A stretch of 64,000 bases of DNA. It comes from Chloroflexota bacterium. GTDB taxonomy: Bacteria; Chloroflexota; Anaerolineae; Anaerolineales; Villigracilaceae. This document shows positions 1 through 64,000 of this stretch, in pieces; the stretch's first letter is position 1; each line of letters starts with the position of its first letter. The translations under genes and the position numbers were made by a program. The stretch is from the NCBI GenBank assembly GCA_037440925.1, contig JBBITF010000006.1, positions 1 to 64,000 of the forward strand. Direction: 5' to 3'. The notes under the pieces are model-generated. The model searched no databases. It had not been told where the DNA came from and saw only the letters and a program-made list of their open reading frames with translations.

Positions 1-194
1 GATTTGTCGTATTTCGGTTCGTTTTTAAGGTTCAACGCCTTTGGCGAAACTACAGGATGTAAGTTTGGGTAAATGCTTTCGAGCGCTCCGCCAGCAAGGG
101 GCTTGGATTTGGCAATCCAAGCCAGCGGTTTCCAAGCCGCCATTTTTTTGCTCGTGCGGGTTGCCAAATCCGCACATGCCTCCCTTGTGGGCAA

Positions 195-1346
195 TCACCA
201 ATTTAGCAGGATGACGCCCTGCGCCTGCAAAGATTCGATTTCTTGCTGGCTGAGGCCTATTTCCATCAGCAGCGCGCGCGTGTCGGCGCCCAGGGCCGGC
301 GCTGGGGCGCGCTGCGGGCGGGAGAAGACGAAGGGCGAGTTCATGCCGGCCGCACGTCCTTCCACGCACGAGACATGGCCGCGCGCTTGTACCTGCGGGT
401 GCGAAAGCGCCTGTTCGACGGTGTTGAGCGGCTCGATACACACGTCATGCTCTTTGAACGCTGCCAGCCATTCCGCTTGCGTTTTCTGGCGGAAGATGTC
501 TGCCAGCGTCTCGCCCAAATTGGCCTCGAACTGGCGTCCAATCAAGTCGGGGCGCCCTATCGTTTTACAGAAATCTCCCCAAAAGTTCGGTTCCAGGGCT
601 GCCAGGCTGAGGTATTTGTGGTCGGCTGTTTCGTAGATGTTGAAGCAGGCTTGCCCGCCCAGTAAAGGGTGGCTGCCGGCCGTTACTTCCAGCCCGCTGA
701 AATAGGCGCTAAAAGCCAGCGGCGTCATCCAGGAGAGGACGCCATCCAGCAAGGCGATATCGAGGTACAGGCCTCCCCGCCCGCGTTCGCGGCCGAGCAG
801 CGCGCTCAGGATGGCGATGGCCGCCAGCATTGCGCCGCTCAAGTCGGCCACCGGCAGGCCATAGGGAAGGGGCTTTTCGGCGGGGTGGGCGTTCAAAGCA
901 AGCGCCCCGCCAATCGCCATGTAGTTCAAGTCATGTCCGGCGCGCTGACGGTAGGGGCCTTCTTGTCCGTAGCCGGAGAGCGAGCAATAGACAATGTCTT
1001 CTTTAACCTTTCGCACCGCCTGGTAGCCAATTCCATATTTATCGGCCACGCCGGGGCGGAATCCCTCTAGCACCACATCGGCTGTGGCCGCCAATTGCAA
1101 GAACAGGCGGCGTCCGTGCGGATTACGGTAGTTCAGCGCCAGGCTTTTCTTGCCGCGGTTGAGCGTCTCGTACAGGTTGCCCAGTCCCAGTTCGGGAGGC
1201 GCCAGGCGGGCGTAATCGCCGGCCAGCGGCGTTTCGACTTTGATGACCTCTGCGCCCAAATCGGACAACAATTGCGTGAGATACGGTCCCGGCAGCAAGC
1301 GCGACAGGTCGAGGATGCGAAAGCCGGTCAGGGGAAAGGCGGGCAT
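195..1346 (-). CDS. Family III CoA-transferase (CaiB/BaiF-type)
   Basis: ORF 195..1421. The N-terminal FRILDLSRLLPGPYLTQLLSDLGAEVIKVE is the family III CoA-transferase signature. Start moved to the internal ATG at 1346 (MPAFPLTGF...), 8 nt after the stop of the upstream GNAT gene. Confidence 0.85.
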   Translation of the reverse strand: MPAFPLTGFRILDLSRLLPGPYLTQLLSDLGAEVIKVETPLAGDYARLAPPELGLGNLYETLNRGKKSLALNYRNPHGRRLFLQLAATADVVLEGFRPGVADKYGIGYQAVRKVKEDIVYCSLSGYGQEGPYRQRAGHDLNYMAIGGALALNAHPAEKPLPYGLPVADLSGAMLAAIAILSALLGRERGRGGLYLDIALLDGVLSWMTPLAFSAYFSGLEVTAGSHPLLGGQACFNIYETADHKYLSLAALEPNFWGDFCKTIGRPDLIGRQFEANLGETLADIFRQKTQAEWLAAFKEHDVCIEPLNTVEQALSHPQVQARGHVSCVEGRAAGMNSPFVFSRPQRAPAPALGADTRALLMEIGLSQQEIESLQAQGVILLNW

Positions 1347-1354
1347 GTTTGGGC

Positions 1355-1783
1355 TTACATCTCCAGCGGCTGCGACATGGTAATCAATTCTACGCGTTGC
1401 TGCCAACCGAGGCTTTTCCAAAACGCCAGGCCGGGTTGATTATCGCCCAGGACGAACAAATGACAGCGGTGAATGCCCTGACGCATGAGCGCAAACATGC
1501 AGCGACCTACCAGCGATTTGCCAATGCCTTGCCGGCGGTGAGATTTGCGCACTGCCAGGTTGTGGATGTAACCGTGCCGTCCATCGCTGCCGCATAAGGC
1601 CGCGCCGACGATTTCTCCCTTATCCAATGCTACGAAACTCAGGTCGGGGTTATGCTCCAAAAAGCGTTTGACGCTCTCGCGCGAGTCGTCTTCGCTGTTC
1701 AACTTCAGGCCTTCGCTTTCCTTCCAGAGCGCGTAGACAACATCGTAGTCGTGAATGCTCATTTCACGCAATTCGACTTTCAT
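1355..1783 (-). CDS. GNAT family N-acetyltransferase
   Basis: ORF 1355..1840. The motif RRQGIGKSLV matches the acetyl-CoA-binding Q/RxxGxG/A motif. The internal ATG at 1783 (MKVELREMSI) is preceded by AAGGAGGG. Confidence 0.8.
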   Translation of the reverse strand: MKVELREMSIHDYDVVYALWKESEGLKLNSEDDSRESVKRFLEHNPDLSFVALDKGEIVGAALCGSDGRHGYIHNLAVRKSHRRQGIGKSLVGRCMFALMRQGIHRCHLFVLGDNQPGLAFWKSLGWQQRVELITMSQPLEM

Positions 1784-1937
1784 GCTGCCCTCCTTTAACT
1801 TGAGACGAAAGGTACCTCTCTGCACGCTTGCCCAAAGCACAGCAACAAGTAAGAAGTTTGGCTAACCAAACAGACACAGGGTCCATCCCAAAGGTTGAGA
1901 GCAAAAGCGGCCTTGATTTCCCAGAACCTTCGGGACG

Positions 1938-2786
1938 TTACTGATAGACGTAGAAACCTCTTCCCGATTTCCTGCCCAGATAGCCTGCATCTACCATCTT
2001 TTTCAACAAGTAGGCGGGGCGGTATTTGTCATCGCCCAGGTCGCGCTGCAAGATTTCCATCACGTTCAACACTACGTCTAGCCCAATCAGGTCGGCCAGG
2101 GTGAGGGGACCCATGGGGTGATTCATGCCTAGCTTCATTACCTGGTCAATGGCTTCGGGCGTGCCAATGCCTTCTTGCAAGGCGAAAATGGCTTCATTGA
2201 TCATCGGGCAAAGGATACGGTTAGAGATGAAACCGGGGGCGTCGTTGGCTTCGACGGGCGTCTTCCCCAGGCGTTGACAGACCTGGAAGACGGTATCGCG
2301 CGTTTCATCGCTGGTGGCCAGGCCGCGGATGACCTCTACCAGTTTCATCAGCGGCACCGGGTTCATAAAGTGCATCCCAATCACTTTATCGGGGCGGGCG
2401 GTGGCGGCAGCCAGTTTGGTGATGCTGATGGAGGAGGTATTGCTCGCCAGGATGACCCCTGCGCGCGCCTTTTCGTCCAATTCTCTGAAGAGGCGGAATT
2501 TCAATTCTGGGTTCTCGCTGGCGGCTTCAATGACCAGGTCGGCCTCGCCGACTGTCGCCAGGTCTGAAACGAAGGCGATTTGTTCTGTCGCCGCCTTTTG
2601 CTCTGGGGTCAGGCTGCCTTTTTCGAGCAGTTTAGCGGTGGACTTGGCAATGGCGGCTTTGGCTTTTTCGAGAGCCGCCGGCAAGATGTCCATGCATGTG
2701 ACGCGGTAGCCGCAGGTGGCTGCGGTTTGAGCAATGCCGTTTCCCATCGTACCGGCGCCCACCACGAAGATGTGTTCGATTGTCAT
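1938..2786 (-). CDS. hbd: 3-hydroxybutyryl-CoA dehydrogenase
   Basis: Rossmann motif [13 protein letters not shown] at the N-terminus and full-length similarity in style to the Hbd/HADH family. ATG at 2786 ([12 protein letters not shown]) lies behind GGGAGA. Confidence 0.9.
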
Positions 2787-2850
2787 GTCTTCTCCCGTTG
2801 GGTAGTTCAATCGTCCTATGGCCGGAAGAGTCGGATAGCCGCAAGCCTGC

Positions 2851-4050
2851 CTATTCGACTTCTATCGCCATGGCTACGGCCTCTGCCCCGCCCAGGCAGA
2901 GCGAGGCAATGCCGCGCTTCAGGCCGCGGTCTTTGAGCGCATAGATGAGGGTGGTCAGCACGCGCGCGCCGCTGGCCCCGATGGGGTGCCCCAGGGCGAT
3001 TGCGCCGCCATGCACGTTGACCTTGTTCCAGTCCCAGCCCAGGTCTTTCAAGGCGTAACCGTCTGCCAAAACCTGGGCGGCAAAGGCCTCGTTCAGCTCG
3101 ATGAGGTCTACTTCCTTCAGCGTCCAGTTGACCTTTTTCAGCAATTTGGGAATTGCCAGGGCCGGCGCGCGGAACAGATATTTCGGCTCGTCTGCGGCTT
3201 GATCGTAGCCAACGATGCGCGCCAGCGGCTTTAGGTCCTTCTCTTCGGCGTATGCGCGGCTGGCAACGACGAGCGCCGCTGCGCCGTCATTGAGGCCGGG
3301 CGCGTTGCCGGCCGTGACTTTGCCGTCCTTTTGGAAGGCGGGTTTCAGAGCGGCGAGAGTCTCCGGCGTGGTATCGCGGCGAGGCGTCTCATCGGTGTCG
3401 AAGAGGGTCGTCCCTTTCTTGCTGACCAGTTCCACCGGAACGATCTCGGCCTTGAACTTACCACTATCTATGGCGGCAATGGATTTTTGGTGGCTTTGAT
3501 AGGCAAACTGATCCATCGCTTCGCGGGAGACGCTATACTCTTGGGCGATGAATTCCGCCGAGTCACCCATGCTCCAATCTTCGAAGGGGTCCCACAAGCC
3601 ATCGTATTGCAGCGCGTCCACCAGGGTTACGTTGCCAAAACGCAACTCGCCGCTGCGGCCGCGAAGCAGGAAGGGAGCGCGGCTCATGCTTTCCATCCCG
3701 CCTGCCACAAAGAGACGGCCATCCCCCGCGCGGATGGCTTGGGCGGCCAGCATCACCGCTTTCAGCCCCGAGCCGCATACCTTGTTCAAGGTGGTAGCGC
3801 CCACAGAGACCGGCAGGCCGGCAAAAATGGCTGCCTGACGAGCCGGGTTTTGTCCCAAGCCGGCCGAAACCACGTTGCCCATCAGCACTTCATCTATCTC
3901 AGCCGCATTGGGAATGTTTGCTCGTTCGACCGCAGCCTTGACCACAATGGCCCCCAACTTTGGCGCAGTGAGTCCAGACAAACTGCCCTGAAAGCGCCCG
4001 CTGGGCGTGCGCACAGCAGAAAGAATGACGGCTTCCTTCTCTTTACTCAT
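2851..4050 (-). CDS. Acetyl-CoA acetyltransferase (thiolase II)
   Basis: ORF 2851..4251. Thiolase motifs are [11 protein letters not shown] (active-site Cys), [19 protein letters not shown] and CLGGAEAVA. The real start is taken at ATG 4050 ([16 protein letters not shown]); the 67 codons upstream look non-coding. Confidence 0.9.
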
Positions 4051-4351
4051 GTGTCTCTCCTTGGGAAAATGCTGGATTACATCATTTATTATAGCGTGAA
4101 TTGTGAAAAAAACGTAATTGCTGTGGCTCTCTTCCTTGTAATCTCTCATCACACAAGCCAAAACCCTTGGGTTGCGTCTGTCAGAATCAAAAAGGCTCCA
4201 ACCCCAGAGATGCAAAATCTTTTTAACACAAAGGAACGGCGGAAGAGCCAAAAATTTGCGACTCTGCGTCTCTGGGTGAGCCTAATTTCTTCTTACTTGC
4301 CTGCGCTGTATGCAGGCGCATGTGTGCAAGAAGGTATCTCTGCCTGCCTGA

Positions 4352-4909
4352 TTACTCCTCGCTTCCTTTCGGCACGAAATACACATCCGTTGGCTTCAAC
4401 TTGGAATTACGCAGGAAGCGCGGGCGTACCTCCATGCCGATCCAATCCAGCGAGGGGGCGGCAGGATCCACGCCCATCAAGCGTGTCAGCAGCAGCGTGT
4501 TCACGCCCTCGAATTCGATGAGGGCCAGCACAAACGGCGTCTCGGGCAGGAACTCCTCCGAACCGAAGTAGCAGACGGTGAAGGCGTGAATCTTGGCAGG
4601 CACATTCGTGATGTCAACCCATTTGGTCTCTACACCCGAATACATGTCGTGGCCGCGCGGGTTGGCGTAGGTATAGCCGCTTTGGGGGTCGCGCGAAGCC
4701 AGCAGTCGCTTGTTGGTCAGCGCCGCGAACCAGGGGCTGTCTTGTCCGTAAGAGTGCAAATAGGTAATTTTATATTCCTGCTCGATTTGAATGGGCGCCA
4801 TCTTCTTCAGAAATTCCAGCGCCTCCTCGTCCGTGCTAAGCGGGAACGGTACACCGTGAACGATGTAGCCGCCCAGAGCCTCTTGGCGTTGTGTTGGTAG
4901 TTTAGCCAT
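4352..4909 (-). CDS. DUF35/OB-fold acyl-CoA-associated protein (partner of SCP-x-type thiolase)
   Basis: The C-terminal part (KIHAFTVCYFG...PFVLALIEFEGV...IGMEVRPRF) fits the DUF35 OB-fold. AGGAG RBS. It lies immediately downstream of the thiolase-like gene. No CxxC zinc-ribbon cysteines are visible. Confidence 0.7.
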   Translation of the reverse strand: MAKLPTQRQEALGGYIVHGVPFPLSTDEEALEFLKKMAPIQIEQEYKITYLHSYGQDSPWFAALTNKRLLASRDPQSGYTYANPRGHDMYSGVETKWVDITNVPAKIHAFTVCYFGSEEFLPETPFVLALIEFEGVNTLLLTRLMGVDPAAPSLDWIGMEVRPRFLRNSKLKPTDVYFVPKGSEE

Positions 4910-4976
4910 GTGAGTTTTCTCCTTACGCTTTACCCATTACGTTTTACTGCCATAAAGCGTGAAATGTGAAACGAAA

Positions 4977-6341
4977 CTAACCTTCTCTTTCCAGCACCGA
5001 AACGGTGACATACGTCCCCGTCCCCGCGTGGCTGTGGATCGCGCCCCGCTTCGCGTCCTTGACTTGAAGCGCGTCGTCGTTGAAATGTTTTTTGATTGCC
5101 CCCTGGAGTTGCCAGATGGCGAACACGGCCTGCATCAGTCCCGTCGCGCCGACGGGGTGTCCGCAGGCGATCAACCCACCGGACGGATTCACCGCACACC
5201 GACTCTTCTCTTTCAACTTCAAGCCATAGTCAATGTTCGGGAGGAAGGCTTTACCCGACGCGGCGAACGGTCCGCCCTCACCGTAGCGGCAGAGACCGAG
5301 GTCTTCGTAGGTCTGGATTTCGGACGATGTGTAGGCGTCGTGCAATTCCACGAAGTCGAGTTCGTTCAGCGGGTCTTTGATGCCCGCGTGTTTCCAGGCC
5401 ATGTTGCCCGCCGTGCGCCCCGCGCGGAACGAGTGAACGCCGGGGTAGCGCGTGCCGTGATCCCAAAGTTTTTTGTAGTAGGCGCGCGTTTCGTCCGAGG
5501 ATTTCTCCTGCTCGGTGGCGTAGTCGCGCATGAAGGTGTCGTAGTCCACGTGCGGACGGTCGGCCATGCGCATGGCGTCGGTGCCGCGGCCGATGCCCGT
5601 CACGCGCACGAGCGGACGCGGAATCTTCGCGCCGGCGGCCTCCAGTTTTTTGAGTCCCTCCTCCGAGACGAGAATGGTCGCGGCCGCGCCGTCGGACATC
5701 ACGCAAATGTCGAGGCGGGTGAGCGGCCAGGCCACCATCGGCGCATTGCGGACATCCGCGATAGTGTAGCGATTACGCTTCTGCGCGTATGGGTTATGGA
5801 AGGCGTTGATGTGATTCTTCACGCTGACGTGCGCCATCTGCTCCACAGTGGTGCCAAACTCCTTCATGTGGCGCGTCACCATCATGGCGTAGTAGCCAGA
5901 ATAAAAACCTCCGACGGGATAGTCAAAAGACACGTCGGAGGCAAGCGCGATGAATTCATTTCCTTTCCACGTTTCCACGTGAGACATGGTCTCGAAGCCG
6001 TAGGCCACACACACGTCCATGTGGCCGCTGGCGACCGACTTCCACGCTTCCTGGAAGCACAGACCGCCTGTCGCGCCGCCGCCCTCCACGCGATGACTGG
6101 GTTTCGGGCAAAGACCGAGGTAGTCCTGCGCCATGATGCCAGCCATCAACTGGCGGGCGAAATGATCCGAGAAGTACGAGGCAACCGAACCATCCACGAT
6201 GCGCGTGAAGGTCGGGAAGTCCAGGCCAATGTCGGCGATGGCATAGTCGTATGCCTCCTTGATGATGGCCTGGAAGGTCTTGTCGGGGCGGGCTTTGGCA
6301 AACTTGGATACCCCCCCTGAGATTGCGTATACGGGTCTCAT
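4977..6341 (-). CDS. Thiolase-like protein (SCP-x / nonspecific lipid-transfer-type thiolase)
   Basis: ORF 4977..6431. C-terminal motif NPSGGLIACGHPVGATGL. Start at ATG 6341 (MRPVYAISGGVSKF) is preceded by AAAGGAGG. Confidence 0.8.
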   Translation of the reverse strand: MRPVYAISGGVSKFAKARPDKTFQAIIKEAYDYAIADIGLDFPTFTRIVDGSVASYFSDHFARQLMAGIMAQDYLGLCPKPSHRVEGGGATGGLCFQEAWKSVASGHMDVCVAYGFETMSHVETWKGNEFIALASDVSFDYPVGGFYSGYYAMMVTRHMKEFGTTVEQMAHVSVKNHINAFHNPYAQKRNRYTIADVRNAPMVAWPLTRLDICVMSDGAAATILVSEEGLKKLEAAGAKIPRPLVRVTGIGRGTDAMRMADRPHVDYDTFMRDYATEQEKSSDETRAYYKKLWDHGTRYPGVHSFRAGRTAGNMAWKHAGIKDPLNELDFVELHDAYTSSEIQTYEDLGLCRYGEGGPFAASGKAFLPNIDYGLKLKEKSRCAVNPSGGLIACGHPVGATGLMQAVFAIWQLQGAIKKHFNDDALQVKDAKRGAIHSHAGTGTYVTVSVLEREG

Positions 6342-6630
6342 CAGCAAACCTCCTTTGGAATGGGAATGGGGGTATTGTAATAGAAAATAGGGGAGATGCA
6401 ACATAAAAATTGTCGAAGATGATATTATCAAGGATGCAAAAAAACACGAAAGAAGAAAAAATAGGCGCAGGTGTGTTCATGAAATATGCCGAGCGGATTT
6501 TGACGGTTCCTTCTGAGATCACGAACGATCCGATTTCGAAAATGGAAGTCTATCGCCTTGCTCTTTTTGTGGGCGACATTGGCTGGCATGATGTTCTCGT
6601 GGCCTCCAAAGAAATATTTATTCACGATGA

Positions 6631-6736
6631 GTCGGCAGGGGATAAATCCCTGCCTCAGTACATGGAAGTCGGCTCAAGCCGACTCGCCCATCAGTCCGAA
6701 GGACTTCCATGAACTGAGCAGGGGCTTCAGCCCCGC
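6631..6736. repeat. Array of nested GC-rich hairpins (REP/MITE-like structured element)
   Basis: Four local hairpins are visible: GGCAGGG-N7-CCCTGCC (6634-6654), GTCGGC-tcaa-GCCGAC (6668-6683), GTCC-gaa-GGAC, and GGGGC-ttca-GCCCC (6721-6734). A roughly 21-bp imperfect long-range inverted repeat joins 6649-6670 to 6702-6722. Confidence 0.5.
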
Positions 6737-6887
6737 GAATATCATCACCAACGCAAAAACGCCATCCGCGAAGAACAAGCCGAATATATCACCTCACTAC
6801 CATCAACCTTCGACATCGATTCAGAAGTGCCAATGCCTTAAAACCTTCTTTCGTCTTTCATCTTTCTTCTCATCAACGGAGACTCCC

Positions 6888-8582
6888 ATGCTCTTCAACC
6901 CCAACAGCCCCTCCCGCTTCTACCCCGACGAAACCTCCCGCCAGATCATGCTCAAAACCATCGCCTTCTTTGAGTCAAAGGGCAAGCAAAAAATCAAAGA
7001 AGACGACCGCAAGCGCGTCTGGTACGCGGACTTCCTCAACTTCCAGAAAAAAGAAAAACTCTTCGCCACGCTCCTCACGCCCACGCCCTACGGCGGCGCG
7101 GACGCGCGCTGGGACACCTGGCGCAACTGCGAGTTCAACGAAATCCTCGGCTTCTATGGCTTGGCGTATTGGTACACGTGGCAGGTGTCCATCCTCGGGC
7201 TGGGACCCATCTGGATGTCCAGCAACGAGGCGCTCAAGCGCAAGGCCGCGCAACTGCTCAGCGACGGGGAAGTCTTTGCCTTCGGTCTCTCGGAGCGCGA
7301 ACACGGGGCGGACATCTACGCCACCGAGATGACCCTCACCCCTCAGCCCGACGGCACGTACCTGGCCAACGGCGAAAAATATTACATTGGCAACGGCAAC
7401 GTCGCGCCGATGGTCTCCACCTTCGGCAAGTTCGCCAACACGGGCGAGTACGTTTTCTTCGCGGCCGATTACCGTCACCGCAACTACAACCTGATCAAGA
7501 ACGTCACCGACAGCCAATCCTACGTCGCCAACTTCGCGCTGACCGACTACCCCATCACCGAAGCGGACATCCTCCACCGCGGACAGGACGCCTGGGACGC
7601 GGCGCTGAACACGGTCAACATCGGGAAGTACAACCTGGGCTGGGCCTCGATCGGAATCTGCACCCACGCCTTTTACGAGGCCATCCACCACGCTTCGCAC
7701 CGACGCCTGTACGGGTTCGCCGTCACCGACTTTCCCCACGTCCGCGGCATGTTCACCGACGCCTGGGCGCGTCTCGTGGCGATGAAACTTTTTACCCTGC
7801 GCGCCGCCGACTACATGCGCGCCGCCTCGCCCGATGACCGCCGCTACCTGCTCTACAATCCGACCGTCAAGATGAAGGTGACCACCCAGGGCGAGGAAGT
7901 CATCAACCTGCTGTGGGACGTGATCGCCGCCAAGGGCTTTGAGAAGGACATGTACTTCGAGATGGCCGCGCGTGACATCCGTGCCCTGCCCAAACTCGAA
8001 GGGACGGTACATGTCAACATCGCGCTCATCGTCAAATTCATGGCCAATTACTTTTTCTCCCCTCGCGAGTATCCGCCCGTGCTGACGCGCAGCGAGGCCG
8101 CCAACGACAACTTCCTCTTCCATCAGGGCCCCGCCAAGGGACTCGGCAAGATCCAATTCCACGATTACAACCTGGCCTACGGACTCTACGACCTGCCCAA
8201 CATCCGTCTCTTCCGCGAGCAGATCGAGACGCTGAAACTCTTCCTCGCCACTGCCACGCCCAGCGACGCCCAGCAAAAGGACACGGATTTCCTCCTCGCT
8301 TTGGGCGAACTTTTCACGCTGGTCGTCTACGGTCAACTCATCCTCGAGAACGCGCGTCTCTATCAAATTGACGACGACATCGTTGACCAGATCTTCGACT
8401 TCATGGTGCGCGACTTCTCCAAGTACGCCCTGGGACTCTACAGCAAACCCAGCGCCACGCCTCAACAGATGGACTTGTGCCTCAAGATGATCCACAAGCC
8501 CGTGGTCGCCATGTCCCGCTTCGAACGCGTTTGGCAGAACTCCGTGTTCTCATTGTGCGACGCGTACGAGATGAAATCGTAA
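6888..8582 (+). CDS. Acyl-CoA dehydrogenase family protein (long, about 564 aa)
   Basis: ORF 6558..8582. ACAD-like segments include GLSEREHGADI, GEKYYIGNG and FEMAARDIRALPKLEGTVHVN. The first plausible start is ATG 6888 (MLFNPNSP); upstream ORF codons run through the hairpin element. Confidence 0.8.
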   Translation: MLFNPNSPSRFYPDETSRQIMLKTIAFFESKGKQKIKEDDRKRVWYADFLNFQKKEKLFATLLTPTPYGGADARWDTWRNCEFNEILGFYGLAYWYTWQVSILGLGPIWMSSNEALKRKAAQLLSDGEVFAFGLSEREHGADIYATEMTLTPQPDGTYLANGEKYYIGNGNVAPMVSTFGKFANTGEYVFFAADYRHRNYNLIKNVTDSQSYVANFALTDYPITEADILHRGQDAWDAALNTVNIGKYNLGWASIGICTHAFYEAIHHASHRRLYGFAVTDFPHVRGMFTDAWARLVAMKLFTLRAADYMRAASPDDRRYLLYNPTVKMKVTTQGEEVINLLWDVIAAKGFEKDMYFEMAARDIRALPKLEGTVHVNIALIVKFMANYFFSPREYPPVLTRSEAANDNFLFHQGPAKGLGKIQFHDYNLAYGLYDLPNIRLFREQIETLKLFLATATPSDAQQKDTDFLLALGELFTLVVYGQLILENARLYQIDDDIVDQIFDFMVRDFSKYALGLYSKPSATPQQMDLCLKMIHKPVVAMSRFERVWQNSVFSLCDAYEMKS

Positions 8583-8592
8583 AGGAAACCCT

Positions 8593-9495
8593 ATGCCTAC
8601 CTATCCCCTCTACCAGGTGGATGCCTTCACCACTCGCCCCCTCGGCGGGAACCCCTGCGCGGTAGTCTTCGACTGCGCAGACCTGGACGACGCTACCATG
8701 CTGGCAATCGCCAGGGAGATGAACCTGTCGGAGACGGCTTTCGTCTGGCGCAAAGCGGACGGTCGCTTTCGGGCGCGCTACTTCACCCCGGCCGAGGAGA
8801 TTCCCCTGGCCGGGCATCCCACCATTGCCACCCTCTACGCGCTGGTGGATTCGGGACGCCTGGCGCTGGGCGGCGACTATCTCAAGATGCCGCTCGACTT
8901 GCGGGATGGCCCGATTGACGTGGAAATCTTTGCAAAAGGCGGCAAAGTGGAACGCATCGTCATGTCGCAGCGCAAGCCGCAGTTCCTGTCCACGCATCCT
9001 CCTGCCGATGTTTTGCCTGCTTTTGGCCTTGACGAATCTGACTTGCTGCCCGGCGCCGTCATCCAGACCGTCAGCACCGGCACGCCCCAGATCATGATCC
9101 CGCTCAAAGGACACGCCTCCCTGCGCAAAGCCGTGCTGGATGTCGAGAAGTACACCGCCCTGCGCGCCAGCAGCGACTTCTTCAGCCCCCACCTGTTCTG
9201 CCTGGCAGGTGTGGAGCAGGGCGCAACCTTCGCCCGTCACTTCGGCGTGCCGCCCGACACCCCCGAAGACCCCTTCACCGGCTCGGCCACCGGCGGCATG
9301 GCGGCCTACCTGTGGCGTTACGGCTTGATCGCTTCCCCGACCTTCCTGGCCGAGCAGGGACATTGGATGGGACGCCCCGGCCGGGCGTATGTCGAAGTGA
9401 TTGGTCCGCGCAATGCGATCGAAACGGTCAAGGTTGGCGGCAGCGCCGTCACCGTGTTGCGAGGCGAACTCACGCTTCCCACAGCCAATGCCTGA
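8593..9495 (+). CDS. PhzF family isomerase
   Basis: The N-terminal LYQVDAFTTRPLGGNPCAVVFD and the internal ETAF motif are typical of the PhzF/YddE family. Confidence 0.85.
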   Translation: MPTYPLYQVDAFTTRPLGGNPCAVVFDCADLDDATMLAIAREMNLSETAFVWRKADGRFRARYFTPAEEIPLAGHPTIATLYALVDSGRLALGGDYLKMPLDLRDGPIDVEIFAKGGKVERIVMSQRKPQFLSTHPPADVLPAFGLDESDLLPGAVIQTVSTGTPQIMIPLKGHASLRKAVLDVEKYTALRASSDFFSPHLFCLAGVEQGATFARHFGVPPDTPEDPFTGSATGGMAAYLWRYGLIASPTFLAEQGHWMGRPGRAYVEVIGPRNAIETVKVGGSAVTVLRGELTLPTANA

Positions 9496-9563
9496 CGGCC
9501 TCGCGAGGAAAATGGAATGGGTGCTTACACCTGCGCAGATGTATAATTCTGGTAGAGGTGACG

Positions 9564-11207
9564 ATGTCCCAAAGACATAAATACCGCGCCCAGATCCTGC
9601 TCAAGCCGCAGCAACACAAACAACTGGCAAAGATCGCTGCCCGCGAGAAGCGTAGCATCTCCGCCGTGGTGCGCGAGGCGGTGGCGGAATATGTGACGGC
9701 GCAAATGAAGGATGGACTCGCCTCTGATCTGGCCTTTTTGTTGCTTGTACTCATGGGCATGATGCTGCGCCTGTGGCAGTACGCCGCCAACCGCTCGCTG
9801 TGGGCCGACGAGGCCAGCCTGGCCTATAACCTAGTAAACCGCTCCTTCACGGAACTGACCCAATTGTTGGATTATCACCAGGCCGCGCCCATCGGCTTCC
9901 TGTTCATCGAAAAGTTCTTCGTGGTGATATTAGGCAATCACGATTACGTCATGCGCATCTTCCCGTTGTTGGCTGGTTTGCTAGCCACCGTCCTGGTCTA
10001 CCGAATCGCGCGGGAACATTTCGGATGGGCGGGGCTGTTCGCTTTGGCGATGTTCTCAGTGGGGTACTGGCTAGTGTACTACGCTTCGGAGCTCAAGCAA
10101 TATTCTAGCGACGTGATGGCGGCGGTGTTGTTGGTCTACTTGGCAAGCCGGTGTTTGCGGAAAGAAGCGCAAGGGCGGGACTTCTTTTGGCTGGGCATGG
10201 CGGGGACGATTCTTATCTGGATCTCGCATCCGTCCGTGTTCATTCTGGCGGGCGTTGGGCTGGCGCTACTGCTTGAAGTGCTGACCGGCCAGGGACGCGC
10301 GCCTCTGTCCTGGCTGGCAGGCATGGGACTGGCCTGGCTGGCCTCCTTCGGGCTAGAATATCTTGTCTCCCTGCAGCACATAATTGCGGACGAATACCTG
10401 ATTGACTATTGGCGCCGGACGTATATGCCCATGCCGCCCTGGAGCAATCTGGGTTGGTTTCTGAAGACTTACCATTCCTTTTTGTTTATCTGCCTGCATC
10501 GCACCGATTGGGTGATGTCTGGCATTTTTCTCACCCTGGCGGGGATTGGTATAGCCTGCTTGCTTTTGAGGAACCGCAACATGGCGCTGTTGGTCATCTC
10601 ACCGTTTGTGATGGCCCTGGTCGCCTCAGCCTTGCAGCGCTATCCGCTCCAGTATCGTTTCATGCTGTTCTTGATCCCTTTCGCGTTCTTCCTGATGGCG
10701 GCTGGGTTGCAGGGCCTGTACTGGTTGGTTGTAAAACTGAACCGCATGCTGGCGCTGGCTGTGTGCAGCATACTTGCACTGGCAGCCTTCTGGATGATTG
10801 CGCCTCACACGTTCAGCATGGTTGCCAACCCAGAAAAGGACGACATCAAGCCTGCCCTGGAATATATTGCAACCCACAGAATGGAGGGCGATACCCTCTA
10901 CGTTTTCCATGCCGCCGACCCTGTGTTCCGTTACTACGCTCCCTTTTACGGCCTGGAGGTGGGAGAGGTTATCATTGGCTTCGACACCCCCCGGAAAAAA
11001 CGGGCGCTTCAAGGATTCCAAGATGATGTTAAAGCGCTGTGGGGAAAGGACAGGGTCTGGTTCCTGTTTGCCGAAATCGTAGACTGCCCCGGCTGCGAGA
11101 GCGACCAGCAGGCTTTTTACCTGGAATATCTCAATCAGTTTGGCGTAATGTTGGACAGTTTTGATGGGACTGGTGGGAATGCCTACCTGTACGACTTGAA
11201 CCCTTAA
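9564..11207 (+). CDS. Ribbon-helix-helix domain fused to a GT-C (ArnT/PMT-like) polytopic membrane glycosyltransferase-like protein
   Basis: ORF 9312..11207, start taken at ATG 9564. The first ~45 aa (KYRAQILLKPQQHKQLAKIAAREKRSISAVVREAVAEYV) have a CopG/RHH pattern. They are followed in frame by about 10 predicted TM helices with LWADEASLAYN, and a C-terminal soluble domain. Confidence 0.7.
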   Translation: MSQRHKYRAQILLKPQQHKQLAKIAAREKRSISAVVREAVAEYVTAQMKDGLASDLAFLLLVLMGMMLRLWQYAANRSLWADEASLAYNLVNRSFTELTQLLDYHQAAPIGFLFIEKFFVVILGNHDYVMRIFPLLAGLLATVLVYRIAREHFGWAGLFALAMFSVGYWLVYYASELKQYSSDVMAAVLLVYLASRCLRKEAQGRDFFWLGMAGTILIWISHPSVFILAGVGLALLLEVLTGQGRAPLSWLAGMGLAWLASFGLEYLVSLQHIIADEYLIDYWRRTYMPMPPWSNLGWFLKTYHSFLFICLHRTDWVMSGIFLTLAGIGIACLLLRNRNMALLVISPFVMALVASALQRYPLQYRFMLFLIPFAFFLMAAGLQGLYWLVVKLNRMLALAVCSILALAAFWMIAPHTFSMVANPEKDDIKPALEYIATHRMEGDTLYVFHAADPVFRYYAPFYGLEVGEVIIGFDTPRKKRALQGFQDDVKALWGKDRVWFLFAEIVDCPGCESDQQAFYLEYLNQFGVMLDSFDGTGGNAYLYDLNP

Positions 11208-11347
11208 GCGGCGGCGCCTTTCCCCGCCTTGAAATCGGAGTAAAAGGTCATATTTCCTCTGTGACCTCCATCACTTGCTTTGTCGCAAATCTCACAATAA
11301 AATCACTATAACTGATAAAAATTACCTGCATTGTAAGAGAGGTTGCT

Positions 11348-11761
11348 ATGCAAATCACCCGCCAAGCCGATTATGCTGTCCGCGCTGTGTTATATCTTGC
11401 GCGCATGAAAGGAAATCAGCGCGCCGCTACCAGCGCGATTGCCAAAGAGCAAGACATCCCCCCTTCCTTCTTGGCAAAGATCATTTCGCAACTTTCGATT
11501 GCAGGTCTATTGCATACCTCACGCGGTGCGCGCGGCGGCGTCACTTTGGCGCGTGAGCCGAAAGATATTACGCTTTTGGAAGTCATTGAAGCCATTGATG
11601 GCCCCATTATGCTGAATGAATGTGTGGGCGATAGCGCTACCTGCACGTTCAATGAGAATTGCCCGCTCAAGCCGGTGTGGTGTGATGCGCAGAATGAACT
11701 GGTGACGCGGCTGAAAGGCACCAACTTTGCTCAATTGCTGAACCATAAAGCCGCTGCATGA
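11348..11761 (+). CDS. Rrf2 family transcriptional regulator (three-Cys, probably Fe-S binding)
   Basis: MQITRQADYAVRAVLYLA...SRGARGGVTLAR is the Rrf2 wHTH signature. The C-terminal cysteines are CVGDSATCTFNENCP. Confidence 0.9.
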   Translation: MQITRQADYAVRAVLYLARMKGNQRAATSAIAKEQDIPPSFLAKIISQLSIAGLLHTSRGARGGVTLAREPKDITLLEVIEAIDGPIMLNECVGDSATCTFNENCPLKPVWCDAQNELVTRLKGTNFAQLLNHKAAA

Positions 11762-12013
11762 CGATAGAAAGTCGTCCCCATTTTCTTGCCGGCTCTCTGA
11801 GAATGGCAGTGACGCTTGGCTGGATTGACGAATCCAGCCGCCAGAAGGCAGCGCAAGCCAGCGTTCTGCCTGTATTTTCGGGATTGGCAATACCCGTTAC
11901 GGCGGTGAGGGGGAAACAAGGATTTCACTTGTAAGGCACGAATTCTCTTCATCGCGTATAATAGCGGGGAGATGGATGTACAGCCGTTTGAGCGGCTGGA
12001 ATTTCGAGGCGCT

Positions 12014-12745
12014 ATGCACAAGCGAGTCATCTTTCCCTGTCTGGCCTTGACGCTGGCGGCCCTGGCTTGCAGTCTGTCTGATTACCTGCCTGCGCCGGCG
12101 CCGGTCATCGAGCCATCTCCTTTGCCTACCTTTGCGATCCCTAGCGAGACGCCCATCCCAACCGAGACGCCCCTGCCGACGATCACGCCGACGCCGCAAA
12201 AGCCGGTCGCCTGGCCGAAGGACCAAGGCGTCCACTGCCGCTACGGGCCGGGGAAGGAATGGGAAGCGGTTAGCGCCGTGCCGGCCGGCACAACGGTCGA
12301 AATCTTGGGGCGGGTGTCGGAAACGACCTGGTGGTATGTGACAGACCCGCTGCACGAAGGGGACGCTTGCTGGGTAGCCTTCGATGTGATGGATACCGCC
12401 GGGGATTTGAGAATCATCCCCATCGTCGAGCCGCCAACCGCGCGAGTCACGCAGGTTAAGGTGGAAGCAACTGTTTCCTTCGTAACTTGCGGGGGACCCA
12501 ACCCGGTCACGTTCAGCGGGAAGATCACCGCCAACGGGCCGACGACGGCCACCTATCATTGGGAGATAGGCGGCGAAAAGCAGAGCGTCACCGGCGACCA
12601 AACGCTGACGTTTGCCGAAGCCGGCACGCAAAAATTGACCTTCGACGCCTACGACGCCGATTGCGGGAACTATTTCGTCGTCCTGTCGGTCACCAGCCCG
12701 AACGAGATGACGGCGCAGCAGGACTTCTCGATCAAAGCGCCGTAA
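12014..12745 (+). CDS. Secreted lipoprotein with SH3b-like domain
   Basis: Signal peptide with lipobox LAALAC-S, a Pro/Thr-rich linker, and an SH3b-like segment (CRYGPGKEWEAVSAVPAGTTVEILG). An alternative start at 11972 lies 10 nt after a TATAAT (11957-11962). Confidence 0.65.
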   Translation: MHKRVIFPCLALTLAALACSLSDYLPAPAPVIEPSPLPTFAIPSETPIPTETPLPTITPTPQKPVAWPKDQGVHCRYGPGKEWEAVSAVPAGTTVEILGRVSETTWWYVTDPLHEGDACWVAFDVMDTAGDLRIIPIVEPPTARVTQVKVEATVSFVTCGGPNPVTFSGKITANGPTTATYHWEIGGEKQSVTGDQTLTFAEAGTQKLTFDAYDADCGNYFVVLSVTSPNEMTAQQDFSIKAP

Positions 12746-12772
12746 AGCGGCATATCGGGTACAATTCGCCGC

Positions 12773-13393
12773 ATGTCCAAACGCCTTTCCTACTCATTGC
12801 TCTTCCTGGGTGCGTTGGCGGCCATTGCCATTTTGGCCTTCTTCGGGCCGGAGGAACAATCGCTCGGCTCCAACGTGCGCATCGTGTACCTGCACGGCGC
12901 CTGGGTGCTGGCGGCAGAAGCCGCCTTCGCCGCCGCCGCCCTGACCGGGCTGCTGGGCCTGGCCCTGCGCCGCGAAAGATTGCATCACTGGTCTGCGGCG
13001 CTGGGGCGGGCTGGCATCCTCTTCTGGCTGACCTACCTGCCGCTCTCGCTGTGGGCCATGCAGGCCAATTGGAACGGCTTGTTCCTGGCTGAGCCGCGTT
13101 TCCGCCTGGCGTTGACCTTTGCCATCGTGGGCGCGCTGCTGCAAATCGGGCTGTGGCTGACCGGCAAAGCATGGCTGACCTCGCTGGCGAACCTGGCCTT
13201 TTTCATCGTCCTGCGCGTGGCCTTTTCCACCGCCTCCAACGTCATGCACCCGCCGCCTTCTCCCATCTTTTCTTCCGGCTTGTGGGACGTCATCTTGTTC
13301 TTCATCGCCTTGAATGTATTGGCCTGGGCAGCCGCCTACTTTTTGGCAAGAGTTTTTTTGCAGCCCCAGTCGTTCAAGGAAAAAAGCGGCTAA
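12773..13393 (+). CDS. Polytopic membrane protein, function unknown (weak CcmC/haem-exporter-like motifs)
   Basis: About six hydrophobic helices. VRIVYLHGAWV and WAMQANWNGLFLAEPRF faintly recall CcmC-type motifs, but this is not sufficient for a call. Confidence 0.55.
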   Translation: MSKRLSYSLLFLGALAAIAILAFFGPEEQSLGSNVRIVYLHGAWVLAAEAAFAAAALTGLLGLALRRERLHHWSAALGRAGILFWLTYLPLSLWAMQANWNGLFLAEPRFRLALTFAIVGALLQIGLWLTGKAWLTSLANLAFFIVLRVAFSTASNVMHPPPSPIFSSGLWDVILFFIALNVLAWAAAYFLARVFLQPQSFKEKSG

Positions 13394-13493
13394 GGCCGCC
13401 ACAAGAGCGGCTAAAGCCGCCACTACCGATTATCCGACTACCGACTATCTGACTCGCCAATCCTTGCCTATCTCCATCCAACTCCTCATCGTC

Positions 13494-14627
13494 ATGGCGC
13501 TGCGCACCGTTCTCAACACGGCGCACCGCATGGTCTACCCCTTCCTGGCGGTCTTTGCGCGCGGGCTGGGCGTGGACATTACCGCCCTGTCGCTGGCGCT
13601 CACGGGACGCTCGGTGGCCGGGGCGTTTGTTCCCTTCGTCTCTTCGGTGGCCGATCAGCGCGGGCGGCGCTTTGGGATGCTGGCGGGGGTTGCCTTGTTC
13701 ACCTTCGGGGTGGCACTGGTCGCGCTTGCGCCCTCGCTGTGGACGATGACGGCGGCCCTCATCCTGGCTATGCTGGGCAAGTACCTGTTCGACCCGGCCA
13801 TGCAGGCTTACTTCGGCGACCGCATCCCCTACCGGCGGCGCGGACTGGCGCTGGCCGTGACCGAGATGAGTTGGTCGCTGGCCTTCATCGTCGGCGTGCC
13901 GCTCATGGGTTTCTTGATTGCGCGCTACGGCTGGTCGGCGCCTTTCCCGCTGCTGGCGCTGCTGGGCGTGGGCATGTTCGCCGTCCTGTGGTGGATGACG
14001 CCGCGCCGCGACCCGAACCACGCGCCCGCAAGCAGTCCCTGGGCGAACTTTGGGATCGTATTGCGCAACGTCCCGGCGCTGGCGGGCATCTCGGTGGCGT
14101 TGTGGGCCAGCGCCGCCAATGAACTGGTTAATCTCATCTTCGGCGTGTGGCTGGAGGATTCGTTTGGCCTGCAAATCGCCGCGCTGGCGGGCGCTTCGGC
14201 GGTCATCGGCCTTTCAGAATTGAGCGGCGAGGGGCTGGTGGCGCTGCTGACCGACCGCCTGGGCAAGCCGCGTGCGCTGGCCTTCGGCTTGACCGGCAAC
14301 GCGCTGGCCTGCCTGCTTCTTCCTTTCATTGGGCGGACACAGGCCGGCGCCCTGCTGGGATTGACGCTGTTCTACATCACCTTCGAGTTCATCATGGTCA
14401 GCCACATCCCGTTGATGACGGAGATCATGCCGGGCGCGCGCGCCACGATGCTCTCCTTCAACCTGACCGGCCATTCGCTGGGACGTGCGCTGGGCGCCTT
14501 CCTGGCGGCTTTCGTTTACCGGCAGTTCGGTTTCTTCGCCGTGACCCTGCTGGCGCTGGTTTTCAATCTCTTTGGACTGTTGGCGCTGCGCAGGCTGGGA
14601 CAGGATGCCCGCTTGCGGGAGGCGTGA
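13494..14627 (+). CDS. MFS transporter
   Basis: About 12 TM helices and the MFS loop motif ADQRGRRFGM. The first ATG is 13494; a TTG at 13464 would add a more complete TM1. Confidence 0.8.
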   Translation: MALRTVLNTAHRMVYPFLAVFARGLGVDITALSLALTGRSVAGAFVPFVSSVADQRGRRFGMLAGVALFTFGVALVALAPSLWTMTAALILAMLGKYLFDPAMQAYFGDRIPYRRRGLALAVTEMSWSLAFIVGVPLMGFLIARYGWSAPFPLLALLGVGMFAVLWWMTPRRDPNHAPASSPWANFGIVLRNVPALAGISVALWASAANELVNLIFGVWLEDSFGLQIAALAGASAVIGLSELSGEGLVALLTDRLGKPRALAFGLTGNALACLLLPFIGRTQAGALLGLTLFYITFEFIMVSHIPLMTEIMPGARATMLSFNLTGHSLGRALGAFLAAFVYRQFGFFAVTLLALVFNLFGLLALRRLGQDARLREA

Positions 14628-14630
14628 GAC

Positions 14631-15179
14631 GTGCAATGGGGAGGCGTGCAATGGGGAGACGTGCAAGACATCTCCCTGCTGGTGTTGGCGGCCCTCTTCC
14701 TGCTGGGCAGCGGACTGTGGCTGCTCGTGCCGGCATGGTATGGCGTCCCCTGGGTGCCGGCGCGCAGGGAGCGCATCCGCAGGGCGCTGCAACTGGCGAA
14801 TTTGCGGCCTGGCGAAACGCTCTACGATCTGGGCGCGGGCGATGGGCGCGCGCTGTTGATAGCCGCTGAGGAGTTCGGCGCCCAGGCGGTGGGCATCGAG
14901 ATCGGCCCGATGCAATGCCTGTGGGGGCGGCTGAAATGTCTGTTTAGCGGGAGCAGGCACAGGGTCCGGCTGCGATGCGGGAATTTCTACCGCGCTGACC
15001 TGTCGGCGGCGGATGTCGTTTTCGTGTATCTGCTCTCGGCCCAGACCGCCCGTCTCGCAGGGAAGTTGAAACGCGAACTGCATCCCGGCGCGCGCGTGGT
15101 CAGCCTGGCGGCAGATTTCCCTGCCTGGCAGCCAGCGGCGGTGGATCGGGAGAATCTCATCTTTTTGTATGTGATGTAA
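14631..15179 (+). CDS. Class I SAM-dependent methyltransferase with N-terminal TM helix
   Basis: SAM motif I is LYDLGAGDGRALLIAA. The start is GTG 14631, with in-frame alternatives GTG 14646 and 14661 inside a 15-bp tandem repeat. Confidence 0.75.
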   Translation: MQWGGVQWGDVQDISLLVLAALFLLGSGLWLLVPAWYGVPWVPARRERIRRALQLANLRPGETLYDLGAGDGRALLIAAEEFGAQAVGIEIGPMQCLWGRLKCLFSGSRHRVRLRCGNFYRADLSAADVVFVYLLSAQTARLAGKLKRELHPGARVVSLAADFPAWQPAAVDRENLIFLYVM

Positions 15180-15187
15180 GGAGGATT

Positions 15188-16351
15188 ATGTCGAACACAG
15201 CAGATGTCATCATCATCGGCGCGGGCGTGCATGGCGCAAGTCTGGCCTTCCACCTGGCCGAGCGCGGCGTGAAGGCGCTGGTGCTGGAAAAGAGTTTCGT
15301 GGCGGCCGGCGCGACCGGGCGCTCCAGCGGCCTGGTGCGGATGCACTACGACGTGCGCCAGGACTCGCAACTGGCCTGGATTTCGTTCGGTTATTTCCGA
15401 AACTGGGCCGAAAGGGTGGGCGGGGAATGCGGCTTCACCCGCACGGGCTTCATCCAGATTGTAGCGCGCGAAAGCGAGGCAGCGCTGCGGGCCAATACCG
15501 CCATGCATCAGGAAATCGGTATTCCTGCCTTCCTGGTCTCTGCGGCGGATGTGGGACGGCTGGCGCCCTCCTTCACGACGGGCGACTTCGACCTCGCTTC
15601 TTACGAACCCGAATCCGGCTACGCGGACCCAAGCGCTACTGCCGCCTCGTTCTTTTCCGCCGCCCGCGACAGGGGCGCGCGCCTCATCCAGGATTGCGCC
15701 GTGACGGGCGTGATCGTGCAGGGCGGCCAGGTCAAAGGCGTGCAGACCAGGCAGGGCGATTTTTACGCGCCGGCCGTGGTCAACGCCGCCGGGCCGTGGG
15801 CCGATCAAATCAATGCGATGGTCGGGCTGGACCTGCCCTTCACCACCTGGCGGCACGATACGATGTTCGTAGGGCGTCCCAGGGAAATGGGACCCAGCCA
15901 TCCGGTGGTGATTGATTTCCCCAACGAGATGTACTTCCGCCCGGAGACCGGCGGGTTGACGCTGGTGGGCCTGGAAGACGGCAACCCGCTGGGCGATTCG
16001 CCCGACGGCGACGCCGATCACCCGCTCAAAGGCTTCGTGGAACGCGCCGTGGAACGCATCTGCCGCCGCATCCCGGCCATGGAAAACAGTTACCTGCACA
16101 CCGCGCACGGCGGCTACGACGGCTTGACCCCCGACCAACATCCCCTGCTAGGGCAGGCCGGGCCAGACGGCTTCTACCTGCAATGCGGCATGAGCGGCAC
16201 CGGCTTCAAGATCGCCCCGGCGGTGGGATTGTGCATGTCTGAGTTGATCCTGGACGGCGCAGCCAAGAGCGTGGACATCTCCATTTACCGCCCGCAGCGC
16301 TTTGCCGAAGGGAAGGAAATCAAGGGAAATTACCAGAGCATCTGGCGTTGA
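15188..16351 (+). CDS. FAD-dependent oxidoreductase (DAO/sarcosine-oxidase-beta-like)
   Basis: Dinucleotide-binding motif DVIIIGAGVHGASLAFHLA and an AAGGAGG RBS. Confidence 0.85.
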   Translation: MSNTADVIIIGAGVHGASLAFHLAERGVKALVLEKSFVAAGATGRSSGLVRMHYDVRQDSQLAWISFGYFRNWAERVGGECGFTRTGFIQIVARESEAALRANTAMHQEIGIPAFLVSAADVGRLAPSFTTGDFDLASYEPESGYADPSATAASFFSAARDRGARLIQDCAVTGVIVQGGQVKGVQTRQGDFYAPAVVNAAGPWADQINAMVGLDLPFTTWRHDTMFVGRPREMGPSHPVVIDFPNEMYFRPETGGLTLVGLEDGNPLGDSPDGDADHPLKGFVERAVERICRRIPAMENSYLHTAHGGYDGLTPDQHPLLGQAGPDGFYLQCGMSGTGFKIAPAVGLCMSELILDGAAKSVDISIYRPQRFAEGKEIKGNYQSIWR

Positions 16352-16381
16352 TGGATTTGTGATAAAATTGCGCCTGCAATT

Positions 16382-16453
16382 GCCCCCGTAGCTCAGTGGA
16401 TAGAGCGTCGGCCTCCGGAGCCGAAGAGGACAGTTCGAGTCTGTCCGGGGGTA
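16382..16453 (+). tRNA. tRNA-Arg (anticodon CCG)
   Basis: Manual cloverleaf: acceptor GCCCCCG/CGGGGGT, D-arm GCTC-AGTGGATA-GAGC, anticodon arm TCGGC-CTCCGGA-GCCGA (anticodon CCG), T-arm GACAG-TTCGAGT-CTGTC, discriminator A. CCA is not encoded. Ends are +/-1 nt. Confidence 0.85.
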
Positions 16454-16617
16454 TTCCCATCACGGGGTTGTCCGCCAGCAGTGATCCTGCTGGCGTAATC
16501 ATTAGACCTTGTCGGAAATAACATGCAAGCATCGTTCCGAAGGCTGATTCATCTGACGGCAACCTTCGAGAGGTTTTTCCCCAGGCTGGCGCTTGAAAGA
16601 GAGAAAACCCGGCGCTG

Positions 16618-16626
16618 TGCTATAAT
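16618..16626 (+). promoter_or_regulatory. Extended -10 promoter element (TGcTATAAT) upstream of secA
   Basis: TGCTATAAT lies 18 nt before the secA ATG. No good -35 is present at 17 nt spacing. Confidence 0.4.
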
Positions 16627-16644
16627 CTCGTCAGAAAGGTAAGT

Positions 16645-19600
16645 ATGCTGCAAAAATTCGTCAAATGGTTTGGGGGCGACCCCAACAAACGCCAAATTGA
16701 GAATTTGAGCGAACTGGTTGAAGTCATCAATGCTTTCGAACCAACGTTGGAAGCGTTGAGCGATGAAGCCTTGCGCGCCAAAACGGAGTCGTTCCGCGCC
16801 AGATTACGTCAGGCTACGGATGGCATCGAAGAGGATGACAAACGCTTCCAGGTGGAACAGGAAGTTTTAGAAGAAATCCTGCCCGAAGCCTACGCTGTAG
16901 TGCGCGAAGCCTCCAAACGCACCATTGGCTTGCGGCACTATGACGTGCAGATGATCGGCGGCATCGTTCTGCATCACAATTCCATCGCCGAGATGCGTAC
17001 CGGCGAGGGCAAAACGTTGGTCGCCACGCTGCCGCTCTATCTGAATGCGCTGGCCGGCCATGGCTGCCACCTGGTCACGGTCAACGATTACCTGGCGCGC
17101 CGCGATGCGCGCTGGATGGCGCCTATTTTCAATTTCCTGGGGCTGTCGGTGGGCGTCTTGCAAATGGCGGTGGTAACCGAAAACGGCAAGAAGGCCTTCC
17201 TGGTGGACCTGGAAAAAGACTCCCCGCATGAAGATCAACACCAGTTGCGTATGGTGGAGCGCGCTGAGGCCTATCGCGCCGACATCACTTATGGTACCAA
17301 CTCTGAATTCGGCTTCGATTACTTGCGCGACAATATGGCCATGCGTCTGGAAGACCGCGTTCAACGCGGTCACCATTACGCCATCGTAGACGAAGTGGAC
17401 AATGTGCTGATTGACGAGGCGCGCACGCCGCTCATCATCTCTGGCCCGGCTTCGGGCGACCTGGAATGGTATGGCAAGATGGCGCAACTCGTCAAGCAGT
17501 TGCAGCCAGAAGACTACGAAGTCAGCGAGAAAGACCGCACCGTTTCTTTGACCGAGATTGGCATTGCGCATGTCGAGCAATTGCTCGGTCAGCCGCTGCA
17601 AGACCCTGACCGCCCCGAAGATGTGACCCCCGAGCAGGCGCGTTTACTTGGCTACCTGGAACAGGCTTTGCGCGCTCAGCACCTTTTTAAGCGCAACAAA
17701 GACTACCTCGTTCAAGGCGGAAAGGTCGTCATCGTAGACGAGTTCACCGGGCGCTTGATGCCCGGCCGCCGCTGGAGCGACGGCTTGCATCAGGCGGTAG
17801 AAGCCAAAGAAGGCGTGCGGGTCGAACCAGAAAGCGTCACGTATGCCACGATTACCCTGCAAAACTACTTCCGCATGTACAGGAAACTGGCCGGCATGAC
17901 CGGCACCGCCCTGACCGAAGCGGAAGAATTCAACAAAATCTACAAACTGGAAGTGACGCCCATCCCTACCAACCTGGAATATCAGGCCTTTGGCAAGGAT
18001 GCGCCGCTGGTCGAGCGGAAGGCAAAAGATGAGGACGGTTACGAATACACCTATTACGTGCGGCGCGATGCGCTCTCTCCCACAGGGCAAGGGCAGGGCG
18101 AAATTGTGCTATGGAAGCGCAAGGATTATCCCGATGTCATCTACCGCACGGTAGAAGCCAAGTTGCGCGCTATCGTCAAGGAGATTGTGCGTTTGCACGT
18201 CATGGGCAGGCCTCAATTGGTAGGCACCACCTCGGTCGAGTCATCCGAGAGGCTATCGGAGCGGCTGAAAGCGGACATGGTACGCCGCTTGATGCAAATC
18301 CTGCTGGTACGCCATCTCTGGCTGAAAGCCAACGACCGTGTGGAGGACGGCCGCCTCATCGAAGAATTTGTCCCCTTCAATGCGCCGTTGGAAAAGATTG
18401 ACATCAGTCAACTGCGCAAGTTTGCCCAGCCTTTAGGAATCTCCAGCCTCAATCCCGATGACGCTTCTAACCTGCCCGTCCTGCTGGAGGTTCTCAACCT
18501 GCCGGACGAATACGCTGACCGCCTGAAGGCGGTGTTACAGGCGGGCGTGCCGCACCAGGTTTTGAACGCTCGCAAGCATACCGAAGAAAGTCAGATTATT
18601 GCCGGGGCGGGGGCGTTTGGCGCTGTGACGATTGCCACCAACATGGCCGGGCGCGGCGTAGACATCAAACTGGGCGGCGAACTGGCCGAGGAAGTCATCG
18701 CTGTCGTCAACCGCGTCTTGCGCCGCCTGGGCATTCCTGACCCTTACGACCTGCCGCTGGAAGAAAAACGCCAGGCGCTGCTCAAAGCCGATCCATCTGC
18801 CTTTGGCATCTACGAGGGCGAGGTCAAATTCTTCCTGACGTACTTTGAAGACAGGGAGCGCGTCAAGGCGCTGGGCGGCCTGCACGTCATCGGTTCTGAG
18901 CGCCACGAGGCCCGCCGTATAGATAATCAGTTGCGTGGACGCGCCGCCCGCCAGGGCGACCCCGGCTCCTCGCGCTTTTACCTCTCGCTCGAAGACGATT
19001 TGATGCGCCTGTTCGCCGGTCAACAGGTAGGCGCGCTGATGGAGCGCCTCAAAGTGGACGATTCGCTCCCGCTCGAAAGCCGCCTGGTGAGCAGCCTGGT
19101 CGAGCAGTCTCAGCACCGCGTCGAAGGCGCTAACTTTGACGTGCGCAAGCACCTGCTCGAATACGACGATGTCCTCAACAGCCAGCGCGAGCGCATCTAT
19201 GGCCAACGCGATCGCGTCTTCACCAAAGAAGACCTGCGCGACGACATCCAGGCCATGCTGCGCACCGAAGTGGAAGCGCGCGTGCCGGCCGGGCTGGAGG
19301 ACGAAGAAGGCCCTTGGAAGTTGATGGCCTGGTTGGAACAGGTCCAGCCGCCTTTTTCCTACGCCGACGAGCGCATCTTTCCCAGTTTTGGCCTACGCCT
19401 GCTCCTCGAGCGTCTCGGCGACCCGCCGGATATCCGCTCTGCTGCCCTGGAGTTGGTGCGCGAGGCGGTCGAAGCCGAACACGCCCACACCCTGCGCGCC
19501 ATCCAGCGCCTGCTCGAACGCAGCGCCGAAAGTCTCGACCAGCAGATCGAAGAACGTTACGATGCGCTGGACGCATTCCTCGAGGGTCTGAGCGACAGCG

Positions 19601-20619
19601 AAGAACAGCGCCGCCCGCAGCAAATCCTGGAAGAATTGCAGGGCGTCGTTCGCTTGTCGCTGAAACTGTCCAACGAGCAGATGCGCAGCCTGGCAAGCGA
19701 CCCGTCCGACCTGGAAGACGACCTCAAACAGGCCATTGCTACGCAATTGACCGCCCTGAGCGCCATGCGCGTTTCTGCCGCCATCGAGAACCGCCTGGGC
19801 GAATCGCTGAACCTGGACAGGGGCGTCTTTCAAACCGACGATTGGGACGGGCTGGCTGCGCTCATCCTGGAGACCACCGAAGTCTTGTTGCAGAAACAGC
19901 GCGAGCGCCTGGTTGGGTCAAACGGTCAAATCCAGCGTGACATCGAGGCCAGCCTCGAGCGCGAGCCTGCGCACGACGAGAGCGCCAAACTGCGTTTGCT
20001 CTTGGCCCTCTCGCAAGGCGTCCGCACTGCCTTCGATGCCAGGACCCACCGACAGGTGAAGCAGGTTTTTAGCCGCTTTAGTTATGTCTTTCTGACGGCG
20101 CGTTACCTGCAAGACCGCCCGGCGGAAGAGGTGGTCGAAGAAGTGTTGGATCACCTGGCGCAAGCCGAAGAGGCCCTCGCGCTGGCCTGGGGGCAGGGAG
20201 AACTTGCGAAACGGGCATCGTCCCCGCAGGAGGGGCGGGCTGAGGTCCAGGACGAAGCGTATGTCCGTCAAATCGGGCGGCAGGTTCTTAATCAAATCTA
20301 TCGCCAGTTGTTGCTGCAAGCCATCACCGAGCAATGGGTGGAATACCTGACGCGCGTCGAAGCCCTGCGCGTGTCCATTGGCCTGGAGGCTTACGCCCAA
20401 CGCGACCCGCTGGTACAATACAAAAGCCAGGCGTCCGAAATGTTCCAGGGATTAATGGCCGACATCCGCGCGCTGGTCGTCAGCCGCATCTTTGCCTATC
20501 GCCCGCGCCAGATCCGCCTCACGATTACCGACATGAGCGAGGCGCGTCCGGTTGCTGGCAGAGAGACAGGCCCGGCGGCGCCCTCCGAAAAAAAGAAAAA
20601 GAAACGCAAGCGGCATTGA
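16645..20619 (+). CDS. secA: Preprotein translocase ATPase SecA (1324 aa, unusually long)
   Basis: Motifs: [14 protein letters not shown] (Walker A), [63 protein letters not shown]. Confidence 0.95.
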
Positions 20620-21665
20620 AATTGGCATCCAACTTAACCATTCCCCTGAACCCGTACAAGGCCTTGCCCAAGGTGGAATTGCACCGCCACCTGGAAGGGT
20701 CGTTGCGCCTGCAAACCATGCTGGATATTGCCCGCGCGCATGGCGTGACCGTGCCGGCCAGCGTTTTACGCTTGAGCGGTATGGTGCAAGTGCAAGACGA
20801 AGACCCGCTAACGTTTCAGAACTTTCTGGCCAAGTTCAATACCCTGCGGCTGTTCTATCGCTCGCCGGAGGTCATTCATCGTGTGACGCGCGAGGCGGTA
20901 GAAGATGCGGCGCACGACAACATCAAGTACCTGGAATTGCGTTTCACCCCAGTTGCCCTCAGCCGCGCTGAGCGTTTTCCCTTACATGATGTGATGGATT
21001 GGGTTTGTTCCAGTGCGGCTCAAGCGGCGCAGGAGTTTGGGATTACGGTGCGACTGATTGCCTCGGTCAACCGCCATGAGAGCGCCGAACTGGCTGAGCA
21101 GGTGGCCTGGCTGGCGGCCTCCCACATCGAGCGCGGCATCGTAGGGATGGATCTGGCCGGGAACGAGGCCGAATTTTCGGCCAAGCCGTTTGCGCCCATC
21201 CTGGCAGAAGCCAGCCAGGCCGGCTTGAAACTCACCATCCATGCCGGCGAATGGGGCGGCGCGGAGAATGTGCGCGAAGCCATCGAAGTCCTCGGCGCCG
21301 ACCGGATCGGTCATGGCGTGCGCGTGATGGAAGACGAGAACGTGGTGGCGCTGGCGCGCGAGCGCGGCACGATTTTTGAGGTCTGCCCTACCAGCAATTA
21401 TCAAAGCGGCGTTGTCCCTGCGCTAGGCGTCCACCCCTTGCCGCGTATGTTGCAGGCCGGCTTGAATGTGACGGTCAACACCGACGACCCCAGCGTCTCG
21501 CGCATTGACTTGAGTCATGAGTACAAACTCGTTTGCGAAGACCTCGGCTTACCGCTCGACATTCTGCACCGCCTCGTTTTGGCGGCAGCCCAGGCAGCGT
21601 TCTTACCGCCGGCTCAGAAGGAGGCGCTGGTTGCCAGGCTGCAAAAAGAACTATCAAGGCGGTAA
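20616..21665 (+). CDS. add: Adenosine deaminase
   Basis: Metal and catalytic motifs are [22 protein letters not shown] and VNTDDP. The first ATG would delete the HxH motif, so the start is probably TTG 20616 (a 4-nt TTGA overlap with the secA stop) or TTG 20622. Confidence 0.85.
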
Positions 21666-21691
21666 ACATATTCGACCCGAAGGAGACCAGT

Positions 21692-24430
21692 ATGCAAGAT
21701 TTTTTTGGTGCGCGTGATACCTTGAAAACCAGACATGGGACATACGTTTTCTATCGGCTGGATGCGCTCGAAAAGGCCGCTCTGACCACCCTGAAGCGGC
21801 TTCCGTTTTCGATTCGTATCCTGCTCGAAGCGGCTCTGCGCCAATGCAACGAGCGCGAGATCACGCAAGAAGATGTGAAAAATATTGCTGCATGGATGCC
21901 TGCCCCTCCCTCTCCCGCCGGGAAAGGGGAAGGGGTGAGAGTAGGCATTCCCTTCCTGCCCTCGCGGGTGGTGATGCAAGACTTTACCGGCGTGCCGGCG
22001 GTTGTGGATTTGGCTGCCATGCGCGCGGCAGTGGCCCGCCTGGGCGGCGATCCCAAGAAAATCAATCCGCTCGTGCCGGTAGACCTGGTCATTGACCACT
22101 CGGTGCAGGTGGATTTCTTTGCCACCCCCGATGCCCTCCAGCGCAACGCCGAAGTCGAATTTCAGCGCAATCGCGAGCGTTACGAATTTCTTAAGTGGGG
22201 ACAAAAGGCCTTCTCCAACTTCCGGGTTGTCCCGCCGATGACCGGCATCGTTCATCAGGTCAATCTGGAATATCTTGCCAGCGTAGTGGCTGTCCGAGAG
22301 GTGGAAACGCCGCAATCTGGCTCGGAACGGATAGCCTTTCCCGATACGCTGGTCGGTACCGATTCGCATACCACCATGATCAACGGCCTGGGCGTTCTTG
22401 GCTGGGGCGTGGGCGGCATCGAGGCCGAGGCCGTGATGCTCGGCCAGCCCATGGATATGTTGCTGCCAGAGGTGGTGGGCTTCAAACTGTATGGGAAACT
22501 GTCGGAGGGCGTCACTGCGACCGATTTGGTGCTGACCGTTACCCAAATGCTGCGCCAGAAAGGCGTGGTAGGCAAATTCGTCGAATTCTACGGCCCCGGC
22601 CTGGATGGAATGCCGCTGCCCGACCGCGCTACCATTGCCAACATGGCGCCCGAATATGGCGCTACCATAGGCTTTTTCCCCGTAGACAACGAAACTCTGC
22701 GCTATTTGCGTTTGACCGGCCGCCCGGCCGAACAAGTGGAACTGGTGGAAGCCTATTGCCGCGCCCAGGGCTTGTTCCGCGACGCAGATACCCCCGACCC
22801 GCAATTCACCGACACGCTCGAACTAGACCTGGGGGCTGTTGTCCCCTCCCTGGCGGGGCCCAAGCGCCCTCAGGACCGCGTGCCGCTTGCGGCTATGAAA
22901 GAAACCTTCCGGGCGGCGCTCAAAGCCCCGGTCAAAGAACGCGGTTTCGAGTTGAGTCCTGAAGCGTTGCAGCGTCGAGGCAAGATTGGCGTCAACGGCG
23001 GGTCATACTTCATCGGGCATGGGGCCGTCGTGCTTGCCGCCATCACATCTTGTACCAACACCAGCAACCCATCGGTCTTGATTGCAGCCGGGCTGGTGGC
23101 GAAGAAAGCGGTCGAAAAGGGCCTGAGGGTCAAGCCTCACGTCAAGACTTCGCTGGCGCCCGGCTCGCGCGTGGTGACCGAATATCTGAGTCAGGCCGGC
23201 CTGCTGGAGCCGCTGGGGCAATTGGGATTTAATGTAGTGGCGTATGGTTGCACGACCTGTATCGGCAACTCGGGTCCCCTGCCCGGAGAAGTGGCCAAGG
23301 CCGTTTCCAGCGAGGACCTGGTAGCGGCTGCCGTTATTTCGGGCAATCGCAACTTCGAGGGGCGGGTACATCCATTGGTGAAAGCCAACTACCTGGCCTC
23401 GCCGCCGCTGGTGGTGGCCTACGCTTTGGCTGGGACGGTGGATATTGACTTGCTCCATGAGCCGCTTGGAACAGGCGCAGACGGTCAGCCTGTGTACCTG
23501 AAAGACATCTGGCCGACCACGCAAGAAGTGAGCGAGTCGGTGGCTGCCAACGTCAAAGCAGAAATGTTCCGCCAAAAATATGCCGATGTATTCTCTGGCT
23601 CTGAGATGTGGCAAAACGTGGAAGTGAGCGGCGGCGACCTGTACGAGTGGGATGCAGCCTCGACTTACATTCAGCATCCTCCTTTCTTCCAAGATTTGAC
23701 CCTTGAAACGCCCAAAATCAGCGACATTCGGGGCGCGCGCGTCTTGTGCCTGTTTGGAGATTCGATTACCACCGATCACATCTCGCCGGCCGGCTCAATT
23801 GCTCCCGACAGTCCGGCCGGCAAATTCTTGCTGGCTTATGGCGTGCAACAGCGTGACTTCAACTCGTATGGCTCACGACGCGGCAATGACCGTGTGATGG
23901 CGCGCGGCACGTTCGCCAACATCCGCCTGAAGAATCAACTGGTTGCGCCCAAAGAAGGCAATTGGACCAAACACATGCCGTCGGGCGAGGAAATGGCCAT
24001 CTATGATGCGGCTATGAGGTATAAAGAAGAGGGCGTTCCTTGTATCGTCATTGCCGGTAAGGAGTATGGCACCGGCTCCAGCCGCGATTGGGCCGCCAAG
24101 GGCCCTCTACTGCAAGGGGTGAAAGCCGTCATTGCCGAATCGTTCGAGCGCATTCACCGCTCTAACCTGGTCGGCATGGGAATCCTGCCTTTGCAGTTCG
24201 TGGACGGGCAAAACGCCGAATCGCTTGGCTTGCGAGGCGATGAAGTGTACGATATCGAGTGTCTGCACGACGATATGCCGCCGCGTGCGCGGGTCAATGT
24301 GCGTGTACATCGAGCGAACGGTCGCAAAGATATGTTCGAGGCCGAGGCTTTGCTCAATACTGAAGTGGAGGTCAATTATTACCGCAATGGCGGCATTTTA
24401 CATACGGTTTTGAGGCATTTGGTGAAATGA
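21692..24430 (+). CDS. acnA: Aconitate hydratase A
   Basis: ORF 21533..24430. ATG 21692 lies behind AAGGAG. Motifs: [45 protein letters not shown]. Confidence 0.95.
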
Positions 24431-24470
24431 ACAGAGACCGGCGGTGAGCCGGTCTCTGTTCATTTATTTC
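24429..24470. terminator. Hairpin terminator between convergent acnA and the SPFH gene
   Basis: A 14-bp perfect stem GAACAGAGACCGGC-ggtga-GCCGGTCTCTGTTC is followed by ATTTATTTCTT on the + strand. Confidence 0.6.
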
Positions 24471-26455
24471 TTCGGTTCGGGTTTCTTTTCCATATCTTTG
24501 CGGATTTGCTGGCGCAGCGTCTCGGCTTGCTCCGAGCGAGGCCTCTGGGCGGCCTCGTTTGCCAGCGCGCCGAAGCGGTCGGAAAGCAGCATGGTGAGCA
24601 GAGCTTCCATGATGCTGCTGTTGGCCGTTCCGCCTTCGCCTTCGCCTTTGCCGCCATTGACGACCACGCGCGGCACCACGTCTACGCCGGATTGCTGGAT
24701 GGCCTCTGCAAAGCGGTTAAGCACCTGCTGCGTCACCTGGAATTGCGGTCCGCCATACGCGCGCACCTGCTCTTCCGTTGCCAGCGCCTGGGCGATACCC
24801 ACGCGGGCAATCTTTTCCGCTTCGGCCTCCGCCAGGGCGCGGATCTGGGCTGCTTGCTGGATGGAACGCTGGTACTCGGCTTTGCCCTGGTCGGCCTGGA
24901 TATTGATGTTCAACTCTGCTTCGGTCATTCTCGTTTGCATCTCGGCGCGCGCTTGAGCCTCGCGCAGTTCACGCTCTTTAATTGCCGCTTGTTGTTGCCG
25001 CGCGTAGGTTTCCACCTGTTCGGTGGCAATTTGGCGAGAGCGCAACTGAGTCAAGATGGTTTCGATTTGGCTGTCATCCTCTGGCGAGGAAGGCGTGCCA
25101 ATCAGCACCTCTTCCAATTCCAAATTGTAGTGCGCAAATTTCTCCTTCATCTCGCTACTGGCCTGTTGTTGGATAGCGCTGCGTTCCTGTAAAAGTTGAA
25201 TTAAGGTGCGCGTCTGTCCAATGTTTTTGAAGTAAGCCGATACCATTGGGTCGAGGGTCTGTTCAACCAGGCGTTTGATATCTCCAAAACGCTGGATCAC
25301 AAGCGGGGCTTTCTGATAGTCAATATGAACAACCACTGAGAGCGGCAGTGACGGCTCAAAGGCGTCTTTGGTGATGAGCGAGACCTCGGTCAGGTTTTCA
25401 TCGAAGCGGTGCGCGCCAACCTCAGTCCGAATCCATTTCAAGATGATGTTGGTAGTGGGGACAGGAATCACTTTGCCAGCATAAGTATTGAAAGCATATT
25501 TACCGGGCAGAAGCGGCTCATTCCAAACACCGCGTTGGCCTTTTGAGACCAGTTCGCCGTGCCGGTATTCTGCCCCTGAAAGATCGGCGCCGGTTTCACC
25601 GGTGTATGATACAACCACGCCTACATTGCCGACTTCGATGACGGTCTTGGGTATCATTTCGACTGTGGCAAACAAGCGGTTGATATAGTAAGTGCCTTCT
25701 ACAAGAACCTGCAACTGACGGCCGCGATAGCCGCCTGCTGCCAAAAAGCGGTCAGCATCTTGGAAGTTGTTATGATAGGTGTCGGGCTTTTCAGGGTCAT
25801 CGCCCACGATGGGGGCAATGATCTCGCCCTGCACCAGGGACGGGCCATCATGCACGGTAACGATCCCCACTGTGTCGTCGGTATCCTTGATCACCACCGG
25901 GCGGAAGCCTCCGCGCTGGGCGATCACCTCGGCCATGTTGCGGATGGTCTCGGCTTCTTCCTTGCTGAGCGAGATGGTGTAGATCCGCTCTTCAGTGATG
26001 ACGATGAACTGCACCAGGTTGATGGCGTACGTACCTTCGCGCAGGATGCGGCGCTGCGGGCCGCGCTGTCCGCCGTTTTTCAGGAAGCCTTCTACATCCT
26101 GGAAATCCTGGACCACCGCATTGGACGCCAGCACCTGGGCCGGTTCCAACTGCTTGCCGTCGCGGGCAAAGACGTAGCCGATCTTGCCCTGGGAGATGGT
26201 CACCAGGGGCATGGTGTGGACGACATATTGGATCGGCATCAAGTAATGCAGGCCGCCGCGCAAAATCCGGGGTTGGTAACCGGCCTCGCCGTTCAGGGCG
26301 ATCAGGCCCGATTTCACCGAGCCCCTGCCGCTGAAGCGTTTCTCGACGATGCCGATACGGTTGTTGGGGATAAAGCGTATCCCGGATAGGATGATGAGGA
26401 ACAGGATTCCCAGCAGCATCACCCAAAACAGTGAGGATAACGTTATTGCAAACAT
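24464..26455 (-). CDS. SPFH/band-7 domain protein, flotillin (YqiK)-like
   Basis: N-terminal TM helix, an SPFH-like core, and a long Ala/Glu/Gln-rich coiled-coil (flotillin-type) segment. GGAGAAAAA RBS. Confidence 0.8.
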   Translation of the reverse strand: MFAITLSSLFWVMLLGILFLIILSGIRFIPNNRIGIVEKRFSGRGSVKSGLIALNGEAGYQPRILRGGLHYLMPIQYVVHTMPLVTISQGKIGYVFARDGKQLEPAQVLASNAVVQDFQDVEGFLKNGGQRGPQRRILREGTYAINLVQFIVITEERIYTISLSKEEAETIRNMAEVIAQRGGFRPVVIKDTDDTVGIVTVHDGPSLVQGEIIAPIVGDDPEKPDTYHNNFQDADRFLAAGGYRGRQLQVLVEGTYYINRLFATVEMIPKTVIEVGNVGVVVSYTGETGADLSGAEYRHGELVSKGQRGVWNEPLLPGKYAFNTYAGKVIPVPTTNIILKWIRTEVGAHRFDENLTEVSLITKDAFEPSLPLSVVVHIDYQKAPLVIQRFGDIKRLVEQTLDPMVSAYFKNIGQTRTLIQLLQERSAIQQQASSEMKEKFAHYNLELEEVLIGTPSSPEDDSQIETILTQLRSRQIATEQVETYARQQQAAIKERELREAQARAEMQTRMTEAELNINIQADQGKAEYQRSIQQAAQIRALAEAEAEKIARVGIAQALATEEQVRAYGGPQFQVTQQVLNRFAEAIQQSGVDVVPRVVVNGGKGEGEGGTANSSIMEALLTMLLSDRFGALANEAAQRPRSEQAETLRQQIRKDMEKKPEPKK

Positions 26456-26638
26456 TTTTTCTCCTTTGTTCGTTACATGGGCAATACAACTTTATATACG
26501 TAGATTTCAATCCTGTGTTGCGCAATAGGCCCTGGTGTTCGATTGTATCAGCAGGAGGCGAAAAGGGTATAGGGTTGGCTGGCAATTTGTTACCGAGTTG
26601 GTGGGTTCCTGTTAGCCAAAGTCTTTTCCATCCCGCTG

Positions 26639-26854
26639 TTGGGCGCGTACATGCGCAAAATGCGCCAGATCGAGGTGATTCCCGGAAAAGGGGAGCAGGT
26701 CCTCGGTCAGGCAAAAGAGGCGCTGGAGGCGGGCCGCTCGGTGACCATCTTCCCAGAGGGCGCGATCAGCCCGGCAGATGGCTTTGCTCCCGTCCGATCT
26801 GGCGTGGCGCGTTTGGCGCTGGAAAGCAAGACCAGGATGCAAGTATGTGCTTGA
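26639..26854 (+). pseudogene. Remnant of a PlsC-type 1-acylglycerol-3-phosphate acyltransferase (C-terminal half only)
   Basis: The 71-codon ORF contains the acyltransferase block III FPEG (VTIFPEGAIS) and a downstream G-A-RLA block. It lacks the N-terminal HxxxxD catalytic block, and its only start is TTG. Confidence 0.5.
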
Positions 26855-26866
26855 GTTGAGACAGGG

Positions 26867-27454
26867 TTACGTCCCTTGTGAGTTGGCAGGCTCGGCAGCG
26901 GTTAACTGCTCCAGGCATTGTAAGGCAGTTTCCTTTTCGCCCGGCGACAGGATGGCATTCCCATCGAGCAGGGATTGAATGTGCGGTATGGCTGGGAGCA
27001 TTGCCTGCCGGGCGGTCTGCGCAACCCGGCCAATAGCCCACAGCGTCCCGGCGCGGAAGCGCGGCGCGTCCTCTTCCTCGAGGTCCAACAGGGAGATCAG
27101 CATGGGGAAGAATTGGTCGAATTGCGGGCAATGGTATAGAATTTCCCCAATCAGTTCGGGCGCTCGCCAGCCAATACCGCCCGATTCGTCGTTGACCAGC
27201 CAGAACAAACGCAGCAGGGTATTGCGAATGAATTCTGAGTCGCGCTCGGCAATGATTTTGGCGGCCAGGCCTGCGACCTCAATGGCGCGTTGGCTGACGG
27301 TGGCATCTTCATCATAGGTCAGCGCGGTCAATTGGCTTAGAATGTGCTTTTTGTGTTTGGCAAGGCTCAGGATGGCCTGGTATTGGCCTTCTAGCAGCCA
27401 TTGGCGGATGGTAGGCAGGTTCGCGGCGTGAGGTTCCATAGGAGGATGTGGCAC
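26867..27454 (-). CDS. HEAT/armadillo-like helical repeat protein, function unknown
   Basis: All-helical repeat pattern. Start is GTG 27454 or ATG 27439. A TATAAT on the - strand (27465-27460) lies only 6 nt upstream of the GTG, so the mRNA may be leaderless. Confidence 0.6.
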   Translation of the reverse strand: MPHPPMEPHAANLPTIRQWLLEGQYQAILSLAKHKKHILSQLTALTYDEDATVSQRAIEVAGLAAKIIAERDSEFIRNTLLRLFWLVNDESGGIGWRAPELIGEILYHCPQFDQFFPMLISLLDLEEEDAPRFRAGTLWAIGRVAQTARQAMLPAIPHIQSLLDGNAILSPGEKETALQCLEQLTAAEPANSQGT

Positions 27455-27558
27455 TTTCGATTATACTTTGTTTGTAATGCGCGGAGCAATTCCTGGCGTT
27501 AGGCGCTTGAGGGATACTGCACCTGCGCTGTACGATTTCTTGATACGCGGAGTACAAC

Positions 27559-27969
27559 ATGACGAAGAAGATTGCTCAAAAAAGTAAGAAAACAACCTCT
27601 ATGGAGCGCCGTTCCCCGGCTCAGAATGTATTGCTTGCCCTTACTTTGGTGCCGTTGGTGATTGGTATCATCTTGGTTGGCGCCTGGGTGTTAGATTTAG
27701 AAGTGTTGGAGGATTCTCAGTCTCAGGTCATTGTCGGCGTCTTCTTTTTTCTTCTGGCTTTCACGGCATCCAATCTCATTCAAAAGCGTTGGCGGCTAGC
27801 GGCCGGGTGGGGGTTGCTGGCAGTGGCTGACCTTGTTACGCTGGGTTGGCTGAATCTGGCTGCTCAAATCGTGGCGCTGATGGCCGGCTTGTGTGGCGTT
27901 GTTTTGCTGGCTTTGGAGTTCTATCGGCAATATAAGTTGAACCAGGCTGGGCAGAAAAAGAGTAGATAA
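27559..27969 (+). CDS. Small membrane protein (about 4 TM), function unknown
   Basis: Lys-rich N-terminus followed by hydrophobic helices. GGAG lies 6 nt before the ATG. Confidence 0.55.
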   Translation: MTKKIAQKSKKTTSMERRSPAQNVLLALTLVPLVIGIILVGAWVLDLEVLEDSQSQVIVGVFFFLLAFTASNLIQKRWRLAAGWGLLAVADLVTLGWLNLAAQIVALMAGLCGVVLLALEFYRQYKLNQAGQKKSR

Positions 27970-27974
27970 GGACT

Positions 27975-28014
27975 CCGAAGTCTCAAGACTTCGGGCGAAA
28001 TCGGGAGATTTCGC
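27975..28014. repeat. Tandem GC-rich hairpins (same style as 6631-6736 and 62389-62457)
   Basis: CCGAAGTC-tcaa-GACTTCGG (27975-27994) and GCGAAATC-ggga-GATTTCGC (27995-28014), directly after the stop codon. No T-tract follows. Confidence 0.5.
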
Positions 28015-28088
28015 ACTCCAGAAACGTTATCTAAACAGTATTGGGGCTAAGAGGAAATCCAGCCTTTCTACTTTGTGCTATTTTGCAC

Positions 28089-28123
28089 TAAGACTTTTCT
28101 TAAGGGGATTAAGACTTGTCTTA
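28089..28123. promoter_or_regulatory. Two operator-like palindromes TAAGAC-N2-(G/T)TCTTA spaced 21 bp centre to centre
   Basis: TAAGACTTTTCTTA (28089-28102) and TAAGACTTGTCTTA (28110-28123) sit in an AT-rich region upstream of the transporter-dsr array. A TATAAT lies at 28147-28152, and a further inverted repeat AATTGACT-N8-AGTCAATT at 28161-28184. Confidence 0.35.
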
Positions 28124-28380
28124 GATTCCTTTCTTTGCAATTTTCTTATAATGAATTTGGAATTGACTGTTTATATAGTCAATTTATTTGCTCTTACTGT
28201 TTACTGTTTTTTACGGTTGAGAGAAAATTTCTTGTAAAGGAGGTGAAAATCGTCAAGGCTCTGCAAAGCCAAAAAAGGGGAAGGGGTGTTGGCAGGCAGG
28301 CTGTAAGAGAATGCGTTCATCTTGAGTTTGTTTGCTCGTTCATAATACCCTATTCGATTGTGAATGCAAGGAGAGAAACA

Positions 28381-28485
28381 ATGAATGTCAAAATTAATGA
28401 GGATTGGCTTGCAACTATCCTGGCCTTCGTGTTGCTGATTCTGGCCTTAGTCAATGTCATCCAGCCCGGCTGGGTTAAATTCTAG
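28381..28485 (+). CDS. 34-aa single-TM peptide upstream of the YeiH-like transporter
   Basis: MNVKINEDWLATILAFVLLILALVNVIQPGWVKF. AAGGAGAG lies 7 nt before the ATG, and the stop is 11 nt before the transporter start. Confidence 0.45.
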   Translation: MNVKINEDWLATILAFVLLILALVNVIQPGWVKF

Positions 28486-28496
28486 GAGGAATCGAG

Positions 28497-29612
28497 ATGA
28501 CTACTACTGCTGCAAAACAAGAAAAGGCTGCCGGTTCGGGAGTATTGAACTTCCTGGTCGGTCTCGTGATCGTTGTGGTGCTGTCCTTCCTGGCACGCTG
28601 GTTCAAAGATCAGGTCTATGGAATCAAAGACCTTTTCGGCTGGGGCATTCCGGGTAAAGTGTTGGAATTCCCGCTCTGGGCTGCGCTGTTGGGTTTGATT
28701 TTCAATCCCATTCTGAAAGCGCTCAAGATCTATGAGTATGCCAAATCTGGCTTTCGCACCGAATTGTTCCTGAAGATTGGTCTGGTATTGCTCGGCGCAG
28801 GCATCAGTTTTAAGGTGATTGTCACCGCTGCGGCGGGCGCCATCATTCAGGGCATCATCATGGTCACTGCGGTGTACTTCTTCTCGTGGTGGCTAGGCGG
28901 TAAGTTTGGTCTGTCCGATTCCCTGCGCGCAGTTATGTCCACGGCTATTTCGATCTGCGGCGTCTCGGCTGCGATCGCTGCTGCTGGCTCAGTGTTGGCT
29001 AAGAAGGAAGAGATCACTTACGTGACCGCTCTCGTCATCATCACCGCGCTGCCTCTAATGGTGATTGCTCCGTTACTGGCAGGCGCAATGCACATGCCCG
29101 AGCCGGTAGCAGGCGCCTGGTTTGGCGGCAACGTAGATACGACGGCTGCAGTCGTGGGCGCAGGTACGATCTATGGCGAGACGGCTCAAAAGATCGCCAG
29201 TATCGTCAAGCAGACCCAGAATGCCTTGATTGGTGTGGTGGCCTTCCTGCTGGCGCTGTACTTCTCGACCGTGGTTGAAGGCAAGAAGGAAAAGCCCAGC
29301 GCCGCCATTATTTGGCAGCGCTTCCCCAAATTTGTGTTGGGTTTCATCATCACTTCGTTGCTTTTCACCTTTGCCGTGATCCCCGGACCCGGCAAAGACA
29401 CTCCTACGGCTGGCAACACAATTTCTAGCATGAAGGATTGGGCCTTCTGCCTGGCCTTTGTGTGCATGGGCCTGGAACTGTCGGTGAGCGGCCTCAAGAA
29501 GATGGGCTGGCCGCCGGTCATTGTATATCTCATCGTGACCGTGTTCAACACCCTGTTGGCCCTGGTGGTGTCTTGGCTGATCTTCGGCTGGTTATTCCCT
29601 GCAAGCCTGTAA
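28497..29612 (+). CDS. YeiH/UPF0324 (putative sulfate-exporter, PSE) family membrane transporter
   Basis: About 10-11 TM helices with the overall YeiH-like architecture. AGGAGG RBS. The family assignment comes from sequence style only. Confidence 0.7.
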   Translation: MTTTAAKQEKAAGSGVLNFLVGLVIVVVLSFLARWFKDQVYGIKDLFGWGIPGKVLEFPLWAALLGLIFNPILKALKIYEYAKSGFRTELFLKIGLVLLGAGISFKVIVTAAAGAIIQGIIMVTAVYFFSWWLGGKFGLSDSLRAVMSTAISICGVSAAIAAAGSVLAKKEEITYVTALVIITALPLMVIAPLLAGAMHMPEPVAGAWFGGNVDTTAAVVGAGTIYGETAQKIASIVKQTQNALIGVVAFLLALYFSTVVEGKKEKPSAAIIWQRFPKFVLGFIITSLLFTFAVIPGPGKDTPTAGNTISSMKDWAFCLAFVCMGLELSVSGLKKMGWPPVIVYLIVTVFNTLLALVVSWLIFGWLFPASL

Positions 29613-29668
29613 GAGAATCTGCTCTGAGACGTAAAGAACATTTTCTGTGACCGTCTGAAAAGATAGAG

Positions 29669-29699
29669 GAGGGGAAAGCAAAGAGCATGCTTTCCCCTC
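29669..29699 (+). other. Stem-loop in the transporter-dsrA spacer
   Basis: An 11-bp stem GAGGGGAAAGC/GCTTTCCCCTC with a 9-nt loop. No T-tract follows, so this is not a canonical terminator. It may be an mRNA processing or stability element. Confidence 0.35.
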
Positions 29700-29740
29700 T
29701 GCATAAAAACGGACTTCAGCGGTCGCATGGAGGTAAAAAT

Positions 29741-30928
29741 ATGGCTAAGGACTCCAAAACCCCTATGCTGGATCAACTTGAAACAGGGCCCTGGCCGAGT
29801 TTTGTAAAAGAGATTAAGCGCGCTGCTGCCAAAAAAGACACAGCCAAGGATTTGCTGGGGCAGTTGGAGCGTTCTTATCGTGACAAAATCGGTCACTGGA
29901 AACATGGCGGTATCGTTGGCGTGAAGGGCTACGGCGGCGGCGTGATCGGGCGTTATTCCGACCTGCCAGAGGAATTCCCGTCTGTGGCTGAGTTTCACAC
30001 CTTGCGCGTCAATATGCCGGCCGGGTGGTTCTATACTACCGAGAAATTACGCCAATTATGTGATGTGTGGGACAAACATGGCAGCGGCCTGACCAACATG
30101 CACGGCGCCACCGGCGACATCATCCTGCTCGGCGCGCCCTCGGATGCGTTGCAGCCCTGCTTCGACGACTTGAGCGAAATTGACTTCGATTTGGGCGGTT
30201 CCGGCAGCGATATGCGCACGCCTTCCGCTTGTGTGGGACCTGCCCGCTGCGAGTATGCCTGCATCGATACCCTGGATATCCTTCGTGAGGTTACCCTGGA
30301 ATTCCAGGATGAGTTGCACCGCCCGATGTTCCCCTATAAATCCAAGATCAAGATTTCGGGCTGCCCGAACGATTGCGTGGCTTCGGTAGCGCGCTCGGAT
30401 TTCTCGGTCATTGGTACCTGGCGGGACAAAATCCTGATTGACCCTGCCGAGGTTGTCAATTATGCCAACAGCGGTCTGGATATCCAGGACGAAGTGGTCA
30501 ACCTTTGCCCGACGAACTGCATGAAATGGGATGCAGCCGCGAAGAAACTGAGCATCGATGACGCAGAATGCAACCGCTGTATGCACTGCATCAACCTGAT
30601 GCCTAAGGCGCTGCGCCCCGGCAAAGACAAGGGCGCGACCATCCTGGTCGGCGGCAAGGCCCCCATTGTGCATGGCGCGTTGATGTCTTGGGTGGTTGTT
30701 CCTTTCATGAAAATGGAGCCGCCATACGATGAACTGAAAGAATTCATCCGCAAGGCTTGGGAATGGTGGGACGAGAATGGCAAGATGCGCGAGCGCTTGG
30801 GTGAACTGATTCACCGCATGGGCATGCGTTCGTTCTTGAAAGCCATGGGCCTGCCGCCCGTGCCGCAGATGATTCGCACACCGCGTGCAAACCCCTATTA
30901 CTTCTGGGATCCTGAGGAGGTGAAATAA
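29741..30928 (+). CDS. dsrA: Dissimilatory sulfite reductase alpha subunit
   Basis: ORF 29687..30928. ATG 29741 lies behind GGAGG. DsrA-type N-terminus [18 protein letters not shown], sirohaem/FeS cysteines [11 protein letters not shown] and GCPNDCVAS, and a ferredoxin insert CPTNC...CNRCMHC. Confidence 0.95.
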
Positions 30929-31986
30929 TGGCCCGCACTGACTTTGGCCCTCCGAACTATAAAGACATGCTTCCGCCTGTCATTGCAAAGAACTATGGAC
31001 AGTGGAAGTATCACGAGCGTGTCAAACCAGGCGTTTTGAAGCATGTTGCCGAATCTGGCGATGAGTTGTATACCGTCCGCGTCGGTTCTTGCCGCCTGGT
31101 CAGCACCGACTGGATCCGCGATGTGTGCCAGATTGCCGACAAATATTGCGGCGGCCACCTGCGGTTTACCAGCCGCCACAACCTAGAGTTTCTGGTTTCT
31201 GACAAGAATCAGGTTGAACCTCTGCTGGCTCATCTCAAGCAAGAAGGCTACGCCGTAGGCGGCACCGGCCATGCCATCAGCAACCCGGTGCATACTCAGG
31301 GGTGGATTCACTGCCATACGCCCGCCACCGACGCCTCCGGCATTGTCAAGGCCGTGATGGACGATTTGTTCGAGTATTTCACAGATTGGAAGTTGCCGGC
31401 CTATTGCCGCATTTCTCTGGCTTGTTGTTTGAACATGTGCGGCGCGGTGCATTGCTCCGACATCGCCATCCTGGGTATCCATCGCAAGCCGCCGCACATC
31501 AATCACGATACGGTGCGCGCTAAATGCGAAATCCCCAACGTGATTGCGGCTTGTCCTACTGGCGCCATTCGTCCTGACCCCAAGGAAAAATCGCTGACGG
31601 TCAATGAAGAGAAGTGTATGTACTGTGGCAACTGCTATACCATGTGCCCGGGCATGCCGTTGGCCGATCCAGAGGGCGATGGCGTATCCATTTGGGTGGG
31701 CGGCAAGATTTCGAGCGCGCGCACAGCCCCCAAATTCTCTCGTCTGGTCATCCCTTACTTGCCCAACAATCCGCCGCGCTGGCCCGAAGTGACCGCGGCC
31801 GTGCGCAACATTGTTGAGACTTGGGCAAGCCATGCCCGCAAGCACGAGCGCATGGGCGAGTGGATTGACCGTATTGGTTGGGAACGATTCTTCGATCTGA
31901 CAGGCATTCCGTTCACTGTCCAACTCATTGACGACTTCACTCTGGCTACTGAAACCTTCCGGTCAACGCCTGCCTTCAAGTGGTAA
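30928..31986 (+). CDS. dsrB: Dissimilatory sulfite reductase beta subunit
   Basis: N-terminus TDFGPPNYKDMLPPVIAKNYGQWKYHE. Cysteine motifs are HCHTPATD, CCLNMCGAVHC, CPTGAI and CMYCGNCYTMCP. The start shares one base with the dsrA TAA. Confidence 0.95.
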   Translation: MARTDFGPPNYKDMLPPVIAKNYGQWKYHERVKPGVLKHVAESGDELYTVRVGSCRLVSTDWIRDVCQIADKYCGGHLRFTSRHNLEFLVSDKNQVEPLLAHLKQEGYAVGGTGHAISNPVHTQGWIHCHTPATDASGIVKAVMDDLFEYFTDWKLPAYCRISLACCLNMCGAVHCSDIAILGIHRKPPHINHDTVRAKCEIPNVIAACPTGAIRPDPKEKSLTVNEEKCMYCGNCYTMCPGMPLADPEGDGVSIWVGGKISSARTAPKFSRLVIPYLPNNPPRWPEVTAAVRNIVETWASHARKHERMGEWIDRIGWERFFDLTGIPFTVQLIDDFTLATETFRSTPAFKW

Positions 31987-31997
31987 AGAGGTGAAGC

Positions 31998-32207
31998 ATG
32001 AGCGACGAAGTGACGGAGGAACTGAAGAATCAAATCGTTGAATTCTTCAAACAAAAAGGGAAGATGATGACCCATCGTGATGTTGCCAAAGGCCTTGACC
32101 TGGATCAAAAACTGGTCAAGAAGGCGCTGACAGAATTAGTCAATGCCGGCACATTGGAATTTACTTCCTTTGGCGGCGCCACGTTCATCAAACTCCCCGG
32201 CACATGA
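31998..32207 (+). CDS. dsrD: DsrD (small winged-helix protein of reductive dsr operons)
   Basis: 69 aa, located directly after dsrB. KKALTELVNAGTLEFTSFGGATF matches the DsrD KKxLxxLVxxxxLE(Y/F) pattern. Confidence 0.85.
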   Translation: MSDEVTEELKNQIVEFFKQKGKMMTHRDVAKGLDLDQKLVKKALTELVNAGTLEFTSFGGATFIKLPGT

Positions 32208-32251
32208 CAGACCGAAGCGCTTTGTAAGATATTCTTTTTGAGGAGGTAGAT

Positions 32252-32569
32252 ATGCCTGTAGTCGAACTGAATGGGATACAGGTAAGTGTGGACGAGGATG
32301 GTTTCATTGAAGACCCTTCCGTATGGAATGAGGAATTGGCGGCTGCCATTGCCAAAACCGAGGAAGTCAATGAATTGACCGAGGATCATTGGAAGGTAGT
32401 CAAGTATCTGCGGGAATATTACCTGCAATTTGGCATTGCGCCCATGATCCGTAAACTCTGCAAAGAGACCGGTTACGACCTCAAAACCATTTACGAGTTA
32501 TTTCCAAGCGGTCCAGCCAAAGGCGCCTGCAAGATTGCTGGCTTGCCCAAGCCCACTGGCTGCGTCTAG
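32252..32569 (+). CDS. dsrC: DsrC (TusE/DsrC/DsvC family) with both C-terminal arm cysteines
   Basis: The C-terminus GACKIAGLPKPTGCV has the two conserved Cys residues 10 residues apart. GAGGAGG RBS. Confidence 0.95.
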   Translation: MPVVELNGIQVSVDEDGFIEDPSVWNEELAAAIAKTEEVNELTEDHWKVVKYLREYYLQFGIAPMIRKLCKETGYDLKTIYELFPSGPAKGACKIAGLPKPTGCV

Positions 32570-32602
32570 TCCGTTTAGCGCGAGGTTACATTCTCCACAC
32601 TG

Positions 32603-32668
32603 GGGATAGGGGGGAGCAGATGTGCAAATCAGCCGTCTTCCTGCCCCCTATCCCTTGTTGTTTCTTTG
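32603..32668 (+). terminator. Possible attenuator or partial intrinsic terminator between dsrC and dsrM
   Basis: An 11-bp stem GGGATAGGGGG/CCCCCTATCCC plus CAG/CTG is followed by TTGTTGTTTCTTT. It sits in the only gap over 100 nt inside the array. Confidence 0.45.
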
Positions 32669-32675
32669 AGGCACT

Positions 32676-33422
32676 ATGAGCACAAGCGATATTTTGTGGA
32701 CCCTGCTTTCCCTCTTTTTCATTGGTCTGGCTTATTTTGCAGCCTTTTCTTTCGTGGCAGGTTTGCTGTGGAAATTCTACGGTTACTTGCGCACTCCCAT
32801 GCCTTTACCTCATGCTGTGACACCTGCTCCTAAGACAGAAGGGGGAGCCGTCTTACGCGTGTTAGGAGATGTCACCCTCTTCTCCAACCTGTTCAAAGCC
32901 GATAAATGGTTGTGGGGAGGTGCGTGGCTCTTCCATGTTGCCTTGGCTGCGGTTTTATTCCGTCACTTGCGTTATTTTACTTACCCCGTGCCTGGACTGG
33001 TCCTATACATGGAATCGGTGGCGCTATTCTTTGGCAGTTTGCTGGGGGCGGCTGCCTTGTTCCTGTTTTGGCGGCGGCTGGCTTTGCCGCGCACACTCTA
33101 TATTTCTAATATCCCCGATTATTTTGCCCTGGCTTTGTTGGGCGTGATTGCCGGCAGTGGCCTGATGGTGAATTACTGGTTGCGCGTCAATATCGTAGAT
33201 GTCAAAGGCTTTATTTTGGGATTGATGACTTTCCATCCTGTCGAAGTACCTCATCATCCCTTGTTCCTCTTGCATTTACTGGCCGTCCTGATTTTGATGA
33301 TTTACTTCCCTTTCAGCAAGTTGCTCCATGCAGGCGGTCTGATTTTCAGCCCCTCGCGTCATCAGCCTTTTCAGGTGCAGGTGCGCGGCAAGCGTTATAT
33401 CAATCCAGTTGACCGTTATTGA
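32676..33422 (+). CDS. dsrM: DsrM (NarI/HdrE-like dihaem b membrane subunit)
   Basis: Five to six TM helices with conserved His residues (LFHVA, FRHLRY, PHHPLFLLH, LLHAGG). It lies immediately upstream of dsrK. Confidence 0.85.
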   Translation: MSTSDILWTLLSLFFIGLAYFAAFSFVAGLLWKFYGYLRTPMPLPHAVTPAPKTEGGAVLRVLGDVTLFSNLFKADKWLWGGAWLFHVALAAVLFRHLRYFTYPVPGLVLYMESVALFFGSLLGAAALFLFWRRLALPRTLYISNIPDYFALALLGVIAGSGLMVNYWLRVNIVDVKGFILGLMTFHPVEVPHHPLFLLHLLAVLILMIYFPFSKLLHAGGLIFSPSRHQPFQVQVRGKRYINPVDRY

Positions 33423-33433
33423 GAGAATAACCT

Positions 33434-34879
33434 ATGTCGAAATTCGATGAGACTCCGATTGTCAAAGACCCGGCAGTAAATGGCGTCTTGCGCCCGCCCA
33501 AACTCCGCGAACACGCTTCGGCAGAGGTGCAGTGTTATCCGAGCAAGCCCAAAGATACTTCGGCCATTGATTTGCCGACCGAATTGGTGCCGGATTGGAA
33601 AGAGCGTGCCATTGCCAGATTGGGCGAGTTGTTGGAAAAGAACCAGGCCTTGCGCGTCTACATGGACATCTGTGTGCGCTGCGGCGCCTGCACCGACAAA
33701 TGCCAGTTCTTCCTGGGGACGGGCGACCCGCAGAACTTCCCGGTGGCGCGCGCGGAACTGCTGCGAAAAGTCTATCGCCGCTACTTTACGCCGGCCGGTC
33801 TCTTCCCAGACCTGGGAGAGGCCGCCGATTTAGACGAAGAGATGCTCCAGAAGTGGTACACCTACTTCTACCAATGCTCCGAATGCCGCCGCTGTTCGGT
33901 CTTTTGCCCGTATGGCATAGATACTGCCGAAATTACCATTGCCGCGCGCGAGATCATGGCCTCGATTGGTGTCTCGACCAAATACATCACGGAAGTTGTG
34001 GCAAAGGTCTATGCTACTGGCAACAATCTGGGCATTCCGCCGGCTGCCTGGAAGGACAACTGCGAATTTCTCGAAGAGGATGTGCAGGCGGATACCGGCC
34101 TGCCTATCCGCTTCCCAGTCGATGAGAAAGGCGCCGAAGTTCTGCTGGTGCCGCCCTCGGCCGATAACTTTGCCAATACTGACACCATGATTGGCTATGG
34201 CAAACTCTTCCATTTCTTGGGCGTCAGTTGGACAACCAGCACCTACTGTAATGAAGGCGGTAACTTTGGCCTGTTCTTGAATTTTGCCAACTTGAAAAAA
34301 GTCAACCGCCGCATTCTGGATGCCGCCCGCGAATTGGGCGTCAAGACCATTATCTGGGGTGAGTGTGGACATGCCTGGCGGGCAGGCATTATGACGCCTT
34401 CGCTCAATGGCCCGATGGATGATTTCGATCCGCCTTATCCGTACCATATTAGCCAGTATATCGTTGACATGCTGCACAAAGGCGCTTTCGAGGGCCACAT
34501 AGACAAGTCGGCCAATGACCAGTATCTTGTCACCTATCATGACCCGTGCAATTCTGCGCGCGCGGGCTACCTCATCGAAGAACCGCGTGAGATCATCCGC
34601 GCCGTTTGTAACCGCTTTGTCGAAATGCCAGAAGGCACCATCCGCGAAAAGACTTTTTGCTGCGGCGCAGGCAACGGCCTGTTGACGGATGAGATTATGC
34701 CCATCCGCATGGCGGGCGGCAAACCGCGCGCCATGGCCGTCAAGCACACCGGCGCCAATTACCTGGCCACTGTATGTGCAATTTGCAAGGCGCAATTGCC
34801 CGAATCCATGCACTATTGGCAGGTGCCGGTCAAGGTGGGTGGCGTGATTGACTTGCTGGCGAACGCTCTCAAATTCTAG
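33434..34879 (+). CDS. dsrK: DsrK (HdrD-like Fe-S / CCG-domain catalytic subunit)
   Basis: Motifs: CVRCGACTDKC, CSECRRCSVFCPYGID, CGHAWR, HDPCNSAR, FCCGAGNG, CAICKAQL. Confidence 0.9.
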   Translation: MSKFDETPIVKDPAVNGVLRPPKLREHASAEVQCYPSKPKDTSAIDLPTELVPDWKERAIARLGELLEKNQALRVYMDICVRCGACTDKCQFFLGTGDPQNFPVARAELLRKVYRRYFTPAGLFPDLGEAADLDEEMLQKWYTYFYQCSECRRCSVFCPYGIDTAEITIAAREIMASIGVSTKYITEVVAKVYATGNNLGIPPAAWKDNCEFLEEDVQADTGLPIRFPVDEKGAEVLLVPPSADNFANTDTMIGYGKLFHFLGVSWTTSTYCNEGGNFGLFLNFANLKKVNRRILDAARELGVKTIIWGECGHAWRAGIMTPSLNGPMDDFDPPYPYHISQYIVDMLHKGAFEGHIDKSANDQYLVTYHDPCNSARAGYLIEEPREIIRAVCNRFVEMPEGTIREKTFCCGAGNGLLTDEIMPIRMAGGKPRAMAVKHTGANYLATVCAICKAQLPESMHYWQVPVKVGGVIDLLANALKF

Positions 34880-34894
34880 CCCTTGGAGACAGCC

Positions 34895-35197
34895 ATGCGC
34901 AAAGTAGCCTTGTCTCTCGTTGTATTCGGAATTCTGCTCTTGACGGTCCTCTTTTATCCGCGCTATGTGGAGAAACCCGTCAAGGACGGTGAAGGGCCGT
35001 TGGCGATTTACCTTGACCCCAGCCTGCCGGCGCCTGAATATCACAGCCCCTTAGACTGGTGGAAACGGAATCACAAGACGATCGTCAATCGCGGCGACCT
35101 GGACAGGCGCGATTGCCTGCAATGCCATGACCCGGCCACCTCTTGCAACAATTGTCACGCTTATGTGGGCGCGGCTGAGATTGTCGTTGCCCCCTAA
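34895..35197 (+). CDS. Membrane-anchored dihaem cytochrome c (occupies the dsrJ position but is not a trihaem DsrJ)
   Basis: N-terminal TM helix VALSLVVFGILLLTVLF and two CxxCH motifs (CLQCH, CNNCH). ATG 34895 lies behind GGAG; the track ORF begins at TTG 34883. Confidence 0.75.
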   Translation: MRKVALSLVVFGILLLTVLFYPRYVEKPVKDGEGPLAIYLDPSLPAPEYHSPLDWWKRNHKTIVNRGDLDRRDCLQCHDPATSCNNCHAYVGAAEIVVAP

Positions 35198-35659
35198 ATG
35201 GTGAGCGCTATGACGGATACTTCTGTTTCCTCTCCTAAACCTTCCATTTTCTCCCGCCGCCGCCAGTTTATTCAACTGGGCTTCTTGACGGTGGCAGCCG
35301 CCTGGCTGGGAACATGGCTGCAAGCGCGTCTCTTCCCGGCCGCCAGCGCCAGCCAGGAAGCTGCGCCGGTCTCTTTTCCATTGAGCGACTTGCCGGTTGG
35401 CGGAGCCAAAGCCATTACGTATGGCGGCATTCCTGTATTGGTATTGCGCACCCCGCAGAGTCTCCGCGCCTTCTCGTTGATTTGCACGCACCTGGGCTGT
35501 ATTGTGGAATGGCAAGATAACAAGAAGGAATTTTATTGCCCTTGTCACGATGGCCGCTATGATGAATTTGGCGATGTGTTGGCCGGCCCCCCGCCCATTC
35601 CGTTGGAGCAATTTGCCGTGCGCATCGAGGGCGAACAAGTCATCGTCGGCGAGGCTTGA
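35198..35659 (+). CDS. Tat-exported Rieske [2Fe-2S] protein
   Basis: Twin-arginine motif SRRRQFIQLG plus a hydrophobic anchor. Rieske boxes are CTHLGC and CPCHDGRY. Its ATG abuts the stop of the upstream gene. Confidence 0.9.
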   Translation: MVSAMTDTSVSSPKPSIFSRRRQFIQLGFLTVAAAWLGTWLQARLFPAASASQEAAPVSFPLSDLPVGGAKAITYGGIPVLVLRTPQSLRAFSLICTHLGCIVEWQDNKKEFYCPCHDGRYDEFGDVLAGPPPIPLEQFAVRIEGEQVIVGEA

Positions 35660-35674
35660 GGCAGGAGAATGAAC

Positions 35675-36049
35675 ATGAAACGTTTTCTAATTTTCTTCGG
35701 TTCACTGCTTGTGACTGTGGCGTTGCTGTTGGCCCTCTTGCCCGCTGCTACGGCCCAAGCCCTTCCCGAATATTCAGCGCAGACCGGGGAACCCTGCGCC
35801 TCTTGTCACATCAGCCCCTCGGGCGGCGGCCCCCGCGGCCCGCGCGGGCAGGCCTGGGTAGCCTCCGGCAAACCCGGCGCCGTGCCGGATACGCTCCAGG
35901 CGCTCGAATTGCTGGGCGTCGAATTGAGCGTGGATCCGGCCTATTTTACGGCAACAGGTTTCGAGGTCCAGGAACCGGAAGCGCTGCAGGTCGCTCCGGC
36001 CCAGAGCGTGCGCTTGTACCGTTGGTTGAGTCAATATGATGGCAATTAG
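35675..36049 (+). CDS. Secreted monohaem cytochrome c
   Basis: Sec signal peptide (LLALLPAATAQA) and a single CASCH. AGGAG lies 8 nt before ATG 35675; the alternative start is ATG 35669. Confidence 0.75.
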   Translation: MKRFLIFFGSLLVTVALLLALLPAATAQALPEYSAQTGEPCASCHISPSGGGPRGPRGQAWVASGKPGAVPDTLQALELLGVELSVDPAYFTATGFEVQEPEALQVAPAQSVRLYRWLSQYDGN

Positions 36050-36080
36050 TCGTCGTGCGTTGATCGGTAAAGGATAGCCT

Positions 36081-38450
36081 ATGGAAAACTTCCCCTCTCA
36101 GACTCCTCCCTCAGAACTTTCCCGTCGTGATTTCATCAAATTTGGCGCCGCTGCCGCCATCGCCGGCGTTGGACTGAACGCTTTGCAGCCAGCGCAGCAG
36201 GCTACCTCGGTGCAAGCGGCGGTGGGTGAAGAGACGATTGTTAAAACGACATGCGCCTTGTGCCCCTCAGGCTGCGGCCTGGATGTGCGCGTGGTGAACG
36301 GCAAGGCGGTGAAAGTGGAAGGCAACCCGCTGCACCCGCTCAACCAGGGCGTATGCTGCCTGCGGGGACAGACCTCGTTGGAGGTGCTGTATAGCCCAGA
36401 GCGCATCCAACGCCCGCGCGTCCAGATGGGCGAGCGCGGTTCGGGCGATTGGAAAGAAATCTCGTGGGACGAGGCGCTTGAACTGGCGGCTGGCAAACTC
36501 GGTGAACTGCGCGCCGCTGGAAAGCCTCATAGCGTTGCGCTCATGCATGGCGAACTGCGCGGGCAAATGCGCCAGACGGTGCAGCGTTTCATGCGCGCCT
36601 ATGGCTCGCCGAATGTCATTTCGCGCGAGAGTTTGGGCGAAGGCGCGGCCCGTATGGCTTTATGGCTTTCACAAGGCGTAAACGCGCTGCCGGTCTACGA
36701 CATCAACAACGCCAATTATGTGTTGACCTTTGGGGGCAACCTGCTCGAATCCAGCCGCAACTTGATTGGCTATCTGGGCGCGACGGCTTTCATGCGGCGC
36801 GGACGCCCACAGCGCGGCAAACTGGTGGCCGTCCACCCGCGCCTTTCTCTGACCGGCATCAAGGCCGACGAGTGGGTGCCAATCCGCCCTGGCACGTATG
36901 GCGCGCTGGCTTTGGGCATGGCCAATGTCATCATCAACAGCAAACTATATGACGAAGCCTTCGTGCGCGACTTTACCTTTGGCTTCGAGGATTTCGAGGA
37001 CGCCGAGGGGACGTTGCACAAAGGCTTCAAGTCGCTGGTGTTGGAAACCTATACCCTCGAGCGCGTCTCGGCTATTACGGGCGTCTCTACCGATAAGATT
37101 GCCCGCATTGCGGGCGAATTTGCCACCAACCGCCCGGCGGTCGCCATGCTGCCCACCGAGGCGGGCGAACTCTCTAGCGGCAATGCGCTGTACACGGCGC
37201 TGGCCGTCCATGCCTTGAATGCCCTGGTTGGCTCGATAGACGTCAAGGGCGGCGTCCTCTTGCAGCGCTTCCCTAAATTGGCCGACTGGCCTGACTACAC
37301 CCTCGATGCGACAGCCCGCCTGGGAGAAAGCCGCGAGCGCATAGACGGGGCCGGCTCCCAATTCCCCTTGGCGCTATCGGCCTATCAGAATGTGCCAGAG
37401 CGCATCCTGGAGGGCAAGCCTTACCCCATCGAGGCCCTCTTCTTGCTGAACGCCAACCCGCTCTACGACCTGCCCAATGGCGGGCGTACCCTGGAAGCCT
37501 TGCAAAAAGTACCTTTTGTGGTCAGTTTTGCCTCCACCCTCGACGAAAGCGCGGCCTATGCCGACCTGATTTTGCCGGCCAGCACCTTCCTAGAAGTGTG
37601 GGGCGACGATTACCTGGAAGGCACGGGCTATGCGGGCATCTCCCTGCGCCAGCCGGCTGTTGCGCCGCTCCACGATACGCGCAATCCCGGCGACGTGCTG
37701 CTCGACCTGGCGCACCGCATCGGAGGTAATCTGGCAAAAGCCTTCCCCTGGGAAACCTACCAAGACCTGATCATGCAGCGCCTGTCTACCCTGGATTGGG
37801 AGAAATTGCAGGCCAACGGCAACTGGTCCGAACTGGTCTATTTCAACGCCCAACCCGGCAGCCCCGCCTGGAGCGAGGTGGTCGGACGTGACCGCTTGAA
37901 CGCTCCCAAAGATGGACGCTTCGACTTCTTCTCGCGCGAACTCTTCGCCCTGCTCGCTTCGGACTCGGACTTGGCCTGCTTGCCCCACTTCGAGATTCCC
38001 CCCGCCCTGGCCGACACTGCCGAGGGCGCCCTCGACTATCCTTTCCTGCTGGTCGTACAGCCGCTCATCACCCAGTCGCAGCAATGGCAAGGCATCGTCC
38101 CCACCTTGCAGGAGAGTTACGGCTTGCAAGGGCATGTCAAGTGGGACAGTTGGGTAGAAATCAGCCAGAAGGCAGCCGAAGCCCTCCACCTCGAGGATGG
38201 GCAGCGCGTGTGGGTAGAATCGCCGCTCGACCGCGTGCAGGCCACCGTTAGGGTATATGCTGGCATCTGGCCGAATGCCGTCTTCCTGCCGCCTGGACAG
38301 GGCCATCACACCTTTGTGCGCTGGGGCCGCAAATCTGAGCAGAACATGGTCGTCGGCGCCAACCCGAATGTTCTGAGTTTGTTTACGAGCGAGCCGTTGA
38401 GCGGACTGGCCGTAGCCGGCCCCACCCGCGTCCGTATTTATCCGGTTTGA
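36081..38450 (+). CDS. Tat-exported molybdopterin (Mo-bisPGD) oxidoreductase-family large subunit (PsrA/PhsA/QrcB/ActB1-like)
   Basis: Tat signal SRRDFIKFGAAAAIAG. The FS0 motif is CALCPSGC-x26-C(C)LRG. Length is 789 aa. FeS and NrfD subunits follow. Confidence 0.9.
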   Translation: MENFPSQTPPSELSRRDFIKFGAAAAIAGVGLNALQPAQQATSVQAAVGEETIVKTTCALCPSGCGLDVRVVNGKAVKVEGNPLHPLNQGVCCLRGQTSLEVLYSPERIQRPRVQMGERGSGDWKEISWDEALELAAGKLGELRAAGKPHSVALMHGELRGQMRQTVQRFMRAYGSPNVISRESLGEGAARMALWLSQGVNALPVYDINNANYVLTFGGNLLESSRNLIGYLGATAFMRRGRPQRGKLVAVHPRLSLTGIKADEWVPIRPGTYGALALGMANVIINSKLYDEAFVRDFTFGFEDFEDAEGTLHKGFKSLVLETYTLERVSAITGVSTDKIARIAGEFATNRPAVAMLPTEAGELSSGNALYTALAVHALNALVGSIDVKGGVLLQRFPKLADWPDYTLDATARLGESRERIDGAGSQFPLALSAYQNVPERILEGKPYPIEALFLLNANPLYDLPNGGRTLEALQKVPFVVSFASTLDESAAYADLILPASTFLEVWGDDYLEGTGYAGISLRQPAVAPLHDTRNPGDVLLDLAHRIGGNLAKAFPWETYQDLIMQRLSTLDWEKLQANGNWSELVYFNAQPGSPAWSEVVGRDRLNAPKDGRFDFFSRELFALLASDSDLACLPHFEIPPALADTAEGALDYPFLLVVQPLITQSQQWQGIVPTLQESYGLQGHVKWDSWVEISQKAAEALHLEDGQRVWVESPLDRVQATVRVYAGIWPNAVFLPPGQGHHTFVRWGRKSEQNMVVGANPNVLSLFTSEPLSGLAVAGPTRVRIYPV

Positions 38451-38477
38451 TTGGAATTTTATATTTGGAGGTAGAAC

Positions 38478-39164
38478 ATGCCCCGCTGGGGAATGGTCAT
38501 TGACCTGGACAAATGCTTTGCCTGCCAGAGCTGCACCGCAGCCTGCCGCATGGAAAACAACACGCCTGTGGCCGGAAAGAACCAGGCCGATATGGGGCGC
38601 GCCATCCTGTGGAACGAGGTCTTGCCGTTCATAGAAGGCGAGTATCCCAATATCCACACCACCATGTTGCCGCGCCCGTGTATGCACTGCGACAACCCAC
38701 CCTGCGTTAAAGTCTGCCCGGTGCAGGCGACTTACAAAAACGAAGAAGGCATCGTGCTGGTGAACTACGATCGCTGTATTGGCTGCCGCATGTGCACTGT
38801 GGCTTGCCCTTATGCCGTGCGTTACTTCAACTGGTACCCCCCCGAATGGCCCGAGGAACTGAAAGCGCACTTGAATCCAGAACCGGAAGTGCAGCCTCGT
38901 CCTAAAGGCGTGGTCGAAAAATGTACCTTCTGCTTCCAGCGTTTGCGCAAAGCGCGTGAAGAAGCCGATGCAGAAGGTCGTCCTTTCAACGCCACTGACT
39001 ACACCCCTGCCTGCGTGCAAACCTGCACCGGCCACGCCCGCTACTTTGGCGACCTGGATGACCCGAACAGCCTGGTCTCTAAACTGGCGCATAGCCCGCG
39101 CGCCTTCCGTATGTTCGAAGAACTTGGCACACAGCCCAAAGTCTATTACTTGAAGCAAGGGTGA
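38478..39164 (+). CDS. 4x[4Fe-4S] ferredoxin-type electron-transfer subunit (PsrB/DsrO/QrcC/ActB2-like)
   Basis: Four Cys clusters: CFACQSCTAAC, CMHCDNPPCVKVCP, CIGCRMCTVACP, CTFC...CVQTC. It has no signal peptide of its own, so it would need to be co-exported with the Tat subunit. GGAGG RBS. Confidence 0.9.
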   Translation: MPRWGMVIDLDKCFACQSCTAACRMENNTPVAGKNQADMGRAILWNEVLPFIEGEYPNIHTTMLPRPCMHCDNPPCVKVCPVQATYKNEEGIVLVNYDRCIGCRMCTVACPYAVRYFNWYPPEWPEELKAHLNPEPEVQPRPKGVVEKCTFCFQRLRKAREEADAEGRPFNATDYTPACVQTCTGHARYFGDLDDPNSLVSKLAHSPRAFRMFEELGTQPKVYYLKQG

Positions 39165-39168
39165 TGAT

Positions 39169-40497
39169 ATGGAACCCAAGAATCAAAACGTACAGCAAAT
39201 CCTTGCTCCCGTGCGCCGCGTTTCGGCTGGCGATTACCTGCTGTGGGGCGTCTTGCTTGCCTTGTTGTTGACCGGCCTGGGCGCCTGGACGTGGCAATTC
39301 ATCGAGGGCTTGGGCATCACCGGCATGAACCGCCCGGTCTATTGGGGCGTATACATTACCAACTTCGTTTTCTTCATCGGCCTGGCGCATTCCGGCACCT
39401 TCATCTCGGCCATCTTGCGCATCGCCGGGCAGAGTTGGCGCGCCCCGCTCACCCGCGCTGCCGAAGCCATCACGCTTTTCAGCCTGCCCTTCGGTGCTGG
39501 CTCCATCATTATTGATATGGGGCACCCCGAGCGCATCCTCAATGTCATTTTCTATGGACGTTACCAGTCGCCCATCCTGTGGGATGTGACAGCCGTCAGC
39601 CTGTATATGCTCTCCAGCATCATCTTCTTCTACTTCTCGCTCATCCCCGACATTGCGATTTGCCGCGACCGCCTCACCGACGCTCCGCGCTGGCAGCGCC
39701 GCATGTACCAAATCCTGGCTCTGGGTTGGAAGCACCATCCTGAGCAATATCGCCGTCTGGAAAAAGTGCTGGATGGTATGGCCGTTTTCATGACCATGTT
39801 GGTCGTCACCGTTCACACTGTGGTTTCCTGGCTGTTTGGCATGACCGTCCAACCTGGCTGGCATACCGCCTTGATCGGGCCGTTCTTCCTGTTGGGCGCC
39901 ATCCTATCGGGAACGGCGGCGGTGGTGATCACCTTGGCCATCCTGCGCAAGGTCTATCATCTGGAAAATGTCTTGCATGTCGGCCTGTTCAACTCTTTGC
40001 GCAAACTGTTGATTACCTTTGTCCTGGGCTGGCTGTACATGATGATCGCCGAGCATCTCACCATTGGTTATAGCAGCATGACCGAAGAGATGGTCGTCCT
40101 CAACGACAAATTCAGCGGCACCTTCTCGTTGATTTTCTGGAGCATGGCTACCTTCGTGTTTGGTCTTCCTTTGCTCATCTTCCTCTTCAAAGGCAAGAAC
40201 AATATCGGTTGGATGGTGTTTGCCTGTGTCCTCATCAATATTGGCATGTGGCTGGAGCGTTACATTGTCATCATCCCTACCGAGGTTAGCCCGCGCATGT
40301 TGCATGTCATGGGACAGGGACACTACCTCCCCCAACTGCCTGAAATCCTCATCACGATTGCCTGTTTCGCTGGCCTCATCCTGCTCTACGCGGTCTTTAC
40401 TCGTTTCTTCCCCATTGTTCCCATCTGGGAGACGGCTCAGGAACTGCCCGGCCACGCGCATTCTCAGCCGGCTCCGGCAGCCGCAGCCAGCGATTAG
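39169..40497 (+). CDS. NrfD-family quinone-interacting membrane subunit (ActC/QrcD/DsrP-like, 442 aa)
   Basis: About 10 TM helices. WGVYITNFVFFIGLAHSGTFISAILR, SPILWDV, GWHTALIGPFFLLGAILSG and GMWLERYIVIIP resemble the ACIII ActC/ActF and Qrc style of NrfD proteins. Confidence 0.9.
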   Translation: MEPKNQNVQQILAPVRRVSAGDYLLWGVLLALLLTGLGAWTWQFIEGLGITGMNRPVYWGVYITNFVFFIGLAHSGTFISAILRIAGQSWRAPLTRAAEAITLFSLPFGAGSIIIDMGHPERILNVIFYGRYQSPILWDVTAVSLYMLSSIIFFYFSLIPDIAICRDRLTDAPRWQRRMYQILALGWKHHPEQYRRLEKVLDGMAVFMTMLVVTVHTVVSWLFGMTVQPGWHTALIGPFFLLGAILSGTAAVVITLAILRKVYHLENVLHVGLFNSLRKLLITFVLGWLYMMIAEHLTIGYSSMTEEMVVLNDKFSGTFSLIFWSMATFVFGLPLLIFLFKGKNNIGWMVFACVLINIGMWLERYIVIIPTEVSPRMLHVMGQGHYLPQLPEILITIACFAGLILLYAVFTRFFPIVPIWETAQELPGHAHSQPAPAAAASD

Positions 40498-40515
40498 CCC
40501 CTTCAGGAGGTTGAC

Positions 40516-40704
40516 ATGAACATTGGCGGTTTGGTTCACGCATATTTCGACAATGCCGGCCCGGGCGGAGTCTTTGTCTTGCTGGTTGTCGGCGTTGCCT
40601 GCACTACCTACTACCTCCTGGCCCGCTGGTTCGTAGCCGGCGGTAGAACAGAGAGCCAGGCAGTTCCTTCTACCGATGAACAACCTGTGAGCATGGACGA
40701 ATGA
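40516..40704 (+). CDS. 62-aa single-TM protein (ActD-like position)
   Basis: AGGAGG RBS, one TM helix (VFVLLVVGVACTTYYLL), and a 4-nt ATGA overlap with the next gene. Confidence 0.55.
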   Translation: MNIGGLVHAYFDNAGPGGVFVLLVVGVACTTYYLLARWFVAGGRTESQAVPSTDEQPVSMDE

Positions 40705-42791
40705 AACGACGAATTCTGCTTCCCTCCCTGGTCTTCCTGGCGGTCCTGACGCTGGCCGTCGGCTCCGTCTCCGCTTCCTCCCTCGACTTCAGCCTGCCTG
40801 CCTCGGCCGAAGGAGAGACTCTCGTCTCCGGCAATTACTGCGCCTCCTGTCATCTGACCGATGACCCGCGCCTGGCGTCTGCCACGGCTTGGAAAGGCGG
40901 CATCCAAAGCAAAGTCAACTCGCCCTGCCCGGCAGCCATCAAAATACACGAAGAACTATATTACACCGAACGGTTGCTGCTCATGATCGAACGCGCCGAA
41001 AACGCAGTTGGCCCCTTGCCCGAAAAGAGCCAGGCTCGTTTGGAGGACTATACCCAGCGTTACAGCCGTATGCTCGATACGCCTGTCGGCAGCCTGGACG
41101 CTTTCGTCAGTGAAGCCCAGTCAACTCGTTATCAGTTGAACAAGGCCTATGCTGCGCTCAATCAAATGGCGCAAGACGCCAAACAGCGCACAATCTTGAC
41201 GTATGCGGCGGCGATTACCTTGATTGTGCTTGGCTCATTGGCCTGGGGCGTGTACAACTCCCGCGCGCTGGCCTCTGGAAAGGTGAGCCGATCTTGGGGG
41301 CTATTCTGGCGTGTGCTGTTTATCGTGGCTGTTGTGGCGTTCTTTACCTTGCCTTTCTTCCGTGTGCCGGCCGAAGAGGTGGTGATGACCACTGCCGAAC
41401 AGCAGGAAGCCCAGGCAACCCTCGATGCCGCTCAACGCGCAGCCGACGCTGCCGACCGTTCGCAGGCGCGCGCCTGGATGTTAGCCCGCGTTGCGGCTGC
41501 CTATGCCGAAATGGACGCCGCCCAAGCCCAGGCTATCCTGGATGAAGCGCTGACCTCGCTCGACGTAGCCCGCAAGAACGAAGAAGCCCTGTGGGGGCAA
41601 AGCCTGGTCGTGCAAGAAGTGACGGTTGGCACCAAAATCGAAATGGAATCGGCCGGCCTCATCACCGCCGACCTGAACGCTGCCCGCGCCCGCGCCTGGG
41701 CCTTGCCGCTGGTTGCCCGGCAGTGGAACGCCCTCGATCCAATCAAAGCCGCCGCCCTCTTACAGGCCGAACAGGACGCCCTGATTGGCCAAGAAGGCCT
41801 CTACCGTGATTTACAATTGCGCGCCCTATCGCTGGCCTGGGTCGAAGTGAATCCTTCCAAGGCCGCCCCTGCTGCCGCCCAAATACAGGACGCTTCCCTG
41901 CGCGCCTGGACCTTCCGTGAACTGGCGGACCTGACCCACAACCCCTCACTCTATGACAAAGCCCTCCAGGCTGCGCGTGAAATCACGGACCCTGTCCAGA
42001 AAGCGCGCGCCCTGCGAGAGATTGCCCACTCTTCTGGCAAGAGCGCCCTTTTCGAGGAAGCCCTGACCGCGCTAGATGGCGTGACCGACCCCGCTTTGGC
42101 CTATGCCCTCAGCGACCTGGCCGCTGCCTGGGGCAACGCTTCTCTGGTCGAAAGAATCGCCTACCCCGATGCCCGCGCCAGCGCCTTGCTGCGCATGGGA
42201 GAATACCCCTCCGCTTGGGAGGCGGCGGCAGGCATCGCTGATCCTTACGAACAGGCGCGCGCCCAAGCCGCCATTGCTTCTGCCTGGGGCAATGCCGATG
42301 CCGCCATGCAGATTGCTGTCCCCTTATACCGCGATTTGGCATTGCGCGATGTCATCCGAAAAACGGGAAATACGTCACTGGCAGAGGCAATTACCTCCAA
42401 GTACTATAAAGTCCAGGCTCTAACTGCTCTAGGCGAGACCGAATCTGCCCTCCAAGTAGCCGCCGACCTGGGCGAAACCTACCCCTTGGTTGATTTGGCT
42501 GTCCATTTGTCCGCCTCCAATCCGCAGGCGGCGTTGGCCTTGGTCGAGCAGATGAAGCGCGAAAGCGACAAAGCCATTGCCTTGCAGGCTATTGCTGTTG
42601 CCTCGCAGGACCCGTCGCTCATCGAACAGGCGCAGGGCATGGCACTGGCCGCCCGCGTGCGCGGCGACTCGCTGGCCCCGGCCCAGGCTTTGCTCGATCT
42701 TGCAAATGCCCTTCTGGAAGTAGATGTCAAATACGCAGAAGCAGCCTTTCGTCAGGCGTATGAAGCGGCGCAGCGCATTGCAACCAAATGA
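40701..42791 (+). CDS. Monohaem cytochrome c domain + two TM helices + ~450-aa Ala-rich helical-repeat (HEAT/TPR-like) domain protein
   Basis: Signal peptide, a single CASCH, two TM helices (ILTYAAAITLIVLGSLAWGVY and LFWRVLFIVAVVAFFTLPFF), then repeated ~30-aa units of the form D-x-x-x-(R/K)A-x-AL-x-x-IA-x-x-W. Confidence 0.75.
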   Translation: MKRRILLPSLVFLAVLTLAVGSVSASSLDFSLPASAEGETLVSGNYCASCHLTDDPRLASATAWKGGIQSKVNSPCPAAIKIHEELYYTERLLLMIERAENAVGPLPEKSQARLEDYTQRYSRMLDTPVGSLDAFVSEAQSTRYQLNKAYAALNQMAQDAKQRTILTYAAAITLIVLGSLAWGVYNSRALASGKVSRSWGLFWRVLFIVAVVAFFTLPFFRVPAEEVVMTTAEQQEAQATLDAAQRAADAADRSQARAWMLARVAAAYAEMDAAQAQAILDEALTSLDVARKNEEALWGQSLVVQEVTVGTKIEMESAGLITADLNAARARAWALPLVARQWNALDPIKAAALLQAEQDALIGQEGLYRDLQLRALSLAWVEVNPSKAAPAAAQIQDASLRAWTFRELADLTHNPSLYDKALQAAREITDPVQKARALREIAHSSGKSALFEEALTALDGVTDPALAYALSDLAAAWGNASLVERIAYPDARASALLRMGEYPSAWEAAAGIADPYEQARAQAAIASAWGNADAAMQIAVPLYRDLALRDVIRKTGNTSLAEAITSKYYKVQALTALGETESALQVAADLGETYPLVDLAVHLSASNPQAALALVEQMKRESDKAIALQAIAVASQDPSLIEQAQGMALAARVRGDSLAPAQALLDLANALLEVDVKYAEAAFRQAYEAAQRIATK

Positions 42792-42812
42792 ACGATTCTG
42801 CGAGGTCATGCG

Positions 42813-43196
42813 ATGTTGAATGAATATACCGGTAAGCGCGTTCTTGTGATTGCCACCTTTGGTTCTGCTAACCCAGAGCGCGGCCCCGGTCCATTTGTCT
42901 TTGCCGGCGAAGCCGCCAGGGGCGGCGCTGAAGTCATGCTCATCTTTGTCTTGCAAGCGCCGCTGCTCCTCAAGCGGGGCGTTGCGGAGAAATTGTATGC
43001 CAAACAAGGCGGGCGTACCATCCGCGAATTCATTGATGATGCCCTGCGGCTTGGGGTAAAATGCTATGTGTGTGATACGGCGTTGCAACTTTGCGACATG
43101 ACGCCCGAAGACTTGATTGAAGAAGTGGACGAACTGGTCGGCCCCAGTTTCTTGATCAAACAAGGATTACAGGCTGATCTGGTTCTCTCTTTCTAA
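42813..43196 (+). CDS. DsrE/DsrF-like family protein
   Basis: 127 aa with a DsrE-fold pattern: KRVLVIATFGS..., central cysteines VKCYVCDTALQLC, and C-terminal FLIKQGLQADLVLSF. Confidence 0.65.
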   Translation: MLNEYTGKRVLVIATFGSANPERGPGPFVFAGEAARGGAEVMLIFVLQAPLLLKRGVAEKLYAKQGGRTIREFIDDALRLGVKCYVCDTALQLCDMTPEDLIEEVDELVGPSFLIKQGLQADLVLSF

Positions 43197-43215
43197 AAAA
43201 CCATTTGGAGGTAGT

Positions 43216-43416
43216 ATGTTCATCGTAACCATTGATATCCAAAAATGTAAAGCCTGCGGTGATTGCGTGGAAAATTGCCCTCAACAGGCCATTGCCATCA
43301 CCGAAGAAGGCGGCAAAAAGTATGCCATGTTTACCGGTAGTCCCGATGATTGTATTGGCTGCTTATCCTGCGAATCTTCTTGTGAAGAAGGCGCCATTAC
43401 CGTTACCGAGTACTAA
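43216..43416 (+). CDS. 2x[4Fe-4S] ferredoxin
   Basis: CKACGDCVENCP and CIGCLSCESSC. GGAGG RBS. Confidence 0.85.
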   Translation: MFIVTIDIQKCKACGDCVENCPQQAIAITEEGGKKYAMFTGSPDDCIGCLSCESSCEEGAITVTEY

Positions 43417-43463
43417 TCGCGCTGTTTTCTCCTCTTACGCTAACGGCTGGATGTATTCCCCTG

Positions 43464-44888
43464 ATGACTGCTCGAACCCGTCATGCGCCTCGTCTGGTCA
43501 TTGCGGCGCCCCAGGGTCGAAGTGGAAAAACCACCCTGACCTTGGGATTGTGCGCCGCATTCAAAGCGCGCGCGCTGACCATCCAGCCCTACAAAAAAGG
43601 ACCCGATTACATTGATCCCTCCTGGCTGAGTGAAGCCGCTGGAACCCTCTGCCGTTCCCTAGACCCTTTCTTTTACGAAAAGCCCGAAGAACTCTTACGG
43701 GCTTTTCTGCGCTCTGCTCCTCAAGATGGGGTGAGCCTGATCGAAGGCAATCACGGCTTGTTTGACTCCTTCGATGAAAGCGGACGAGGTAGCACGGCTG
43801 CGGTTGCGCGCACGTTGCAGGCTCCCCTCCTGTTGGTGATCAATGCCGCCCGCATGGGGCGCAGCGCCGCGGCCATCGTGCATGGCTGTCAAACCTTCGA
43901 GCCAGAAACGAACATCGCCGGCGTGGTTCTGAACAACGTAGCGCAAGGTCGCCACGAGGCCCGTATGCGCCAGGCCATTGAAAGTCGCTGCGGTGTGCCT
44001 GTATTGGGCGCCATTCCACGCGACGAAACCCTGACCATCCCCGACCGTCACCTGGGATTGGTGCCTCGCGCCGAACAAGACGCGCTTCTTCCCGCCATCA
44101 CAGCCTGCCGGCAGACTATCGAGCGCTACCTCGACCTCGATGCTGTCCTGGCTATAGCCCGGGCTGCGCCTGCTTTACCCGCTCCCTCTCCGGCCTCCTC
44201 CGCGGCCCAGCCGGTCTCGCATCGGCCGCTCATCGGCGTCCTGCGCGACCGTGCCTTTACCTTCTACTACCCTGAAAATTTAGAAGCCCTGGAAGAAGCC
44301 GGTGCCGACCTGCTCTTCCTGGACGCTTTGCGTGACGCCGAATTGCCCCCTGTAGACGCCCTCTACATCGGCGGCGGCTTCCCCGAAATATTCATGGACG
44401 AGTTGTCTGCCAACGTTTCTCTGCGCCGCGCCATCCGCGAAGCCATCGAAAACGACTTGCCGGTCTACGCCGAATGCGGCGGCCTGATGTACCTCTCCCA
44501 GCGCATTGTGTGGGGCGAAAAATCGGCCGAGATGGTGGGCGCCTTGCCCTGCGAAATCGAAATGACCTCCAAACCCCAGGGACATGGCTACGTAACTGCC
44601 CAGGTGGAGGCCGAGAATCCTTTTTTCTCGCCGGGCCTGCTCTTGCGTGGACATGAGTTCCACAACTCGCGGCTTGTAATGCTCCCTGGCAACCGCCTTG
44701 CAACGGCTTATCGCCTCTTGCGCGGCAATGGAGTAGGCGATGGCCGCGATGGGCTTCTTTACCGTAACACATTGGCTTCTTACACTCATTTGCATTCTGG
44801 CGGAGCGCCTGACTGGGCCGTTGGCCTGGTTCATCGGGCGCAGGTTTATCGAGAAAACCGCCTACAAGCAGAAATGGATAACAGATGA
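43464..44888 (+). CDS. dsrN: Cobyrinic acid a,c-diamide synthase family protein, DsrN (sirohaem amidase) by context
   Basis: P-loop APQGRSGKTTLTLGL with KKGPDYIDPSW, and a C-terminal glutamine-amidotransferase part (YAECGGLMYL, GHEFHNS). Located in the dsr operon. Confidence 0.85.
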   Translation: MTARTRHAPRLVIAAPQGRSGKTTLTLGLCAAFKARALTIQPYKKGPDYIDPSWLSEAAGTLCRSLDPFFYEKPEELLRAFLRSAPQDGVSLIEGNHGLFDSFDESGRGSTAAVARTLQAPLLLVINAARMGRSAAAIVHGCQTFEPETNIAGVVLNNVAQGRHEARMRQAIESRCGVPVLGAIPRDETLTIPDRHLGLVPRAEQDALLPAITACRQTIERYLDLDAVLAIARAAPALPAPSPASSAAQPVSHRPLIGVLRDRAFTFYYPENLEALEEAGADLLFLDALRDAELPPVDALYIGGGFPEIFMDELSANVSLRRAIREAIENDLPVYAECGGLMYLSQRIVWGEKSAEMVGALPCEIEMTSKPQGHGYVTAQVEAENPFFSPGLLLRGHEFHNSRLVMLPGNRLATAYRLLRGNGVGDGRDGLLYRNTLASYTHLHSGGAPDWAVGLVHRAQVYRENRLQAEMDNR

Positions 44889-46015
44889 GGCTGCCTCTCC
44901 TTTCCAATATTGGTAATTTTTTCCCAAAATTGCGCTCGAAACCGGATGTCCAGGCCTCCAAAAAACGGCCGTTTAACGTCGTGCAAATCGAAATCACCAG
45001 TCGCTGCAGCACCGGCTGTGTCTTCTGCCCGCATGATGCTTTGTCTGACAAATGGATAGACGGGGACCTGTCGCCGCTCATGTATGAAGAATATATCGTC
45101 CCGCATCTGGATTTGTTCGATTTGGTGTACCTGCAAGGCTGGGGCGAACCTATGCTGCACCCCAACCTGTGGGATATGCTGGCCTCGGCTCAAGACAAGG
45201 GTTGCCGCACCGGCTTCACCACCAACGGCGCCTGGCTGCAAAGCGAACAAAATCAGCGTCTGGTAGAGATGGGTGTGGATATGATTTCCGTCTCTTTTGC
45301 CGGGACGGCTGCTCCCATTCACGAATCGCTGCGTACCAATTCTCAGTTTGCCGAACTGTGTAGCAATTTCGAGAGCCTGGCCAACCTCAAGAAACAACGC
45401 GGCGTGACCAAACCCTGGCTCGAATTGCATTTCCTGATGACCCGCGCCAATTTGAAAGAATTCCCTGGCCTGGTCGAACTGGCTGCCTCCCTAGGCGCGG
45501 ATGAAGTAGTCGCCACCAACCTCACCTATTCCCCGAGCCTGGCGCTAGACCGGATGCACATCTTTGGCGAACAGCCTCTGCCTGAAGATGTCGAACTGAT
45601 TCAGCGCGCCCAAGCCAACGCTGAACGGCTGAACATTCCGCTGCGCGTTTACCCGCTCCAAACCGAACCCAATACCCTGGTCTGTGACGCTGACCCGCTC
45701 AATACCGTGTACGTCAACCATCGCGGCGAGGTCTCCCCTTGTGTCTATCTGGGGCTAACAGTGCAGGGAAGGGTTCCGCGCTTCTATCAGGGCGAAGCTC
45801 ACCCATTTGACGCCCTTTCCTTTGGAAATATTCAGACAGGTTTCTTGAAGGCGCTTCATGGAAAAGAGCGCGAGACCTTCCTGTCTGCTTTCAAACAACG
45901 CAATATGACCAGCGGCCCTCTGGCGATGCTTACCTACATGTCCGAACCAGGCCAGGCTGAATTGCCGCCTCCGCCTGTCCCTTGTCAGCATTGCTACAAA
46001 ATGTTGGGCGTGTGA
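44885..46015 (+). CDS. Radical SAM enzyme with C-terminal SPASM/twitch-like Cys region (NirJ/Ahb/MoaA-like style)
   Basis: CSTGCVFC (Cx3Cx2C) follows VVQIEITSRC. The GWGEPML motif is present. C-terminal cysteines are CDADP...SPCVYL...PCQHC. There is a 4-nt ATGA overlap with dsrN. Confidence 0.85.
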   Translation: MRLPLLSNIGNFFPKLRSKPDVQASKKRPFNVVQIEITSRCSTGCVFCPHDALSDKWIDGDLSPLMYEEYIVPHLDLFDLVYLQGWGEPMLHPNLWDMLASAQDKGCRTGFTTNGAWLQSEQNQRLVEMGVDMISVSFAGTAAPIHESLRTNSQFAELCSNFESLANLKKQRGVTKPWLELHFLMTRANLKEFPGLVELAASLGADEVVATNLTYSPSLALDRMHIFGEQPLPEDVELIQRAQANAERLNIPLRVYPLQTEPNTLVCDADPLNTVYVNHRGEVSPCVYLGLTVQGRVPRFYQGEAHPFDALSFGNIQTGFLKALHGKERETFLSAFKQRNMTSGPLAMLTYMSEPGQAELPPPPVPCQHCYKMLGV

Positions 46016-46085
46016 ACGATCATGATCGCTCAACTCCCTACTTTTCTTTTGAGAGGACCTAAAATTTTTGTTGAAGAGGTTTCCA

Positions 46086-48944
46086 ATGCCAAACGATGCA
46101 CAAAATAAGACAGCCAAGAACCAAGAGCAAGCCTGGCACGCGCTGCCTGTCGAGGAAGTGCTTCGCCACCTCGAAGTGCAGGAAAATGGATTGAGCGCCG
46201 AACAGGCTGCCCAACGTTTGAAACAATATGGACCGAACCAATTGCAGGAAGCGCCGCGCCCCACCTTTTGGCACATGCTGTGGGAGCAGTTGAACAACTT
46301 TGTGGTCATCCTGCTCATCGTGGCATCCATTATTTCTGCCCTCTTGGGCGATTACGTGGAAGCCGCTGCCATCATGGCCATCGTCGCGCTGAATGCCGTT
46401 CTCGGCATCATTCAGGAACAGCGCGCCGAAGAAGCCCTGGCGGCATTGAAAAAATTGGCCGCGCCCGATGCCCAGGTGCTGCGCGATGGCCGCCGGCAGA
46501 CCATCCCGGCGCGCGACCTGGTGCCCGGCGACATCGTCTTCCTGGAAGCAGGCAATTTCGTCCCGGCGGATGTGCGCCTGCTCGAGGCGGTCAACCTGCG
46601 CATCGAAGAGGCCTCCCTCACCGGCGAGTCCCTGCCGGTGCAGAAGAGCGCCGTTTCCATCATTGACAAGGATGTGCCGATTGGCGACCGCAAGAACACC
46701 GCCTTCATGGGGACGACCGTTTCCTACGGGCGCGGACGCGGCGTGGTGGTCAGCACCGGGATGCGCACCCAGTTGGGCCTGATCGCCACCATGCTCCAGA
46801 CCGTGGAAACAGAGGAAACCCCGCTCCAGCGTCGCCTCGATCAGTTGGGCAAGACCTTGAGCATCGCCTCGCTCATCCTGGTTGCCATCGTCTTCGTGGT
46901 GGCTTTGCTCGATTACACCAATATCAATTTGCTTTTCAGCGGGCCGCTGGATTACTTCAAATCCTATAGCCGCGAGATTACGGATGTGTTCATCATCGCG
47001 GTCAGTCTGGCGATTGCAGCCGTGCCAGAGGGCCTGCCGGCCGTTGTGACTATCAGCCTGGCGCTGGGTATGCGCGAGATGATCCGCCGTCACGCCCTCA
47101 TCCGCAAACTGGCCTCTGTGGAGACGCTTGGCTCGGCCACCGTCATCTGTTCCGATAAGACCGGCACCCTGACTCAGAACGAGATGACCGTTACGCGCCT
47201 GTGGGCCGACGGCCAGTTCTTGCATGTCACCGGCACGGGCTACGTTCCGCAAGGAGAGTTTCAGGTGGATGGGAAGACAGTGGACATCAAGAACTATCCC
47301 GCCATCCTGACCTCCCTGTGGCTGGGCGTGCTGAACAACGACGCCGACATCGAGATTACCGGCGAGACTGAGGACGAAAAGACCTACCGCATCGTGGGCG
47401 ATCCCACCGAGGGCGCGTTACTTGTGGCGGCGGCCAAAGCAGGCGCCTTCCACGTCGAGGTGAAGCAGGCCTACCCGCGTGAGAACGAAGTGCCGTTCGA
47501 CTCGGAACGCAAGCGTATGATCACCATCCACGATGTAAGCCAACCGCGCCCGGAGGATATTTCCCCCTTTTATGACAACAAGATGAAGGATTGGGAGGTG
47601 ATTGCCGTCAAAGGCGCGCCCGACATCGTGCTGGGATTGTGTTCCCATTACCAGACGATGGATGACAAATCGAAACCGCTGACCGAAGAACAGCGCCAGC
47701 GCATCTTAGCCGCCAACGACGAGATGACGAAAGATGCTCTGCGCGTGCTGGGCGTGGCTTACCGCATCGTAAAAGAAGTGCCACAGACGGCTGACGGCTT
47801 GAAACCCGAAGAACTGGAAAAAGACCTGGTCTTCGTCGGCCTCTTGGGCATGATTGACCCGGCGCGTTTAGAAGTCAAACCTGCGCTCGAACAGGCGCGC
47901 CAGGCCGGCATCCGCACCGTCATGATCACCGGCGACTATCCTAACACCGCGCGCGCCATCGCCGAATCCATCGGCCTGATGAAGCGCCGCACGCGCGTGC
48001 TGACCGGCGCCGAAGTAGACAAAATGTCTGACGATGGGTTGCGCGACGTCATCGAGGAGACGGCCGTCTTTGCGCGCGTCTCGCCGGAACACAAGATGCG
48101 CATCGTGGACGCGCTGCAAGCCAATGGCGAAGTGGTCGCCATGACCGGCGACGGCGTCAACGATGCCCCGGCCATCAAGCGCGCCGACATCGGCGTAGCC
48201 ATGGGCATCACCGGCACCGACGTGGCCAAGGAAACCGCCGACATGGTGTTGACCGACGACAATTACGCCAGCATCGTCTCGGCGGTCGAGCAGGGACGCA
48301 TCATTTACAGCAACATCCGTAAATTTGTATATTATCTGCTTTCCTGCAATGTGGCAGAAATCCTGGTCATCTTCCTGGGTACGCTCATCTCGAAGAGCTC
48401 TCCTCTCACGGCTATCCAATTGCTCTGGCTCAACTTGGTGACCGACGGCGCCCCTGCTTTGGCCCTGGCCACGGAAAAGGGAGATCCAGACATTATGTCT
48501 CGTTTACCCCGTCCAAAGAATGAACCCATTATCAATCGTTTCATGCAATTGGGCATTCTTGTCCAAACGCTTGCCATTACCAGCGTGACGCTGGGGGCCT
48601 ACTTCTTGGGGTTGAAACTTCACCCCGAACAGCCCGAGTTTGCAGAAGCCATGGCGTTCGTTACCTTGTCACTCTCTGAACTGGCGCGCGCTTTTACGGC
48701 TCGCTCGGAATACTACCCCTTGTTCAAAATCGGGGTGTTCACGAACCGCAATATGAACCTGGCGATTCTACTTTCGGCCGCTTTGATCTTTGCGGTCATC
48801 TACATCCCATTCTTCAACCCCATTTTCAATACCGTTCCGCTAGGCTGGCAACAATGGGAAGTGTTGCTGCCTTTGCTCCTGGTGCCATCCCTGGCTGCTG
48901 AGATACTCAAGTATATCCATCAAAAAACTCGGAAACAGGATTGA
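46086..48944 (+). CDS. P-type cation-transporting ATPase (P2, Ca2+/Mg2+-type)
   Basis: Motifs: TGES, CSDKTGTLTQN, MITGD, GDGVNDAPALKRADIGVAMG-type (GDGVNDAPAIKRADIGVAMG). About 10 TM helices. Confidence 0.95.
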   Translation: MPNDAQNKTAKNQEQAWHALPVEEVLRHLEVQENGLSAEQAAQRLKQYGPNQLQEAPRPTFWHMLWEQLNNFVVILLIVASIISALLGDYVEAAAIMAIVALNAVLGIIQEQRAEEALAALKKLAAPDAQVLRDGRRQTIPARDLVPGDIVFLEAGNFVPADVRLLEAVNLRIEEASLTGESLPVQKSAVSIIDKDVPIGDRKNTAFMGTTVSYGRGRGVVVSTGMRTQLGLIATMLQTVETEETPLQRRLDQLGKTLSIASLILVAIVFVVALLDYTNINLLFSGPLDYFKSYSREITDVFIIAVSLAIAAVPEGLPAVVTISLALGMREMIRRHALIRKLASVETLGSATVICSDKTGTLTQNEMTVTRLWADGQFLHVTGTGYVPQGEFQVDGKTVDIKNYPAILTSLWLGVLNNDADIEITGETEDEKTYRIVGDPTEGALLVAAAKAGAFHVEVKQAYPRENEVPFDSERKRMITIHDVSQPRPEDISPFYDNKMKDWEVIAVKGAPDIVLGLCSHYQTMDDKSKPLTEEQRQRILAANDEMTKDALRVLGVAYRIVKEVPQTADGLKPEELEKDLVFVGLLGMIDPARLEVKPALEQARQAGIRTVMITGDYPNTARAIAESIGLMKRRTRVLTGAEVDKMSDDGLRDVIEETAVFARVSPEHKMRIVDALQANGEVVAMTGDGVNDAPAIKRADIGVAMGITGTDVAKETADMVLTDDNYASIVSAVEQGRIIYSNIRKFVYYLLSCNVAEILVIFLGTLISKSSPLTAIQLLWLNLVTDGAPALALATEKGDPDIMSRLPRPKNEPIINRFMQLGILVQTLAITSVTLGAYFLGLKLHPEQPEFAEAMAFVTLSLSELARAFTARSEYYPLFKIGVFTNRNMNLAILLSAALIFAVIYIPFFNPIFNTVPLGWQQWEVLLPLLLVPSLAAEILKYIHQKTRKQD

Positions 48945-48951
48945 CTTAACG

Positions 48952-48995
48952 AACGTCCCGAAGGTTCCAAAACCTTCGGGACGTTTTATTTTGTT
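48952..48995 (+). terminator. Rho-independent terminator after the ATPase gene (shared spacer with the convergent operon)
   Basis: A 15-bp perfect stem AACGTCCCGAAGGTT-ccaa-AACCTTCGGGACGTT is followed by TTATTTTGTT. Confidence 0.8.
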
Positions 48996-49014
48996 CGGGA
49001 AATCCCCGGCTATT

Positions 49015-50820
49015 CTACTCGCCCGTCAAACCGGCCAGCGTCCCATTCAGGTCTTCCTGGTAGGTGGTGTGACAGGTGCTGCAAAGCGCCAGTTGGGGCT
49101 TGTTTTGTTCGACGGCTTGCTGTTGGTGGCAGGTCAGGCAGCGGCCGTGCATGGCGTCTTTGTAACCGGGCGCCATGGCTTCAAATACAGTTTGGCCTTC
49201 GGCAGGCGTCATGGTCTCATGGCAATCCTGGCAGATCGCTGACGTTAACCGAATGTGTTCCTGTGCATGGCATTCCTGGCAACTTGCGTTCCCGCCCAGT
49301 TCCTGCTGGTGCAGGCTGTGATCGAAGATCGAAGCCGGGCGATAATAATCGGTGTGACAGGCCGAACATGCCGTCGCTTCATCGTTTGGGCGGTCCAGGT
49401 GATGGCAAACCTGGCAGTTGCTCTCGCCGGTGGCCTTATTCATCAAACGTTCCTGGTGCTCCAGATGGGGAAAATTGACTACATAGCCGCTGCGGTTGCC
49501 GTCTATTTGCAGCGGTTCCCAGCCTCTAGCCTCCATGACCGGCGTGGCAGGCGGCTGCGCTTTGACAATCAACACCGGCACCGCCAGCGCCATGACGAAG
49601 ACGGCCAGACGGCTGCGATGCGCGACGATGGCCCTCAGCCACGAGCCTTGACCGGCCAACCAGGTCGCCCTGGCGGGCGCCGCCGCTTCTTCCTCCGCTT
49701 CGGCCTGCTTGCCGAACAATTGCAGATTCTCGGCGAAGAACAGGTACAGCAAGAACGCCGCCGACGGGATGGCGAAGGCGATGGCCGTTTCGCCCAGCGA
49801 AGGGGTATAGGCTGTACCCGCCGCCCGGTACATGGTGAACATGCTCAGCGACATGCGCTGGCTCATGATGCCCAGAATGCCCAGCACGGCGCCGGTCAGC
49901 AGGCCCTCGCGCCTCTCTCGTGTCTTTTTGATGCTGAACAGGACAATGGGAAGCACCCCGCACAACAGGATTTCGGCCAGGAATAAAATGCTTTGCCAGG
50001 AACCATCCAGCGCGCCGGGCAGCACCCCGCGCAGAACCTGGTCGCCCAGGCGCAGCAGCAAGTACAGTCCCAGCGGCAGGGGCGTCCACTTTCCCAAAGT
50101 GGTCAGGATGTCGAAGTGCATCCCGCGTTTGAACCAGCGCTCGACAAAGAAGCCTTCTACAATTAACGCCATCATGCCGGCTGCAATGGCGCTGGTGAAG
50201 AACAGGTAAGGCAGCCAGGGACTATACCACAGCGGGTGGACGCGATGCGGCATGATGAGGAACAGCGATCCCAGCGAGGACTGGTGCAAAGTAGATAGAA
50301 CGATGCCGGCAATCACCAGCGGCAGGGTGAACTTGTGAAGCCAGTGCAGCAGGGTCTTGAAGAGCGGGTGGCGGAACCAGGGATGTTCCAGGATGACCGG
50401 AGAAAACTCCAGCACCAGCACCGAGAAATACAGCATCACACACCAGGCAATCTCGAACATGACCGAGTGATGCTGCCAACTGATGATGGGCATGTAAATG
50501 TGCCAGGGCAGGCCCAGGTCGAAAATCAGGGAGACGATGAATGAGCCGTAGCCCAGCAGAGCCACCAAAATCGCCCGCCGCAAGATGGGGCGGAAGAATT
50601 CCAGGTGGAAAATGTACACCAGTGCCGCCAGGGTGAAGCCGCCGCCGGCGATGGCGACGAACACCAGTTTGAAAGCGATCCACAGCCCCCAGGGGGCAGA
50701 GTCATTGAGTCCGGTAGCGGCCCCAAGTCCGGCAGCGAAGCGAATGATAGAGGCCACCAGGCCCGCCAGGGCGATGGCCCACAATCCATCTTTGATCCAA
50801 GTGCGCGTAGTCGTGTTCAC
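49015..50820 (-). CDS. NrfD/HybB-like membrane subunit fused to a C-terminal hexahaem cytochrome c3-like domain
   Basis: N-terminal ~400 aa polytopic NrfD/HybB-like region (PWGLWIAFKLVFVAIAGGGF), an extra TM helix, then six CxxCH motifs: CQVCH, CSACH, CQECH, CQDCH, CLTCH, CSTCH. Confidence 0.85.
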   Translation of the reverse strand: MNTTTRTWIKDGLWAIALAGLVASIIRFAAGLGAATGLNDSAPWGLWIAFKLVFVAIAGGGFTLAALVYIFHLEFFRPILRRAILVALLGYGSFIVSLIFDLGLPWHIYMPIISWQHHSVMFEIAWCVMLYFSVLVLEFSPVILEHPWFRHPLFKTLLHWLHKFTLPLVIAGIVLSTLHQSSLGSLFLIMPHRVHPLWYSPWLPYLFFTSAIAAGMMALIVEGFFVERWFKRGMHFDILTTLGKWTPLPLGLYLLLRLGDQVLRGVLPGALDGSWQSILFLAEILLCGVLPIVLFSIKKTRERREGLLTGAVLGILGIMSQRMSLSMFTMYRAAGTAYTPSLGETAIAFAIPSAAFLLYLFFAENLQLFGKQAEAEEEAAAPARATWLAGQGSWLRAIVAHRSRLAVFVMALAVPVLIVKAQPPATPVMEARGWEPLQIDGNRSGYVVNFPHLEHQERLMNKATGESNCQVCHHLDRPNDEATACSACHTDYYRPASIFDHSLHQQELGGNASCQECHAQEHIRLTSAICQDCHETMTPAEGQTVFEAMAPGYKDAMHGRCLTCHQQQAVEQNKPQLALCSTCHTTYQEDLNGTLAGLTGE

Positions 50821-50821
50821 G

Positions 50822-51613
50822 TTATTGCTCCTCGGTGGGTTGACTCTGGCGCGCTTTTTGCGCCGCCTGTGCCTGCATACGCCGTTCGATAATCCAGAAC
50901 AGTCCGGTCATCAAACCCGCGGTGCCAATGGTAATGGCGGGTACCTTGCTTAGCCACTCCCAGGTCAGTTCTGGCATGGGCTTCTGGATAGGAGCGCCGT
51001 GATAGCCCAGGAAATCTAACGGAACGTGGGAAATGTACATTACGGCTGTGCCGCCGACTTCCTGCGCGCCATAGACGATGGGCAGATATTTGTGCGGGGC
51101 TTCCTGGATGCGCTGGTTGGCGATTTCGAGCAGTTCGCTCCTTTCGCCAAAGGTCAGCACCTTTTCAGGGCAGGTTTCTACACAGGCGGGCAGTTGTCCC
51201 TGTTGGATGCGGCCATAGCATAACGTACATTTCTGCACCAACGGCGCGGGGGAGTCCCATTCGTAGCGCGGAATGCCAAAGGGACAGGCCATCATGCAAT
51301 AGCGGCAGCCCATACACTTTTGGCTATCGTAGATCACTGCCCCTTCGGGCGTGCGGTACATGGCGCCGACCGGGCAGGCCGAGACGCAGGCCGGTTCCAG
51401 ACAGTGGCGACAGAATTTTCGCACGAAGCCGCCTTCGGGGCTTTCGACAATGGACGACCAGCGGCGCGCCGACAAGCCATCGGGAGATTGCTGCGGCAGG
51501 TATTCGAGCGCGCCCAGGTGGTTGACTTCGGCGCAGGCCTCCACGCATTGATTACAACCCGTACAGCGGGTGACATCCACTAAAATACCAACTTGTTTTA
51601 TCGTGCCGCTCAT
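50822..51613 (-). CDS. 4x[4Fe-4S] protein with C-terminal TM anchor (HmcB/DsrO/HybA-like)
   Basis: Motifs: CTGCNQCVEAC, CRHCLEPACVSACP, CMGCRYCMMACP, CTLC...CVETCP. C-terminal helix ITIGTAGLMTGLFWII. No N-terminal Tat or Sec signal is visible. Confidence 0.9.
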   Translation of the reverse strand: MSGTIKQVGILVDVTRCTGCNQCVEACAEVNHLGALEYLPQQSPDGLSARRWSSIVESPEGGFVRKFCRHCLEPACVSACPVGAMYRTPEGAVIYDSQKCMGCRYCMMACPFGIPRYEWDSPAPLVQKCTLCYGRIQQGQLPACVETCPEKVLTFGERSELLEIANQRIQEAPHKYLPIVYGAQEVGGTAVMYISHVPLDFLGYHGAPIQKPMPELTWEWLSKVPAITIGTAGLMTGLFWIIERRMQAQAAQKARQSQPTEEQ

Positions 51614-52314
51614 ATTTTCCTCCCTTCGGGGCCATGAAGCGCTTGCACGGCTTTGCTGCCGGCTTGTGGGACGAAGTGCCAGGCAATTTCTGTGCTGAGG
51701 CGGATGAGGGGGAAGAGGACACAGTGGGCGATTTTGGTGAATGGCGTGACGAGCAGAAGAGCCATTCCATTCAGCGTGTGGAACAGCATTAGGCCGTTGT
51801 AAGGGATGGGGTTCCAGGGCTGCCCGGCAATGTAGCCGGAGAGGAAGATGTTGAAAATGAGTAACAACAGCACATAGTCGGCTGTCTTGCTCAAACGCCG
51901 CGAGGCCGGAACATACAGCCTGAACAGCAGCAACAGGCTGACCCCGACGATGCTGATGAGGGTCAGCACGTCTAGCACCGGCTTCGAGATGGCAAACCAG
52001 GCAATCCCGATGTTGTCCTTCAGAATGTCCAGGTGATTACGCAGGAAGAGGGACACAACCAGGATGCCGACGTGTAAGCCAAAAGAGGCAAAACTATAAG
52101 CGGCGCGGTTACGGTGCAGGCGGTTGAAGGGGAACAGCCATGAGAATGTCTGCACGACGATCTGCCGCATAGGAAGGCGGCGATCGCCGGCGCGGCGGAT
52201 GGCTGTAACCATATCCCAAACGGTCAAGGCAACCAGCCGCAGCAATGCCAGCGCGACCAGCGTCGCTACAAAGAAAAAGGCAGGGCCTTTGGCAAGCATC
52301 AACCAGGTTGGCAT
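51610..52314 (-). CDS. NarI/HdrE/DsrM/HmcE-like membrane cytochrome b subunit
   Basis: Five TM helices with conserved His residues (RLHRN, GLHVG, LFHTLNG, KIAHC). There is a 4-nt overlap with the downstream FeS gene. Confidence 0.8.
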   Translation of the reverse strand: MPTWLMLAKGPAFFFVATLVALALLRLVALTVWDMVTAIRRAGDRRLPMRQIVVQTFSWLFPFNRLHRNRAAYSFASFGLHVGILVVSLFLRNHLDILKDNIGIAWFAISKPVLDVLTLISIVGVSLLLLFRLYVPASRRLSKTADYVLLLLIFNIFLSGYIAGQPWNPIPYNGLMLFHTLNGMALLLVTPFTKIAHCVLFPLIRLSTEIAWHFVPQAGSKAVQALHGPEGRKI

Positions 52315-52349
52315 ATCGAAAAGAGCCTCCTACTCATTAAAGTTGGATA

Positions 52350-53726
52350 TCAGGAAAGGTCAATGGCGCGCAACACCAGGTCATGCACGCCGACGATTTG
52401 AACGGGCAGTTTGTGATAATCTACCAATTCTCGCAGTTGTTTCTTGCAGTTGGCGCAGGGCGAGGCCACGATCTGCGCCCCGCTGGCGCGGATTTGTTCG
52501 GCTTTGGTTTTTCCTGAGACTTGCATACGGAAGTCGAAAGTTTCATCCAGTGAGACCAGGCCGCCGCCTCCGCCGCAGCAATAGTTTTCGCGGCCACGAG
52601 GCGTCATTTCGACAAAGTCGGAAACGAAACTGCGCAACAATTGGCGCGGCTGTTCGATGATCCAGCCCGAGCGGGCAATGTTGCAGGGGTCATGATAAGT
52701 GACGCGCTCGGTAATCACATCCTTTTTCAGCCGCAATTTTCCTTCTTGCGCCGCCTGCGCAGTCAATTCCAGAATGCTGACTACCGGCAACGCGCGTTCC
52801 CCGGCAAAGGCAGGGACGAATTGACGCGCCGAACGGGCGGCGTGACCGCACTCCCCGATCAAAATTTTTTGCGCTTTCAAGCGATGCGCTTCTTCGACCA
52901 GTTTTTCGATGATGCGTTCCAGCACCCAATCGTTGTAGAACAAGCCGTAGTTGATGCCATCGAAGTATTTCGAGCCAATCGTCCAGGAGACGCCGGCTGC
53001 ATAGAGTGCAGCGGCATTGCCCATGAGCGTGTCCGCTTCCATGAGGTAGTCGCTGACGGCCGGGAAGAAGATGTACTCGGCGCCTTCCTGGTCAACCGGG
53101 AATTTGATTTCTTTGCCGGTGGTGTCTTTCAATTCCTCTTCCAGGAACTCGATGTTGTCCATCAAGGCTGGTAGCGGAATGGCCGAGGTGTTGGCGGTTG
53201 CGCCTTCCAATTGTTCGCGTACTGAAACAACCAGGCCTTTGGGCGCGATGCCCGCTTCACTGAGAACATAGCGCCCCAGATGGGCAATCAGGCCGTGATC
53301 AATGCCCAGCGGGCAATCCAGCGTGCAGCGCCGGCAGGCGTTACAGCGATAGAAGAATTCGGCCATTTCGTCTATTTTTGCGTTGCTCAGACTATCTTTG
53401 GGAGTAGCCCAACCCAGCCAATTTCTATCGTCCGAAAAGTATTGCTTATATACGTCCAGCAGCAAATTGGTGCGATAGCAGGGTACATCATAAGGGTCAT
53501 TTGTAGTCTGGTAGACCTGGCAACTAGACGCACAGCGCCCGCATTTGGCGCTGGTTTTGGCATACAGTTCGATTAGAAAACGGTAGTTGCTGTTACGCAA
53601 AATGGCTTCAAAAGCCGCCAGAAAGCGTTCTGCCCGCTTGTCTAGTTCAGGCAGCGTGCTGGATTCGAGATGGTAAAAATAAGGTTGGGATAAAGCGTCG
53701 GTCTTCTTTTCGGCGGGAGTCGTCAT
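52350..53726 (-). CDS. HdrD/DsrK/HmcF-like Fe-S CCG-domain protein
   Basis: Motifs: CGRCASSC, CNACRRCTLDCPLGID, CGHAARS, HDPCNIAR, YCCGGGGG, CANCKKQL. GAGGTG RBS. Confidence 0.9.
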   Translation of the reverse strand: MTTPAEKKTDALSQPYFYHLESSTLPELDKRAERFLAAFEAILRNSNYRFLIELYAKTSAKCGRCASSCQVYQTTNDPYDVPCYRTNLLLDVYKQYFSDDRNWLGWATPKDSLSNAKIDEMAEFFYRCNACRRCTLDCPLGIDHGLIAHLGRYVLSEAGIAPKGLVVSVREQLEGATANTSAIPLPALMDNIEFLEEELKDTTGKEIKFPVDQEGAEYIFFPAVSDYLMEADTLMGNAAALYAAGVSWTIGSKYFDGINYGLFYNDWVLERIIEKLVEEAHRLKAQKILIGECGHAARSARQFVPAFAGERALPVVSILELTAQAAQEGKLRLKKDVITERVTYHDPCNIARSGWIIEQPRQLLRSFVSDFVEMTPRGRENYCCGGGGGLVSLDETFDFRMQVSGKTKAEQIRASGAQIVASPCANCKKQLRELVDYHKLPVQIVGVHDLVLRAIDLS

Positions 53727-53738
53727 ATCATCACCTCG

Positions 53739-54296
53739 TTAAAGATTTTGAGAATGGGATGGAGGAAGCATCAATACTGCGATGCCGGTCGAGTCGCCGG
53801 TGTTGCGCCAGCGGTGGTAAGCGTCGCTGTTGAAAGCCAGGCTGTCGCCGGGGTTCAGGGTATAGGTTTGTCCGTCCAGTTCCAGTTCAACCTGGCCACA
53901 CAGGCATAAAATCGAGTGCCGGCGAGACGCCAGCGTTTCAGAGGGCGCAGCCGCTTTGGGCGCCGCAATCATACAGCCTGTGGTTTGAGGGGCGGTGGCC
54001 AGCAGTTGGAATGTCTGCCCGGCAATGTCGGCTTTGGCGGTGGCCTCATCTGCCCGCTGTAAGACCACAGCCGGCTTGCAAATTTCCAAAAATAGGGAAC
54101 TGGGCGTTACGCCCAGGGCGTGCGCAATTTTGCACAGGGTTTCGATACTTGGGGACACCTCGCTTCGCTCTACCATGCTGATGGTATTTGCAGACAGGTC
54201 GCACCCCCGCGCCAGTTGTTTGAGCGTCAGGCCATTTGCCTTGCGCAAGTAGCGGATCTTGTTACCTACATTGAGCCAGGTTTCGTGCGTTTTCAT
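53739..54296 (-). CDS. XRE-family HTH + cupin domain transcriptional regulator
   Basis: ORF 53739..54404, start ATG 54296 (MKTHETW). The HTH is LTLKQLARGCDLSANTISMVERSE. The C-terminal cupin is LNPGDSLAFNSDAYHRWRN. The stop is 12 nt before the HdrD-like gene. Confidence 0.85.
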   Translation of the reverse strand: MKTHETWLNVGNKIRYLRKANGLTLKQLARGCDLSANTISMVERSEVSPSIETLCKIAHALGVTPSSLFLEICKPAVVLQRADEATAKADIAGQTFQLLATAPQTTGCMIAAPKAAAPSETLASRRHSILCLCGQVELELDGQTYTLNPGDSLAFNSDAYHRWRNTGDSTGIAVLMLPPSHSQNL

Positions 54297-54460
54297 CGTT
54301 AAGACCTGAAAGAACAAGAACAATTTTCTTCTGTATCTTCTCGAAAGAGGCAGAACAGCCCTCTCGCTATTGAGAGGATACTTCTTCGACCTTTTCGGGA
54401 GCAAATTCGACTAAAGGGAGGCCTCGAAAAGAGCGTATTGTGCAAAAAAACACTATCTTT

Positions 54461-54489
54461 AATCTACCAAATTGTTGACAGGTCGTCAA
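54461..54489 (-). promoter_or_regulatory. Sigma-70-type promoter (TTGACG-N17-TAGATT) with an overlapping palindrome
   Basis: The - strand reads cTTGACGacctgtcaacaatttggTAGATTaaag. The -35 sits inside the palindrome TTGAC-aggtc-GTCAA (54475-54489). This is about 160 nt upstream of the regulator ATG. Confidence 0.45.
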
Positions 54490-54652
54490 GTATTTTGTGT
54501 ATTTTGGTTGAAATTAAGTGACAAACAACAAAAAAATTGGTTATTTTTATCCCCCCTCCTCGGCAAACTCTACAGCCGCCAGATCAGGCGCTGTTTGCAA
54601 TGGTTTGTAACTATCTTGACAATGTCACATTAAACATTTGTTCTGGTAAATC

Positions 54653-54770
54653 GCCCTCACCCGGCCCTCTCCCGGCGGGAGAGGGGGCAAATCACTTGAA
54701 TTTTCGCGTTATTGCCTCTCCCTTTGGTGGTCGAGCTTGTCGAGACCTAGGAGAGGGTTAGGGTGAGGGC
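54653..54770. repeat. Nested palindromic GC-rich element (CCCTCACCC / CCTCTCCC family)
   Basis: Outer inverted repeat GCCCTCACCC (54653-62) / GGGTGAGGGC (54761-70). Inner hairpins are CCCTCTCCC-ggc-GGGAGAGGG (54665-85) and CCTCTCC...GGAGAGG (54715-56). The 13-mer CCTCTCCCTTTGG recurs at 62272-62284. Confidence 0.5.
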
Positions 54771-54861
54771 CAAACTACCTACCCGTTGATGAAGGATTGC
54801 TAAGCAAAACGCCAAATTTATCCACAGATGATGCAGATTTCGCCGATTTTTTTCTTCAATT

Positions 54862-55043
54862 GTAACTGCCTACCTCTAACATCGGTTTGGTTTTTGGGTG
54901 AGAAAACCATCCACGAATAAACCACGAATGCTCGAATGACGGCGTGATTCGTGTATTCGTGCAGTATTCGTGGACGGTTTGCGCTCGAATATAGGCAGGG
55001 TACGACATCTGCGGATGGTTTCCGAAGCCAGGTAGGCAGTTAC
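54862..55043. mobile_element. MITE-like non-coding element with 14-bp perfect terminal inverted repeats
   Basis: GTAACTGCCTACCT (54862-75) and AGGTAGGCAGTTAC (55030-43) flank ~150 bp. The interior holds inverted CCACGAAT x2 / ATTCGTG x3 modules. No transposase is present. Confidence 0.5.
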
Positions 55044-55206
55044 CCGCTTTTTGTGTTTCGGCGGTTGATTGCACAAAAGTCAGGCTAGCAGTCTGTCGGA
55101 GAATACTTGAAAATCGCCCCAGGGGAAGTGCAGGCGCCCGACAGTGTTACTATCGGACAACGAACCGCATGGGGGTTGCGGTGAGCAAGCAGGCGTTCTG
55201 GCGCCG

Positions 55207-55926
55207 TTAGTTTGCTAAATCGAATGTAAATTCCCAGGGGCCGCTCACCGTAAAGAATTCATCGCTGAACACGATTTGCTCGGCCTCTTCCTGACTCATT
55301 GTCTCTGGCTTAGATACGATTTGCATACTTTCAGCGCCATTCACTGTTTGACATTCCAGGGTAATGGCAATGCCGCGTTCGAGAAGCGCCTGTTGAATTT
55401 TGGGCATGTAAATCGAGCAATCTTCCTCTTCGCGTGGATAGGCGGCCAACGCCTGGATGCTGACGGCGACGACGTCGAGGTTGGCGTCTGGCGGGACGTA
55501 GAATTCCAGCATGTCACAGCGCAAACCGGGTTGCCCGTCTGCGCCTGGCTCTTGCAGGCTGATGAGTGTAGTGCCATATTCTTGCACCGTCTGATCGGCA
55601 TATTTCAGGCTGGCTTTCCAAATCGTCCAATCGGAGGCGTCGGGCAGGGTGAAACACACCTCGGCATAGACTTGTTTACCTTCCTGCCAGGCGCGCGTGA
55701 TGTTGACCTGAATGCCTCCTACCGCCTGCGGGGGCGAAATCTCGGCCGCCTCGGCAGTAGGATAGGAGGCTGCAATGAATGGGGTGGCCGAAGGTTGCAT
55801 GACGATGGCCGGTAGGAGGGTCGGGGAGGGTACAGGGGCAGCCGTTTGGGATGCAGCAGTCAACGGCCCGCAGGCCAATGCGGTCAGCAGAATGCCTGCC
55901 GCAGCCAGGAAGAGTTTTTTTTCCAT
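55207..55926 (-). CDS. Lipoprotein, function unknown
   Basis: Signal peptide with lipobox LTALAC-G. TAGGAG RBS. Confidence 0.7.
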   Translation of the reverse strand: MEKKLFLAAAGILLTALACGPLTAASQTAAPVPSPTLLPAIVMQPSATPFIAASYPTAEAAEISPPQAVGGIQVNITRAWQEGKQVYAEVCFTLPDASDWTIWKASLKYADQTVQEYGTTLISLQEPGADGQPGLRCDMLEFYVPPDANLDVVAVSIQALAAYPREEEDCSIYMPKIQQALLERGIAITLECQTVNGAESMQIVSKPETMSQEEAEQIVFSDEFFTVSGPWEFTFDLAN

Positions 55927-56004
55927 GTTCTACTCCTAAAAATATTTTCTCGAAAGGTGGGGGGAGAGGTAGATGAACGCGACGCGCCTCACCCTCGCCC
56001 CAAT

Positions 56005-56913
56005 TTATTGAGGTGCGACCTTGAAAATATCTTGCAAGGCTTCTGGAAGGGTTGGGAAGCGGAAAGTATAGCCTAGTTCGAGCAGGCGGCGGGGATGGGC
56101 AAAACGCCCCTCCAGCACCAGGTTGCTCATCTCTCCCAGGGCCAGCCGCATCAAGAAGGCCGGCGCAGGCAGCCAGTAAGGACGGTGTAGGGTTTGCGCC
56201 AGTGTGCGCATGAATTCGGCGTTGGAGGTGGGCTGGGGCGCAATGAGATTGTAGGCGCCGCTGGCCTGGGGGTTGTCCATTAGGAAGCGAATAGCGCCAA
56301 TCTGGTCTGCAATGTGAATCCAGGGCAGGGCTTGCTTTCCGCTGCCCAGCGGGCCGCCTGCAAACAGGCGTACCGGCAGGGCCATCAATCGCATCAGGCT
56401 GGCATCCTGGGCCAGCACTACCGCCGTGCGGCAGATGACGCGCCGTACCCCCCATTCTTCGACGCTGCGGGTGGAATCTTCCCAGGCAACGGTCAGTTGC
56501 GCCAGATAATCGTCCGCTGCGGGCGTCGTTTCGTCGGCCGGCTGGCCGCGCAGGCCGTAATGGTTGATACCGGAGATTTGCACGAACACGCCCGGGCGGC
56601 GGTCAGCGCTGGCGATAGCGGAAGCAAGCGCCCGTCCGGGAATGACGCGCGAGTCCAGGAAGCGTTGTTTGTTGGCCTTTGTCCAGGGCCAATGATTCAA
56701 ACTGAAGCCGGTCAAATTGATTACGGCGTCCATTTCTCCTAGCAGGCGGCTCCAATCGCCCGTCGAGCGTCCATCCCAAGGGACTATTTGGGGACCCGCA
56801 GGCGTTTGTTGCGGCCGGCGCGATAGGATCCAAATTTGGTGATGATCGGTCAGTAAGGATTGGGTAAGGTGGCGGCCCAAAAAGCCGTTGCCGCCAGCAA
56901 GCAGTACTTTCAT
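56005..56913 (-). CDS. TIGR01777/YfcH-type NAD-dependent epimerase family protein (with DUF1731-type C-terminus)
   Basis: ORF 56005..56973. ATG 56913 (MKVLLAGGNGFLGRHL, Rossmann GxxGxxG) lies behind CAGGAG. Confidence 0.85.
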   Translation of the reverse strand: MKVLLAGGNGFLGRHLTQSLLTDHHQIWILSRRPQQTPAGPQIVPWDGRSTGDWSRLLGEMDAVINLTGFSLNHWPWTKANKQRFLDSRVIPGRALASAIASADRRPGVFVQISGINHYGLRGQPADETTPAADDYLAQLTVAWEDSTRSVEEWGVRRVICRTAVVLAQDASLMRLMALPVRLFAGGPLGSGKQALPWIHIADQIGAIRFLMDNPQASGAYNLIAPQPTSNAEFMRTLAQTLHRPYWLPAPAFLMRLALGEMSNLVLEGRFAHPRRLLELGYTFRFPTLPEALQDIFKVAPQ

Positions 56914-56937
56914 CGCAGAGTCTCCTGAATTCGAGTG

Positions 56938-56946
56938 TGCTATAAT
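56938..56946 (+). promoter_or_regulatory. Extended -10 promoter element TGcTATAAT upstream of the HNH gene
   Basis: TGCTATAAT ends 21 nt before ATG 56968, which implies a very short leader. Confidence 0.4.
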
Positions 56947-56967
56947 GAGCGCTATTGTGGAGTCGCC

Positions 56968-57471
56968 ATGCAAGAGCCGGTGCTGGTCTTGAATGCCAAT
57001 TTCGAGCCAATCAACGTGTGTTCCACGCGGCGGGCCATTGGCCTGATCCTTTCGGGGAAGGCCGATATGGTCGTCAATGGCCGCGGCTCTATTCGCACGG
57101 TGCGACAGGTTTTACCGCGCCCTTCGGTCATACGGCTGGAGCAGATGGTGCATCGTCCGCGCCCGCGCGTCAAGTTGACGCGCCGCGAGGTCTTTCGGCG
57201 CGATAATTATACCTGCCAGTATTGCGGACGCCGCGACCTTCCCTTGACGGTTGATCATGTGCTGCCCAAGCATTTGGGCGGGGAACATACCTGGACGAAT
57301 GTCGTAACGGCTTGCCCGGCTTGCAATCACCGCAAAGGGGGGCGCAGGTTGGAAGAAGCGCACATGACACTATTGCGCGCGCCTGAAGAACCGCCCGCCA
57401 GCGCCGCTTATTTGTATGGGCGGCATTTGACCGAGAACCTCGAATGGGCGACTTATATTTCCGGCTGGTAA
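56968..57471 (+). CDS. HNH endonuclease family protein
   Basis: CQYCGRR...VDHVLPKHLGGEHTWTNVVTACPACNHRKG is the HNH/zinc-finger motif. Confidence 0.85.
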   Translation: MQEPVLVLNANFEPINVCSTRRAIGLILSGKADMVVNGRGSIRTVRQVLPRPSVIRLEQMVHRPRPRVKLTRREVFRRDNYTCQYCGRRDLPLTVDHVLPKHLGGEHTWTNVVTACPACNHRKGGRRLEEAHMTLLRAPEEPPASAAYLYGRHLTENLEWATYISGW

Positions 57472-57496
57472 TAGGCAGGCTAGATCACCGCCAGCC

Positions 57497-58351
57497 TCAA
57501 GCCTTTTTCAGCACGGCCGCCGCTGCATAGCCTACTACCGCGGCGTAATCGCCGGTGACGTCGCCAGAGGTAGCATGGCGTAGTATTTGCACTGTATCTG
57601 CGCCCAGTTCACGCGCCGCCCACAACACCGCCGCCATGGCGGCATGACCGCAAGCAAAGCCTTTGCCGCTGCGCTCGGCCTGGAAAATGCCTTCTGGAGA
57701 AAAGGCCTCCACCTCTGCCAACATGGTTCGATCGAGGTGCAGGGCTGCCTTCTGGTCGTAGAAGTGGGAAAGGTCAGTGCTGGCGACCAGCATGGCATTC
57801 TTGCCACGCAATATTGCGGCCAACGCCTTCCCCAATGCCTGCGAGACGTCCTGTTGTTGAGAACGCACCATCACCGGCAGTAAGCGGAAATTTCCGCTCA
57901 GCGCGCGCTGTAAGAACGGCAGTTCGATTTCCAGCGAATGCTCCGGGTCATTCGACACGGCGCTCAGGCCAAAGCCTACGCTGACTTGTAAGGTTTGATT
58001 CAATTGTTCCACCGCTTCTCTGTCCACCGGTACAAGGCCTAACGGCGTGGCGTAGGCGGCGTGAGCGGTGGTGAGCAACGGCTCTCGGTAGGGGTGGTGC
58101 ATGGGCGCAATCACGGCAACCACGTCGAAGGAGCGGCCGCGCAGGGCGGCAAAGGCATAGCCCGCTACGGGGCCAGAATAGCGGTGACCGGCATGAGGCG
58201 CAATGACAGCCACCACTTCGCCGGGTAAATCTGGCAGGTGGGCTTCGTCCATGTAAGTATCCACGCTGTGCGCCAGGGACTGAGGGTCGCCCTCATACCA
58301 GGTCCCGGCAATGGGCGAGGGGCGCGCACTAGAAATAACTTGCATAGACAT
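57497..58351 (-). CDS. MEMO1/AmmeMemoRadiSam system protein B family
   Basis: AGTWYEGDP, IAPHAGHRYSGPVAGYAF and STDLSHF are Memo-family motifs. ATG 58351 is preferred because GGAGG lies 10 nt upstream; the ORF begins at 58366. Confidence 0.85.
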   Translation of the reverse strand: MSMQVISSARPSPIAGTWYEGDPQSLAHSVDTYMDEAHLPDLPGEVVAVIAPHAGHRYSGPVAGYAFAALRGRSFDVVAVIAPMHHPYREPLLTTAHAAYATPLGLVPVDREAVEQLNQTLQVSVGFGLSAVSNDPEHSLEIELPFLQRALSGNFRLLPVMVRSQQQDVSQALGKALAAILRGKNAMLVASTDLSHFYDQKAALHLDRTMLAEVEAFSPEGIFQAERSGKGFACGHAAMAAVLWAARELGADTVQILRHATSGDVTGDYAAVVGYAAAAVLKKA

Positions 58352-58405
58352 TTCTAAAGCCTCCATCTCTATTATACGACTGCGGGGCTTATTTTAGATT
58401 GGCAA

Positions 58406-58434
58406 TTGACGAGGTTTTCGAGCCATGCTATCAT
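58406..58434 (+). promoter_or_regulatory. Sigma-70-type promoter TTGACG-N17-TATCAT with a TGc extended -10
   Basis: aTTGACGaggttttcgagccaTGcTATCATg. This predicts a ~140-nt leader before the PIN/TRAM-cysS genes. Confidence 0.5.
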
Positions 58435-58583
58435 GCAGGCATTATTCTCTCTCATTATATTCGGTTCTTTACCAAAGCGATCTTCTCAAAGAGAATGGGC
58501 GAAGCAGAATTTTTGGGTGTGCCAGGCGCGCCGAAAACATCTGCACCCCAATTGATTGAGAGGATCCCCAAAGGAGTTATTCT

Positions 58584-59657
58584 ATGAGTATTGAATTTGT
58601 TTTACGTATTATCGGAATGATTGTCTTTGCAATCATGGGCGGCTACGGAGGAGACATCCTAGGGCGCGTTGATCCTCGCCAGAGATTATTCTACATTGTA
58701 CTACTTGGGTTAGTAGGGGCGCTGGCCGGTCTCATCTTAACTCCCTATCTTACCACGCGCCCGGCGCGCGCCATGCGCGCTCGGCTGGGACGCCTGGCCG
58801 CAGAGACCTTGTTTGCCGGCTTGATTGGGTTGGTGGTCGGTTTGTTGATCGCGGCGCTGCTGGCCTTTCCGCTTTCGCTCCTGCCTGACCCTTTTGGCAG
58901 TATCCTGCCTTTTGTGGGGGTGGTTGTCTTTGGCTACCTGTCGGTGTCCCTGTTTATCATGCGCCAAGGCGACATCATGAGCCTGATCAGCGCCCTGGGG
59001 GGGCGCAACGAAGGCGGCGGCTCTTCTGCCTGGACAAACTTGAACCGCACCATCCTGCTCGATACCAGCGTTATCATTGATGGGCGCGTAGCCGATATTG
59101 TCAAATCGGGTTTCCTGCCTGGCACCTTGTTGATTCCCCGCTTTGTGCTGAACGAATTGCAATATATCGCCGACTCGCCCGACGGCCTGCGTCGTCAGCG
59201 TGGACGGCGCGGCATGGAAGTGTTGGCCGAATTGCAAAAACAGCCCAACATCCTGACGCGCGTCAGCGACATAGACGTGGAAGGGATGCGCGAGGTGGAC
59301 GACAAACTGGTCGTTTTGGCGCGCCAGTTGAAATGTCCCATCCTGACCAATGACTACAACCTGAACCGTATTGCCGAATTGCAGGGCGTCACCATTTTGA
59401 ACATCAACGAACTGGCCAATGCCGTCAAATCGGTGGTGCTGCCTGGCGAGATTTTGCGCATCAACGTCATCCAGGAAGGCAAAGAACGCGACCAGGGCGT
59501 TGGCTACATGGACGACGGCACAATGGTGGTGGTCGAGAATGGCCGCGATTGTATCGGCGAATACTGCGAAGTCAGCGTCACCAAGGTCTTGCAGACCGCC
59601 GCCGGCCGCATGATCTTTGCCAGGGTGGAGGAAGAAAAGAACAACAAGAAGAAATAA
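58584..59657 (+). CDS. PIN + TRAM domain membrane-associated protein (YacL-like)
   Basis: N-terminal TM helices, a PIN core ([12 protein letters not shown]...TNDYNLN) and a C-terminal TRAM region ([14 protein letters not shown]). AAAGGAG RBS. Confidence 0.85.
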
Positions 59658-59661
59658 TCCT

Positions 59662-61059
59662 ATGATCCGTGTCTACAACACCCTCACCCGTCAAAAAGAA
59701 GACTTTGTGACTATTGAACCGGGCAAGGTCCGCATGTACGTATGCGGACCCACCGTCTACAGCGACGCGCACGTCGGCCATGCTATGTCGGCGTTGGTGT
59801 TCGACATCATTCGCCGCTACCTCGAATATCGCGGCTACCAGGTCAAGCACGTCATGAACTATACCGACGTGGACGATAAAATCATCAAACGCGCCAACGA
59901 AATGGGCGTTGACCCTTTCCAACTCTCCCAAAAATACATCCAAGATTTCGACCGCAGCCTCGAAGACCTCAACATCCTGCCTCCCAGCGCCAAGCCGCAG
60001 GTCAGCAAGACCATGCCGCAAATCATCGCCTTTGTGCAGGGCCTCATCGAAAAAGGCTATGCCTATGCGGCTCCCAATGGCGATGTGTACTTCCATGTCA
60101 CGCGCGACGAAGACTATGGCAAATTGTCGGGCCGCAAATTAGACCAAATGCAGGCCGGCGCGCGTATCGAAATCGGCGAACAAAAAGAACACCCGATGGA
60201 CTTTGCCCTGTGGAAAGCCGCCAAACCCGGCGAACCGGCCTGGGATTCACCCTGGGGTAAAGGCCGCCCCGGCTGGCACATCGAATGCTCCGCCATGAAC
60301 CTGGCCGAACTGGGCGAACAAATTGACATTCACGGCGGCGGCAACGACCTCATCTTCCCACACCACGAAAACGAAATCGCCCAGACCGAATGCTACACCG
60401 GCAAACCCTTTGCCCGCTATTGGATACACAACGGCATGTTACAACTGGGCGGCGAGAAAATGTCCAAATCACTTGGCAACATCATCAGCATCCAAGAATT
60501 CCTCCGCCAGCGAGACGCAGATGTGATGCGGATGCTGGTGTTGAATGGCGCCTACCGCGCCCCGCTTCTGTTCACGGACGAGACGCTGGACGCTGCCGAA
60601 AACGGCCTCGCCCGCCTCAAAACCGGACTTCGACCCGCTCTGCCCAACTCAAAGGGAATCTCCGCCGCAAGCGCCGCTGAACTTGCCTCCCAGGCCGAAT
60701 CTGCAAAAGCAGCCTTCATCGCCGCTATGGACGACGACTTCAACACTGCCGGCGCCCTGGCCCCGCTGTATGAACTGGTCAAAGCCATCAACACCGCCCG
60801 CGATGCCGGCGCCGCGCCTGAACAACTTGCCCCCGCCCAAACCATCTTGCGCGAACTCACTGCTGTACTCGGCCTGCGCCTCACCCAAAAGACCGCTGCC
60901 GGCGAGGCCGACAAATTCATCGAACTGTTGCTCGAAGTGCGCAGCGAAGCGCGCAAACAAAAACTATGGGCTTTGTCAGATATGATTCGCGATAGGCTCA
61001 AAGACCTGGGCGTGATCGTCGAGGACGGCAAAGAAGGAACGATATGGAGATGGGGATAA
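59662..61059 (+). CDS. cysS: Cysteine--tRNA ligase
   Basis: HIGH-type motif HVGHA, KMSKS present, WHIECSAM zinc-site motif. Confidence 0.95.
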
Positions 61060-61070
61060 CTGACTCCACC

Positions 61071-61814
61071 ATGAAAAAACAACGAGAATTTCTCAAAGCC
61101 TATCGCTGGGACAGGTTTGCAAGCGAGCAAACCCCTCAGCGCCAGAACGTGCCTCCGCCTCCACTCCAAAAGCCCTACCCTAAGGATGCAGAACGCATTG
61201 ATCTGGTGACACCGGACGATTTTCAGGTAGGAAAAGCGCCCCTGCTGGAGGTCATCCGCTCCCGCAAGAGCCACAGGGCCTACACAGACGATCCCCTCTC
61301 ACTGGAAGAATTGTCGTTCTTGCTGTGGGCCACCCAAGGCATACGGGAGGTATCACAAGACGGCAAATATACCAGGCGGACGGTGCCATCGGGCGGAGCG
61401 CGCCATTCGTTCGAAACGTACCTGCTGGTGAGTCGCGTAGAACGCCTGGCGCCCGGCTTGTATCGCTACCTGCCTATCGAGCATAAGTTACTTTTTCTCC
61501 ATCCTGTGAACAACCTGGCTGAACAAGTTAGCGCAGGCTGCCGCGACCAGAAGTTTGTTGGCAATGCAGCGGTGGTATTCGTGTGGACAACCCTCCCTTA
61601 CCGGGCAGAGTGGCGCTATGGTCTGGTTGCGCACAAGATGATTGCCATGGATGCCGGCCATGTATGCCAAAACCTGTACCTGGCTTGCGGCGCAATTGGG
61701 GCTGGCGCCTGCGCCGTGGATGCCTATAACCAGGACAAAATGGACGCCCTGGTAGATGTGGATGGAGAAGATGAATTTGTAGTCTACGTTGCGCCGGTAG
61801 GGAAGGTCAGGTGA
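61071..61814 (+). CDS. SagB/ThcOx-type nitroreductase-family dehydrogenase
   Basis: RSRKSHRAY, LSFLLWATQG and PSGGARHSFETYL are typical of SagB-type nitroreductase-fold proteins. ATG 61071 was chosen because ATG 61044 would overlap cysS. Confidence 0.8.
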   Translation: MKKQREFLKAYRWDRFASEQTPQRQNVPPPPLQKPYPKDAERIDLVTPDDFQVGKAPLLEVIRSRKSHRAYTDDPLSLEELSFLLWATQGIREVSQDGKYTRRTVPSGGARHSFETYLLVSRVERLAPGLYRYLPIEHKLLFLHPVNNLAEQVSAGCRDQKFVGNAAVVFVWTTLPYRAEWRYGLVAHKMIAMDAGHVCQNLYLACGAIGAGACAVDAYNQDKMDALVDVDGEDEFVVYVAPVGKVR

Positions 61815-61820
61815 ACGGCG

Positions 61821-62309
61821 ATGAACGCTACGCACGGCACATACATCCTCTTGCTGCACAACCAGGCGCAAATCAAAGTTCAAGTGGGCCGTTTGCGAGA
61901 GATTGTGTTCGAACCAGGCTACTACCTTTATGTGGGCAGCGCATTCGGGCCGGGGGGCGTGCGTGCGCGGGTGCTGCGTCATTGCCGCCGTCATAAGCCC
62001 CTTCACTGGCACATAGATTACCTGAGCGCAGTGACTACTCCTTTGGGCGCATGGTACTGTCATGCAGCGACGCCGCTCGAACATGACTGGGCTGGCGCCT
62101 TACAGAAAATGGACGGTTTTTTGCCCATTTTGGGGTTTGGATGCAGCGATTGCAAGTGCGCTTCACATCTCTTTCATACACTTACCCCACCAGACCTGGC
62201 GCAATTTCCAGGCGTTGCAGGGCAAGAAGACCCTAAAGGTTTGCCTTACTATCGCAACCTCTATCTGCCCGCCTCTCCCTTTGGGAGAGTGTTGGTACCT
62301 TACAACTGA
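61821..62309 (+). CDS. DUF123 / GIY-YIG-like (Uri superfamily) protein
   Basis: GTYILLL...GYYLYVGSA...HWHIDYL is the DUF123 pattern. The last ~15 codons run into the CCTCTCCCTTTGGGAGAG hairpin, so the native C-terminus is uncertain. Confidence 0.7.
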   Translation: MNATHGTYILLLHNQAQIKVQVGRLREIVFEPGYYLYVGSAFGPGGVRARVLRHCRRHKPLHWHIDYLSAVTTPLGAWYCHAATPLEHDWAGALQKMDGFLPILGFGCSDCKCASHLFHTLTPPDLAQFPGVAGQEDPKGLPYYRNLYLPASPFGRVLVPYN

Positions 62310-62326
62310 AATTCTTGTTTTTTGGT

Positions 62327-62480
62327 CACTGCCTACCCTCGCGCCTATTTTGATGTTGAGAAGAGGCAACGGTTGTAGGACGGTTGTAGGACAGACCTTT
62401 GGTCTGTCCAGGACAGGTCGGAGACCTGTCCTACGGTTGGTTGCGGCTGGAAGCCGCGCTATGGTGAGGCTAGGCAGTTA
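62327..62480. mobile_element. MITE-like element sharing its terminal inverted repeat with 54862-55043
   Basis: ACTGCCTACCCTC (62328-40) pairs with GAGGCTAGGCAGT (62466-78), 12 of 13 matching. The interior has an 11-bp direct repeat CGGTTGTAGGA x2. Three hairpins follow: GGACAGACC-ttt-GGTCTGTCC, GGACAGGT-cggag-ACCTGTCC and GCGGC-tggaa-GCCGC. Confidence 0.5.
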
Positions 62481-62559
62481 TCATTAACCTGAATTTGCTA
62501 TGCATAGGAGGGTGGGGCATCAGAGTATAATTTACATATCCTATTGCCTGGAGGATGAG

Positions 62560-63729
62560 ATGAGCGATCTTGCCTTGTTTCCTTTGACCGATGAACACAA
62601 GATGATTCGCGACACAGCGCGCGATTTTGCCCAAAAAGAAATTGCTCCCATTGCAGCAGAATTCGATGAGAGCGGAGAGTTTCCCAATAAGACCATCCAA
62701 AAGATGGGCGCCATGGGCTTCATGGGCATCGAAGTCCCTGAAGCCTACGGCGGCGCGGGCATGGACACCTTGTCTTATGTGCTGGCGCTGGAGGAAATCT
62801 CCAAAGTGGATGCAGCGCATGGCGTCATCATGTCTGTCAATAATTCTCTCTACTGTCACGGCATTCTCAAATTTGGGACAGAAGAACAGAAGAAGAAATA
62901 TCTACCGCCTGTCGCCTCTGGCCGCAGTATCGGCGCGTATTCGCTCACCGAGCCGATGTCGGGTTCGGATGCCGGCTCGATGCGTACCCGCGCTGTGCGG
63001 GATGGCGATTTTTACATCTTGAATGGACGCAAGTCCTGGGTCACGAGCGGACCGGTGGCCGACTATGTAGTTGTCTTTATGATGACCGATCCGGCCAAGA
63101 AACAAAAGGGCATTAGCGCCTTCATCGTCGAAGCCAATACGCCCGGCTTTGTGCGCGGCAAGAAAGAGCCTAAACTCGGCATCCGCGCCTCGGCTACCAG
63201 CGAATTGGTCTTCGAGGATTGCCGCGTGCCAGTCGAAAACCGCTTGGGCGAGGAAGGCGAAGGCTTCAAAATTGCGATGACGGTGTTGGATGTGGGGCGC
63301 ATTGGCATTGCGGCGCAAGCGTTGGGCATTGCCGAGGCCGCGTATGAGGCTGCCCTGGCTTACGCCCGCGAGCGCGAGGCTTTTGGTCAGAAGATCGGCG
63401 AATTTCAGGGTATTTCTTTCAAATTAGCCGATATGAAGACGCGCATCGAGGCCTCCCGCCTGCTGATTTACAATGCCGCCATGGCTAAAGAGAGGTCCAA
63501 GACAAGCGGTGAACGCTTCACACTTCAATCCTCGACGGCAAAATTGTTTGCCTCCGAGACGGCCATGTTCTGCGCCCATGCCGCCGTCCAGATTCACGGC
63601 GGCATCGGCTACAGCAAGGAATACCCCGTCGAACGCTACTTCCGCGACGCTAAGATTACCGAAATCTACGAAGGCACCAGCGAGATTCAACGCCTGGTCA
63701 TCAGCCGCAGCGAATTGGGATTGAAATAG
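62560..63729 (+). CDS. Acyl-CoA dehydrogenase (short-chain/butyryl-CoA dehydrogenase-like)
   Basis: ORF 62500..63729. ATG 62560 lies behind GGAGG. Motifs: YSLTEPMSGSDAGS, IHGGIGYSKEYPVERYFRDAKITEIYEGTSEIQ. Confidence 0.9.
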   Translation: MSDLALFPLTDEHKMIRDTARDFAQKEIAPIAAEFDESGEFPNKTIQKMGAMGFMGIEVPEAYGGAGMDTLSYVLALEEISKVDAAHGVIMSVNNSLYCHGILKFGTEEQKKKYLPPVASGRSIGAYSLTEPMSGSDAGSMRTRAVRDGDFYILNGRKSWVTSGPVADYVVVFMMTDPAKKQKGISAFIVEANTPGFVRGKKEPKLGIRASATSELVFEDCRVPVENRLGEEGEGFKIAMTVLDVGRIGIAAQALGIAEAAYEAALAYAREREAFGQKIGEFQGISFKLADMKTRIEASRLLIYNAAMAKERSKTSGERFTLQSSTAKLFASETAMFCAHAAVQIHGGIGYSKEYPVERYFRDAKITEIYEGTSEIQRLVISRSELGLK

Positions 63730-63754
63730 AGAAAAGCCGCCACACTGAAACTGT

Positions 63755-64000
63755 ATGACCAAACCGATGCGCACACAGCAGATGACCTGGCTCAAACACC
63801 GCTGGTTGGCCGGGGTGATTGGCCTGGTTTTGATGGTCAGCGGGCAGGCTTGGGTGAGTCTCGATACGCTGCCGCCTCGTCCCCCGCTCAAGTTGGGCAT
63901 CTGGCTGACCGAAGAAATCCATCTTGCCATTCCCAGTATAGACAATGTCTTGTATGGCCTGCCGTTGTTGCTGATGGGGGGCGCGCTGTTGGCGTGGACG
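63755..64000 (+). CDS. 5' part of a membrane protein gene (runs off the window)
   Basis: An open frame runs from ATG 63755 to the window end (MTKPMRTQQMTWLKHRWLAGVIGLVLMVSG...) with hydrophobic segments. It is not in the ORF track because it is open-ended. Confidence 0.4.
   Translation, partial: MTKPMRTQQMTWLKHRWLAGVIGLVLMVSGQAWVSLDTLPPRPPLKLGIWLTEEIHLAIPSIDNVLYGLPLLLMGGALLAWT

What the first reader, a model, noticed from the sequence alone, without database searches (positions are those of the whole stretch)
49015..50820. Gene fusion of an NrfD/HybB-type quinone subunit with a hexahaem cytochrome c3-like domain
Seen: a single 601-aa ORF. Residues ~1-400 form a polytopic NrfD/HybB-like domain. 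An additional TM helix (LAVFVMALAVPVLIV) follows, then a ~170-aa domain with six CxxCH motifs and extra His residues (FPHLEHQ, FDHSLHQ) typical of bis-His class III cytochromes. Established: in Dsr, Hmc, Nrf and Qrc systems the cytochrome c and NrfD subunits are separate polypeptides. Inference: the fusion fixes a 1:1 stoichiometry and could report which cytochrome docks on NrfD proteins in the unfused systems.
Basis: partly seen in the sequence, partly recalled or inferred. Interest (0 to 1): 0.5.

Follow-up and report, generated by a model that had tools for sequence, protein, structure and literature searches.

The report
NrfD fused to six-haem cytochrome
This is a real, widely conserved gene joining a quinone-handling membrane protein to a six-haem cytochrome; it is the last subunit of a four-protein Hmc/Dsr-like electron-transfer complex near sulfite-respiration genes, and I found no paper describing this variant.

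Summary
ORF 49015-50820 (minus strand, 601 aa) has a 10-helix NrfD/HmcC/HybB-type core, an 11th hydrophobic helix and a domain of about 180 aa with six CxxCH motifs.

It is not an assembly artefact. More than 120 protein clusters keep the architecture, as do 74 of 80 species-representative genomes from over 10 phyla. All six CxxCH motifs and six extra histidines are invariant, which fits six bis-His haems.

The gene ends a conserved operon: DsrK/HmcF-like CCG protein, HmcE-like dihaem cytochrome b, HmcB-like four-cluster Fe-S protein, then the fusion. All cofactor ligands are conserved. This is a compact Hmc-type complex in which the 16-haem HmcA is replaced by a hexahaem module fused to HmcC.

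In this window it lies about 17 kb from bona fide dsrABDC-dsrMK. In six other lineages dsrAB lies directly downstream.

Most likely role: it links extracytoplasmic haems and the menaquinone pool to cytoplasmic DsrC-trisulfide or disulfide reduction.

Open points:
- TM11 might be cleaved as an internal signal peptide.
- The signal-less Fe-S subunit has no evident export route.
- Neither redox partners nor the direction of electron flow are known.

No paper I could read describes the fusion. I rate it a new variant of a known kind, of moderate interest.

The parts
49015..50820 (-). Fused gene: NrfD/HmcC-type core + TM11 + hexahaem cytochrome c domain (601 aa, GTG start; stop codon 49015-49017)
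   Evidence: ORF. Pfam and NCBIfam matches. Conserved full-length homologues.
49723..50820 (-). NrfD/HmcC/HybB-like 10-TMH quinone-interacting core (aa 1-366)
   Evidence: PF03916 at 74 bits; HmcC 243 bits and HybB 232 bits. AF2 pLDDT is 80-97 over most of the core, and the best Foldseek hits are ActC/ActF of alternative complex III. 32% identity to E. coli HybB. HybB Y99, S129, E133 and H184 correspond to invariant Y91, S119, E123 and H179; HybB D58 corresponds to invariant K51.
49609..49722 (-). Cytoplasmic linker (aa 367-404), acidic/Ala-rich then basic (RAIVAHRSR)
   Evidence: pLDDT below 50 for aa 372-392. Length and sequence vary among homologues. Five K/R residues, consistent with a cytoplasmic location (sequence).
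49564..49608 (-). TM11 hydrophobic core LAVFVMALAVPVLIV (aa 405-419), acting as a membrane anchor or an internal signal peptide
   Evidence: Kyte-Doolittle score 3.03 over 15 residues. An equivalent helix is present in 59 of 59 fused representatives. The signal-peptide-like n/h/c layout is conserved, but no cleavage motif is.
49018..49563 (-). Extracytoplasmic hexahaem class III cytochrome c domain (aa 420-601). CxxCH motifs at aa 469, 485, 514, 530, 561, 580. Candidate distal His at 452, 455, 474, 501, 504, 558
   Evidence: PF02085, PF14537 and PF14522. A profile search hits 16-haem Hmc, 9-haem Nhc and cytochrome c3 structures. All motifs and the six extra His are invariant in A1 (83 sequences) and A2 (22 divergent sequences). 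Chance control.
50822..51613 (-). HmcB/HybA-like Fe-S subunit (263 aa) with four [4Fe-4S] motifs, a C-terminal TM tail anchor and no N-terminal signal peptide
   Evidence: NCBIfam HmcB 243 bits and HybA 180 bits. 16 invariant Cys in 58 sequences. No signal peptide in any orthologue, and a conserved W-[IV]-[IVT]-x-R-R after the tail helix.
51610..52314 (-). HmcE/TmcC-like membrane cytochrome b (234 aa)
   Evidence: NCBIfam HmcE 104 bits and TmcC 91 bits. Four invariant His (H81, H94, H179, H197), enough for two b haems, in 51 sequences.
52350..53726 (-). DsrK/TmcB/HmcF-like cytoplasmic CCG iron-sulfur subunit (458 aa)
   Evidence: NCBIfam DsrK 291 bits (cut-off 400), TmcB 214 bits, HmcF 193 bits. 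Invariant features in 52 sequences: two [4Fe-4S] motifs, C348...C383C384...C424xxC427, and G291-E-C-G-H295. The GECGH motif is described for DsrK/HmcF/TmcB in PMC10861901.
53739..54404 (-). HTH_3 + cupin transcription regulator at the head of the cluster
   Evidence: Pfam HTH_3 and Cupin_2. The same regulator precedes the operon in Chloroflexota loci L001-L003, L007, L010-L012 and L036. A promoter-like site lies at 54489-54461 on the minus strand.
48951..48986 (.). 16-bp perfect hairpin between the convergent P-type ATPase gene and the fused gene; a likely bidirectional terminator marking the operon end
   Evidence: Terminator-like site.

Best explanation
The ORF encodes the membrane subunit of a compact, four-gene Hmc-type transmembrane redox complex.

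Shown by computation:
- The polypeptide has a 10-helix NrfD/HmcC core with its N terminus in the cytoplasm.
- An 11th helix carries the chain back out.
- A six-haem, all bis-His class III cytochrome domain follows on the outer face.
- The gene is co-transcribed with three partners. One is a tail-anchored Fe-S protein with four [4Fe-4S] motifs (HmcB-like). One is a dihaem cytochrome b (HmcE-like). One is a cytoplasmic DsrK/HmcF-like subunit with a CCG catalytic site.
- All cofactor ligands are conserved across phyla.

Inferred mechanism:
- The tethered hexahaem module is the entry or exit point for electrons outside the cell.
- It feeds the Fe-S chain and the menaquinone site of the NrfD core, as in QrcCD and HybAB, probably taking up protons from the cytoplasm.
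- It also feeds the b haems, which carry electrons across the membrane to the DsrK-like subunit.
- In this organism that subunit most likely reduces DsrC-trisulfide, or another disulfide, during sulfite respiration.

The fusion replaces the separate 16-haem HmcA or triheme DsrJ and guarantees co-synthesis and co-localisation of the cytochrome with the quinone module.
For: Architecture:
- ORF, domain matches and motifs.
- Six CxxCH and six extra His invariant.
- TM11 present in 59 of 59 fusions.
- The core resembles the 10-TMH subunits ActC/ActF, which have their termini on the N side (PMC8076601).
- Counting K/R by hand on the sequence gives 22 in predicted inside loops and 5 in outside loops.

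Conservation:
- More than 120 clusters at 55-100% identity.
- 68 of the top 150 50%-identity representatives carry haem motifs after the core.
- 74 of 80 GTDB loci from more than 10 phyla have core and hexahaem domain in one ORF.

Operon (counted only where the contig leaves room):
- HmcB-like present in 68 of 74 loci, HmcE-like in 65 of 71, DsrK-like in 53 of 65.
- Cofactor ligands and the GECGH motif are invariant. Their meaning comes from PMC10861901.

Hmc-like identity:
- HmcB, HmcC and HmcE are the best NCBIfam matches.
- The cytochrome domain hits HmcA/Nhc/c3.

Link to Dsr:
- Bona fide dsrA, dsrB, dsrK, DsrC and DsrD lie in the same window.
- dsrAB lies 2-5 kb downstream of the operon in L035, L039, L069, L074, L076 and L085.
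- The Cons_hypoth698-dsrAB arrangement is shared between L039 and the window.

Quinone and proton function:
- HybB Y99, S129, E133 and H184 equivalents are invariant.
- HmcC, HybB and QrcD are proposed to be electrogenic quinone reductases: PMC6303296 and PMC13059093.
Against: - No experiment exists. The direction of electron flow, the redox partners and the DsrK-like substrate are all inferred.
- All four subunits score below the NCBIfam equivalog cut-offs, so function cannot simply be transferred from Hmc or Dsr.
- The family also occurs where no dsr genes are nearby. Planctomycetota variants replace the DsrK-like gene with a 23-haem cytochrome, so the role is not uniform.
- The Fe-S partner has no signal peptide and no obvious Tat carrier, so its placement outside the cell rests on homology and charge bias only.
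- In the Chloroflexota clade, the Asp equivalent to HybB D58, which is needed for menaquinone reduction, is an invariant Lys.
- The AF2 model of the haem domain is low-confidence. The fold search was not significant. Packing of the haem domain on the NrfD face could not be assessed.
- TM11 might be cleaved.
Confidence: 0.7

Rival explanations
1. Polyprotein precursor. The gene is fused, but TM11 works as an internal Sec signal peptide and is cut by signal peptidase. The mature products would be an 11-TMH NrfD protein and a separate, soluble hexahaem cytochrome of about 19 kDa. The precedent, from my own knowledge, is the Bradyrhizobium FbcH cytochrome b-c1 precursor.
For: TM11 has a signal-peptide-like layout that is conserved across the family: a basic n-region (ARRSG / HRSR), a short hydrophobic core of 13-15 residues with a Pro near its end, then a polar Pro/Ser/Ala-rich stretch. 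In the window the sequence is VKA|QP. A permissive (-3,-1) rule finds candidate sites in 76 of 83 sequences. The standalone homologue in L018 has an ordinary N-terminal signal peptide ending YANA|Q in the same register before the domain.
Against: No cleavage motif is conserved in position or sequence. The rule used is loose enough to match by chance. AF2 models residues 387-418 as one long helix. Uncleaved fusions of membrane subunits with cytochrome c domains are common, for example caa3 subunit II and Bacillus QcrC (own knowledge). No signal-peptide predictor was available.
Confidence: 0.2
2. It is the organism's DsrMKJOP equivalent: a divergent Dsr complex with gene order K-M-O-P and DsrJ fused to DsrP, dedicated to DsrC-trisulfide reduction, rather than an Hmc-type complex.
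For: The best match for the cytoplasmic subunit is DsrK (291 bits). The window's own dsrMK has no dsrJOP. dsrAB is directly downstream of the operon in six lineages. The subunit inventory of cytochrome b, CCG protein, Fe-S protein, NrfD and cytochrome c equals that of DsrMKJOP (PMC10861901).
Against: DsrP scores 17.6 bits against 243 for HmcC. DsrO scores 122 against 243 for HmcB. DsrM scores 19 against 104 for HmcE. The cytochrome is a six-haem, all bis-His c3/Hmc-type domain, not the triheme DsrJ with His/Cys and His/Met haems. Most of the 80 loci show no dsrAB within 6 kb.
Confidence: 0.2
3. It is a quinol:cytochrome oxidoreductase for outward (extracellular or periplasmic) electron transfer, like CbcL, ImcH or ACIII. 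The NrfD core oxidises menaquinol, and the hexahaem domain hands electrons to other multihaem cytochromes or external acceptors.
For: Planctomycetota/Phycisphaerae loci L015, L020, L023 and L029 lack the DsrK-like gene and have a 23-haem cytochrome of 842-888 aa directly after the fusion. L004 has 16- and 7-haem cytochromes there. Fusion variants with 10-14 haems exist. Anaerolineae are rich in large multihaem cytochromes (bioRxiv 2021.08.23.457424).
Against: In the window and in 53 of 65 loci with room, the DsrK-like and cytochrome b genes are present with intact catalytic motifs, which points to a cytoplasmic reaction. No large multihaem cytochrome gene adjoins the operon in the window. HmcC, HybB and QrcD are thought to favour quinone reduction (PMC6303296).
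Confidence: 0.15
4. It is an assembly or frameshift artefact, or a pseudogene, that merges an NrfD gene with a downstream cytochrome gene.
For: None specific to the window. Some public assemblies do show frameshift-split copies (L004; 307- and 315-aa halves; L079).
Against: The same single ORF with the same linker helix recurs in more than 120 independent clusters and in 74 of 80 species genomes from many phyla. There is strong purifying conservation on both sides of the junction. The observed splits break the gene at other places and co-occur with other frameshifts on the same contig.
Confidence: 0.01

Closest known systems
HmcABCDEF complex of Desulfovibrio (high-molecular-weight cytochrome complex)
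   Same: [quoted passage not shown] HmcB, HmcC and HmcE are the best NCBIfam matches. The cytochrome domain matches HmcA and solved Hmc structures.
   Different: The cytochrome has 6 haems rather than 16 and is fused to HmcC through an extra TM helix. No HmcD was found. The gene order is F-E-B-C(A'). HmcB lacks its signal peptide. All scores fall below the equivalog cut-offs. The family is spread over more than 10 mostly non-Desulfobacterota phyla.
DsrMKJOP complex (terminal DsrC-trisulfide reductase)
   Same: It has the same five functional modules. The DsrK-like subunit carries the CCG and GECGH motifs. It is genomically linked to dsrAB in this window and in six other lineages.
   Different: DsrJ is a separate, TM-anchored triheme protein with His/Cys and His/Met ligation. 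Here there is a fused hexahaem, all bis-His domain. The DsrM, DsrO and DsrP profiles score far below the Hmc profiles.
QrcABCD and hydrogenase-2 HybOCAB (QrcCD / HybAB quinone-reducing modules)
   Same: The NrfD core is 32% identical to E. coli HybB and keeps the equivalents of Y99, S129, E133 and H184. QrcA is a separate hexahaem cytochrome c that feeds the Fe-S/NrfD module.
   Different: There is no hydrogenase and no QrcB-like subunit in any of the 85 loci examined. Cytochrome b and CCG subunits are added. The cytochrome is fused. HybB D58 is Lys in the Chloroflexota clade.
Alternative complex III (ActA pentahaem + ActC/ActF)
   Same: It gives the best structural matches for the membrane core (6lod_C, 8k9e_C, 6btm_C, 6f0k_C; E about 1e-7). 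From my own knowledge, ACIII also places a TM-anchored multihaem cytochrome next to a 10-TMH NrfD subunit.
   Different: In ACIII the cytochrome anchor is a separate polypeptide. ACIII also has ActB with a molybdopterin-like domain, plus ActD, ActE and ActF. It has no cytochrome b and no CCG subunit.
Geobacter CbcL, and Bacillus QcrC / caa3 subunit II / Bradyrhizobium FbcH (membrane subunit fused to cytochrome c)
   Same: These are precedents for covalently joining a quinone- or membrane-interacting subunit to c-type haem domains. CbcL is listed as an inner-membrane quinol oxidoreductase multihaem cytochrome in PMC11492766. The rest is from my own knowledge.
   Different: The membrane part of CbcL is a dihaem cytochrome b, not an NrfD protein. 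The others belong to bc complexes or oxidases. FbcH is cleaved after translation.
TmcABCD complex
   Same: The only unfused homologue of the hexahaem domain (L018, L086) is encoded together with DsrK/TmcB-like and HmcE/TmcC-like genes and no NrfD or Fe-S gene, which is a Tmc-like layout.
   Different: TmcA is a tetrahaem type II cytochrome c3. The window's complex additionally carries the Fe-S/NrfD module.

Membership tests
NrfD/PsrC family (PF03916) | Sequence match above the Pfam gathering score | tested here: met
   74.4 bits against a cut-off of 25.8, aa 37-325.
NrfD/PsrC family (PF03916) | 8-10 TMH integral membrane protein with no redox cofactor (PMC8076601) | tested here: not met
   The core has the 10-TMH ActC-like fold. 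The polypeptide, however, has an 11th helix and six invariant haem c binding motifs. The core domain itself still shows no cofactor motif.
NrfD/PsrC family (PF03916) | Paired with an NrfC/PsrB-type Fe-S subunit encoded next to it | tested here: met
   An HmcB-like gene with 16 invariant Cys lies directly upstream. It is present in 68 of 74 loci with room.
Class III (c3-type) multihaem cytochrome c (PF02085) | Match above the Pfam gathering score, several CxxCH motifs and bis-His ligation | tested here: met
   50.4 bits against a cut-off of 22.9. Six CxxCH and six further invariant His, with the F-x-H-x-x-H signature occurring twice. A profile search hits c3, Nhc and Hmc structures. Actual ligation is not testable in silico.
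Class III (c3-type) multihaem cytochrome c (PF02085) | c3-like three-dimensional fold | tested here: inconclusive
   The domain model has pLDDT 64. The Foldseek top hits are GSU1996, c3 and HmcA, but with E above 0.1 and TM-score below 0.25.
Hmc complex (NCBIfam equivalogs HmcA/B/C/E/F) | Each subunit reaches its equivalog cut-off | tested here: not met
   HmcC 243 against 550, HmcB 243 against 420, HmcE 104 against 275, HmcF 193 against 750, HmcA 23 against 400. These are the best-matching families for B, C and E, but the proteins are not members.
Hmc complex (NCBIfam equivalogs HmcA/B/C/E/F) | Separate 16-haem HmcA, and HmcB with an N-terminal signal peptide | tested here: not met
   The cytochrome is a six-haem domain fused to the HmcC-like subunit. 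No signal peptide was seen on any HmcB-like orthologue examined.
Hmc complex (NCBIfam equivalogs HmcA/B/C/E/F) | Small hydrophobic subunit HmcD | not tested
   No ORF lies between the four genes, because they overlap or abut. Small ORFs elsewhere were not searched.
DsrMKJOP | Subunits reach the DsrK/M/O/P equivalog cut-offs | tested here: not met
   DsrK 291 against 400, DsrO 122 against 200, DsrM 19 against 300, DsrP 17.6 against 350. A different gene in the window (33434-34879) does pass the DsrK cut-off with 526 bits.
DsrMKJOP | [quoted passage not shown] | tested here: not met
   The domain has six haem motifs and exactly six extra invariant His. All 12 Cys lie in CxxCH motifs, so none is free to act as an axial ligand.
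DsrMKJOP | Catalytic CCG motif plus the T/GECGH cysteine in the K subunit | tested here: met
   C348...C383C384...C424xxC427 and G291-E-C-G-H295 are invariant in 52 sequences. The motif definition comes from PMC10861901.
DsrMKJOP | Genomic association with dsrAB and dsrC | tested here: inconclusive
   It lies in the same island in the window, about 17 kb away, and directly adjacent in 6 of about 80 loci. It is absent within 6 kb in the rest. Whole genomes were not scanned.
Hydrogenase-2 membrane module (HybAB) | Encoded with the HybO/HybC [NiFe] hydrogenase subunits | tested here: not met
   No HybC or HybO homologue was found in any of the 85 loci or in the Pfam-scanned ORFs of the window.
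Alternative complex III | ActB with a molybdopterin-like domain, plus ActD/E/F and a separate ActA | tested here: not met
   Only four genes are present, none with a molybdopterin domain. The similarity is limited to the fold of the NrfD core.

The most novel reading that the evidence does not exclude
The window carries one member of a widespread, so far unnamed respiratory complex family: a compact Hmc made of a DsrK-like protein, a cytochrome b, a signal-less tail-anchored Fe-S protein and an NrfD::hexahaem fusion. It is present in more than 10 bacterial phyla. On this reading it is the missing membrane link between extracytoplasmic electron carriers, menaquinone and cytoplasmic DsrC or thiol-disulfide chemistry in the newly recognised non-Desulfobacterota sulfite and sulfate reducers. 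Sister variants have been rewired to giant multihaem cytochromes. Its Fe-S subunit would reach the outer face by a route that needs neither its own Tat signal nor an operon-encoded one.
Probability: 0.3. Interest if true: 0.7.

Novelty: new variant of a known kind. Interest (0 to 1): 0.5.

Why it matters
NrfD/PsrC proteins are described in the reviews as cofactor-less quinone subunits that always work with separate partner proteins. Here a large, phylogenetically broad family has the electron-entry cytochrome covalently attached.

Three consequences follow:
1. It provides a natural four-subunit minimal version of the Hmc/Dsr-type complexes. The role of their periplasmic and NrfD modules is still called an enigma (PMC10861901). 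A smaller complex with fixed stoichiometry is an attractive target for cryo-EM and proteoliposome work.
2. It suggests how many recently discovered dsrAB-carrying lineages (Chloroflexota, Acidobacteriota, Kryptoniota, Bacteroidota relatives) connect sulfite reduction to the membrane.
3. Current annotation ("NrfD/PsrC family molybdoenzyme membrane anchor", "HybB-like") hides both the cytochrome domain and the absence of any molybdoenzyme or hydrogenase. Metabolic reconstructions from metagenome-assembled genomes will therefore misread these loci.

Tried and rejected
1. Fusion as an anchoring solution for a monoderm (Chloroflexota) envelope. Rejected: the same fusion is common in diderm phyla such as Planctomycetota, Gemmatimonadota, Acidobacteriota and Ignavibacteria.

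2. P0148 as a standalone orthologue of the haem domain. Rejected: its contig (L004) has frameshift splits in the Fe-S gene, the NrfD gene and the TM11 region, and the product has no signal peptide. Most other short hits were gene fragments on 1-4 kb contigs.

3. AlphaFold packing of the haem domain on the NrfD face. The full-length model has pLDDT 40-67 in the haem domain. The domain-only model has pLDDT 64. The fold search was not significant. No conclusion could be drawn.

4. Genome scan with the divergent haem-domain alignment A2. A1 was used instead.

5. Loss of the Tat signal on the Fe-S partner as a consequence of the fusion. Not supported: an unfused relative (L089) also has a signal-less partner, while L090 has a Tat-signal molybdoenzyme that could carry its partner.

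6. Conserved signal-peptidase site after TM11. Inconclusive.

7. Literature. Nine full-text searches were run and 15 papers opened, including the NrfD review, the Qrc, DsrMKJOP and Tat tail-anchor papers, multihaem cytochrome surveys and dsrAB diversity reviews. None mentions an NrfD-cytochrome fusion. The Duarte 2021 BBA review of the NrfD family was not available, and the paper cap stopped a look at the Acidobacteria dsr paper.

8. The exact window protein (P0001) was not on record for the contig look-up.


Full report
**Observation**

The ORF at 49015..50820 (minus strand) is real. It is 601 aa long with a GTG start. A GAGGAG ribosome-binding site lies upstream, and the stop codon of the preceding gene ends one base before the start.

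Pfam places an NrfD domain at aa 37-325 (74 bits) and class III cytochrome domains at aa 466-585. NCBIfam matches HmcC (243 bits) and HybB (232 bits) over aa 16-373. The hydrophobic stretch LAVFVMALAVPVLIV is aa 405-419. Six CxxCH motifs start at aa 469, 485, 514, 530, 561 and 580.

This is far from chance. The whole window has only 12 CxxCH motifs in 226 long reading segments, and six of them are here. 20,000 shuffles of the domain never gave more than two. All 12 cysteines of the domain lie in the motifs.

**Not an artefact**

A word-indexed search returned 5,793 relatives. The best 120 clusters are 55-100% identical, from NCBI, JGI, ENA and Logan assemblies. Nearly all are about 600 aa long and carry both Pfam domains. 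116 of the 120 have exactly six CxxCH motifs.

In an 83-sequence alignment every CxxCH is invariant. So are six further histidines: H452, H455, H474, H501, H504 and H558. The same 24 positions stay invariant in 22 divergent domains of 35-53% identity. The layout is F-x-H-x-x-H ... CxxCHH ... CxxCH ... F-x-H-x-x-H ... CxxCH ... CxxCH ... AMH ... CxxCH ... CxxCH. Six extra His for six haems fits all-bis-His ligation of the c3 type.

An exhaustive search of 50%-identity representatives found 2,456 relatives. Of the top 150, 68 carry haem motifs after the NrfD core. Most have six, but some have 2-5, 7 or 10-14.

Of the 80 best loci, 74 have the core and the hexahaem domain in one ORF. By record title these come from:
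- Chloroflexota/Anaerolineales
- Planctomycetota
- Gemmatimonadota
- Acidobacteriota
- Ignavibacteria, Melioribacteraceae, Kapabacteria and Kryptoniota
- Zixibacteria
- Thermodesulfobacteriota
- Hyphomicrobiales
- Oligoflexia

An Elusimicrobiota member appeared. Apparent split copies are frameshifted assemblies.

**Topology**

The AlphaFold model is confident for the membrane core (pLDDT 80-97). Its best solved neighbours are ActC and ActF of alternative complex III (E about 1e-7). These are 10-TMH NrfD proteins with both termini on the cytoplasmic side (PMC8076601).

A C-terminal cytochrome c must be outside the cell to receive haem, so one extra helix is required. All 59 full-length fused representatives have one between TM10 and the first haem motif, whatever their haem number.

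Counting K/R by hand on the window sequence gives 22 in the predicted inside loops and 5 in the outside loops. The linker before TM11 (aa 367-404) is variable and modelled with low confidence.

**The operon**

The fusion is the last of four tightly packed genes. A perfect 16-bp hairpin follows it. The genes are:
- 52350-53726: a DsrK/TmcB/HmcF-like protein.
- 51610-52314: an HmcE/TmcC-like cytochrome b.
- 50822-51613: an HmcB/HybA-like Fe-S protein.
- 49015-50820: the fusion.

An HTH-cupin regulator precedes them.

Counting only where the contig leaves room, the HmcB-like gene is present in 68 of 74 GTDB loci, the HmcE-like gene in 65 of 71, and the DsrK-like gene in 53 of 65.

Cofactor ligands are invariant across phyla:
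- Four His in the cytochrome b, enough for two b haems.
- Sixteen Cys in the Fe-S protein, enough for four [4Fe-4S] clusters.
- In the DsrK-like protein, two cluster motifs, the C...CC...CxxC CCG signature and a GECGH motif.

PMC10861901 identifies these last features as the catalytic hallmark shared by DsrK, HmcF and TmcB.

The complex is therefore Hmc-like in composition. However, the 16-haem HmcA is replaced by a six-haem module fused to HmcC. There is no HmcD gene between the subunits. All scores fall below the equivalog cut-offs.

**Context and likely role**

The window holds a reductive dsr island:
- dsrA and dsrB, both above the curated cut-offs.
- A DsrD-like ORF.
- DsrC with both redox cysteines.
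- DsrM-like and bona fide DsrK genes.
- A CobB-type amidase, which is a DsrN candidate.

The island lies about 17 kb from the fusion operon.

In six other lineages (L035, L039, L069, L074, L076, L085) dsrAB lies 2-5 kb downstream of the operon. In L039 a Cons_hypoth698 gene separates them, as it precedes dsrAB in the window. No hydrogenase or molybdoenzyme gene is linked in any locus.

The NrfD core is 32% identical to E. coli HybB. It keeps the equivalents of Y99, S129, E133 and H184, residues implicated in the quinone site and proton path (PMC13059093). HmcC, HybB and QrcD are considered probable electrogenic quinone reductases (PMC6303296).

I therefore infer the following. The outer hexahaem module exchanges electrons with external carriers. 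It passes them to the Fe-S chain and menaquinone site, and through the b haems to the cytoplasmic CCG subunit. In this organism that subunit most likely reduces DsrC-trisulfide. This mechanism is inferred, not shown.

**Variation that limits generalisation**

- Planctomycetota/Phycisphaerae loci lack the DsrK-like gene and place a 23-haem cytochrome after the fusion. L004 has 16- and 7-haem cytochromes in that position. This suggests an outward electron conduit.
- Four loci have only the Fe-S gene plus an NrfD::triheme fusion.
- The only unfused homologue of the hexahaem domain (L018, L086) has its own signal peptide. It is encoded with DsrK-like and cytochrome b genes but without NrfD or Fe-S genes. 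The module can evidently serve the cytochrome b path on its own.

**Unresolved points**

1. Every HmcB-like partner lacks a signal peptide but keeps a tail helix followed by a conserved W-[IV]-[IVT]-x-R-R. Homology and charge bias put the Fe-S domain outside the cell, yet no Tat carrier is encoded nearby. Signal-less relatives are thought to hitchhike (PMC10924467).
2. HybB D58, which is needed for menaquinone reduction, aligns with an invariant Lys in the Chloroflexota clade. Fifty-nine six-haem fusions from other phyla keep Asp.
3. TM11 looks like a signal peptide: a basic n-region, a 13-15-residue core, then a Pro/Ser/Ala-rich tail. No cleavage site is conserved, so a cleaved polyprotein remains possible.
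4. Packing of the haem domain could not be assessed, because the models and the fold search were unreliable.

**Novelty**

Databases name these proteins "NrfD/PsrC family molybdoenzyme membrane anchor" or "HybB-like". In nine literature searches and fifteen papers I found no description of an NrfD-cytochrome fusion. The family review describes NrfD-like subunits as having no redox cofactors.

The key BBA review of the family could not be read, so prior mention cannot be ruled out.

I classify the finding as a new variant of a known kind, namely the Hmc/Dsr-type complexes. It is of moderate interest because it is widespread, mis-annotated, linked to newly found sulfite reducers, and offers a simpler model of complexes whose mechanism is still debated.

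Noticed in passing
window 28497-34879 (+): A complete reductive-type dsr island. It holds a Cons_hypoth698 membrane protein, dsrA (579 bits) and dsrB (526 bits), a DsrD-like 69-aa ORF (31998-32207), DsrC with both redox Cys (32252-32569), a DsrM-like gene and bona fide DsrK (526 bits). No dsrJOP is present.
   Followed up: partly
window 34883-40497 (+): Directly after dsrK come a TM-anchored dihaem cytochrome c (104 aa), a Rieske 2Fe-2S protein with a twin-arginine signal, and a signal-peptide monohaem cytochrome c. They are followed by a Tat molybdopterin oxidoreductase (best matches PhsA and QrcB, both below cut-off) with its own Fe-S subunit and an unfused 442-aa NrfD subunit. This is an unusual cytochrome/Rieske/molybdoenzyme cluster.
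   Followed up: partly
window 40701-42791 (+): A 696-aa ORF with no Pfam or NCBIfam match and one CxxCH motif, lying between the molybdoenzyme cluster and the DsrN-like gene.
   Followed up: no
window 43464-48944 (+): A CobB/CfbB-type a,c-diamide synthase (a candidate sirohaem amidase, DsrN), a radical SAM/SPASM maturase-like gene and a P-type cation ATPase. The same three genes flank the fusion operon in L003 (73% identical orthologue), together with GluTR, ferredoxin, DsrE-like and CCG genes.
   Followed up: partly
window 50822-51613 (-); also the orthologues listed (about 70, loci L001-L085): The HmcB-like Fe-S subunit with four [4Fe-4S] motifs never has an N-terminal signal peptide, unlike E. 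coli HybA and the HmcB profile. It keeps a C-terminal TM helix followed by a conserved W-[IV]-[IVT]-x-R-R. How it is exported is unexplained. An unfused relative (L089) shares the trait.
   Followed up: partly
window about 50668-50670 (-), codon for K51: The position equivalent to E. coli HybB D58, which is required for menaquinone reduction, is an invariant Lys in all Chloroflexota orthologues (A1; L006-L012, L036). It is Asp in 59 six-haem fusions from other phyla.
   Followed up: partly
L018 10772-13616 (-) and L086 411-983: In a Thermodesulfobacteriota MAG, about 3 kb from its own fusion operon, there is a second, Tmc-like cluster: a DsrK-like gene, an HmcE-like gene and a standalone 197-aa hexahaem homologue with a Sec signal peptide. 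It has no NrfD or Fe-S gene. Only three such standalone homologues were found.
   Followed up: partly
L015 7860-10526, L020, L023, L029 (and L026, partial): Planctomycetota/Phycisphaerae versions of the operon lack the DsrK-like gene. Instead they have a 23-haem cytochrome of 842-888 aa (Paired_CXXCH_1, c7, c3_2 domains) immediately after the fusion gene.
   Followed up: partly
P0180, P0182, P0245, P0246, P0254, P0275, P0285, P0287; L080-L084: Other NrfD-cytochrome fusions exist with 10-14 haems (729-1096 aa) and with 2-5 haems. The 3-haem forms (Cytophagia, Blastocatellia, Acidimicrobiia and Myxococcales MAGs) are accompanied only by the Fe-S gene.
   Followed up: no
L003 11823-12374, L002 11909-12460, L006, L007, L011, L012, L036; L018 10190-10765: A soluble protein of about 183 aa, with weak similarity to the universal stress protein family, follows the fusion gene in seven Chloroflexota loci. 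In L018 it follows the standalone hexahaem gene. It is absent from this window.
   Followed up: partly
L004 5800-8700; cluster members P0305, P0307, P0309, P0311; L079: Several public assemblies split the Fe-S gene, the NrfD gene or the fusion gene through frameshifts, for example into 307- and 315-aa halves. These can masquerade as unfused genes in database searches.
   Followed up: yes
window 48951-48986: A perfect 16-bp GC-rich hairpin with a T-run lies between the convergent ATPase and fusion genes. It is a probable bidirectional terminator.
   Followed up: no
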